Below are positions 1 through 43,255 of a DNA stretch of 43,255 bases, piece after piece (within the stretch, counting starts at the first letter, position 1; the number at the start of each line of letters is the position of its first letter). The notes below the pieces were generated by a model. It was not told the origin of the DNA and made no database searches. It worked only from the letters and a program-made list of their open reading frames with translations. The stretch spans positions 1-43,255 of the forward strand of contig DATALK010000184.1 of assembly GCA_036261085.1 (NCBI GenBank), in the 5' to 3' direction. The position numbers and the translations under genes are program-made. Source of the stretch: Phototrophicaceae bacterium (GTDB taxonomy: Bacteria > Chloroflexota > Anaerolineae > Aggregatilineales > Phototrophicaceae).

Positions 1-2
1 GG

Positions 3-695
3 CTGCTGGCCGTCGTTCTGCTGCTCGTCGGGGGTTCGCCCCTACGAGCGCAGACCGAGCCGGAATGCCCGAAACCCAAAATTCCTGACGCCGCCTCCAC
101 CTATTATCTGGGCCGTGCTCATGTCGCCCTGGGACGCAGCGATTTTTCGAGAGCGCTGTTATATTACACCTGCGCCCTGGAAACCCAACCAAACGATGCT
201 CCCACTTACGCGAATCGCGGCTTTGCCTACGCCGCCCTCGGTGACAGCGATAGCGCCCTGGGCGACTACACGAAGGCGCTGGAATTAGACGAAGCCTTGA
301 CCAGCGCCTATCTTAATCGCGGCACGCTCTACACCCGCCTCGGCAACTTCGGGCTGGCGCTCACCGACTTTGATCTGGCCGTTGGCCTCAACCCCAACGA
401 CCCCATCGCCTACAACAATCGCGGTGTTGTCCACGCTGCCGAGGGCAATTTTGATCTCGCCATCGCCGATTTCCAGCAGGCGATTCAGTTGAACCCGGAC
501 TATGCCACGCCCTACGCCGCCCTCGGCGCGGTCTATTCCGCCCTGGCCGCGCAGCAGTATCAGAAGTATGTGGACATCAGCGCCGATCAGCGGCTGCCCG
601 CTGGCACACCGGGCGAAGTCCTGACCGCCGTTGATGACAGCCTGCGCACCGGTAACTTTGCCGTCTGGCTGCCGCTGCTGACACCGGCGCCGTAA
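3..695 (+). CDS. Secreted tetratricopeptide-repeat protein, 5'-truncated by window edge
   Basis: Frame of ORF 297..695 stays open back to base 3 (LLAVVLLLVGGSPLRAQTEPEC...), giving a signal-peptide-like start. Repeated TPR motifs YANRGFAY..LGD...AL.DY.KALEL, YLNRG, YNNRG. Confidence 0.85.
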   Translation: MLAVVLLLVGGSPLRAQTEPECPKPKIPDAASTYYLGRAHVALGRSDFSRALLYYTCALETQPNDAPTYANRGFAYAALGDSDSALGDYTKALELDEALTSAYLNRGTLYTRLGNFGLALTDFDLAVGLNPNDPIAYNNRGVVHAAEGNFDLAIADFQQAIQLNPDYATPYAALGAVYSALAAQQYQKYVDISADQRLPAGTPGEVLTAVDDSLRTGNFAVWLPLLTPAP

Positions 696-710
696 GTGAG
701 GACTAAAACC

Positions 711-2432
711 ATGCTCAAACATTGGTTTTTCGGATGGGCGCTGGTGGGACTGCTGTTGTTGGTCACTCCCGCTGCTGCCCAGGATGGCCGGGGCGTCATC
801 ACCATCGTGAACCCGGTTTCAACCGGCGGACTGACCGGTTCACTCAACCCGGCGCTGTGCAATAACAGCGGTTGCCAGACCTTGCTCGATCTGCTGCTGC
901 CAACCCTGTTTGCCCTTGACCCCACGACAGGAACCGTCACCACCGCTGCCGCCGAAAATGTCGGCCTGGTACTTGACCCGGCGCTGCAATCCGGCGATAC
1001 CCAGACTCTTAAACTCCGCCAGGATTTGACCTGGACGGACGGCACGCCCGTCACGGCTTATGATGTCCTCTACACCTACTTGGCGCTGACCAGCCCGGAT
1101 TTTGCTTCGGCTTACCAGAACATTCACAATCAGATTGTCAGCATCGGTATCGTTGACTCGTTCACCCTCACCATCCAGTATCACCGCGCGACCTGCGGCA
1201 CATTTACCCGCGCCAATTTTCCGATCCTGCCTGCACACACCTTTGACTCGGACTTCGCGGCCACGATTACCGCTGCCGGGGCCGCCGTTCGCACCCGTGA
1301 TGAGTGGTATGTCCTCTATCCCCGAAACCGCGTTTATGAAACGATTGTCGGCCACCCTTTTAATGACTTTCCCGCGCCAACGGCGGGCCGCTTCCGCCTG
1401 GATGCAATCCGCCCCGGCCAGGATGTCCGCCTCTCCGCTGGCAACACGGCCTTTGTGTACACCGACTTGCCCGAAGGTTTGAGCGAACTGGATTATTTCC
1501 TGGCGGGCCAATCGAGTCTACTCATCAACCCGCCCGCTGATCGCCGCGACGACCTCCGTGCCACCCCCGGCTTACAAATTGTGGAGTTCCCCGGCTGGTC
1601 GTGGGATTACATCAATTTCACCACCCTTGACCCGAAAGAAGCGTACAAAGCCTTCACCGAGGATGGTCAACTCCGCGACCTGGAACCACACCCGATTTTT
1701 GGTGATGTGCGTGTGCGCCGCGCCGTCCAGATGGCAATTGACGTGAACGAAATTATCGAAATCGCTTTCCAGGGCAACGCCACCCCAATGGCCTCCTATC
1801 TGCCCCCCGCCTCCTGGGCCTACAATCCCGACTTACAGCCCATTGTTTATGATCCCTTCGCCGCTGCGCACCTGCTGGATGAAGCGGGTTGGCGGGATGC
1901 CAACCGGGATGGTGTGCGCGAATGTCGGGACTGTTTATACGCCGAACCGGATTATCCGTTCACCTTCACGCTGCAAGTTCAGGATGGCGGTCAGCGCGAT
2001 ATTGTTTCGCATCTCATCGAGCGCCAGCTTTCCCAGATCGGCATTCAAGTCATCATCGGCGGCCCGACAGATGGGATGGCCGCTGATGCCTACCTCCAAA
2101 GTTCGGACGCGGCATTTGAACGCGCCGACCCGGATCGCCTCCCCATCTCGCTGCGCGATGATACGGCCTTCACCCCCCAAAACAGCTTTGGCTCCTACCC
2201 TAATCCTGAAATTGAAGCCTTAGCGGAACAGGCGCGCACCGTCTCGGCCTGTAATCTCGACCAGCGCGCCAACCTCTACCGGCAGATACAGACGCTTTTA
2301 CAGGTCGATCAGCCTTATGCTTTCCTGTATGTTCGTAATGAGATGGTTGTCGCAGCGCCGGGACTGCTGAACTTTGACCCCTTGCCCGGTAATCCCTACC
2401 GGAACCTGTTGGATTGGGTGGTAACACCATGA
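711..2432 (+). CDS. ABC transporter substrate-binding protein, family 5 (peptide/nickel type)
   Basis: Signal peptide ending AAAQ; motifs LRQDLTWTDGTPVTAYDV, DVRVRRAVQMAID, LLDEAGW, RANLYRQIQ. ATG at 711 (GTG 696 alternative). No permease or ATPase next to it. Confidence 0.85.
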   Translation: MLKHWFFGWALVGLLLLVTPAAAQDGRGVITIVNPVSTGGLTGSLNPALCNNSGCQTLLDLLLPTLFALDPTTGTVTTAAAENVGLVLDPALQSGDTQTLKLRQDLTWTDGTPVTAYDVLYTYLALTSPDFASAYQNIHNQIVSIGIVDSFTLTIQYHRATCGTFTRANFPILPAHTFDSDFAATITAAGAAVRTRDEWYVLYPRNRVYETIVGHPFNDFPAPTAGRFRLDAIRPGQDVRLSAGNTAFVYTDLPEGLSELDYFLAGQSSLLINPPADRRDDLRATPGLQIVEFPGWSWDYINFTTLDPKEAYKAFTEDGQLRDLEPHPIFGDVRVRRAVQMAIDVNEIIEIAFQGNATPMASYLPPASWAYNPDLQPIVYDPFAAAHLLDEAGWRDANRDGVRECRDCLYAEPDYPFTFTLQVQDGGQRDIVSHLIERQLSQIGIQVIIGGPTDGMAADAYLQSSDAAFERADPDRLPISLRDDTAFTPQNSFGSYPNPEIEALAEQARTVSACNLDQRANLYRQIQTLLQVDQPYAFLYVRNEMVVAAPGLLNFDPLPGNPYRNLLDWVVTP

Positions 2433-3430
2433 AAAAATTGCTGTTCTTGCTGTTCCTGTTAGGCTGTTTTACCGGTCTCGTCTCCGCCCAGGAAACCGAA
2501 TCGCGCCTCGTATCGGTTAACGTTGAAAGCGCCTTTGTTCGTATTGCGCCCGATTTTGCCGCTGAACCCGTCGCCTCGCTCTTTGAGCAGGATCGCGTCG
2601 AAGTCGTCAGCCGCAACCTGGACGGAACCTGGTATGAAGTCCGCCGCCCCGGACGGCTGAACAACCTCGGTTGGGTTTTTAACGAAACCCTGAACTGGAA
2701 GTTTAAGCCGGAATTCCTGCCGTTGGGCGACCTCACCACTGGTGTTATCGGGCCACACCCACTGACCGCTGTGCCGCCCTTTGGCGTCTATATGCTGGAA
2801 GAAGCCATCCTGCGCGAACAACCGGGCCGCAGCGCTCCGGCCATCACCAAAGTTCCCTACCTGCTGACCATCCCCGTGCTGGAACGCAATCAGGATGGAA
2901 CCTGGCTGCACGTCAATTACCTGGGTTATGATGGCTGGATTGCCGTCTTTGCCGCCCGCCGCCTGCCCAACGTCATGGACATTCCCGAAGCCCCCGGCCT
3001 GCCCGCGCTCAACGTTCCCGCCGCCGTGATTATCCCGGTGGAAATCCAGCAGGCGCAGATTGATCGGCTGCGCGCGTTTATGAATGACCGTAAGACGTTA
3101 GCGGGTGGCCTGGAAGCCTTCTGGTGGAAAGTTTTCCGGGGCGAAGTCATGCCCTGTGACGCGCCGCCGGAACTGACCTACTATCCCTACGGCGAAGAAG
3201 ACGTGCGCGAACTGCCCGAACTTCAGCGGTATACCCCGCGTGTTATTATCGCCATTGACCTGATGAAAACCGCCCGTGACCCTTTCCTGACCTGCGGTGT
3301 GGTCGCGCCGGAAACCGTCATTGACGCCCGCAACGCGGCCACCAACGCCCGTGTGATTTTTGAAGTCACGCTCGACTCATTGAAGAACCTGGAAGAAAAT
3401 GTCGTCCAGTACCGCCGCCCACGCAAATAG
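2429..3430 (+). CDS. Secreted protein with two bacterial SH3-like domains and a helical C-terminal domain
   Basis: MKKLL signal peptide; AFVRIAP...VVSRNLDGTWYEV..GWV and LREQPG...VLERNQDGTWLHV..YDGWI. ATGA overlap with the upstream stop. Confidence 0.75.
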   Translation: MKKLLFLLFLLGCFTGLVSAQETESRLVSVNVESAFVRIAPDFAAEPVASLFEQDRVEVVSRNLDGTWYEVRRPGRLNNLGWVFNETLNWKFKPEFLPLGDLTTGVIGPHPLTAVPPFGVYMLEEAILREQPGRSAPAITKVPYLLTIPVLERNQDGTWLHVNYLGYDGWIAVFAARRLPNVMDIPEAPGLPALNVPAAVIIPVEIQQAQIDRLRAFMNDRKTLAGGLEAFWWKVFRGEVMPCDAPPELTYYPYGEEDVRELPELQRYTPRVIIAIDLMKTARDPFLTCGVVAPETVIDARNAATNARVIFEVTLDSLKNLEENVVQYRRPRK

Positions 3431-3442
3431 CTATGACCTCAC

Positions 3443-3466
3443 CGGGGCGGCCTCCGTGTCGCCCCG
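3443..3466. repeat. REP-like GC palindrome
   Basis: CGGGGCGG-cctccgtg-TCGCCCCG; the stem resembles the REP at 5095. Confidence 0.5.
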
Positions 3467-3489
3467 CTTTATTGAGGAGATCATTGCCA

Positions 3490-3906
3490 ATGGAAACCAA
3501 ACCAGCTTTACTCAACCTGATTTCGCGTTACTCCCTGGAACCAATCGAGTTGATATTAGAAGGAAAAGCCGACGCGCTGCGACAGCTTGCTGCTATTCTC
3601 GAACAACCAGCATCGTCCCCCTATCATTTGAACCGGCCCGATCACTCACCATCTCCATACACAGGCTTTCTGGAAATCCTTCAGATCATCCAAACTGATA
3701 CTCCCTTACGGGTCAAACGCCAGGAAAACAAGCTGCTTATTATCGGGTCAGAAATCCAATTTATGAATCTGGCTCACCAAGTCCAGTCACTAGCAAACGA
3801 GAGCGAGCGAATATCACCACGCTTACGCCCTCATTTTCACGTCGAATATTATGAGGGCAGCGAAGATGTAATGGCTGATTCAGACCCATTCGTGGTATCT
3901 GCATAA
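3490..3906 (+). CDS. Hypothetical protein, Imm32-like immunity protein
   Basis: GAGGAG RBS before ATG 3490. Pattern ELILEG..DALRQLA ... LLIIGS...LA..V ... HFHVEYY...DS.PFVV resembles the Imm32 family as recalled. Confidence 0.5.
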   Translation: METKPALLNLISRYSLEPIELILEGKADALRQLAAILEQPASSPYHLNRPDHSPSPYTGFLEILQIIQTDTPLRVKRQENKLLIIGSEIQFMNLAHQVQSLANESERISPRLRPHFHVEYYEGSEDVMADSDPFVVSA

Positions 3907-4025
3907 CCTTGAACGAAACTGAGCAATCCCAAGCCAGAAGCTATGGAATAAGGCAACATTGACGCCGCAAATTAAGCGTTTTGTGACCAAAAACTGAAGC
4001 TATCTGACAAATTGCCACCTCCGAC

Positions 4026-4080
4026 AGCCCGCTTAAAGCGGGCTCTGCAATTTCAGCCGGATGGCTTTCAGCATCCGGCG
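4026..4080. repeat. Double-hairpin repeat (REPIN-like) between convergent genes
   Basis: AGCCCGCTTAAAGCGGGCT followed by GCCGGATG-gctttcag-CATCCGGC; homologous to 25335-25391. Confidence 0.7.
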
Positions 4081-4092
4081 GCGCGACCAAAA

Positions 4093-4968
4093 CTATTCCA
4101 GCTTCCCCGCTGCCGCCAGCGCGTCCAGAATGCGCGGGTCGGATCGCCGATCTTCGCTCGCAAAAAATTCGGGCGATGGATACCCCAGATCAATTTGCAG
4201 CATCCCCATCGCTTCGCCGCGCAGCACATCAATCACCACCGCCGCATCAAAACTCAACGAGGATAGGCTCGTCCAGAACGCGCCGGGATAAATCGGCTCA
4301 CCATCCACACAGACCACGAACGGAATACCGCTAACCGGCACTTGCAGCGCTTTCAGCCGTTCCAACGCCGCCGCCGTTACTTCAAATTCATGCGTTTCCG
4401 CCCGGTACACCGTAATGTCTTCCTGGCTAAGAATCGGCTGCGGTGGCAACCTCAATGCGGCCAAATCTGCGTGAGCGACTTCAACCGGCATCAACTGGTC
4501 ATCAGCCAGCAGATAAATCGCCAAGCCTTCCCCGGTTTTTGTCCCCAGCGGGGTCATCATTTCTGCCCATAAGGTCGCCGTCAGGTCAGCCTCTAGCGCA
4601 TTCCCTGCTGTCCCCAGCAGCCAGATTTCCACCGTCCGACCGTCATCCCTGACCCAGCGTGTCCCAGCCTCGGTTTCCAGCTGAATATATCCACCCCAAA
4701 TCATCGTCCGCCGCAGCGAACCACTCTCAAACCGCACCTCAAAACCGCGATAGCCGAGATTATCCGGCATCGCTGCTGCTTCCCCCTCCGGCAGTGTTTT
4801 AAGTATCTGCTGCAACGCCTGTGTCTGGTTGGCGCTTAATGTCCATGTCGGGTCTGGCCGTCCGCTAAAAATCGGCAGCAGAACTACCGCCTTATCATCA
4901 CTTTGCGCCGCCACTTTTCCAACCAGCATCAGAACCAGTGCTACCAATAGCAGTTTTCTCAATCGCAT
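4093..4968 (-). CDS. Secreted hypothetical protein (two apparent domains)
   Basis: GGAG RBS, ATG, signal peptide MRLRKLLLVALVLMLVGKVAAQ; IFSGRPDPTWTL motif; C-terminal PVSGIPFVVCVDGEPIYPGAFW...D.R.DPRI. Confidence 0.75.
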   Translation of the reverse strand: MRLRKLLLVALVLMLVGKVAAQSDDKAVVLLPIFSGRPDPTWTLSANQTQALQQILKTLPEGEAAAMPDNLGYRGFEVRFESGSLRRTMIWGGYIQLETEAGTRWVRDDGRTVEIWLLGTAGNALEADLTATLWAEMMTPLGTKTGEGLAIYLLADDQLMPVEVAHADLAALRLPPQPILSQEDITVYRAETHEFEVTAAALERLKALQVPVSGIPFVVCVDGEPIYPGAFWTSLSSLSFDAAVVIDVLRGEAMGMLQIDLGYPSPEFFASEDRRSDPRILDALAAAGKLE

Positions 4969-5002
4969 CTCAATCTCCTGTCATTCGGCAAAACACGCCC
5001 CC

Positions 5003-5036
5003 AGTCTACCCCCCTTCTGTGACAGAATCATGACAT
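5003..5036 (-). promoter_or_regulatory. Pho-box-like (OmpR/PhoB family) direct repeat plus -10 element
   Basis: Minus strand ATGTCATGATT-CTGTCAC (11-bp period, 5036-5019), 10-nt gap, TAGACT (5008-5003), upstream of ATG 4968. Confidence 0.55.
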
Positions 5037-5094
5037 TCCGGCGACAACCTCGGCACAAAACAATCCGTCTTACCCTGATAAGCTAATCGGTGCT

Positions 5095-5119
5095 GTAGGG
5101 GCGGTTCGTGAACCGCCCC
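5095..5119 (+). repeat. GTAG-family REP palindrome
   Basis: GTA-GGGGCGGTTC-gt-GAACCGCCCC: GTAG foot and a perfect 10-bp stem. Confidence 0.75.
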
Positions 5120-5142
5120 GCTGGTAGTTAGCGAATCAAAAA

Positions 5143-5199
5143 GAGTAAACAAACGTTCGGACAAATGTTTACTCCATCACCCGCGTTTTCCCCTATACT
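5143..5199 (+). promoter_or_regulatory. Possible tandem LexA (GAAC-N4-GTTC type) boxes with a downstream -10
   Basis: AAAC-aaac-GTTC (5147-5158) then GGAC-aaat-GTTT (5159-5170), inside the inverted repeat GAGTAAACA..TGTTTACTC; TATACT at 5194-5199. Confidence 0.35.
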
Positions 5200-5410
5200 A
5201 TCTCTAGCGTTGGATCGAGGGCCAACCCATGTTTTTGTTTTTCGACTAAAGGCTAAAGATGATAGACTGTGTGGCAAAGATGGCAATCTTGGCGGCGGCA
5301 GCCCCCCTCCTCTCTGCCGCTGCTGCAACTTCACCAACCTTTGCGTTATGTTTTTGGCCTTTGCCGCCGCCATCCCCCTCCCCTCTGCCGCCGCCATTTC
5401 AGCTTTTGCG

Positions 5411-6124
5411 CTAGGGGTTGGTATCTGGCTTCTCGAACGTGCCGCCGGTACGGAGCAAACACACCTGCTGCCAATCATAGCGATAGCTCGAATTTGTCCA
5501 GTACGGAGCCACCCGCCAGGTATACGTTCCGGCCTGGAATGGCAGTTTATCGAGGAGGATTTTGGAAGTCCCGGTGGTGCTGTCAAAGGCCCGCCGGGTT
5601 CCATCGGGCGCAATCACGATCACGCTGTAGACATTCGATCCCGTCAGCGTTGGATAGGTAACAGTAAGTTCCTGATCGCCCGCCATAAAATTACCGGCGA
5701 GGCTAAACCCGCCCTGCCATTGCGAACAAATATCGCTGGACAGGTCAAAATCTTCCGGCACACGCCCATTCGCATCACGGGGCAAAATCCGTCCCGTCGG
5801 CGGAATCGAATTAAACGCGATGCTGGTTCGCACCAGGCGTGCATACAACCAGGCCGGACTGCTGCCATATTCAATTTGAACCCACTGGCGTCCATCCCAG
5901 CGCGTGAAAAAATCACCGGCCCGCCCCAGCACCACCACCGACGCATCGCGCGGAAGTTGCCCGATAGCGGAATACGCAAAATCCGGGCCAATGCGCACAT
6001 CAGCCATGTCCACCGTAATCAGACCGTAAATGGTATCAATCGGTTCATCCTGCGCCGCCAGCAGCACAGGCCATAAAAGGGGTATCAAGACCAGAAATAA
6101 GAACCAGAGTCGGCGGTTGGGCAT
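5411..6124 (-). CDS. Secreted SH3-domain protein
   Basis: GGAGG RBS; signal peptide ending LLAAQ; ADVRIGPDFAYSAIGQL...VVVLGR...WVQIEY....WLY. Confidence 0.75.
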   Translation of the reverse strand: MPNRRLWFLFLVLIPLLWPVLLAAQDEPIDTIYGLITVDMADVRIGPDFAYSAIGQLPRDASVVVLGRAGDFFTRWDGRQWVQIEYGSSPAWLYARLVRTSIAFNSIPPTGRILPRDANGRVPEDFDLSSDICSQWQGGFSLAGNFMAGDQELTVTYPTLTGSNVYSVIVIAPDGTRRAFDSTTGTSKILLDKLPFQAGTYTWRVAPYWTNSSYRYDWQQVCLLRTGGTFEKPDTNP

Positions 6125-6245
6125 TGTTCATTTCCTCCTGCATGACGTTTTTATCATTGTAGGTCAGAACGAATTTAACTCACCCAACCGCCAACCACCG
6201 CCAACATGACGCTCGTTTAAAAGCTGACTTGATTAGCCAATTCCT

Positions 6246-6617
6246 TTAGCGAACCGCGCTTTTCATCATCCGAATGCCCAGGTCACGCACCTGGCTGAAA
6301 GTCGCCGGTTTAATCAGGATCAAATCCACATCCGCCCGCACCGCTTCGGCCATCCGCGCATCCGCCGAAGCCACGATAATCCGGGTTTCCTGGAGGCGTT
6401 CATCCGCGCGAACTTGGGCCAACAGTTCGGTTCCGACCACGCGCGGCAGATGTAAGTCCAGCAGGATTAAATCCGGCACCACTTCACCCAAACGAACCTG
6501 CGCTTCATCGCCGGTGGAGATGACCTCCGTTTCATATCCGGCCACTTGCAGGGCCGTCGCAAAAATCGTTGAGGCATCAAAATCATCCTCGATTATCAGG
6601 GCCAGTTTACCGGTCAT
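6246..6617 (-). CDS. Single-domain (CheY-like) response regulator
   Basis: LIIEDD, PDLILLDLHLP phospho-acceptor Asp, VASA, IKP; no output domain. ATGA overlap with the kinase stop. Confidence 0.92.
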   Translation of the reverse strand: MTGKLALIIEDDFDASTIFATALQVAGYETEVISTGDEAQVRLGEVVPDLILLDLHLPRVVGTELLAQVRADERLQETRIIVASADARMAEAVRADVDLILIKPATFSQVRDLGIRMMKSAVR

Positions 6618-8317
6618 TTTGCTTCCTCCTGTACGGGAGCTAAAGGCAGTACGACGGTAAACGTACTACCCTGTCCAACTTCACTCTCTAAATGAATTTC
6701 GCCTTGCAGAAGATGGACTAACTGTTTAACGATGGACAGTCCCAGCCCTGATCCCATCGTATCGCGGGTACTGGGGTCATCTACCTGACGAAACGCTTCA
6801 AAAATGTAGGATTGTGCGTCACGCGGAATGCCCATGCCCGTATCTTTGACCGCCAGTGCCCAATGGGTTTTGTCGGCCAGATACATTCGTACACTGACAC
6901 TCCCCTGTTTAGTGAATTTAACTGCGTTCCCCGTTAAATTCAGCAAAATCTGGCCCAATCGCTGGGCATCACTAACCAGTGTTGTGGGAACTTCCGGTTC
7001 GATCTCACAGGCAAACGTTAACTTTTTATTGGTCGCCAGAATGCTGGCAACCGATTCAACTTCTTTGAGCAAATCCTGTGGGCTGAAGGGCGCCAGATGA
7101 ATGGTGAGGCGGCCTGCTTCAATCTGCGCCTGATCAAGCAGGTTATTAATCAGGCCCAACATACGTTTGGTATTTGCCATCATCCGTTCTACCGTCCCGC
7201 GCTGTTTGGGTGTCAGCGGCCCATAAACCGATTCCAGCAGCATATCCGAATAGCCCAGAATAGCATTTAACGGGGTGCGCAGTTCATGGGACGACATCGA
7301 AAGCAGCGTGCTTTTCATACGATCCAGTTCGGCCTCGCGGGTGAAATCACGGAACACCATGACATTCCCCATAATCCCGCCACCGGGATTGCGCACTGCC
7401 GCAAAACTGACCGATAACATCTTCGCGCCCCAGCGAAATTTCATGCCCGGCTTGGTGAGTTCAGCGCCGGTTAATGCTCGATCCGCCAGGTCACGATCTG
7501 CATCTGCCACATCATCGCGCATCAAGGTTCGAATATCAGAATTCAGAATTTCGGCTTCTGACCGTCCGAGGAGCTGAGCGATGGACGGATTAGCGACAAT
7601 CGCCCGCTTCTGGTTATCAAAAACAATGACGCCATCCGCAATGGATTTCAAAATGGCCTGGTTACGCCCCGACTCAATTTGTTCGCGCCACAGGGCTTCC
7701 GAAAGGTCTTTTGTACGTTGAGCGACCCGCTGATCAAGTTCATAGTTAACAATTCGCAATTCGCGGAGCGCCTGTTCCAGGCTGCGGGCCGATAACCAGG
7801 AAACCAATGCCACGATAAAAAATGCTAAAATTATGGGAAGATTAGGCACATAATTGATGCTGAGCGCAATCCCGATACTTAACAGGCTACTCAACCCGGC
7901 GAACAAAAAACTTGTCCAGGGCCGCAGCAAAACACTTGCCATCAGCGTGGGAATAACAAAAATAAAAACGCTCCGACCAGCAATGACCTGAGATGGCTCG
8001 TCCGAAAAGACGGCCAACAAAGTGAACAGGAGCAAAAACACGATACTGGCAATCGTTCCTGAGTAATAACGATTAATCAGGAAAATGATAATTATGCCGA
8101 TTATCGCCACCACACCTGTACCGTATAGCAGCGCAATTTCCAACTCACTGCCGGTCACTCCGGTCAAGGCAATCACCACTGTCGCCCCAATAAGCATCAC
8201 AACGACTACGCCTAAGAGGCCGAGCAGCAGAATACTAAGCAGTTTTCGACGGCGGGCATCCTCCGGGTCAGTTGTCGGAATCTCTAACCACCGCTGTAGC
8301 ACAGCAGAAATTAACAC
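6614..8317 (-). CDS. Membrane sensor histidine kinase (about 6 TM + PAS + HisKA + HATPase)
   Basis: SIADGVIVFD..IVANP (PAS); SHELRTPLNAI H-box; NLTGNAVKFT, DTGMGIP, GSGLGLSIV. GTG start with GGAG RBS overlaps the cyclase stop by 7 nt. Confidence 0.93.
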   Translation of the reverse strand: MLISAVLQRWLEIPTTDPEDARRRKLLSILLLGLLGVVVVMLIGATVVIALTGVTGSELEIALLYGTGVVAIIGIIIIFLINRYYSGTIASIVFLLLFTLLAVFSDEPSQVIAGRSVFIFVIPTLMASVLLRPWTSFLFAGLSSLLSIGIALSINYVPNLPIILAFFIVALVSWLSARSLEQALRELRIVNYELDQRVAQRTKDLSEALWREQIESGRNQAILKSIADGVIVFDNQKRAIVANPSIAQLLGRSEAEILNSDIRTLMRDDVADADRDLADRALTGAELTKPGMKFRWGAKMLSVSFAAVRNPGGGIMGNVMVFRDFTREAELDRMKSTLLSMSSHELRTPLNAILGYSDMLLESVYGPLTPKQRGTVERMMANTKRMLGLINNLLDQAQIEAGRLTIHLAPFSPQDLLKEVESVASILATNKKLTFACEIEPEVPTTLVSDAQRLGQILLNLTGNAVKFTKQGSVSVRMYLADKTHWALAVKDTGMGIPRDAQSYIFEAFRQVDDPSTRDTMGSGLGLSIVKQLVHLLQGEIHLESEVGQGSTFTVVLPLAPVQEEAK

Positions 8318-9786
8318 GTCCGAACTCCTAACTCTTGAGAGACCAGCGTAAGGGCACTAATTATGGCGGACTGCACTACTAACGTCGGACAATACAAACA
8401 TTTACCAATCCATAAAGGCACATAAGGTGGAGCCTGATGTTCAGCCAACCAGGTCGCTCCGCGTCGCAGCACCGGCTCTGGCACGGGATGCCCATGCCGC
8501 CGCCAAACAACCAGGGCCTGCAAACAATAGGCCGTTTCTTCCGCCGATGCGCTGAACCACCCCCACGACCCATCAGGATTTTGTGAGGTTAAAATCCATG
8601 TGACCGCATCTTCAATTAAGTCATCCAGATAATCCACACAGGCAATAATCGCGTGCGTGGTAGGGTAATAAGGCGATACATGCCATTTATCGAACCAGAA
8701 TTGAGTGTTATACAGAAACCGCCGGATTTTCTGGACAGCGGGATGCTGTCGCTCAAATCCAGCTTGTCGCAGTGCCCCCAGAACATGAATGTTAGCGCTG
8801 ACGGAGGGATTAGCTTCTAACAGAAAACACTTAAAATAATCACTGCTCTCAAAAGCCATCAGGGGGCTTATATCCTGCTGCCGTCCATAGCGCAGCACCA
8901 CCTCACCAATTACGCTGGTCATATCTGAATCAGGCACACTATAACCCGCCCCATAGCCAGCGCCCTTATCCGGTATCCAGGCCGATTCCAGAAAATCGAG
9001 GTGCGGTTCAACCAACGCCTGAAGTTCACTATCCCCCGAATCGGCCAGGTGGAGATTCCACAAAGTCCAGGCCCGTTCAAAGTTATCAAACGGTGCGACA
9101 TCGGGGATACCGCCATCGCCATTACTTAGCCCTCGCAAATAGTTCATGGCAACCGCATCCTGGCGTATCTGGAGAACAAAATAGGCTGTTGCTGATGGAC
9201 TGTGCCCTAACGAACCATTCGCTTCCTGCAACCGGTCTACATCCAGCAATCGTTGCGAGTCAGTCCCGGCCATCTCCGCCGAAAAGGCCAGGGTCACATA
9301 ACGATTAATCAAACCACCCGGCAAGGCGTTCAATTTGGCCGCCCGCTGTTGGTCAAGCCGGGTCATCTCGCCATCTTCCCACCGCGTAATTAAACCTAAC
9401 GATTCGGCTTCGGCGAACAATGTTGGCGCAATCAATTCAAAACCAATGGTTTCAATCATCGCCTGGTTTCCTAACGTCCGAACCGTCGTCTCCAACGCCT
9501 CTTTGGCGCGGGCCAGGCGCGGCACATCCTGCTTCTCGCCACAATGTGCCAGAGTAACAGCCGCCGCCAACGTACAAATTAGCCGGTCATGGTAATAACC
9601 TGGGTTTTCCGCCCCCCAGCTACCGTCTGCTAATTGATGATGGCGCAGCCAAACCAGCGCTTCGTTACCAACCGGTTCATCCAGCTGAGACAGGCGGGCG
9701 ACCCAAGCGGTATCGTAAGCGGTACTCATCATGTGACCGGAACCAATTGTTTTTAATAAATCACGAGCATCGCGCAAAAGCCCCAT
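8311..9786 (-). CDS. Class II (beta-gamma) diterpene cyclase, Rv3377c / Haur_2145-like
   Basis: STAYDTAWVARL, QLADGSWG, IGFELI, QEANGS..SPSATA, DSDMTS (DxDD-type), DKWHVSPYYPT, QNPDGSWG, EETAY, LWIGKCLYCP. ATG 9786 with GGAG RBS. Confidence 0.9.
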   Translation of the reverse strand: MGLLRDARDLLKTIGSGHMMSTAYDTAWVARLSQLDEPVGNEALVWLRHHQLADGSWGAENPGYYHDRLICTLAAAVTLAHCGEKQDVPRLARAKEALETTVRTLGNQAMIETIGFELIAPTLFAEAESLGLITRWEDGEMTRLDQQRAAKLNALPGGLINRYVTLAFSAEMAGTDSQRLLDVDRLQEANGSLGHSPSATAYFVLQIRQDAVAMNYLRGLSNGDGGIPDVAPFDNFERAWTLWNLHLADSGDSELQALVEPHLDFLESAWIPDKGAGYGAGYSVPDSDMTSVIGEVVLRYGRQQDISPLMAFESSDYFKCFLLEANPSVSANIHVLGALRQAGFERQHPAVQKIRRFLYNTQFWFDKWHVSPYYPTTHAIIACVDYLDDLIEDAVTWILTSQNPDGSWGWFSASAEETAYCLQALVVWRRHGHPVPEPVLRRGATWLAEHQAPPYVPLWIGKCLYCPTLVVQSAIISALTLVSQELGVRTC

Positions 9787-9794
9787 TATCTCCC

Positions 9795-10724
9795 CTATAG
9801 TTCGTTGAATTGAGACGGTAGTTCGACCTGTGGTAACGGATACCAATAACCGCCACGCGGCTGCTTAGCCCCAATACCCAGTGTCTTACCCTGATTTAGT
9901 CGGTACAGTTCCCGCATGAGTGCCATATCGGTTGGCGTCAGTTCACTATAATCCGTTTCTTTCGCCCGCCGGGTAAAAAGATGATCGTAGAGAATTTCAC
10001 GCAGTTGGCGTTCCGTCAGGTATAAGGAAGGACTGACCGTAAAATACAGGTCTTCATTGCCGTCTGCCAGCAGCGGCACATCAAACTCGCAAAACTTATC
10101 AAACCCAATAAAAAGACCGAGCGGCGGCAGCTTTTCGCCATAATACATTTCCACTAGGTCGTGTTTATCCGGCGCGCGGCCATGTTCAGTATAATACCTG
10201 ATGCTGAGTTCAGCGGTAGTTTCAACCGCATCATTCGCACAAACCCCGAACAAAAGACGATGACCATCATAGGCGGCGGTTCTGGCCGTCACTGCCGCAA
10301 ATTGGTCTAACAAATACCGATACGGAGTGTCGGCAAAGAACTGACGGTAATCGCCATAAAAATGCACGCGCACCTGACACGCATCGTAGAAATTCAGAAA
10401 ATAGGGATGGCTGGTTAAAAGGGCTAATCCTTGCACCATCATCTCGATATAGTCTTGCCCACGTTCGCCCAAATCTGGGCCAAAAACAGGCGCCAAAAGC
10501 GTGTGAACACCATGATCGAAAAACAGGCGGCACAGTGACACCATCCGCTGAACCATCGTGTCCAGATAATCGGTAACAGCATCTTGCCCACTCAGCAAAT
10601 CCTGTTCCAGCATATACCAACGCCGGGTTCCGTTAATGGGAAAACCACAGACCAGCGGGCCGCTGGCTTGTACCAGTGCTGCGACTTCAGCTACCGACAA
10701 ATTGAGGAAAGTTTCCGAGTCCAT
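9795..10724 (-). CDS. Rv3378c-family diterpenyl-diphosphate transferase/synthase (cis-prenyltransferase fold)
   Basis: Collinear with Rv3378c as recalled: FL.L....VA..V...GP.V..FP.(N/D)GTRRW, F.HG...L.P.F, RG..YI, V.FYGDY, H.L.FGV..NDA.E, YYGE, FIGF..F..FD.PLL, LYFTV.PS.Y.TE..LR.ILYDH, DYS. Confidence 0.9.
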   Translation of the reverse strand: MDSETFLNLSVAEVAALVQASGPLVCGFPINGTRRWYMLEQDLLSGQDAVTDYLDTMVQRMVSLCRLFFDHGVHTLLAPVFGPDLGERGQDYIEMMVQGLALLTSHPYFLNFYDACQVRVHFYGDYRQFFADTPYRYLLDQFAAVTARTAAYDGHRLLFGVCANDAVETTAELSIRYYTEHGRAPDKHDLVEMYYGEKLPPLGLFIGFDKFCEFDVPLLADGNEDLYFTVSPSLYLTERQLREILYDHLFTRRAKETDYSELTPTDMALMRELYRLNQGKTLGIGAKQPRGGYWYPLPQVELPSQFNEL

Positions 10725-10750
10725 AAATCCGAGTTCCTTGTTTTGGATAA

Positions 10751-12115
10751 CTAAGTGTGTTGTGTGAATACAGACGTATATCCAGTGGCTTCGACGTCAG
10801 ATGAACCAAACGCTATCGGCCACAACCGGCGGATAACAAACAGATAAAAAATAACCGTTGTGACCATAACAACGGGTAGATAAATGCTGATATCCGTTAG
10901 CACGTAGGATTCAGGGGTAATCACTTCCTCTCCCAGCGCCAGATAACTGATAAGCTGCATCATATCCACCAGGGCATATGGCAAAAAGACTAACCAGACC
11001 ACAAATTTTGTTTTTCGACCTTTTAGCGTTGCCAGCAGATAGGTAAAAATGACAATCCCGAGCGCCAGTTCCCACACAATATCCAACCAGATAAACGCGG
11101 CCAGATACAGGGCAAAAGCGGCATCCAGGCCATTTTGAGCGGTAAACTTCAACGGCTTGCGCAGGCAGTGCAGGCCAATCACGCCCAACGGGATGAGCAG
11201 CATAATTTTTACCGCCAGCGCCAGCGTTAATGTACTGGCACTCTCACCAAACAAATAAATCAGAATTTGCAGGATGGAGTGGTTGTAACCCAAAAATGGC
11301 ATCTCTGGGCCGCGCCAGGGGAAATGCCCGCTGCCCATACTCGCCAGCAGTTGAAAGTACGCTTGATATTGTTCCATGCCGTAGGGCGGCCCAACCAACA
11401 AAATGGTCACGCCAACAATCGCGGCATATAGCCCCAGACTCAGCGCCATCAATCGGATAAAAAAGCGCGGTTGTCCGAGCAGCAGGGGCAGCGCCCCCAA
11501 CAACACCCACTGGGGCTTGGTATGAATGGCGATGGTAAACCATAAAACCGCCCAGCCCAGCTTATTTGCCAGAATCGCGTCAATAATCAACGAACCGAGC
11601 AGGGCCATCAAAATATAAACATTCAGATACGCCAGATCGCTCCAAAAAGTCCCAAAGACGAGCCAGATTGGCAGCGTTTTTGCCAACATAACATTGGCCG
11701 ACTCCAATTTCAACCGCTGGAAAATCCGCCCCCATAACAAGTACAACAGAACGTAAATCGCCACATGAACCACAGTACTGACGCCAGCGACCACCATTGG
11801 CGGAAACCACACCAGTGGGGTCAAGACCAGCGCATACGCGGGCGGATATTGGTACAGTTCCATATGTTCCAGTGGAATCGGCGGATATAAATTTTCGTGC
11901 CGTTGCAGATGGTCAATGGCCTCCAGGTACAGGCGTAAATCATCCGGCAGCGAAGGCGTCGCCGATAAAGTTTCGGACGGGGTCATCAGGCCCAACAGCA
12001 GCACAATCTGCATAACGAACCGCAGCGCCGCATAAATCAGCGCGCCCATCAAAAGGCGATTGTACCACTTGGATTCGGCCTGGTACTGCCGGATATAGTG
12101 CAGTTGATTAAACAT
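10751..12115 (-). CDS. GT-C membrane glycosyltransferase, GT87/DUF2029-like
   Basis: DLRLYLEA...ENLY...LYQYPPAYALVLTPL, N..IL, AIHTKPQ, NHSI motifs; multiple TM helices. Confidence 0.8.
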   Translation of the reverse strand: MFNQLHYIRQYQAESKWYNRLLMGALIYAALRFVMQIVLLLGLMTPSETLSATPSLPDDLRLYLEAIDHLQRHENLYPPIPLEHMELYQYPPAYALVLTPLVWFPPMVVAGVSTVVHVAIYVLLYLLWGRIFQRLKLESANVMLAKTLPIWLVFGTFWSDLAYLNVYILMALLGSLIIDAILANKLGWAVLWFTIAIHTKPQWVLLGALPLLLGQPRFFIRLMALSLGLYAAIVGVTILLVGPPYGMEQYQAYFQLLASMGSGHFPWRGPEMPFLGYNHSILQILIYLFGESASTLTLALAVKIMLLIPLGVIGLHCLRKPLKFTAQNGLDAAFALYLAAFIWLDIVWELALGIVIFTYLLATLKGRKTKFVVWLVFLPYALVDMMQLISYLALGEEVITPESYVLTDISIYLPVVMVTTVIFYLFVIRRLWPIAFGSSDVEATGYTSVFTQHT

Positions 12116-12132
12116 CGCGTCCCTGAGGCTTC

Positions 12133-13170
12133 CTAGTTAGCAGCTAATTGATGGACGACATATCGAAGCACAGGGTTGCTGGCCGCAAACACAATTTGGT
12201 TATTATGATTGGCCTGAAAACCAAGCCGCTGCTTGATTTCATAAGCGCCAGTGCCGCCGTACAGCACCCGCCCCCCTGCCGCCAGTACAGACCGGATCGC
12301 TTCATACAACAACTGAAAATAAACATAATTAACGCTGTAGTCCAGACCCAATAACGCCAGGGTATAAACATCCCCATCGCCCAATACCAGACCACAACCA
12401 ACCAGGCGCTCATCCATGCGCGCGGTAATCCAGATGGGCTGCGCCAGGCCCGCGTTTGCCAATATCTGGCGCGTATACGGATGCGGCGCGGAGTTATATT
12501 TACAATTAACGGCGTCAATCAATCGCACCGCTTCATCTATCCGGCTTACTTCCGCTGCCGTCTCGATCACAATTCCCAGATCACGCGCGCGGTTGCCGTG
12601 CCGGTGATAATCCTTGCGCGCGGACTTATCCAACCGGCTCAGATACCCCTCAAAATCTTCACCGTCGAACTGTAAAACAGTTTCCGCTTCCGAGAACTGA
12701 TAGGTATCAAAGGCAGCGGGAGCTGTCAATGCCGGTTCTAAATAATCAAAAATCACAAACGAGGCCCGGGACTGCCGGGCCATCTGCAAACCGAACTGGG
12801 TCAACTGCTCGAAGGCCGCCCGGCGCAACGTTTTATCAGCCGGTAAAATAAGACCGGCGGCTTTTGCCAGCGGCGAACGGCAGAAAAACAACGGCGCACG
12901 GTAAAAGGCGTGCCGCGCCAATGATCGCAGCGGGCTGGACTTAATCGGCAGCGGTTCTTTCCGTGTCAGCCAGAAGGTGGCCCGCGCTACCGGTTCCCCA
13001 TCCCAATCCAGGGTAACATAAGTCGGAGCATCATCAGCCAACACTGTTTCACCAAACCGATACCAGTGGTAACTGGTAAATGGCATCTTCTGACTCAGGA
13101 AATCCCACTGTTCCTGGCCGATTTCCGCTACCCGCCGCATAACCCGAATATCAGGGTTGAAGTCCAACAT
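12133..13170 (-). CDS. Tandem-GNAT (FemAB / Acetyltransf_6-like) acyl or aminoacyl transferase
   Basis: EQWD.L...PF....W, DFEGYLSRLDKSARK, LGLDY...YVYFQLLYEAI..V......LYGG.GAYEIKQRLGF. Likely ATG 13170. Confidence 0.75.
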   Translation of the reverse strand: MLDFNPDIRVMRRVAEIGQEQWDFLSQKMPFTSYHWYRFGETVLADDAPTYVTLDWDGEPVARATFWLTRKEPLPIKSSPLRSLARHAFYRAPLFFCRSPLAKAAGLILPADKTLRRAAFEQLTQFGLQMARQSRASFVIFDYLEPALTAPAAFDTYQFSEAETVLQFDGEDFEGYLSRLDKSARKDYHRHGNRARDLGIVIETAAEVSRIDEAVRLIDAVNCKYNSAPHPYTRQILANAGLAQPIWITARMDERLVGCGLVLGDGDVYTLALLGLDYSVNYVYFQLLYEAIRSVLAAGGRVLYGGTGAYEIKQRLGFQANHNNQIVFAASNPVLRYVVHQLAAN

Positions 13171-13231
13171 TACAAACCTTATGACTGAGGAACTAAAATT
13201 TAATAGGTTTAATAGCAACTGCCCTACTCAA

Positions 13232-13254
13232 ATTATATGAGAATCTGGGAGAAT
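13232..13254 (-). promoter_or_regulatory. Candidate promoter of the diterpene operon
   Basis: Perfect TATAAT (13237-13232) directly preceded by the direct repeat ATTCTC-ccag-ATTCTC; no good -35. Confidence 0.4.
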
Positions 13255-13331
13255 TTACGTTAAGATTCGCGGACATCAGTACTATACGACTATTATCCTA
13301 AATTTTGTAAATAATAGAGAAGATGGAATTT

Positions 13332-13363
13332 AAAAAGGGTCGAGCAGACTACTCGACCCTTTT
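13332..13363 (-). terminator. Rho-independent terminator (bidirectional geometry)
   Basis: AAAAGGGTCGAG-7nt-CTCGACCCTTTT, 8 nt past the stop at 13372; insulates the diterpene operon. Confidence 0.85.
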
Positions 13364-13371
13364 GGTCTCAT

Positions 13372-14700
13372 TCATTTATTTAAAGGGCTGTGAATCATAC
13401 AGACCCCGGTGGCACACTCATCCGGGAAGCGGGTTCGCCGGTCAGCAATCCAACGGTAAACTTGCGGTCCAATCGCTGATGCCAGCGGCAGATAAGTTAA
13501 GATGACCAGCGGCCAGAACGCTGGAAGCCGCTTCCAAATCTCGCGGAAAGCCTGGTAGCCCGTACAAATCGTGTTATCCGGCAGCAGGATGTGCATTTCC
13601 TGCAAGCCAGCAGCCAGGGTTATTTCCGGGTGGAGCATGTGCAGCCGGGACCAATGCGTTTCCAGCGCATAGTATTCCAACCGCTCGCCCCAATCAAAAT
13701 AGTTCAGCGTGGTCATGGAACGAATACATAATGGACAGCGACCATCAAAAAAGATCGCGGGTTTACGGGTTGGTGCGCTTCGTTGGAAATGTTCCGCCAC
13801 CCGATTCCAGGGAATAAATACCGCGTACAATGCCAAGAACGTAAAGAAGGGCGCGCGCTGAATGAGGTAAATACTGGTGTGAAACAGCACTCCAAACGGA
13901 ATGTAAAACCAGACTAATTGCGGGAACAGCACGACCAGAAAAAATGTCAATTCAAAGATAATGCTCACGCACGATAAAATCACGGCCAGCCCGGTACTCT
14001 GGCTTAACCACACGCCCAACGGACTGCCCCAACGCAAGCCATCTTGCAGCATATAATATTGGAGCGTGTAGCCATTCATCCAATCCAGGTGACCAGCACC
14101 GGTGGTCATTTTGCTGATCGTCGCGGATAAATAAATCAATACGAACAACCACTGCACCAATCGCAGCGGCCAAAGTGCCAACCGGCTTTGTTCCTGGGTC
14201 ACGAGCGCGGGTTGAAACTGTGACTCGGCGGCATTCTGTTTCTGGCGGCGCATCAAATCATCCACCGAGAGTACCGCGCCGCACGGGCTGAACGCCAGGG
14301 CCACCAGCGCGATCATCATAATCGCTTCCGGGTGATGAAACTCACCGAACGAATACAAAAACGCCTGCATAAACAGCGCGCCCACAGCAAAACCAAACAG
14401 GGTGTAATTGGTCTTAAAACCAATCAAGGCCGCGACTCCGGCCACAATCGTGAGCATAAAAATCAGGGAAAGTAAGGAGGCTGACGGGCGCAAACCCGTA
14501 CCAAGAGTGAGCAGGCGCAGTACCGGCAGCGGTTGGTACAAAAAATCCGGCGTGGTCGCCCGCAGCATCAACGCCGTATGATGCCCGCTGACCAGCAGCC
14601 AGAAAACCTGAAAGCCGACGACGATTAACCGCGTGACCGCCAGATTAAACAGGGATGCAGGGGGAAACCAGTAACGTTCCCATACTTTTAGAACGTTCAT
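13372..14700 (-). CDS. HTTM-like membrane protein fused to a DCC1/DUF393 thiol-disulfide oxidoreductase domain
   Basis: N-terminal W..YWF.P....NLA..R, YSFGEFHH, LSVD, IYLSATISK, W.NG.TLQ; C-terminal FFDGRCPLC, EMHI, GY.AF, YRWIADRR. Confidence 0.75.
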   Translation of the reverse strand: MNVLKVWERYWFPPASLFNLAVTRLIVVGFQVFWLLVSGHHTALMLRATTPDFLYQPLPVLRLLTLGTGLRPSASLLSLIFMLTIVAGVAALIGFKTNYTLFGFAVGALFMQAFLYSFGEFHHPEAIMMIALVALAFSPCGAVLSVDDLMRRQKQNAAESQFQPALVTQEQSRLALWPLRLVQWLFVLIYLSATISKMTTGAGHLDWMNGYTLQYYMLQDGLRWGSPLGVWLSQSTGLAVILSCVSIIFELTFFLVVLFPQLVWFYIPFGVLFHTSIYLIQRAPFFTFLALYAVFIPWNRVAEHFQRSAPTRKPAIFFDGRCPLCIRSMTTLNYFDWGERLEYYALETHWSRLHMLHPEITLAAGLQEMHILLPDNTICTGYQAFREIWKRLPAFWPLVILTYLPLASAIGPQVYRWIADRRTRFPDECATGVCMIHSPLNK

Positions 14701-15173
14701 CAGTCCACCTCTACTTGTTTGATAATCTCGGTTTTACCGTCTTGCCAGCCGTCTTTGCCTAAAACCATCGCCTTATTTTCCAGGCGCAAACCTGATAATT
14801 GCCGGTTGACGCGAGCGTGATAGGCCGTGACATAGGTTTTAATCAGCGCGCGGTCTTCGGTTAAGAGCGCTTCAACGACTGCCGGAAACTGAAATACGGT
14901 CAGGCCCAAATCCTGCGGCTGAATCATAACCTCCCGGCCATTCGGCAAAAGGCCATAGACGCTGTATTGATTTAAGGTCTCCCCCGGATAGTGCGGCAAA
15001 CTGTACATGGGATAATGGACAAACGGCCAACCTGCCGGTTCACACACCAATTGAGGCCAGCCAAACCGTGCCGGGGGGCAAAGCAGGCGAAACGTCACCG
15101 CTGCCTGAAATACCAAAACCAACCCAACACCCAATGAAATGATCGGCATTGCCGCCTTTTTGATGCGCTCCAT
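14700..15173 (-). CDS. Membrane-anchored hypothetical protein, partner of the HTTM gene
   Basis: GGAGG RBS; N-terminal TM; WPFVHYPMYS motif; TGATG 1-nt overlap with the downstream gene. Confidence 0.7.
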   Translation of the reverse strand: MERIKKAAMPIISLGVGLVLVFQAAVTFRLLCPPARFGWPQLVCEPAGWPFVHYPMYSLPHYPGETLNQYSVYGLLPNGREVMIQPQDLGLTVFQFPAVVEALLTEDRALIKTYVTAYHARVNRQLSGLRLENKAMVLGKDGWQDGKTEIIKQVEVD

Positions 15174-15399
15174 ATACGCCTCCTTTTAATACCGGCATTA
15201 ATCTCAACCACCGTTACGCCGCCGCGTTATCGCTTGACCTTTTAAGCCTGGCGATTCTTAGGGGCCATAGCATCCGGCTGCCAGAATCCAAACCACCCCA
15301 GTGGGCGACATCGTTGTTATCCATGATTTAGGGGAAGTGGACGGGGATCAAACTGACGGTTCTCACGGCTAAAAACCGCCCTATCGCTATAAAAGGAAC

Positions 15400-15427
15400 G
15401 GGCAGTCCATCAATCAGACTGCCCTAC
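15400..15427 (-). repeat. GTAG-family REP palindrome
   Basis: Minus strand GTA-GGGCAGTC-tgattgatg-GACTGCCC directly after the GT2 stop. Confidence 0.7.
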
Positions 15428-15433
15428 CTGAAA

Positions 15434-16459
15434 TCATTCCCAGAGATCTTCCGCCGTGCGTTCCAAACGTTCGCGCACCATATAGATAGGCCGCCCTCGC
15501 GGTTCGTAATACACCCGCATCACCAGTTCTGCCACCAGACCGGTGCTGATGAGTTGAATGCCCAGGATGACCAGCACCACTGCCAACAGCAGCAGCGGGC
15601 GATCACCAATCCCCTCACCCACAAAAAACTTAACATAGGCGAGATACAATCCCATCATTGCGCCTAGACCCGTCACCACAAACCCCAGCCCACCAAAAAC
15701 ATGCAGCGGCTTAGTTGCAAAACGCAGCAAAAAGCTCACGGTAATCAAGTCCAGAATGACGCGGAAAGTCCGGCCAATGCCGTATTTACTTTTACCAAAC
15801 CGGCGGGCGCGATCATTAACAGGCACTTCCGCAATCCTGACCCCCATCCAACTGGCAAGCGCCGGAATAAACCGGTGGAGTTCGCCGTACAGCCGGACAT
15901 TTTTAACCACATCCCGATGATAGGCTTTTAATGTACAGCCATAATCATGCAGCGCGACGTGGGTTGTACGAGAAATCAGGCGGTTTGCCAGCATGGATGG
16001 CAGACGGCGGCTAAAAAATGGCTCTTTGCGGTTCATCCGCCAACCACTGACAATATCATAACCCTCTTCGAATTTCTCCAGCAGTTGGGGAATATCATGC
16101 GGATCATTCTGAAGGTCGGCATCAGTTGTAATCACTATCCGCCCCTGAGCCGCCTCAAAACCAGCGGCCATCCCCGCCGTCTGCCCAAAGTTCTGCCGCA
16201 GTCGGATAATGCGCCAGCGCGGATCATGCTCGTGGACCGTTTTCAATCGGGCGAAACTCTCATCCCGGCTGCCATCATCCACCACAATAACTTCGTAGCT
16301 GTAGGGGAGCTGACTCAAAACTTCGGTTAGCTCGTTATACAACGAAGGAATACTCTCCGCCTCATTATAGAGCGGGATAACTACCGAAATATCGGTTGTA
16401 GTTTCATCTAAGATAAACGGTCCGACGTGTTGGTTAATTGAAAGTATCTTCTGTTCCAC
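15434..16459 (-). CDS. GT2 polyprenol-phosphate glycosyltransferase (ArnC/GtrB-like)
   Basis: SVVIPLYNE, VDDGSRD, NFGQTA, DADLQNDP, HDYGCTLKAY, ELHRFIP, two C-terminal TMs. GTG 16459 with GGAG RBS. Confidence 0.9.
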   Translation of the reverse strand: MEQKILSINQHVGPFILDETTTDISVVIPLYNEAESIPSLYNELTEVLSQLPYSYEVIVVDDGSRDESFARLKTVHEHDPRWRIIRLRQNFGQTAGMAAGFEAAQGRIVITTDADLQNDPHDIPQLLEKFEEGYDIVSGWRMNRKEPFFSRRLPSMLANRLISRTTHVALHDYGCTLKAYHRDVVKNVRLYGELHRFIPALASWMGVRIAEVPVNDRARRFGKSKYGIGRTFRVILDLITVSFLLRFATKPLHVFGGLGFVVTGLGAMMGLYLAYVKFFVGEGIGDRPLLLLAVVLVILGIQLISTGLVAELVMRVYYEPRGRPIYMVRERLERTAEDLWE

Positions 16460-16559
16460 AACCCTATCTCCATCCCTGACAACCACTAAAAACCGTACCG
16501 GAATGCACACGCTACCATCGCCAGCAACCGCTGCGCCAACAAGTCTTTTTACGTTCTTT

Positions 16560-16830
16560 AGATTTTGCCTGATTTTAACTTGCAAAAAACTTAATTGAGG
16601 AAATGAAAATTTTCTTGTTTTAAGAAGTTAAATTGTAACACACCTTTTCGCTTTTTTGATTCAATCCCCAATACTGTCCTAAATTGAGGGCTTATTCCAA
16701 TTTTAAACTTATCAATCTCATTATTTTTATTTAATGAAAGCCAAAAATAGTTGTAAGGTTTATGCAAGTCGTAAATTTTATACTCGCGCCAAAAAGTTTC
16801 AGGTTTATTGTAATTCACAAAATGGATGGG
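16560..16830. promoter_or_regulatory. Very AT-rich divergent promoter region
   Basis: Poly-A/T tracts between the divergent GT2 and methyltransferase starts. Confidence 0.55.
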
Positions 16831-16842
16831 ATTGAAGTTTTG

Positions 16843-17571
16843 ATGGTTGATTTTCCCGAAACAGCCGACATTGAAACCGCGTCAGAAGACTATGCTCGCC
16901 GCTTCTCCGGCGCGGTTGGCGCGTGGTTTCTGAACATCCAAACAGCAGCCACGCTGAAAATGCTGGCGGATTATCCCTGCGCCAGTGTCCTGGATGTGGG
17001 CGGCGGTCACGGTCAGATTGCCGGAGCCTTAGCCGACCACGAATATCAGGTGACGGTGCTGGGCAGCACCGAAAGTTGCAGCGCCCGCATTCAAGACTTG
17101 ATTACGGCACGCCGTGTTACCTTTCAGGTCGGCAATGTGCTGGACATCCCCTACCCCGATCAGCACTTTGATGTGGTCATCAGCTACCGCCTGCTGCCCC
17201 ATGTCACCCAATGGGAGCCATTTCTGGCGGAACTCACGCGCGTTGCCCGCCAGACAGTGGTGCTGGACTATCCCGAAGTCCAGAGTATCAATTACATCGC
17301 GCCGTATTTGTTCCGCTTTAAGAAACAGCTTGAGGGTAATACCCGCACCTACACCTGCTTCAAACAAGCCGACTTATTGCGGGTCTTCCAGCAGCATGGT
17401 TTCACCTATGCCGACGTCTACAAGGAATTTTTCTTCCCGATGGTGCTGCATCGTAAACTCCAAACACCGGGAGTGTCTTCAGTCCTGGAAACCGGCAGCC
17501 GCGCGCTCCGCTTAACGAGTCTGCTGGGGTCGCCCGTCATCCTGAAAGTCGTTCGGGAGAACCCAAAATGA
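16843..17571 (+). CDS. Class I SAM-dependent methyltransferase
   Basis: VLDVGGGHG, IPYPDQHFDVVIS, FLAELTRVAR. Confidence 0.85.
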   Translation: MVDFPETADIETASEDYARRFSGAVGAWFLNIQTAATLKMLADYPCASVLDVGGGHGQIAGALADHEYQVTVLGSTESCSARIQDLITARRVTFQVGNVLDIPYPDQHFDVVISYRLLPHVTQWEPFLAELTRVARQTVVLDYPEVQSINYIAPYLFRFKKQLEGNTRTYTCFKQADLLRVFQQHGFTYADVYKEFFFPMVLHRKLQTPGVSSVLETGSRALRLTSLLGSPVILKVVRENPK

Positions 17572-18755
17572 AAATTTTGTTTTTAGCGCCCATGCCGGTT
17601 TATCAGGAACGCGGTTCACCGATTGCCGTGAAGTTGCTGCTGGAAGTGTTATCGCAGCGCGGCTGTGAAGTGGATGCGCTTGTTTTTCATGAAGGCGAAG
17701 ATTTTCAACTGAAGGATTTGACCTTATACCGCACCCCGGCGCTGCCATTTGTGCGGAATATTCGGCCCGGTTTTTCGCTGAAAAAACTCGTTTGTGACGT
17801 CTTCCTGTTTTTTATAGCTCTGCGGTTAATCCTCACCCGCCGCTACCAGTTCATTTACGCGGTGGAAGAATCCGCCTTCATGGCGCTGATTTTTAAAGCC
17901 ATTTTTCGTATCCCCTATATTTATGATATGGACTCCTCCCTGGCCCAGCAGATGGTCGAAAAATACGTCTTTCTCCGCCTGGCTGCGCCAGTCCTGAGTT
18001 TTTTTGAGGGGTTAGCTGTCAACCACGCCGCCGCCGTTGTGCCGGTCTGTGACGCGCTGGCCGATGTGAGCGCGCAGTATCACCCGCAAAAAACCGTTGT
18101 CCTCTATGATGTGCCGCAATTGGATAAAGGCGGGAAGACTACAGAAAATCTCCGCCAGCAGCTCGGAATCACCGGTGTGCTGGCAATGTATGTTGGCAAT
18201 CTGGAAACCTACCAGGGTCTCGATTTACTGCTGGCAAGTTTCGCCCTGGCCCAAACGCGCATAAATAATCTGAGTCTGGTCGTTATCGGCGGCGCGCCGG
18301 AACACATCGAACGCTATCAGCAGCAAACCACCGCCTTGAATCTCCAACCGCAGGTGCATTTTATTGGGCCAAGACCGGTAGATCAGTTATCCGCCTATCT
18401 GGAACAAGCCGATATTCTGGTTTCACCGCGCATCAAAGGCATTAACACGCCGATGAAGGTTTACTCTTACCTTGCCAGCGGCAAGCCGGTATTAGCCACC
18501 GATCTCCGCACCCATACCCAGATACTTGACCGGCAGGTAGCGGTACTGGCCGCCCCTGAAGCTCCCGCTTTTGCCGAAGCGTTGGTGCAGTTGGCAAGTG
18601 ATGCGCCGCTGCGCCAGCAGTTGGGGGCCAACGGCCAGCGGTTAATTGCTGAAAAGCACAATTACGCGGCTTTCCTGGCCGCCGTTAACGGCCTGCTGGA
18701 TTGGATGACGGGTTCACTGCCACCGCGCCAGGAATACGAGGGACAGCATGTTTAG
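17568..18755 (+). CDS. GT4 glycosyltransferase
   Basis: MKILFL, YVGNL..YQGLDLL, ADILVSP, TPMKVYSYLASGKPVLATD. Confidence 0.9.
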   Translation: MKILFLAPMPVYQERGSPIAVKLLLEVLSQRGCEVDALVFHEGEDFQLKDLTLYRTPALPFVRNIRPGFSLKKLVCDVFLFFIALRLILTRRYQFIYAVEESAFMALIFKAIFRIPYIYDMDSSLAQQMVEKYVFLRLAAPVLSFFEGLAVNHAAAVVPVCDALADVSAQYHPQKTVVLYDVPQLDKGGKTTENLRQQLGITGVLAMYVGNLETYQGLDLLLASFALAQTRINNLSLVVIGGAPEHIERYQQQTTALNLQPQVHFIGPRPVDQLSAYLEQADILVSPRIKGINTPMKVYSYLASGKPVLATDLRTHTQILDRQVAVLAAPEAPAFAEALVQLASDAPLRQQLGANGQRLIAEKHNYAAFLAAVNGLLDWMTGSLPPRQEYEGQHV

Positions 18756-20442
18756 GAATCTGAACGCCCTCGCCCAAAAACAATTTGATGTGTTGGTCAT
18801 CGGCGGCGGCATTTATGGCGCTGCCGTAACCTGGGAAGCCGCCTCGCGCGGCCTCTCGGTAGCGCTGGTGGAAAAAGACGACTTCTGCGGCGCAACTTCC
18901 GCCAACAGCCTCAAGACCATTCATGGCGGCCTGCGTTATTTGCAGCACGCCGACTTCCAGCGAATGCGTGAGTCTATCAGCGAACGCACCACCTTAATGC
19001 GGATCGCCCCACATCTGATTCACCCGCTGCCGGTGCTGGTTCCCACCTACGGCCACCGCCTGAAGGGGCGGGAAGTCATGGCGCTGGCAACTTTCGCCAA
19101 TGACCTTATCAGTTTTGACCGCAACTTACCCGACCCGGAAAAACGCCTGCCGCATGGATACACCATTTCTCGGCGCGAATGTTTACAACGACTGCCCGGT
19201 ATTCCCGAAAACAATCTGACCGGCGGCGCCGTTTTTTATGATGCGCAGGCCTATAACACGGAACGACTGGTCATTGACTTCCTGCATTCCGCCGTCCAAT
19301 CGGGCGCGGAAGTCGCCAATTATGTCCAGGCTGTCGGCTTCCGGCGGCAAGCGAACAAAGTTATTGGCATTGAGGCCCGCGACCATCTGACCGGCAGCAC
19401 CTTTGACATCCAGGCCAGGATGATTATTAACACGGCTGGCCCCTGGGTGAATTCGGTCTTGGGTTTATTAGGCCCCGCCCAACCGCCGGCCCAATTAGCC
19501 CTGTCTATGAACATCATCACCCGCCCGCTGTTTGAGCGGTTCGCCGTTGGCCTCTCCGCACCCAAAAGTTATCAGGATGCGGATGCGCTGCTCAATAAAG
19601 GCAATCGCCTGTTGTTTTTCTCGCCCTGGCGTGATCGTTCCCTGATTGGCACCACCGCCGATCCCTATCATGGCGCACCAGATAACTTCGAAATCACGGA
19701 AACCGAGGTGCAGCGTTTCCTGAATGAAATCAATCAGGCGTATCCCGCTGCTAATTTGACGCTCGATGACGTGACATTTGTCCACGCGGGCCTGCTGCCA
19801 TCACCGGGGATTGACCACAAATCGGGAGATGCCCGCATTGCCAAACACTATCAACTGATTGACCACCGCCAGGCCGGGATTGACGGCCTCCTTACCGTGG
19901 TGGGCGTCAAATACACCACCGCGCGCCATGTCGCCGAAAAAGTTATTGACCACGTATCCACGCGCCAGGAAAAACCATTGCCCAAATCTACCTCAGCCAT
20001 GACTAGGTTGCACGGCGGGCAGATTGACCGTTTTGATGACTTTTTGCAGACAGCTGTTCAGCAGCAGCCGTGTGGCCTGGACGCCAGTACCCTGCGCCAT
20101 CTGGTTTACACCTATGGCTCGAACTATCCCACCGTCTTGCAATCCTTTGATATGCAGACAACCGCCAACCTGGGAATGACCCGATCATTACTCCAGGCGG
20201 AGACGCGACACGCTGTTCGCCAGGAAATGGCGCAAACCTTAGGGGATGTCTTGTTCCGGCGGACGGATTGGGGTAGCGCCGGACATCCCGGCGCGGAGGT
20301 TGTCGCCTTTACTGCCGAGGTTATGGCGGCGGAATTAGGCTGGACACCCGATCACACCCGGCAGGAAATTGAAGCCGTAAATACCCGATTTGCCTTTGGA
20401 CGGGGGACATATGCAGCAGCATTGGCCGGTTCAACTCTTTAA
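18748..20442 (+). CDS. FAD-dependent glycerol-3-phosphate dehydrogenase/oxidase family protein
   Basis: DVLVIGGGIYG, ATSANSLKTIHGGLRYL, NTAGPW, LIGTT, KYTTAR..AE, EMA.TL.DVLFRRT. Confidence 0.85.
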   Translation: MFRNLNALAQKQFDVLVIGGGIYGAAVTWEAASRGLSVALVEKDDFCGATSANSLKTIHGGLRYLQHADFQRMRESISERTTLMRIAPHLIHPLPVLVPTYGHRLKGREVMALATFANDLISFDRNLPDPEKRLPHGYTISRRECLQRLPGIPENNLTGGAVFYDAQAYNTERLVIDFLHSAVQSGAEVANYVQAVGFRRQANKVIGIEARDHLTGSTFDIQARMIINTAGPWVNSVLGLLGPAQPPAQLALSMNIITRPLFERFAVGLSAPKSYQDADALLNKGNRLLFFSPWRDRSLIGTTADPYHGAPDNFEITETEVQRFLNEINQAYPAANLTLDDVTFVHAGLLPSPGIDHKSGDARIAKHYQLIDHRQAGIDGLLTVVGVKYTTARHVAEKVIDHVSTRQEKPLPKSTSAMTRLHGGQIDRFDDFLQTAVQQQPCGLDASTLRHLVYTYGSNYPTVLQSFDMQTTANLGMTRSLLQAETRHAVRQEMAQTLGDVLFRRTDWGSAGHPGAEVVAFTAEVMAAELGWTPDHTRQEIEAVNTRFAFGRGTYAAALAGSTL

Positions 20443-21235
20443 TAAATCCAGGCTCAAGCAGCGCAAATACCAAGAAATCACAGCGCTGTTAGGCAACTTT
20501 GACGGTCTCCATTGTCTGGACATTGGCTCCGATAATGGCGTGATTAGTTATCTGCTGCGCCAGCAGGGTGGCATCTGGAAAAGTGCCGACCTGGAAAAGC
20601 TGACGGTGGATTCGATCCGCGAACTGGTGCAGACCGATGTTTACCAGATTAACGGCCAGGAGACCCCTTTTGCCGATAACGAATTTGATGTTGTCGTGAT
20701 CGTGGACTTTCTCGAACACATCCCGGATGATCGCGCCTTTGTAACCGAGTTATACCGCATTCTCAAACCCGGCGGCACGCTCATCATCAATGTGCCGCAC
20801 CTTAAAAACTCGCTGCTACGCCGCTTCCGGTATGCCCTCGGCCAGACAGACGAAAAACACGGTCATTTGCGTCCTGGCTACACCATTGAAACCATCCGGC
20901 AGCTTCTCAGTGACCGCTTTGCGGTGGATACCTCCAAAACCTATTCCAAATTTTTCTCAGAGTGGATTGACACGCTGATTGTCTGGACGGTCAATCTGGC
21001 AAAAGGCGGTCAGGCCAATGCCTCAAAAAAAGGGCTGGTGATTACCGGGAATGATTTAAAGAACTACCAGAAAATGTTCCGACTCTATTCGCTGATTTAT
21101 CCGGTGGTTTGGCTCTTCTCCAAACTCGATACGCTATTGTTTTTTTCCACCGGTTACGTGTTGATTGTCAAAGCGCATTCTAATAAGTCACCGGTTGCGG
21201 TGATGGTACATGCAGAACGGGAGATTCAAGTATGA
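20411..21235 (+). CDS. Class I SAM-dependent methyltransferase
   Basis: CLDIGSDNG, PFADNEFDVV, LEHIPDD, RILKPGG. Confidence 0.85.
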   Translation: MQQHWPVQLFNKSRLKQRKYQEITALLGNFDGLHCLDIGSDNGVISYLLRQQGGIWKSADLEKLTVDSIRELVQTDVYQINGQETPFADNEFDVVVIVDFLEHIPDDRAFVTELYRILKPGGTLIINVPHLKNSLLRRFRYALGQTDEKHGHLRPGYTIETIRQLLSDRFAVDTSKTYSKFFSEWIDTLIVWTVNLAKGGQANASKKGLVITGNDLKNYQKMFRLYSLIYPVVWLFSKLDTLLFFSTGYVLIVKAHSNKSPVAVMVHAEREIQV

Positions 21236-22236
21236 CGGAAACGAAGCCAACACAGCGTATTTTTGTCACCGGCGGGACGGGTTTTACCGGCAGCCATCTG
21301 GTAAAACGCCTGCTTCAGCGCGGGCATGAGGTGGTGACAGTAGATAATCAGAAGGGGATGTTCTACGATGAACTGGTGAAACTTGGCGCACAAGTCACTA
21401 TCGGCTCGGTCACAGATCGGGACTTGATGTTCAAGCTCACCGAAGGCTGTGACACGGTGCATCACCTGGCCGCGGCTTTCCGGGCAATTAATCTCCCCAA
21501 GGAGATGTATTGGAATATCAACGTCGAAGGCACGCGCCATCTGCTCGATGCCGCCATGCAATATAACGTCAAAAAGTTTGTCTATTGCAGCACATGTGGT
21601 GTTCACGGCAATGTCCAGCAGCCGCCAGCAGCGGAAACCGCGCCCATCACCCCTGCCGACTACTACCAGTACACCAAGTACGAAGGGGAAAAGGTCGCGC
21701 AGGACTATATCCAGAAAGGGCTGGATGTCACCATTCTGCGGCCCGCAGCAATCTACGGCCCCGGTGATCCTGAACGTTGGGTGATGTTGTTTAAACACGC
21801 CGCGCGGGGTCGCTTCTTCATGTTCGGCTCCGGCAAGGCCACTTATCATCCCCTCTATATTGAAAATCTGGTGGATGCCTTTGAACTCGCCGCCGAGAAA
21901 GAAGCCGCCAGAGGCCAAACCTACCTCATCGCCGACGAATGTTATTACACCTTAAACGATCTGGTGCGCACCGTTGGCGACGTTTTAAACCTCAAGGTGC
22001 AGATTACCCATCTCCCCTTCTGGCCGTTGTGGACTGTCGCCCTGGCGACAGAAATCGCCTGCCTACCTTTCCGCATTTCACCCCCGATTTTCCGGCGGCG
22101 CGTGGATTGGTATCGCCAAAACCGCGCCTTTGACATCAGCAAAGCCAAGCGCGAATTAGGTTACAACCCGCGCATTGATCTGAAAACCGGCTTAACGCAA
22201 ACGGCTCAGTGGTATCGGCAGCATCAATACATCTAA
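21232..22236 (+). CDS. NAD-dependent epimerase/dehydratase (extended SDR)
   Basis: VTGGTGFTGS, HLAA, YQYTK (YxxxK), RPAAIYGPGD. Confidence 0.9.
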   Translation: MTETKPTQRIFVTGGTGFTGSHLVKRLLQRGHEVVTVDNQKGMFYDELVKLGAQVTIGSVTDRDLMFKLTEGCDTVHHLAAAFRAINLPKEMYWNINVEGTRHLLDAAMQYNVKKFVYCSTCGVHGNVQQPPAAETAPITPADYYQYTKYEGEKVAQDYIQKGLDVTILRPAAIYGPGDPERWVMLFKHAARGRFFMFGSGKATYHPLYIENLVDAFELAAEKEAARGQTYLIADECYYTLNDLVRTVGDVLNLKVQITHLPFWPLWTVALATEIACLPFRISPPIFRRRVDWYRQNRAFDISKAKRELGYNPRIDLKTGLTQTAQWYRQHQYI

Positions 22237-22250
22237 CGAAAGGGCTGACT

Positions 22251-24182
22251 ATGTGCGGAATTTGCGGGGAATGGAACGACGATGGTGCGAGTTTAGGCCA
22301 ACTGGTCACGATGGCCGACAAAATCCGGCATCGTGGGCCGGATGATGACGGCTTTTACGTCCACGAAAAAACGGGGTTAGCCAGCCGCCGTTTGAGCATT
22401 ATTGACCTGAGTACTGGCAAACAGCCCATCTTCAACGAAGATCAAACCATCGCCATTGTTTTTAATGGCGAAATCTACAACTACCCCGAACTGCGCCAGC
22501 ACCTGATCGAATGTGGGCATCAGTTTGTGACTAAAACCGACACCGAAGTAATTGTTCACCTCTACGAACAGTACGGCGTCGACAGCGTCAAAAAACTTCA
22601 GGGCATGTTTTCGTTTGCCATCTGGGATGACCGCCAGCAGCGCTTGTTCATCGCCCGCGATCCGCTGGGACAAAAACACATCTACTACCGTTACCAACCT
22701 GGCCGCCGGTTTATGTTTGGTTCGGAAATCAAAGCGCTGCTGGAAGACGATTTTACCCGCGCCCTGAACACCCGCGCGATGCACAATCTCCTGTCGCTGC
22801 GCTGCATCCCTGACGATGACACCCTGTTCGAGGGCATTCAGAAGCTGCCTGCCGGTCACTTCCTGCTTTTGGAAAACGGCCAACTAACCATTTCCCAGTA
22901 CTGGGATTTGCAGTATACAAACAAACTCAGCGGCTCGGACGAGGACATCACCGAACAACTCCGCCAACTGCTGGTGGACACCGTTCAAAGTCACATGCTG
23001 AGTGATGTTCCATTGGGAACGTTTCTGAGCGGCGGCATTGACTCGTCACTCATCACCGCCATCATGTGTGAGCTGTCCAGCACCCCCGTAAAAACCTTTG
23101 CCATTGGCGTCACCGAAGACAGCTTTAACGAACTTCCCTACGCGCGGCAGGTCGCCGAACGTTACCACACCGAACATCACGAATTTGTGGTTGAACCCAA
23201 CTTTATCGCTACCCTGCCGGAAATGATGTGGTACATGGAAGAACCGGTTGACCCCTTTGCTTTTGGCGTTTATTCCGTGTCCAAACTGGCGCGGCAGCAT
23301 GTGAAGGTGGCACTCGGCGGTGATGGTGGTGATGAAATGTTTGCCGGTTATGATCGCTACGTCGGCAATCAACTGGTTGACCTGTACTGTCTGCTGCCGC
23401 GTGCGATGCGCTCCCACATCGTCGAACCCATCATCCGGCAGTTACCGGATAACTTCAGTTACAACAACCGCGTCCAAAAGCTGCGCTGGATGGTCGCCAT
23501 GTCCAACAGCGATGCCAGCGAACGCTACGCCCAGAGCGCGATTTTCCTGCGTTTCAGCCACGAACACAAACAGGAGCTTTACAGCACCTCCCTGTGGCAG
23601 CAGTTGGAACGCCAGAATTCGATGGACTATCTCGTCCGGCTGTTTGAAGCTGACAACGCCCACGAAGCGGTTGACAAAATGCTCTATACCGATGTGAAAT
23701 CCCGCTTAGCCGATCATCTCCTGGTCGTTAATGACCGCATGACGATGGCGCACAGTCTGGAAGGCCGTTCCCCCTATGTGGATCACAAGCTGGCTGAATT
23801 TGCCGCCGCTGTGCCATCACGCTTGAAAATTCACGGGCGCCGCCTGAAACATATTTTGCGGCAGGTCTCCAAAGCCTATCTACCGGATGATCTGGTTGAA
23901 CGCCCCAAACACGGTTTCAGCTTCCCGCTGGCGTTCTGGTTCCGCAACGAACTCCGCGAATTAACCCGCACGCTGTTCCAGGAGTCGCGGTTGGTCGCCG
24001 CTGGCTATTTCCGCCCGGAAGCCATGTTATCCCTGCTGGATGAACACGTCAGCGGCGAGGTGGATAACAACTACCGCCTGTGGCTGCTGCTGAATCTGGA
24101 ACTCTGGTATCGGCTGTATATCGAAAATACGCCGGTAGACACCCTTCAGGGTCAACTGGTGCAGTCATTGACCGTTCATTGA
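22251..24182 (+). CDS. asnB: Asparagine synthase (glutamine-hydrolysing) family amidotransferase
   Basis: MCGICG N-terminal nucleophile, HRGPD, RRLSIIDL, FNGEIYN, LSGGIDSS, GDGGDE.F.GY. Confidence 0.92.
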   Translation: MCGICGEWNDDGASLGQLVTMADKIRHRGPDDDGFYVHEKTGLASRRLSIIDLSTGKQPIFNEDQTIAIVFNGEIYNYPELRQHLIECGHQFVTKTDTEVIVHLYEQYGVDSVKKLQGMFSFAIWDDRQQRLFIARDPLGQKHIYYRYQPGRRFMFGSEIKALLEDDFTRALNTRAMHNLLSLRCIPDDDTLFEGIQKLPAGHFLLLENGQLTISQYWDLQYTNKLSGSDEDITEQLRQLLVDTVQSHMLSDVPLGTFLSGGIDSSLITAIMCELSSTPVKTFAIGVTEDSFNELPYARQVAERYHTEHHEFVVEPNFIATLPEMMWYMEEPVDPFAFGVYSVSKLARQHVKVALGGDGGDEMFAGYDRYVGNQLVDLYCLLPRAMRSHIVEPIIRQLPDNFSYNNRVQKLRWMVAMSNSDASERYAQSAIFLRFSHEHKQELYSTSLWQQLERQNSMDYLVRLFEADNAHEAVDKMLYTDVKSRLADHLLVVNDRMTMAHSLEGRSPYVDHKLAEFAAAVPSRLKIHGRRLKHILRQVSKAYLPDDLVERPKHGFSFPLAFWFRNELRELTRTLFQESRLVAAGYFRPEAMLSLLDEHVSGEVDNNYRLWLLLNLELWYRLYIENTPVDTLQGQLVQSLTVH

Positions 24183-24211
24183 ACGAGCGACCCAATCAAA
24201 GGGGGTTCAGA

Positions 24212-25183
24212 TTGTTCAAACAGCTTCGACCTTATCTCACGATTGCCATAACCGTGCTGTTACTCCTCCTGGTCTTCCATAATGTTGGCCTGGAGGAGTT
24301 AGTCGGAACCCTGGCCCAGGCCGAGATCGAATTCATTTTGCTGGCCCTGTTCATCGGGCCAGCTCTAAACTTTATCAGCGCCGTGAAATGGCAGCTCCTG
24401 CTGCGTTCTCAGGGAATTGATTTACCCATCGGGTATCTGTTTAAGCTCTATCTGGTCGGCATCTTCTTTAATAACTTTTTACCGACCAACGTCGGCGGCG
24501 ATGTCATCCGCAGTTATGAAGTCGGAAAACGGATTAACAATCAGCCTTCGGGCCTGGCCTCCGTTTTTATGGAACGGCTGACTGGTTTTGTAATTCTCGT
24601 GCTGGTCGCCTGGATTGGATTTTTAGTTCACCTGTCGGTGGTAAATCATCCTGTTCTAACGGCGGTTATGCTCATTGCGGTCATCGGCTTGGCAGGCATC
24701 GCCTGGTTAGCGCTGGATGCCCGTCTATTACGCTTGGTTGAACAGCTGCTGCCCTTCGCCCCGGCCCAGAAATACATCGCCGTGTTCAAGAAATTCCAGA
24801 CGGCACTGCAAGGCTATCGCCAACAACCCAGAGCTTTAGGAACCGCCTTTGCCCTCTCGTTTGTCTTTTACCTGGGCAACATTTTTTATGCCTTTGCCGC
24901 TTCCCAGGCGTTTCACCCGGAAATACTGCTGCTCGATATGGTCTTTATCATGCCCATCACGATGGTTGTCGCCATGATGCCCTTCACCTTTAACGGGATT
25001 GGCCTGCAAGAATGGTCGTATGTGTTGTTATTTCCGTTAGTGGGCGTCCCCGCATCCGTTGGCTTATCCGCCATTATCCTGATTCGTGCCGTGACCTTAG
25101 TGACGGCGGTTGTCGGTGCCTTCTTTTACATGCAGATCAAGGCTAAAGGGGGCGGAACCCTTTCGGCCAACGCTGCGCCGTAA
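24212..25183 (+). CDS. LPG-synthase-TM / flippase-like membrane protein
   Basis: KW..LL, FFNNFLPTNVGGD..R, SVFMERL.G, P.TFNGIGLQE. Start uncertain (TTG 24212 or 24179). Confidence 0.8.
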   Translation: MFKQLRPYLTIAITVLLLLLVFHNVGLEELVGTLAQAEIEFILLALFIGPALNFISAVKWQLLLRSQGIDLPIGYLFKLYLVGIFFNNFLPTNVGGDVIRSYEVGKRINNQPSGLASVFMERLTGFVILVLVAWIGFLVHLSVVNHPVLTAVMLIAVIGLAGIAWLALDARLLRLVEQLLPFAPAQKYIAVFKKFQTALQGYRQQPRALGTAFALSFVFYLGNIFYAFAASQAFHPEILLLDMVFIMPITMVVAMMPFTFNGIGLQEWSYVLLFPLVGVPASVGLSAIILIRAVTLVTAVVGAFFYMQIKAKGGGTLSANAAP

Positions 25184-25222
25184 CTTAGCGCTGGTATTGC
25201 ATCGGTAGGGGTGGCGCGTAGA

Positions 25223-25413
25223 CCCATAGGCATCAAGTTAAGGTTGCGGTGCGGTTGCTGACGCTGAACGCCATCCGACTACCTCGGGATAAGCCGCCTC
25301 AAGGCGGCTGAAACGCTCGCGGATGGCCCACAGCAGCCCACTTGAAGCGGGCGTAAAAACACCGTAGCCAGGGGACTTCCAGCCCCTGGCGACCTTATCT
25401 TGATGTATATGGG
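25223..25413. mobile_element. MITE-like non-autonomous element (~191 bp) with 25-bp TIRs and flanking direct repeat
   Basis: Left CCCATAGGCATCAAGTTAAGGTTGC vs reverse complement of right end CCCATATACATCAAGATAAGGTCGC (21/25). GGCGCGTAGAC repeated at 25213-25223 and 25415-25425. Confidence 0.85.
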
Positions 25414-25454
25414 CGGCGCGTAGACTGCCCGCAGACCGTAAAAGGTAAATAATT

Positions 25455-27017
25455 ATGGAATCAGCGACCACGCTCAAAACTGAAACCATCCGCATTAACG
25501 CGGTAGTCATTTTATTGGTGGGTATTGTCATCCTGGCTGCCGCCCTGCGCTTCTATGATTTGGGCGGCGAAAGTTATTGGATTGACGAAGTGACCATGCT
25601 TCAGGTCACGCAGAGTCCGCTGGAAAGCATCCTCGGCAGCGAATTTCTCGAACACGGACGGCCTCCCGCTTATGTGCTGCTCGGCTATGCCTGGACACGC
25701 GTCTTTGGCACGGGCGAAATTGCCGCCCGCTCCCTGTCCGCCGTTCTTGGTGTGGCCGGTGTCCTGGTGCTGTTCGCAGTTGGGCGGGAACTGTTTAACG
25801 AACGCATTGGCCTGATCGCCGCCCTGCTGATGTCCCTCTCGGTCTTTCAGGTTTTCCACTCCCAGGATTACCGCTATTATGCGCTCGTCGGGCTGACTAC
25901 ACTGCTGTCGTATTACTTTTTCGCCCGATTTCTCAAATACAACGCTCGCACCCCTGACTTGATTCTATACGCTATTTTCAGCGCCTTGATTATTTATTCG
26001 CACCCCTATGGCGTCTTTGCGGTGGTCGCTCAAGGTTTATATTTCATCCTGCAATGGCGGCGTTACCGTTCTATCTGGCAGCGCTGGTTATTGAGCCAGC
26101 TTCTTTTTGGCGTTCTGGCCGCCATGCCGATCCTGCTGGTCGCGCGCTCCTTCGTTGGCGGCGGCGAAACCGAGCGCTCCACGCCTACCGACTGGATTAT
26201 TAAACCCACGCTGACCACACCGCTGGGGACGTTGTTTAACTTTCTGGTCTACAGCCGCAGTTATGTGCGGCTGAGTGCGCTGGCCCTGGCGGGTGGTGTG
26301 GCCGGGTTCGGAACGCTCTTTTTTGTCGGGCGCAGCGGTTTATCAAATTGGTTAAGTGAAATCAGGCTGCTGCCTAAGGATCTCCGCCTGGATTTTTCCG
26401 GCCAATTCGGCGGCGTCCTGCTGGCTGTTTTGTGGCTGAGTGTTCCTATTGGAGCGGCTTTTATCCTATCGCTGCTGGTCACCCCCATGTATCTTGACCG
26501 CTACCTGATGTCCGCTGCACCTGCGCTGTACCTGCTGCTGGCGGTGGTCATCGTCGCCGGGCGCCGGGTTGTGCCGGAAGGGGCCAGTCTCGCGGGTCTG
26601 ATCGTGTTAATGGGTTCGGCCCTCGCGGTCTACTATCCCACCGACATCAAAGAGCAGTGGCGCGATACTGCCGCTTACGTCACGCAAAACGCGACTTCTA
26701 ACAATGCGATTGCCATTTTTGACGCCATTCTGCCGGAAGTTTCCGAAGATTCGCTGCGAACTTTCGACTGGTATTATTCCGGCGATAGCCCCTACTGCCC
26801 GCTCAATTTGACCTTAAATAATCCAGCACTGCTGGAAGCAATCCAGCAGTGTGGTCGCACCTCAGGCCGCATCTGGCTTGCCATTCGCGGCGACAATCCC
26901 GAACGGATCAACGATTTAACGACGTTTTTGGAACAAAATCCAGCAGTGAGACTGCGGGTTACCGCCGTCCTTAAGCCCAAGGGGATCGGGCTTTATTTGC
27001 TGGAATTTGAGGCTTGA
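25455..27017 (+). CDS. GT-C glycosyltransferase (GT39/PMT_2-like)
   Basis: LRFYDLGGESYWIDE, RPPAY, EIAARSLS, HSQDYRYY, RYL, KEQWR. Confidence 0.85.
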   Translation: MESATTLKTETIRINAVVILLVGIVILAAALRFYDLGGESYWIDEVTMLQVTQSPLESILGSEFLEHGRPPAYVLLGYAWTRVFGTGEIAARSLSAVLGVAGVLVLFAVGRELFNERIGLIAALLMSLSVFQVFHSQDYRYYALVGLTTLLSYYFFARFLKYNARTPDLILYAIFSALIIYSHPYGVFAVVAQGLYFILQWRRYRSIWQRWLLSQLLFGVLAAMPILLVARSFVGGGETERSTPTDWIIKPTLTTPLGTLFNFLVYSRSYVRLSALALAGGVAGFGTLFFVGRSGLSNWLSEIRLLPKDLRLDFSGQFGGVLLAVLWLSVPIGAAFILSLLVTPMYLDRYLMSAAPALYLLLAVVIVAGRRVVPEGASLAGLIVLMGSALAVYYPTDIKEQWRDTAAYVTQNATSNNAIAIFDAILPEVSEDSLRTFDWYYSGDSPYCPLNLTLNNPALLEAIQQCGRTSGRIWLAIRGDNPERINDLTTFLEQNPAVRLRVTAVLKPKGIGLYLLEFEA

Positions 27018-29227
27018 GGGGTTAACGCGGGTGCAGCAACGCGCATCAACCGATCTTCAGATAATCCCGGCACATATGGCGCATAATACAGGTCAAACTG
27101 CGCCCACAACGCCAACCCAAACGGGCTGGCTTGCGCGGCCTCCGTAAAAAAGTGTTCTTGAATCAAATCAATCACCCGGACATCTTCCGGTTCGACGTAA
27201 AAAGCGTGGTCCGCACCGAGGGGCAGTCGTTGCAAATCCAGGACGGTTAATTCATTGGCGTTCATAAAATCCACTTGCAGACTGTCATTCATAAAACGCA
27301 GCAGGCCGGTGATATAATCTTCTGGCAGTGGCTGGCTGCTAATCAGATGGATGCGCGTTGTGGGGGGAAAATCCAACGAACGCAGCATGGCGTCCTGGCC
27401 GTCTCGATAACGCAGAATTTCCCGAAACTGGTGGTTATAGGTGGGGAGGTGGACGTTAAAGTAATAATTGACCTGGGCCACCGCCAGCACCACCGCGACT
27501 GCGCCGCCGACCAGCGCTGGCGGCACTCGTCCTGGCATCAGCAGCGTCGGCACATACCGAATGCCAATGGCGGCCAGCAGCATCAGCGCCGGGAAAACCA
27601 CCACATAACGCGGCGACTGCGTCGGATCCGCCAGCAAAGTATTCCCTACCGACACCGCCAGCAGCCACAAAATCAACAGCAAAAATCCGGGTTTGCGCAC
27701 TTGCCCCAATGCCCAGGTCAGTCCCAACAAAACCGCTGGAACCATAAAAGCCAGCAGCAGCGGGGTATATCCGGCATAAAACAAAGTGCTGTCCGGCTGG
27801 CGTCCATACACCAGGAACGACGGCACGAGCCGCTGTTCAACATACGCTCGAACATCAAAAACACCCTGGGTTGTCGGCAGGGCATACTCGGAATTCAGGC
27901 GGGGGGTCAACGGATTGCCGGAAGCGGCCAGGGTGTAATAAATCGGCAGCGCCACACACACCGCCGCCAACACCAATATCAACACGCTGGAACGATTCGG
28001 GAGTTGGGAATATAACGTTGTTCGGGTCTTACCCCGGCCCATCAGCCACATTCCGACCAACCAGGCAATTACCAACACCGGATACAGCAACCGCCCGCCT
28101 TCGTAAAAATACTGAGTCAGGCCCAGCGTTATTCCGGCCAGAGCATAATCCCGCCGCCGCCCGAAGTTCATTCCTTGCGCCAGAAACGCCAGCGCCAGTG
28201 TCCCAAACAAGGGGTCAGCGATATTGTTAATCCCAATCCGGCTGAAGTTGAGATGGGGCGGAAACGTCGCCAGCAGCAGCGCGGCGATCAGCGCTGTCGG
28301 ACGCTCAAATAACGCTCGCCCCAGCAGATAAACCGCCGGAATTGTCAGCGCACCCAAAATCGCGCTCACCGCCCGCAGACCGGTAAAGTTCCGGCCAAAA
28401 ACATGAACCGCCAGCGATTGCCAGTAGGGGAACATATACGAAAAAGTCGTGATATTGCCAAACGGTGACAACAGCTTAATATCGGCGTTTGACCATGATG
28501 CCTGGATGGGGAGAACCAGATGAAGTTCATCCACCAGCACCCGCACGCTGGTATCCACCTGCCAGAAGCGCAGCGCTAACGCCAGAATGGTGAGAACCAC
28601 CACCACCACCATTTCGCGCCGCTGGTGGACAGCGGGCAAGCGAACTGGCAACCGAAAACCGCCCAAACCCAACCCCAGCAACCCGATTCCAGCACCCAAC
28701 AGCCCAAACTGGGCGTTCGTCGAAATTGAATCCAGCACCGGCCACGCTAGTGCCCGCCCATTGATTTCCGCCAGCAGCAGGAGTAACAAAAAACCGGCGA
28801 TAGTCATTATTGGCTGAATTTTAGAATGCGATTCGCTCACGGGCACAACAGCGGTGAGCGGTTCAGGCAGCTCACGCAAATGCAGCGCAAAAATCAGAGC
28901 AACTCCGCCCAGCAGCAATGCCACCACCGCGCGGATCAGCGGTTGTTCGGCCTGTTGCAACGCCGACGCGGAAAATACCATCAATCCGACTGCCGCCAGC
29001 GCCAATCCCACCGACCACAAAATCTGCTGGAGCGGGCGCGCCGCCGGGGAGACTTTAACCGGCGCATCCTCCCCTATCGAGGTTACAATGATTGACGATT
29101 TCCGCGCGGAGGAATGCCGAAACCGTCGCCAGCCCACCAGGGCCGCACTCCCCGCTGCGACCAGGAATAGCCACCCCCCGCTACGAAACCCGCTGCTGCT
29201 GTCCTTCGGTAACGAGCGCCTGGTCAT
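26993..29227 (-). CDS. GT-C glycosyltransferase (ArnT/GT39-like) with N-terminal membrane extension
   Basis: ALRFWQV...VLVDE, GLRAVSAILGALT, P.HLNFSRIG, YFYEGGR. Start uncertain (ATG 29227 or 29281). 25-nt convergent overlap with the plus-strand GT-C. Confidence 0.8.
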   Translation of the reverse strand: MTRRSLPKDSSSGFRSGGWLFLVAAGSAALVGWRRFRHSSARKSSIIVTSIGEDAPVKVSPAARPLQQILWSVGLALAAVGLMVFSASALQQAEQPLIRAVVALLLGGVALIFALHLRELPEPLTAVVPVSESHSKIQPIMTIAGFLLLLLLAEINGRALAWPVLDSISTNAQFGLLGAGIGLLGLGLGGFRLPVRLPAVHQRREMVVVVVLTILALALRFWQVDTSVRVLVDELHLVLPIQASWSNADIKLLSPFGNITTFSYMFPYWQSLAVHVFGRNFTGLRAVSAILGALTIPAVYLLGRALFERPTALIAALLLATFPPHLNFSRIGINNIADPLFGTLALAFLAQGMNFGRRRDYALAGITLGLTQYFYEGGRLLYPVLVIAWLVGMWLMGRGKTRTTLYSQLPNRSSVLILVLAAVCVALPIYYTLAASGNPLTPRLNSEYALPTTQGVFDVRAYVEQRLVPSFLVYGRQPDSTLFYAGYTPLLLAFMVPAVLLGLTWALGQVRKPGFLLLILWLLAVSVGNTLLADPTQSPRYVVVFPALMLLAAIGIRYVPTLLMPGRVPPALVGGAVAVVLAVAQVNYYFNVHLPTYNHQFREILRYRDGQDAMLRSLDFPPTTRIHLISSQPLPEDYITGLLRFMNDSLQVDFMNANELTVLDLQRLPLGADHAFYVEPEDVRVIDLIQEHFFTEAAQASPFGLALWAQFDLYYAPYVPGLSEDRLMRVAAPALTPQASNSSK

Positions 29228-31082
29228 GGTGGGTATGAAGCTCCTCAAACTGCCGCCGGTAAAGTTGGGCGTAAAGGCCATTTTGAGCTAACAACTGCTC
29301 GTGTGTCCCATCCTCGACCACCCGCCCCTGCTGCATCACCAGAATGCGGTCTGCATCCCGCACGGTACTCAGACGGTGGGCGATAATCAAACTGGTACGG
29401 TTCGCCAACACCTGCGCCAAGCCTTCCTGAATCAGCGCTTCGGTTTCCGTGTCAATGCTGCTGGTCGCCTCGTCCAGCACCAGAATACTGCCGGGGCTAT
29501 GAATGAGCGCTCGCGTCAGGGCCAATAGCTGCCGCTGCCCTTGCGACAGATTAGCGCCCCCTGGCAGCAGTTCATAGTTATAACTATCCGGCAGTCGTTC
29601 AATAAAGGCTGCCGCCCGCGCCGTCTGGGCCGCTGCAATCATCTGCGCATCGGTGACATCATTATCAAACAGGCGCAGATTATCGGCAACTGTCCCGTTA
29701 AAACAGTAAGGGTTTTGGGGAACTACGGTCACATAATGGCGCAAATCGGCCAGTTTGAGATCGCGCACATCCACACCATCAATCCGCACATGCCCCGCGT
29801 CCACATCATAAAACCGCGACAGCAAACCCGCGAGCGAGGTTTTACCGGCCCCCGTTGCGCCCACAATCGCCACTCGCTGCCCCGCCGGAATGTGAAGATC
29901 CACCGCGCGCAGCACCGGCATCTCTGGTTCATAACTAAAGTGGACTTGTTCCAGCGTAATCGTGCCGCGAAACTCCGGGATAGTTTGGGGCTGTTCGGGG
30001 TCCACAATGTGCGGCTCAACCTTGAGCATTTTAGCAATGCGTTCGCCAGCAGAAAGCGCCTGCTGAATCTGTGCGAACTGCTCCGTCAATTGCAAAATGG
30101 GTTCAAAACTGCGCCGGGTGTATTCAATAAACGAGATTAACATGCCCAGCGTCGCCCACCCCGCCAATACGCCCTGGCCGCCGCCATACAGCACAATCGC
30201 TAATCCGGCGGAGGTTAGCAGTTGCAGTACGGAAGCATACACCGTATACACATCCCGCAGGTTGGAATGGATGTTTTTATATTCCTGGTTGATGGCATCA
30301 AATTCCGCCCGGCTCAATTCCTGCCGGTTGAACAACTGCACAATCAACATGCCGTTAAACTGCTCGTTGATAAACGCCAGATATTCCCCGACCAACTTAT
30401 GGAACGCGCTTGATAGCCCGCGTATTTTGCGCCGGAAATACACCGTCAGCACGATCATGATGGGCATCAGACACAGGCCCAACAGCGCCAACCGCCAGTT
30501 GAGCAGGAACATCACCCCGATTAACCCCACCAGCGTCACCAGATTGCTGGCAACCACCACAATACTGGTAGAAACCAGCTCGGTCAGGGCATCCACATCA
30601 TTGGAAAAACGCGAGACCAACTGCCCCACCGGCGTCGTATTAAAAAAGCGCATATCCTGCTTGATGATGTGTTCAAACAACGTTTGCCGCATAGCGACCA
30701 GCGCGTTCTGGCCGACAGTTTGCAGCAGGTACGTGTGTCCAAAACGCAGCACAAACAGCACCAAAACCGACACAAAATACACCACACCATACGGAATTAG
30801 GCCGTTTAAATCCCCGGTGTTAATTGGCCCGTCCACCGCCCGTTGAATCAGGTAGGGTGGCAGCAGTGACAGCGCCGTTACCGCCGCCAGCATCACAAAC
30901 ACCAGCAGCAGTTCGCGCCAGTAGGGTTTAACAAACTGCCCCAGCATCAAAATCAGATAACGGTCTGAAAATTTATCCTGGCGTAAATCCGCTTCGCTTT
31001 GTAATTTTAGTGGATTCGGCTGAGCAGCTCCAACAACGGCGCCGCTCCGTTTTTCCAAATCGTTTTGTTTAACCTTTGCCAT
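29181..31082 (-). CDS. ABC exporter fused permease/ATPase, subunit B of a heterodimer
   Basis: GATGAGKT, degenerate signature LSQGQRQ, consensus LVLDEATS, IAHR. Confidence 0.92.
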   Translation of the reverse strand: MAKVKQNDLEKRSGAVVGAAQPNPLKLQSEADLRQDKFSDRYLILMLGQFVKPYWRELLLVFVMLAAVTALSLLPPYLIQRAVDGPINTGDLNGLIPYGVVYFVSVLVLFVLRFGHTYLLQTVGQNALVAMRQTLFEHIIKQDMRFFNTTPVGQLVSRFSNDVDALTELVSTSIVVVASNLVTLVGLIGVMFLLNWRLALLGLCLMPIMIVLTVYFRRKIRGLSSAFHKLVGEYLAFINEQFNGMLIVQLFNRQELSRAEFDAINQEYKNIHSNLRDVYTVYASVLQLLTSAGLAIVLYGGGQGVLAGWATLGMLISFIEYTRRSFEPILQLTEQFAQIQQALSAGERIAKMLKVEPHIVDPEQPQTIPEFRGTITLEQVHFSYEPEMPVLRAVDLHIPAGQRVAIVGATGAGKTSLAGLLSRFYDVDAGHVRIDGVDVRDLKLADLRHYVTVVPQNPYCFNGTVADNLRLFDNDVTDAQMIAAAQTARAAAFIERLPDSYNYELLPGGANLSQGQRQLLALTRALIHSPGSILVLDEATSSIDTETEALIQEGLAQVLANRTSLIIAHRLSTVRDADRILVMQQGRVVEDGTHEQLLAQNGLYAQLYRRQFEELHTHHDQALVTEGQQQRVS

Positions 31083-32835
31083 CGGCGGTTTCCCTGTCTT
31101 CTCGGAGTTCACGTTCAACCATGCGGGCATACAAACCATCCTGAGCAACCAGGGCTTCATGGGTTCCCTGTTCCTCAATCCGGCCCTCCGCCATCACCAC
31201 AATAAAATCGGCATCTTTTACGGTGGCAATCCGATGCGCGATAATCAAACTGGTGCGGGAACGCAGCACGCTCCGTAAATCGGTGAGAATATCTGCTGCC
31301 GTATGGGTATCCACGCTGGACAGCGCATCATCCAGCACCAGGATCGCCGGGTCGCGCACAATCGCCCGCGCAATTGCCACCCGCTGTTTTTGCCCGCCGG
31401 AGAGCATCACCCCTTTTTCGCCCACCAGCGTATCCAGGCCGCGTGGCAGTTGCGATAAATCGTTGCTCACCCGCGAGATATAAATCGCCTGCTGGAAATC
31501 GTCGTCGCTGATGTCGTCCATGCCCATGCTCACATTTTGGTGCAGCGGTTGGCTGAACAAAAACGTGGACTGGGGCACATACGCAATGGCACGGCGCAAA
31601 TCTTCCAGGGCGAGATCGCGCACATCCGCGCCATCCAGCAGCACCCGACCTTCCGTGGGGTCAAGCACCCGCGCCAGCAAATTAACCAGCAGGGTTTTGC
31701 CGCAGCCGGTTGGCCCAACCAGCGCTACCACTGACCCGGCAGGAATCCGCAGCGAAATGTTCCGCAGCAACCAGGTGTCCTCGACCTGCACCCCAACAGC
31801 TTCAAACACAATTTCGCCGCGCGGCGTGTCTAACGGTTGGGCTTCGGCCTCGTTACGAATTTGTGCCTGTTGCAGCAGCGGCGTCAGCCGCACCAATGCG
31901 CCGAGGGTTTGCTGGTAACGCTGGTAAATCGTGCCGAGTTGCAGCAGCACCTGGCCGATTAGCGCCAGATACACCAGAAATTGCACGAAGTTACCGAGGG
32001 TCAGCGCCCCGTTGAGCGCCAGCACCCCGCCGAACAACACCACAACGGCAGCGGTGAGTTCACTAATCATATTCGGCAGCATCCCCACCGGCTCGTTGCG
32101 CCGCCGGAAATATAACCAGCGGCGGCGATATTCCAGGTTTCTGTCGCGGTAGGCCGCAGCAACGCCTGCCTCTTTCCCAAAAGTTTTGATGGTCTGAATA
32201 CCGCTGGCCGCATCCTGTACCAGCGCCGCCAGCACCCCGGCCTGGTCTTGCACCTTCTCAAACACTGGCGCGAGGACTCGTCCGGCCCGTAACTGAAACG
32301 TCGTGGAAATACTCAGTACCACAAAAACGACCAGCGTCAGCGGCAGGTTAATGGTTCCCAATAAAATAAAGGTGGCAATCACCGTGAACAGGGCGCTGCC
32401 AAAGCGCGTAAAACCAATTGCCAGCAAGCGCCAGATCATTTCGGTATCGGCGTGCATTCGAGAAATGAGATCGCCTGTCGGATAACGCTGGTAAAAGCCC
32501 TGGTCGAGCGTGAGCAGGTTATCAAAGAGCGTCTGGCGAATGTCAAAATTAACCGAGTACGCCACCTGTCCGCTGTAGTGCCGCTGGCCGAAAAAAGCGA
32601 TCACGGTAATCACGGACAAACCAATGAGAATCAGGGCGTCTATTCCGATTTGTTCCAGGGGAACCTGATGGCGAATGTGGTCAACGACCACCCCCATCAG
32701 ATAGGGGGTCGCGGCAGAAGCGATTCCGGCGACGGTGCCGGACAGCAGCGCCCCGGCAGCCGCGCCGCGATGCGCCCCGATAAAGCGCAGCAACCAGCGC
32801 GCATCCGCCTGGGGCGTTTGAGTTTGGACGGTCAC
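31069..32835 (-). CDS. ABC exporter fused permease/ATPase, subunit A of a heterodimer
   Basis: GPTGCGKT, LSGGQKQR, degenerate Walker B LVLDD, IAHR; asymmetric TmrAB/YheIH-like pair. Confidence 0.92.
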   Translation of the reverse strand: MTVQTQTPQADARWLLRFIGAHRGAAAGALLSGTVAGIASAATPYLMGVVVDHIRHQVPLEQIGIDALILIGLSVITVIAFFGQRHYSGQVAYSVNFDIRQTLFDNLLTLDQGFYQRYPTGDLISRMHADTEMIWRLLAIGFTRFGSALFTVIATFILLGTINLPLTLVVFVVLSISTTFQLRAGRVLAPVFEKVQDQAGVLAALVQDAASGIQTIKTFGKEAGVAAAYRDRNLEYRRRWLYFRRRNEPVGMLPNMISELTAAVVVLFGGVLALNGALTLGNFVQFLVYLALIGQVLLQLGTIYQRYQQTLGALVRLTPLLQQAQIRNEAEAQPLDTPRGEIVFEAVGVQVEDTWLLRNISLRIPAGSVVALVGPTGCGKTLLVNLLARVLDPTEGRVLLDGADVRDLALEDLRRAIAYVPQSTFLFSQPLHQNVSMGMDDISDDDFQQAIYISRVSNDLSQLPRGLDTLVGEKGVMLSGGQKQRVAIARAIVRDPAILVLDDALSSVDTHTAADILTDLRSVLRSRTSLIIAHRIATVKDADFIVVMAEGRIEEQGTHEALVAQDGLYARMVERELREDRETADGKG

Positions 32836-32918
32836 AGATACATCCTCCCTATTAGCGGCAGGACTTGGTATCGTATCAGCCCGTCCCGGAAGCGTAAAGT
32901 ACCAATGGGTCTATTTGG

Positions 32919-34898
32919 TTACAACGCCGTTTCCATCTCCAGGTATTCCTGCCGCACAATGTCCGCCGCCGTAATCCCCAGAATTTGCATCATTTCCTGA
33001 ATGCGATCCGCTTTATTTTCGGCGTCCGACTTTGACCAGGTACGGCTCTTTAACTCAATGAAGGTCTGCGGCAGCTCTGGTGAAATCAAACGATCAACAT
33101 TGACGTAAAACAACACGCCTTGAAACAGAATGTGCCAGCGCTGGCGATCTTTTTGCAGTTCGCGTTCCGAGGTTGGCTCAAAATATTCGCGGTAAAAACG
33201 CAGTGGGCGGTTCGCCTGGGCAATAAACCGCGAATGGGACAGCGAAATTGACCGCTGGAACTCGTCTTCTTTCGTCGGCAGCGTAAACGTCAAGCGCGTC
33301 CGCACGGAAGTTACATCATCTTTATCATCAATGCGGTCATCTTCCCGGTAGCGCACCCGGCCTTTGTCAGCGTCATCAAACAGGAAATAAGTATCATACT
33401 GGCGGTAGTGTTTGTTATCTAACACCTGCACATCCGGGTGTTTCAGTAATTTTTCCATCACGTCGGCGTTGGGAATGCTGGCCTTCACCTGCACCTCAAA
33501 ACTCTCGCCCTGTTCAATGCCACCGATTGCCAGCAGTTTACTGAGAACATCTTCCTCCCGCGCCGCCAGGAATTGGTCAATCCGCTGGGCATACTCCGCC
33601 GCCTGTTTTAACAGCGTCTCCTCATTCACCGTCAACAGTTGGCGATCCCGCATCAACCACTGGCCGTTACAAATAACGTGCCGGACATCGGTGCTTTTCC
33701 CGGCATACACCAACCGCGAATACACCGCGTTTGGATCCCGGCTGAACTGGGGCACATTATGCACCGGATTTGCATCTACGGTAATCACATCGGCTAATTT
33801 GCCGGGTTCCAGGCTGCCCACGCTGTCGCCCATAAACAGCGCTTCCGCGCCCATCCGGGTTGCCATCAGCAGTGCTTGCCGCGCCGGGAGCGTCGTTGGG
33901 TCGTTCGCGTCCGTCTTTGCCAGAATCGCCGCCAACCGCACTTCCTCAAACATATCCAGGTCATTGTTGCTGGCGGTGCCATCCGTGCCAATGCCAACGG
34001 TTAAATTTTGCGCCAACATCTGCGTCACCGGTGCGATTCCCGACGCGAGTTTCAGATTACTCGTCGGGCAGTGCGCCACCGTCGTGTGATGTTCGTGCAG
34101 AATCCGCATTTCCCCACTGTTGATATGCACGCAGTGCGCCGCCAGCACTTTAGCATCCAGCAAACCCACCGAATGCACCCAGGGCACAACCGTCATGCCA
34201 TACACATCAACGTTATCATCCACTTCCAGCTTGGTTTCGGAAATGTGGATCAGAATCGGGACATCATAAGCTTTGGCGAGTTCCGCGCACTCGCGCAAAA
34301 TTTCTTCTGTCGTGGAATAGACCGCATGGGGCGCAATTGCCGGGGTAATCAGCGGATGGCCGCGCCACTTCTCGATAAACTGCGCCGCGTAATCCAGGCT
34401 AAACTCATAAGATTCCGCATCCGGCGTGGGAAACTTCAACACCGACTGCCCCAACACGCCGCGCAGTCCGGCAGCGGCGGTGGCTTCAGCCACATCCCCT
34501 TCGTAATAATACATATCGGCAAAACTGGTCACGCCGCTGCGGATCATCTCCGCACACGCCAAACCTGTCCCGACCCGGCAGAAGTCCGGGTTCACAAACT
34601 CGCGCTCGGTGGGCATCATGTAACCCATCAGCCACACGTCCAACCGGCGATCATCGGCCAGACCGCGCAGCAGGGTCATGGGAACGTGGGTATGGGCATT
34701 TACCAGCCCCGGCATAATATACTGCCCGGCGCAGTCTACCACCCGCTCGGCCTCATACTGCGCGGCAATCTCCGCACTCCCCCCCACCGCTACAATTTTT
34801 GCGTCCTTAATCGCTACCGCCCCATCGGCAATCACATCAAACTGCTGGTTCATGGTGACGACGGTGCCGCCCGTTAAAATGGTTTCTACTTTTTCCAC
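32919..34898 (-). CDS. mtaD: MTA/SAH (5'-deoxyadenosine) deaminase-like amidohydrolase fused to a CYTH-like C-terminal domain
   Basis: PGLVNAHTH..M..LRG.ADD, FADMY, APHA.Y, IHISET, AHC, HCPTSNLKLASG, GTDG..SNN; tail EVQVK..QYDTYF..RVRYRE..FIELK. GTG 34898 with GAGGAG RBS. Confidence 0.75.
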   Translation of the reverse strand: MEKVETILTGGTVVTMNQQFDVIADGAVAIKDAKIVAVGGSAEIAAQYEAERVVDCAGQYIMPGLVNAHTHVPMTLLRGLADDRRLDVWLMGYMMPTEREFVNPDFCRVGTGLACAEMIRSGVTSFADMYYYEGDVAEATAAAGLRGVLGQSVLKFPTPDAESYEFSLDYAAQFIEKWRGHPLITPAIAPHAVYSTTEEILRECAELAKAYDVPILIHISETKLEVDDNVDVYGMTVVPWVHSVGLLDAKVLAAHCVHINSGEMRILHEHHTTVAHCPTSNLKLASGIAPVTQMLAQNLTVGIGTDGTASNNDLDMFEEVRLAAILAKTDANDPTTLPARQALLMATRMGAEALFMGDSVGSLEPGKLADVITVDANPVHNVPQFSRDPNAVYSRLVYAGKSTDVRHVICNGQWLMRDRQLLTVNEETLLKQAAEYAQRIDQFLAAREEDVLSKLLAIGGIEQGESFEVQVKASIPNADVMEKLLKHPDVQVLDNKHYRQYDTYFLFDDADKGRVRYREDDRIDDKDDVTSVRTRLTFTLPTKEDEFQRSISLSHSRFIAQANRPLRFYREYFEPTSERELQKDRQRWHILFQGVLFYVNVDRLISPELPQTFIELKSRTWSKSDAENKADRIQEMMQILGITAADIVRQEYLEMETAL

Positions 34899-34968
34899 CG
34901 CGCCTGCTCCTCGTGAACGTGATAAAATTGGCGGGATTATAATCTGTGTTGTCCGATTTGCAACCAAT

Positions 34969-35075
34969 GCGAATGTAACCGTAGGGACATTCGCCTGCGG
35001 CGAGATTAAGGCCAGAAGTTTCGCCTGCATTTCCAGAAATCAGAATTGCAGCAATTCAGAAGGTAAAATTTCAGA
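34969..35075 (-). repeat. Short TCTGA repeats and overlapping hairpins downstream of the TIR-NACHT-FGE gene
   Basis: TCTGA x3 (35075, 35060, 35044 on minus); GAATTGC-x-GCAATTC; TCGCC-GCA-GGCGA (35003-34991); GCGAATGT-10nt-ACATTCGC. Confidence 0.55.
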
Positions 35076-35076
35076 A

Positions 35077-37854
35077 TTAAAGGCGAACACAGCGAAAACC
35101 TCTGACATAGCTCCTGCTAACGGGGGCATATCTGTAACGGTTAGGGGCACGGAAAAGCGTCGAATCGGCACTGAACCACGAGCCACCCCGCAGCACACGA
35201 GCATCGCTTCCTTCCCAGTCTGTATCTTCTGGTTCAACATAAAACTCACGCCATTTGCTTAAACACCACTCCCAGACATTGCCGCTCATGTCCAGCACTC
35301 CATAGGGTGACGCGCCCGCTGAAAACAACCCAACGGCACTGGTCTGCCCGATACCAGTGTCTTGGGTATTAGCTTTTATCGCGTCATATTCATTACCATA
35401 AGGATAAATCCGTCCATCGGTTCCCCGCGCCGCTTTTTCCCACTGCGCTTCGGTAGGCAGGGTCACCTCATAGCCCAATTTCACACTCAACCAGCGACAG
35501 AACGCCAGTGCTTCATACCAGCGCACATAAATCCGGGGATGGTTCGCTAACCGGAACAACAAGTCAGCATATTCATCCGGCGCAGTACGTTCTCCCTTCC
35601 ATGCCCACCCGGATTCTGTCCACCATTCGCGCCGGTTGTATCCATCCGAGGCCATGATAAACGCCTGAAACTGAATATTCGTCACCAGATAGCGACTGAT
35701 ACAATAGGTAGGTAAAGTGACTTCGTGCGGTGGTGCTTCTTTATCATCAGCCTGTAGTGACTTATCACAACCCATCAGGAACGGCCCAGCGGGAATTTCC
35801 ACCCACTCCATGTCCGGCAGTCCATCTGACCGCAGCCCAACACCAGGGCGCGGATCGCCCAGGCGGTTGAGGATCCGTCCCGCTTCTGCTCGTGCTAGCG
35901 GCGGCACAGCGCCCGTCATGACCGCGACCAGCGCCGTCTGAACTGGTGCAGCAGCGGCGGCATCCGCCAAGCCTTCGGTCAGCGCACGGCAGGCCAGCAC
36001 CGGATGGGTCTCTTTCAGCCAATCCGCGATGCCGGTTTGCATCCCGGCCAGCAGCACCGCCGTTTCTTCCCAGCCTGTCGGTTGCCACCAAAGATCGCCC
36101 GGCCAAAAATGCGCCGCTGGCACGCCCCGCCGCACGTCTTCACCCAGTTCGCAGGCGGCAAAATATTCTTGCAGCAGTTGGTGGAAAAACTTAAGTTCCC
36201 CTTTAGCGCTGTCCAGGGTCAGCAGCGTGGCACTTTCGGCCAGATACAGCAGTTCATCCGGTGAGCCAAAGTCATTATCAGCCAGCGCTATCTTAGCCCA
36301 ATCCACTGAAACACTGGTTCCCAATCGCTCCGACTGCATCCGATAGGCCAATTGCGCCAATGCTTGCCGGGCGGTTCGCGCCCGCCCCCGTGCCTGTTCG
36401 CGGGTTTGCGGATCACGGCTGTTGACCGCCAACCGCCCGCGCCGTTCCAGCAGCAAATCCACAAAGGCAGCAAATAACTGCCCCCGATTCGTCGGAGGTT
36501 GCCCGCTGCTGATGAACACCTCTACCGTGATTTTGAGCAGAAACGGGTTTGACACTAATCCTAACAGTCCGGGCAAATCCCCAGTTTCACGCATGACCGC
36601 CCGCATGGCATTATAAATCCGATCAAAACGATCATTGGATTGATCATAAACCGGATGTTTATCCGGTTCGCGCGCAATGTCACCACCCTGCCAAAAATCA
36701 TCGAAATCAAGTTGAGCAGTCTGAAATAACTTCCAGACCTGGGTTAGATCCTCTCCGACCAATGCCCAAAACAACCGGTCACGATCCACATCTTCTAGGT
36801 AATTGCCGATAAACAGCCGAATCCGGCTCACATCCAGCGGAGACACATCCACCCGACGCAGCGGCAACACCCGCAGCCCGGTATAGTCCAGCTTGCGACA
36901 TGTCACCACCACCAGCATATCACGGTGCAGTTGTAGCCAATCGTCTACTTCTGGCACACTATTGCGCGGCATTTCGTTCAAGCCATCGAGCAGCAGCACG
37001 ACTCGTTTAGGCGGGTAATCTCGCAGCGCTAATCCACCAAAGTAAGTAGTTATATGTTTTTCCAGCCCGCCGCCAGTATACGCCCCCAGTGGCACATACA
37101 CCGGCAGTGGGGCGTGGTCATCGTCCAGCGCCGCCACCGCAAATTCGTAGGTCAACCGCTGCAAGGTGGTCGTTTTGCCGCTGCCCGGTTCGCCGATCAA
37201 CACAATGCCGCCCTGCCGCACCACTTCCCGCAATTCATTCACGGTGTCTACCGGATCGTGGTCGCCACCTTCTAGGAAGCCGTGTTCCCGGTAAACCGCA
37301 TTCTGCATGTTCACATATTTCAGCGCGTGGGTTTTCACCGCCACTTTCGGTTTGGCCGCCTGTGCCCGCCCGCCCAGGTCGGTGTACAGATAGAGCCACT
37401 GTTCAAACTGCTGGCACAACCCTTGCAAATAGGCGCGTTCCTGTTCCCGGCGCGTCTGCATGGGGGCAGGGGTATCAGGCTGCGGCAACCGTTCCAGCAG
37501 TTGTGCTTTTCCAGCCTCATAATCGGCAAAAGCAATCCAGGTCAGCAGGTTAATCGTCACGGGCATAATCCCGCCCGAACATTTCAGCGGAATCAACCGC
37601 GTCCCCACTTCCAGCGCATAGGCGATTTCCCGCCGCACAAAGCTGTCTTCCCGTGCGACATCGGGTGTAATCAGCACAATCATGGCGGGCGCTTCCCGAA
37701 TAGCTTTTTCGATAGCGGAATCAAACGGGCGCGCGGGGTCGAGATCGCGCACATCCTGCCAAACGGTATACCCGGCAGCGGTCAAGTCGGCATACAAACG
37801 CTGCGCCAGGTCAAGCGCGTCTTTCCGAGCATAAGAAATAAACAGTGGCGGCAT
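35077..37854 (-). CDS. TIR - NACHT/STAND NTPase - FGE-sulfatase (SUMF1, CLec-fold) protein
   Basis: LFISYAR.D...VW.D...SFVRREI (TIR with Glu); GEPGSGKTT, LLLDGLNE, VTCR, NPFLL, FFHQLLQEYFAA; LGDPR.GVG, IPAGPFLMG, LPTEAQWEKAARG, DMSGNVWEW, RVLRGGSW..GFRCV. Confidence 0.9.
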   Translation of the reverse strand: MPPLFISYARKDALDLAQRLYADLTAAGYTVWQDVRDLDPARPFDSAIEKAIREAPAMIVLITPDVAREDSFVRREIAYALEVGTRLIPLKCSGGIMPVTINLLTWIAFADYEAGKAQLLERLPQPDTPAPMQTRREQERAYLQGLCQQFEQWLYLYTDLGGRAQAAKPKVAVKTHALKYVNMQNAVYREHGFLEGGDHDPVDTVNELREVVRQGGIVLIGEPGSGKTTTLQRLTYEFAVAALDDDHAPLPVYVPLGAYTGGGLEKHITTYFGGLALRDYPPKRVVLLLDGLNEMPRNSVPEVDDWLQLHRDMLVVVTCRKLDYTGLRVLPLRRVDVSPLDVSRIRLFIGNYLEDVDRDRLFWALVGEDLTQVWKLFQTAQLDFDDFWQGGDIAREPDKHPVYDQSNDRFDRIYNAMRAVMRETGDLPGLLGLVSNPFLLKITVEVFISSGQPPTNRGQLFAAFVDLLLERRGRLAVNSRDPQTREQARGRARTARQALAQLAYRMQSERLGTSVSVDWAKIALADNDFGSPDELLYLAESATLLTLDSAKGELKFFHQLLQEYFAACELGEDVRRGVPAAHFWPGDLWWQPTGWEETAVLLAGMQTGIADWLKETHPVLACRALTEGLADAAAAAPVQTALVAVMTGAVPPLARAEAGRILNRLGDPRPGVGLRSDGLPDMEWVEIPAGPFLMGCDKSLQADDKEAPPHEVTLPTYCISRYLVTNIQFQAFIMASDGYNRREWWTESGWAWKGERTAPDEYADLLFRLANHPRIYVRWYEALAFCRWLSVKLGYEVTLPTEAQWEKAARGTDGRIYPYGNEYDAIKANTQDTGIGQTSAVGLFSAGASPYGVLDMSGNVWEWCLSKWREFYVEPEDTDWEGSDARVLRGGSWFSADSTLFRAPNRYRYAPVSRSYVRGFRCVRL

Positions 37855-38075
37855 AATTGATCTTCGTATTGATCTGAATAATAACACCCATTATCCCCGG
37901 CTCACGCGGCTACCGCAAGTTTTTACGCCTCAGATCAAACAATTCCATCCCGTCGTTACCTCAGTTTTCCGACTGATGGTATACTCCCTAGTTGAATTCC
38001 GCTTTAAGAGCGCGTTTTGAATCGTTCACAATTGGCACGCGGTATCGGAAACCGGCATCCCCGTGGGAGCATGTA

Positions 38076-40151
38076 ATGCGTCGTCGTTTGCGCTTGCAGT
38101 ATGTCTATTTTGTTGAAGCGGTCCTGATCGGCGTTTTTTTCGTTCAGGCGCTTCGTTTTCTGATCGGCATGGTTTACAGCCGGGTTGGCGGCCTTTCGGT
38201 TGTCACCGCCCTTGACCCGGCAGCGATCCCTGCCACCATGCCCGGCGTGGTTGACCCCGGCATTGTCACCAGCGAAATTTCGTTCCTGATTTATATGCTG
38301 GCGCTGCCGCTGCTGGCCCTCATTTTTGGGCGCTTCCGCTGGCTGTTTGTCCTGGCCGCCGTGCTGACCGCCGCTGGCCGCACTTTGATGCTGGCTGACA
38401 GTACCTTCGCCCCGACTATGGGCGCGGCGCTGGCCGTTGGCGGTGGGTTGTTGTACACCGTGATGGTCATTCGCCACCGCGCCTCCCTGCTACCCTATAT
38501 GTTTGTCCTGGCGCTGGGCATTGACCAGCTTTTCCGCGCCTTTGGCAATACCCTGGATGGTTCCTGGTCGCCGCGTTACCTGCAAGTGCAAATCGTGCTG
38601 TCGCTCATCACCGTCGCCCTGAGCATTCTGGGTTTCGCCGCGCATTTACGCCGCCGCCAGGACGATCAGACCGCCGTTTCGCCGGATTACGGCCTGATGC
38701 CCTTTTGGGGCGGCATTGGTTTTGGCGGCTTATTATTTTTGGAACTGTCGCTGCTCTCGCTGCCCAACGCCATCGCGGGCCGCGCCGCTGTGGATTACAC
38801 CACCTTCGCGCCATTGGTAACGTTAGCAACATTACTACCACTCATTCCCTGGCTGCGCCGGCAGGCGCGCGGCTTTATTACCACCTTTGACGGCAGCGTG
38901 CGCGGTTGGCTGTGGATGCTGCTCACGGCGCTGCTGGTGATGATCGGCACGCGCTTTCAAGGTGTAATCGCTGGCGCGGCCCTGGTAGTGGCCGCCTTCA
39001 GCGCCAGTATGATGTGGTGGTGGCTGGCCCGGCCTCAGGCGGAAAAAGAACGCAACTTCAGCGGCCTGTGGTTGGCGGGTGGGTTTATGCTGTTTTTGCT
39101 GCTGGTCGCGGGCGATAATTTCACTTACGAATACGCTTTTGTGCGCAATCTCGCGCCCGAACTGGCGTTCTTAAACAACATTATTCCGCCATTTTTGCGC
39201 GGCTTTCGCGGCATGGGAATTGGTCTGCTGCTGCTCAGTCTGTTTCTGGCCGCACTGCCAATGGTACAGACGACCCGGCGTATTCCCTGGGCCGGTGGAA
39301 CGCGGTTGCAATCGCTGTTGGCGCTGCTGCTGGTCGCCGGATTCACGGGCGGTGTCGCCTATGCGGTGCGCCCACCCGTCATTCAAGGGGTACACGATGC
39401 CGACAGCCTGCGGATTGGCACGTATAACCTGCACAATGGCTTCAACGAATTTTATCACTTTGATCTGGAAGCCAGCGCGCGCACCATTCAGCAAAGCGGC
39501 GCAAATGCGGTACTGCTGCAACAGGTCGAAGTTGGAAGGTTAACCAGCTTTGGCGTTGACCAGGCGCTCTGGTTGGCGCGGCGGTTACGCATGGGTGAAC
39601 GTTTTTACCCCACGAATGAAGGCTTGCAGGGGTTGGCGATACTATCTAACGTCGAAATCGTCTATGACGATGGCGCGCTGCTGACCAGCACCAACAGCCA
39701 GCAAACCGGCCTCCAGCGCGTGCAAATTCGCCCGGACGCGGGCATCATTACGCTATATAATACCTGGCTCGGCTTCCTCCTGGAAACCGGCGACGGGCGC
39801 ACTATCGAACAGCAGGAGCAAGACCAGCAGCGCCAGTTGAACGAAGTTTTCGCCCTTATCAGCGCGGCCCACCCGGACGGCAATCTGGGCCGCATGATTA
39901 TCGGCGGAACCTTTAACAATGTCCCCGATTCGCCGCTGATTCAGGAGCTGCGAGCCGCCGGATTTAGTGACCCCTTTGCCGGACTGCCGCAGGAACTGAA
40001 AGCCACTTTATGGCGCACCGGCTATCCGCGTGTGCAGTTTGATTACCTGTGGGTGCGTTCGATGCAGGCGTTGGGGGCAGTAGTGATGGATAGCAATGCG
40101 TCCGATCACCGGATGGCCGTTATTGAGGTGCAAATCACCAGGGGCGGATAG
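38076..40151 (+). CDS. Polytopic membrane protein with C-terminal endonuclease/exonuclease/phosphatase domain (Cwh43/PGAP2IP-like architecture)
   Basis: Many TMs, then LRIGTYNLHNG, VLLQQV, GLAILS, IIGGTFN..P, FDYLW, ASDHR. GGAG RBS before ATG 38076. Confidence 0.8.
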   Translation: MRRRLRLQYVYFVEAVLIGVFFVQALRFLIGMVYSRVGGLSVVTALDPAAIPATMPGVVDPGIVTSEISFLIYMLALPLLALIFGRFRWLFVLAAVLTAAGRTLMLADSTFAPTMGAALAVGGGLLYTVMVIRHRASLLPYMFVLALGIDQLFRAFGNTLDGSWSPRYLQVQIVLSLITVALSILGFAAHLRRRQDDQTAVSPDYGLMPFWGGIGFGGLLFLELSLLSLPNAIAGRAAVDYTTFAPLVTLATLLPLIPWLRRQARGFITTFDGSVRGWLWMLLTALLVMIGTRFQGVIAGAALVVAAFSASMMWWWLARPQAEKERNFSGLWLAGGFMLFLLLVAGDNFTYEYAFVRNLAPELAFLNNIIPPFLRGFRGMGIGLLLLSLFLAALPMVQTTRRIPWAGGTRLQSLLALLLVAGFTGGVAYAVRPPVIQGVHDADSLRIGTYNLHNGFNEFYHFDLEASARTIQQSGANAVLLQQVEVGRLTSFGVDQALWLARRLRMGERFYPTNEGLQGLAILSNVEIVYDDGALLTSTNSQQTGLQRVQIRPDAGIITLYNTWLGFLLETGDGRTIEQQEQDQQRQLNEVFALISAAHPDGNLGRMIIGGTFNNVPDSPLIQELRAAGFSDPFAGLPQELKATLWRTGYPRVQFDYLWVRSMQALGAVVMDSNASDHRMAVIEVQITRGG

Positions 40152-40157
40152 CCGATT

Positions 40158-40859
40158 TCAAACCGTCAGTTCGCCCTTTTCGATCAGTTTGAGCGCGTCA
40201 CGAGCGGCGGATTGGGCCGCAATTTGTTTGCTCCGTCCCGTACCCGTTCCGGCGACCTTGTCGGCGATGAGGACTTCCACCACAAATTCTTTTTGATGGT
40301 CGGGGCCGGTAGCGGAAACGGTGCGGTAAACCGGCGTGCGATTAAGTTCGGCCTGACTCCATTCCTGCAAACGACTGCGGGCATCTTTGTCTATCGCTTC
40401 TTCTAACACCTGCTCAATCAGCGCTTCCAGACGCGGTAGGATAAAGGCGCGGACGGCTTCCAACCCTTGATCGAGATACAACGCGCCCGTCACCGCCTCA
40501 AACGCGCCGCACAGATTATTGACCCGTTCGCGCCCGCCGCTGGCTTCTTCGCCGCGCCCCATCCGCAAGCACTCGCCAATCTGAATTTCCTGCGCCAGTT
40601 GGGCCAGGGACTCCGTTCGCACTAAAGCCGCGCGCAAGCGGGTGAGCTGGCCTTCCGGCATCTGCGGGAAATGCTGGTACAAACTATCACCAACCAGAAA
40701 ATCCAGTACGGCATCACCCAAAAATTCCAGCCGTTCATTATCGCCTTCGGCCTCACCATGCTCGTTGATATAAGACCGGTGGGTTAACGCTTGCTGGAGC
40801 AAATCCTGGTTGCCGAAGCGAACCCCAATTTCCCCTTGAACTGTTTCAACTGCTGTCAT
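40158..40859 (-). CDS. rnc: Ribonuclease III
   Basis: ALTHRS, NERLEFLGDAVL, FEA..GALYLDQG, dsRBD GPDHQKEF..G.G.SK..A.Q.AA. Confidence 0.97.
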   Translation of the reverse strand: MTAVETVQGEIGVRFGNQDLLQQALTHRSYINEHGEAEGDNERLEFLGDAVLDFLVGDSLYQHFPQMPEGQLTRLRAALVRTESLAQLAQEIQIGECLRMGRGEEASGGRERVNNLCGAFEAVTGALYLDQGLEAVRAFILPRLEALIEQVLEEAIDKDARSRLQEWSQAELNRTPVYRTVSATGPDHQKEFVVEVLIADKVAGTGTGRSKQIAAQSAARDALKLIEKGELTV

Positions 40860-40886
40860 TGAGAATATCTCAGAATCCTATCAGAG

Positions 40887-40912
40887 TCCGGGCACGAAGT
40901 TTCGTGCCCGGA
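40887..40912. other. Perfect intergenic hairpin between fabF and rnc
   Basis: TCCGGGCACGAA-gt-TTCGTGCCCGGA, no U-tract on either side. Confidence 0.6.
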
Positions 40913-40929
40913 ACTAATGAACAAACGGG

Positions 40930-42171
40930 TTAATTAAACGCCTTAAAAATCAGGGAAACGTTGTGGCCGCCAAAACCAAACGAATTACTCATCACCGTTT
41001 GAATGGGCATCGGGCGCGCCGTATTCGGCACGTAATCCAGGTCACATTCCGGGTCGGGTTCATTCAGGTTAATGGTCGGCGGCGCCACCTGATCGCGGAT
41101 TGCCAGCACCGAGAACGCCGCTTCCATCGCTGCCGTTGCGCCCATACCGTGTCCGGTCATACTCTTGGTCGAACTCATCGGCACTTTGTAAGCCTGGTCG
41201 CCAAACGCCAGTTTTACCGCCTTTGTTTCCATCACATCATTGAGGGCCGTTGCCGTCCCATGCGCATTGATATAATGAATATCGGTGGGGTTTAGCTGAG
41301 CATCTTCTAACGCCTGCCGGATGGCCTGGGCCGCGCCCCTGCCTTCCGGGTCGGGAGCCGTAATATGGAACGCATCCGAAGTTGCCCCATAACCCACCAT
41401 TTCCGCCAGAATATGCGCGCCGCGGGCTTTGGCAAATTCCAGTTCTTCCAACGCCAGCACCCCAGCGCCCTCACCAAAAACCAGCCCCAGGCGGCTTTTA
41501 TCAAACGGACGGGAAGCGTGCTGCGGATCATCGTTCAACCGTGAACACGCGCCAACCCGATCAAATGTGGCGATGCCCAGCGGGAAAATTGGCGCTTCGC
41601 CACCACCAGCCAACGCCTGGTCAACGCGCCCCATGCGAATCAGGTGAAAGGCGTAACCAATACATTCCGCGCCGGTAGCACAGGCTGACACTGGCGTGGC
41701 GGTTGGCCCCATCGCGCCGACTTCCAGGCTGACCAGATTACTGCCGCCGTTGACCACCAGCATCGGAATCCCAAAAGGGGTAATCCGGCGCGGATCGCCC
41801 GATTTGAAAAAATCTGTCGCCTGCTCGTAGTAACACTCAACGCCCCCCACTGCCGAACCAATAACCACACTTGAGCGCCAAGGATCGGCCTCCGGGACGT
41901 GGAAACCCGAATTACGAACCGCTTCCGCGGCTGCCGTGACTACAAATTGCTGGTAACGATCCCGGCGGCGCGCTTCTTTAGCCGGCATATAATCCGCCGG
42001 ATTCCAGTCCTTCACCTCGGCGGCAATTTTTACCAGATGATTGGAAGCGTCAAAACGGGTAATTGGCCCAATGCCGCAGTGCCCAGCCTTGATCGCTTCC
42101 CAGGTTGATTCTACAGTGTGGCCGAGCGGAGAAATAATCCCCATACCGGTCACAACTACTCGTCTCGTCAT
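40930..42171 (-). CDS. fabF: Beta-ketoacyl-ACP synthase II
   Basis: RRVVVTGMG, SACATG, SRPFD, DAFHITAP, INAHGT, KSMTGH, SNSFGFGG.N. Confidence 0.92.
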   Translation of the reverse strand: MTRRVVVTGMGIISPLGHTVESTWEAIKAGHCGIGPITRFDASNHLVKIAAEVKDWNPADYMPAKEARRRDRYQQFVVTAAAEAVRNSGFHVPEADPWRSSVVIGSAVGGVECYYEQATDFFKSGDPRRITPFGIPMLVVNGGSNLVSLEVGAMGPTATPVSACATGAECIGYAFHLIRMGRVDQALAGGGEAPIFPLGIATFDRVGACSRLNDDPQHASRPFDKSRLGLVFGEGAGVLALEELEFAKARGAHILAEMVGYGATSDAFHITAPDPEGRGAAQAIRQALEDAQLNPTDIHYINAHGTATALNDVMETKAVKLAFGDQAYKVPMSSTKSMTGHGMGATAAMEAAFSVLAIRDQVAPPTINLNEPDPECDLDYVPNTARPMPIQTVMSNSFGFGGHNVSLIFKAFN

Positions 42172-42283
42172 GCAAGCTCCCATTGATTAAGTCAATCTTG
42201 TTGCGGGTGGGTTAAAAAGCCCCCGCGCTTTATTGAAACTCAAGCTGTTTTTAACACAGCCGCCGCTGATTTACCATGTCTGG

Positions 42284-43006
42284 TTAACCATCCACCTGTT
42301 TGTCAGCGGTTGTCGGCCAATAATGGCCTTCAACCCACCCGGAACCATCAGGTCGAATTTCCTTTTTCCAGACCGGCACAATTTCTTTCAAACGATCAAT
42401 CCCATACCGCGCCGCCTCAAAACACCCTTGATCGCGGTGACCGGACGAACAGGCAATCACAATCGTATTCTGGCCCACTGCCAACTGACCGACTCGCTGC
42501 ACAATGGCAATCCCCTGCACCAGCGGCCACTGCTGGCGGATTTCCGCCGCGACCTGCCGCATCTTTGCCAGCGCCATCATTTCATAAGCCTCATACTCCA
42601 GGCGCTGCGTCTGCACCACCTCACTACCCTGGCCGGTTTCACCGCGTACCATACCGCTAAACACACAGACCGCCCCGGTAGCCGGGATCGTAATGGCCTG
42701 AATCAGTTCATCGGTGCTGAACGCCTCGCCCGCCAAACGAATTACTTCCGGGTAAGAACCATCGCCACCGCTGACGGGCGGGAAAAAAGCCACTTCATCA
42801 CCATCCTGAACGCCATCCCCGGCAAACGCATACTCCTGGTTCACCGCCGCAATCGCAGCGACCACATGCGCGGCCATCGGGGGATACAGGGCCGTCAAAG
42901 CCTGTTTAACGTCGGCCACCGTCGCGCCGTCCGACACGGTAACAGTCAAACGATTCTGTCCGGCCAGATCTTTGAGCGTCGCAAACAATAAAACATGAAT
43001 CTTCAT
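42284..43006 (-). CDS. moaD-moaE: Fused molybdopterin synthase MoaD-MoaE (MoaX-type)
   Basis: V.LFA.L...[20 protein letters not shown] followed in frame by [21 protein letters not shown]...FEA..Y.IDRLK..VPVWKKE. Confidence 0.93.
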
Positions 43007-43254
43007 TCCGCCTCCGCCTGATAATCGCCATGCTGACCGCCCTGTTTTTCCAATAAACGAATGTCACTCAGGCGCATTCCCCGATCAACCGCCTTCGCCA
43101 TATCATAAACCGTCAGCGCAGCAACGGTCACAGCGGTCAGCGCTTCCATTTCCACACCCGTTTTCCCAACCGTGCGCGCCGTCGCCGTGATCTGCACGGC
43201 GCTCCGCGCTTCATCCAACTTCAAATCCACATCAATCTGCGTCAGCGCCAGAGG
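43003..43254 (-). CDS. moaC: Cyclic pyranopterin monophosphate synthase, 5'-truncated by window edge
   Basis: [10 protein letters not shown]...[25 protein letters not shown]...LLEK.GG; ATGA overlap with moaD-moaE. Confidence 0.95.
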
Positions 43255-43255
43255 A

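Follow-up and report, generated by a model that had tools for sequence, protein, structure and literature searches.

Why should genes resembling the diterpenoid pathway of Mycobacterium tuberculosis share an operon with a membrane sensor kinase in a Phototrophicaceae bacterium? The question arises from a window of 43,255 nt (the whole stretch of DNA analysed, contig DATALK010000184.1), where six ORFs, all on the minus strand, span positions 6246–13170 with gaps of 17, 26 and 8 nt and overlaps of 7 and 4 nt. A previous sequence-only reading had proposed that these genes make a decorated diterpenoid and sense it or the membrane state that it changes. Our analysis leads us to consider, with a probability of roughly 45%, that the product is a bicyclic diterpenoid with a polar cap, which the operon's own kinase would sense within the membrane.

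The arrangement described in that reading agrees exactly with the coordinates, including the 7-nt overlap between the start of the kinase gene and the stop of the cyclase gene, and purine-rich, ribosome-site-like stretches lie upstream of the gene starts. The proposed upstream terminator was also found: a terminator-like hairpin with A and T runs on its flanks (13334–13363) closes the upstream HTTM-DCC1 gene, and the folded region (13320–13375) gave -21.1 kcal/mol (z -4.74, equalled by 0 of 200 shuffles), although it is not among the matches of a consensus terminator scan. As for the presumed AT-rich promoter, the intergenic region in question (13171–13330, minus strand) has 31% GC against 55% for the whole window, but a scan of it for the sigma-70 consensus gave no site. 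Folding revealed no terminator 3' of the receiver gene (z -0.85). The SH3 gene that follows the receiver gene and the upstream HTTM gene were considered as parts of the operon and left out, because neither is ever adjacent to the transferase gene in relatives. The transferase, cyclase, GNAT, GT87 and sensor domain are each present in a single copy in the genome, which is 61% complete.

The identities first given to the genes hold according to Pfam, PDB and fold matches. The gene at 8311–9786 (minus strand) encodes a 491-aa Rv3377c-like class II diterpene cyclase, which matches the structure of Rv3377c (PDB 6vpt, E=1.3e-128) and in which Pfam recognizes squalene-hopene-cyclase-like domains. Its catalytic middle Asp is D288, within a DSDM motif, and is kept in 51 of 51 relatives of the same type (type A). 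Y465, F168 and W368 are the equivalents of Y479, F171 and W380 of Rv3377c, and the non-basic G461 occupies the A475 site. The accessible part of PMC9814783 describes Y479 as conserved whatever the product, so that it is weakly diagnostic. F321 is found where Rv3377c has Y328, and according to the available text of PMC9585517 the Y328F variant of MtHPS yields labda-8,13-dienyl diphosphate besides halimane. Judging from these residues, halimane is the likely skeleton of the product, and labda-8,13-diene is a possible one on account of the Phe at the Y328 site. The type B cyclases form a clade of 13 members, 8 of them with His at the F171 site, a substitution that in MtHPS favours copalyl diphosphate (PMC9585517, accessible part).

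Concerning the precursor, the absence of a GGPP synthase from the window was confirmed, given that a Pfam scan found no polyprenyl synthase there. A GGPP-synthase-like gene adjoins IDI-2 on contig C601 of the genome, and its product has a Phe five positions ahead of the first Asp-rich motif; none of the named GGPP synthase models reached its cut-off on this gene. HMG-CoA reductase and GcpE were not found in the 61% of the genome that is covered.

The gene at 9795–10724 (minus strand) encodes a 309-aa Rv3378c-like diterpenyl transferase/hydrolase, hereafter TT. Pfam assigned no domain to it, and its homology to Rv3378c extends over the whole length (PDB 3wqk, E=4.1e-66). R34, R35, Y53 and Y92 correspond to R37, R38, Y51 and Y90 of Rv3378c, that is, the diphosphate-binding arginines and both tyrosines are kept, and Asn31 replaces the P-loop Asp34. 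This Asn is shared by all 61 close relatives and by 26 of the 38 motif-unbiased loci, and it recurs in TTs fused to a cyclase (P0124 and P0133), so that, to judge from the sequences, it is a family state and not decay; among 94 full-length 50% representatives, within the 150 listed, the site is occupied by Asn in 43 and by Asp in 38. Layre is said to have found in 2014 that Asp34 is essential in Rv3378c, and TT could therefore be weak or inactive, a point that we count against the reading favoured here. Asp34 is not mentioned in 10.1101/2020.04.25.060590. With Asn at this site, adenosine transfer by TT should not be assumed. A search with TT gave 1986 relatives at E<=0.001, with no M. tuberculosis or Herpetosiphon protein among the matches listed, and within the class TT matches are patchily distributed over 38 of 401 genomes. 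A TT search of a plasmid collection gave no match, and a single-protein scan of the genome contigs gave none either, matches being obtained by an alignment-based scan.

Two putative tailoring enzymes are encoded upstream of TT. The gene at 12133–13170 (minus strand) encodes a 345-aa FemX-like tandem GNAT in which the Pfam domains FemAB_like and Acetyltransf_6 exceed the cut-off. The best Foldseek matches of its model are FemX, Sbb17/Sba18, FemA and MprF (E 1e-12 to 1e-9), and the acyl-CoA-using tandem GNAT 2wpw ranks 10; the modelled protein has the tandem GNAT fold of FemX type, and an aminoacyl-tRNA is its predicted donor. The gene at 10751–12115 (minus strand) encodes a 454-aa GT87 (GT-C) membrane glycosyltransferase (29 bits in Pfam against a cut-off of 25; 30 of 30 atlas matches are GT87). 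D59, Y90, N165 and K200 are invariant and Y63 nearly so, D59 being the presumed catalytic Asp of the first loop, and D59, Y63 and K200 are spaced like D58, Y62 and K195 of PimE (a likeness of motif spacing, not of alignment), catalytic-type residues according to the accessible part of 10.1101/2024.09.17.613550. Profile searches against PDB sequences gave no match for GT87 and were uninformative for the GNAT. While sharing fold and catalytic-type residues with FemX, MprF, Sbb17 and PimE-type enzymes, the two proteins differ from them in belonging to dedicated subfamilies of diterpene loci. In profile searches the GT87 subfamily was detected in 11 of 401 genomes, 10 of them with TT, and the FemX-like subfamily in 21 of 391, 20 of them with TT. 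Both are thus found almost only in TT genomes, bearing in mind that related genomes are not independent, that a subset of candidates was scored per genome, and that profiles built from TT loci inflate the linked scores but not the rarity elsewhere.

The kinase gene (6614–8317, minus strand, GTG start) encodes 567 aa comprising a six-helix membrane sensor, a PAS domain, HisKA and HATPase, as derived from Pfam, the structure model and fold searches; the PAS domain was not in the previous reading. The expected sensor of about six transmembrane segments without a large external loop is supported by the model, which has six helices and short loops (pLDDT 95.8), a plain hydropathy scan having given five. 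A polar motif, S-D-x-P...G-R-S, is conserved at a predicted outer loop, and P123 and W174 are invariant. Pfam gave nothing over cut-off for the sensor domain, MASE6 being weakly matched in 18 of 66, and nothing was matched by Foldseek at E<=0.001. The four best VIA matches are all six-helix anchors of nucleotide cyclases, namely those of ImcA, the membrane adenylyl cyclase 6r3q, Rv1625c and AC5, with Z values of 9.2–11.4 over 144–171 residues; values below about 13 can be reached by helical bundles by chance and may reflect a common arrangement. What stays constant in the kinase is the six-helix domain, whereas the PAS domain is absent from some copies and receivers are appended in others. A contact between TT and the kinase through the PAS domain was set aside because of the copies that lack it. 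The last gene (6246–6617, minus strand) encodes a single-domain response regulator of 123 aa with D54, S84 and K103. According to Pfam it is a lone receiver without a DNA-binding domain, a trait absent from the previous reading, and thus it cannot act on DNA directly.

The linkage between these functions was examined in 118 loci, i.e., all 38 non-self matches in the genomes of the class and the best 80 of 273 relatives, the latter biased to the Asn motif; removal of 10 duplicates left 108. Kinases were counted as sensor-bearing when their N-terminal 200 residues were homologous to those of the window's kinase. By this measure, such a kinase lies by TT in 63 of the 72 mapped loci with at least 5 kb downstream (18 of 26 when only motif-unbiased loci are taken), and 67 of the 72 contain a cyclase. 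This result disposes of the main objection foreseen by the sequence-only reading, that the adjacency might be unique to one genome, and the synteny proved to be conserved across many families of Anaerolineae. The sensor is absent from 9 of the 72 loci, which we count against sensing of the product.

The tailoring genes are optional, swappable parts of the locus. Among 88 mapped loci with at least 4 kb upstream, 44 have the GNAT, 38 have GT87, 64 have either and 18 have both; the complete six-gene set is found in 14 of the 63 loci whose flanks suffice on both sides. A second, unrelated GNAT type substitutes for the FemX-like one (37 + 14 = 51 of 70 loci, never both). Upstream in relatives there are also ICMT-type methyltransferases (24 of 108 loci), B12 radical SAM enzymes (5 of 108), MFS and FtsX-type ABC transporters, and a P450 or sulfotransferase. 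Locus L092, from Longilinea arvoryzae KOME-1, comprises genes for an MFS protein, GNAT, TT, cyclase, kinase and receiver. The slot between TT and the kinase is equally variable, being occupied by a type A cyclase, as in the window, by a type B cyclase or by another enzyme, such as a geranylgeranyl-reductase-family protein (L133) or a flavin monooxygenase (L148), and two loci (L156 and L163) combine cyclase and sensor without an adjacent TT. No single protein partner is therefore constant beside the sensor, which fits a coupling through a small molecule. Ten further cyclase regions were examined (L171–L180): four that did not serve to train the sensor profile (L171, L176, L177 and L178) have a distant TT and polytopic sensors next to terpene genes, three (L172, L173 and L174) have a cyclase with neither TT nor sensor nearby, two (L175 and L179) end too soon, and L180 covers the region upstream of the L156 cyclase-kinase pair. 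A cyclase-kinase fusion in L044 and a fusion of a Pyr4-like cyclase to a kinase in L045 were not accepted because both span runs of N.

In trees of weak resolution (FastTree, 67 rows), sensor distances correlate better with those of TT (rho 0.55) than with those of the sensor's own kinase core (rho 0.32). The cyclase type switches 8 times along the sensor tree and 6 times along the TT tree, so that no clear tracking of the ring skeleton by the sensor is seen, and the idea that the sensor follows cyclase type found no support. The sensor profile detected 62 of 401 genomes at 1e-8 and 33 at 1e-39, a cut-off chosen post hoc; 26 of these 33 fall among the 44 cyclase genomes (tallies that include the unpublished G389), and 7 have no cyclase or TT match, A1 being also blank in G322 and G071. 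In the tree, the sensors of these synthase-less genomes nest among those of the operons, which would agree with eavesdropping as well as with a sensor lacking product specificity. Chloroflexota commonly have weaker relatives of the sensor domain joined to unrelated outputs, and kinases with the operon-type sensor also occur in unrelated signalling clusters (L149 and L150).

To our knowledge, no receptor has been reported at the Herpetosiphon locus Haur_2145-2147, which we take to comprise a cyclase, an Rv3378c-like enzyme and a capping enzyme. This locus, leading to O-methylkolavelool, belongs to the same phylum as the operon host; the product of Haur_2145 is given in PMC9814783, whose accessible part places this enzyme in a different cyclase subfamily. 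Like the M. tuberculosis pair Rv3377c-Rv3378c, which makes 1-TbAd, the operon has a class II cyclase gene next to that of a cis-prenyltransferase-like transferase, the order of the two being unchanged, and it keeps the acid Asp and the equivalents of F171, W380, Y479 and Y51/Y90. It differs in having Asn for Asp34, Phe for Y328 and DSDM for DxDT, and in adding the GNAT, GT87, kinase and receiver. It ought not to be classed as a 1-TbAd locus; the M. tuberculosis locus is described in the accessible text of PMC11476799 as constitutive and insulated from regulation. In CqsA/CqsS and LqsA/LqsS, as in the operon, the gene of a sensor kinase is adjacent to that of a synthase; their synthases are PLP-dependent enzymes making alpha-hydroxyketones. 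Like the sensor of the operon, CqsS and LqsS have six helices and short loops; they are receptors for lipophilic ligands and share an anchor design of the adenylyl-cyclase type (PMC4821796, available part). The analogy with CqsS drawn by the previous reading gains weak structural support from this and from the cyclase-anchor fold matches, but no sequence homology was shown. None of the operon enzymes, of terpene, GNAT and GT87 types, is PLP-dependent and the ligand would be a terpenoid; the operon falls outside the CqsA/CqsS family, and that it works like such a synthase-receptor pair is, by analogy, a tentative proposal at slightly under even odds.

Building by homology and synteny on the observed layout, homologies, motif residues and linkage, we infer that GGPP would be supplied by a synthase encoded elsewhere in the genome and converted by the cyclase into a bicyclic diphosphate, most likely halimadienyl and possibly labda-8,13-dienyl. 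TT would remove the diphosphate, and the diterpenyl group would go to water or to some other small nucleophile; since Asp34 is replaced by Asn, our first guess is an alcohol rather than an adenosine adduct. A diterpene alcohol is also favoured as acceptor because sugar, amino acid and methyl groups can all cap a hydroxyl. The FemX-like enzyme would then add an amino acid from aminoacyl-tRNA, and GT87 a sugar at the outer face from a polyprenyl-phosphate donor; relatives may cap instead or additionally with methyltransferases and radical SAM enzymes, with exporters also swapped or added. Binding of the product to the six-helix domain in the bilayer would change kinase autophosphorylation, and the receiver would relay the signal to an effector or relay encoded elsewhere.

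Other explanations have to be weighed against this one. The product could be a bulk membrane-conditioning lipid, a surrogate of hopanoid kind, with the kinase reading membrane state or stress without specific binding. A sensor that tolerates swaps of cyclase, and even a reductase in its slot, and that persists without synthase genes, would suit such a role, as would aminoacylation and GT-C glycosylation, typical of envelope lipids (MprF is among the GNAT fold matches). We nevertheless regard it as unlikely, since the polar motif with the invariant P123 and W174 looks like a defined site, and the patchiness of the genes (38 of 401 genomes) and the exporters of variant loci fit a specialised molecule. 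Quite improbable, in our opinion, is a terpene nucleoside like 1-TbAd, with its sugar decorated by GNAT and GT87 and sensing by the kinase optional. The conserved arginines and tyrosines of TT would agree with it, and so would nucleoside hydrolases within the flanks of 6 of 108 loci, which may however be the genomic background of one lineage, and glycoside-type MFS transporters in 17 of 108; against it stand the Asn that replaces Asp34 in most motif-unbiased loci and the Herpetosiphon relative, which leads to O-methylkolavelool (from a title cited in PMC9814783).

Finally, the kinase and receiver might answer an unrelated cue, linked to the other genes only for the timing of terpenoid making or use. 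Regulators often sit by biosynthetic clusters, and kinases with the same sensor occur in the unrelated clusters mentioned above. Yet the receiver lacks a DNA-binding domain, in the window the kinase gene starts within the end of the cyclase gene, and many families of the class have retained one and the same sensor family, which makes this explanation very unlikely.

If the kinase does sense the operon's own product, a broader and more doubtful idea is that the Anaerolineae use terpenoids for cell-to-cell signalling. The modular operon would yield lineage-specific decorated diterpenoids with the dedicated six-helix kinase as receptor, receptor-only genomes would eavesdrop like LuxR solos, and the virulence-lipid genes of tuberculosis would be a remnant without receptor and tailoring. 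We know of no bacterial terpenoid for which action through its own cognate sensor kinase has been demonstrated, and literature searches for one found none. Searches for an operon of diterpene synthesis and a sensor kinase found no description either, most subscription papers being outside their reach. In the accessible part of PMC9814783, 126 terrabacterial cyclases of the Rv3377c family are counted, 44% of which have an Rv3378c equivalent, and kinases are unmentioned in that part; that of PMC11476799 relates that an initial search for orthologues outside Mycobacteria failed. The operon, in which genes of diterpenoid synthesis are linked to that of a dedicated sensor kinase, is real, conserved and apparently undescribed. 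As it names the ligand pathway and the receptor together, the idea is directly testable, and the large set of environmental relatives of Rv3377c and Rv3378c bears on the role of these genes before their acquisition by the pathogen. A cultured carrier of the locus exists, Longilinea arvoryzae (L092).

The genome region L152 encodes an operon-type sensor kinase and its receiver (positions 4748-6885), and the genome that carries them, G322, which is 99% complete, contains no match to the Rv3378c-like diterpenyl transferase (TT) or the cyclase. This pair is a candidate receptor-only copy.

The cyclase slot, i.e., the position between TT and the kinase, holds other enzymes in variant loci. In the region L045, TT is immediately followed by a Pyr4-like transmembrane terpene cyclase domain (10352-12025; E=1.5e-16) that shares a reading frame with the kinase across an N gap, being either a separate gene or a fusion. 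A geranylgeranyl-reductase-family gene fills the slot in L133 (9878-11080), with TT on one side and the sensor kinase on the other. Two small membrane protein families without a known-family match also recur within variant operons, at 14 and 5 of the 108 mapped TT loci (e.g., L034, 1731-2309; L108, 2138-3127).

Among TT relatives of the Asp type (Asp at the Rv3378c Asp34 site), the proteins P0180, P0189, P0190, and P0194 form one clade with low-complexity Ser/Asn/Gln tails of eukaryotic appearance; the clade may be of amoebal origin. P0224 is a distant TT fused to a HAD hydrolase, and in the region L109 a HAD gene lies after the kinase. Rv3376, adjoining the Rv3377c-Rv3378c locus of Mtb, is a HAD gene as well.

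Elsewhere in the window, at 13372-29281, an HTTM-DCC1 fusion accompanies a large envelope glycosylation cluster containing GT2, GT4, methyltransferase, asparagine-synthase-like, and PMT-like genes, which could provide the lipid-linked sugar for the operon GT87. A TIR-NACHT-FGE-sulfatase-like protein of 936 aa (35077-37887) may be a STAND protein that acts in defence or signalling.
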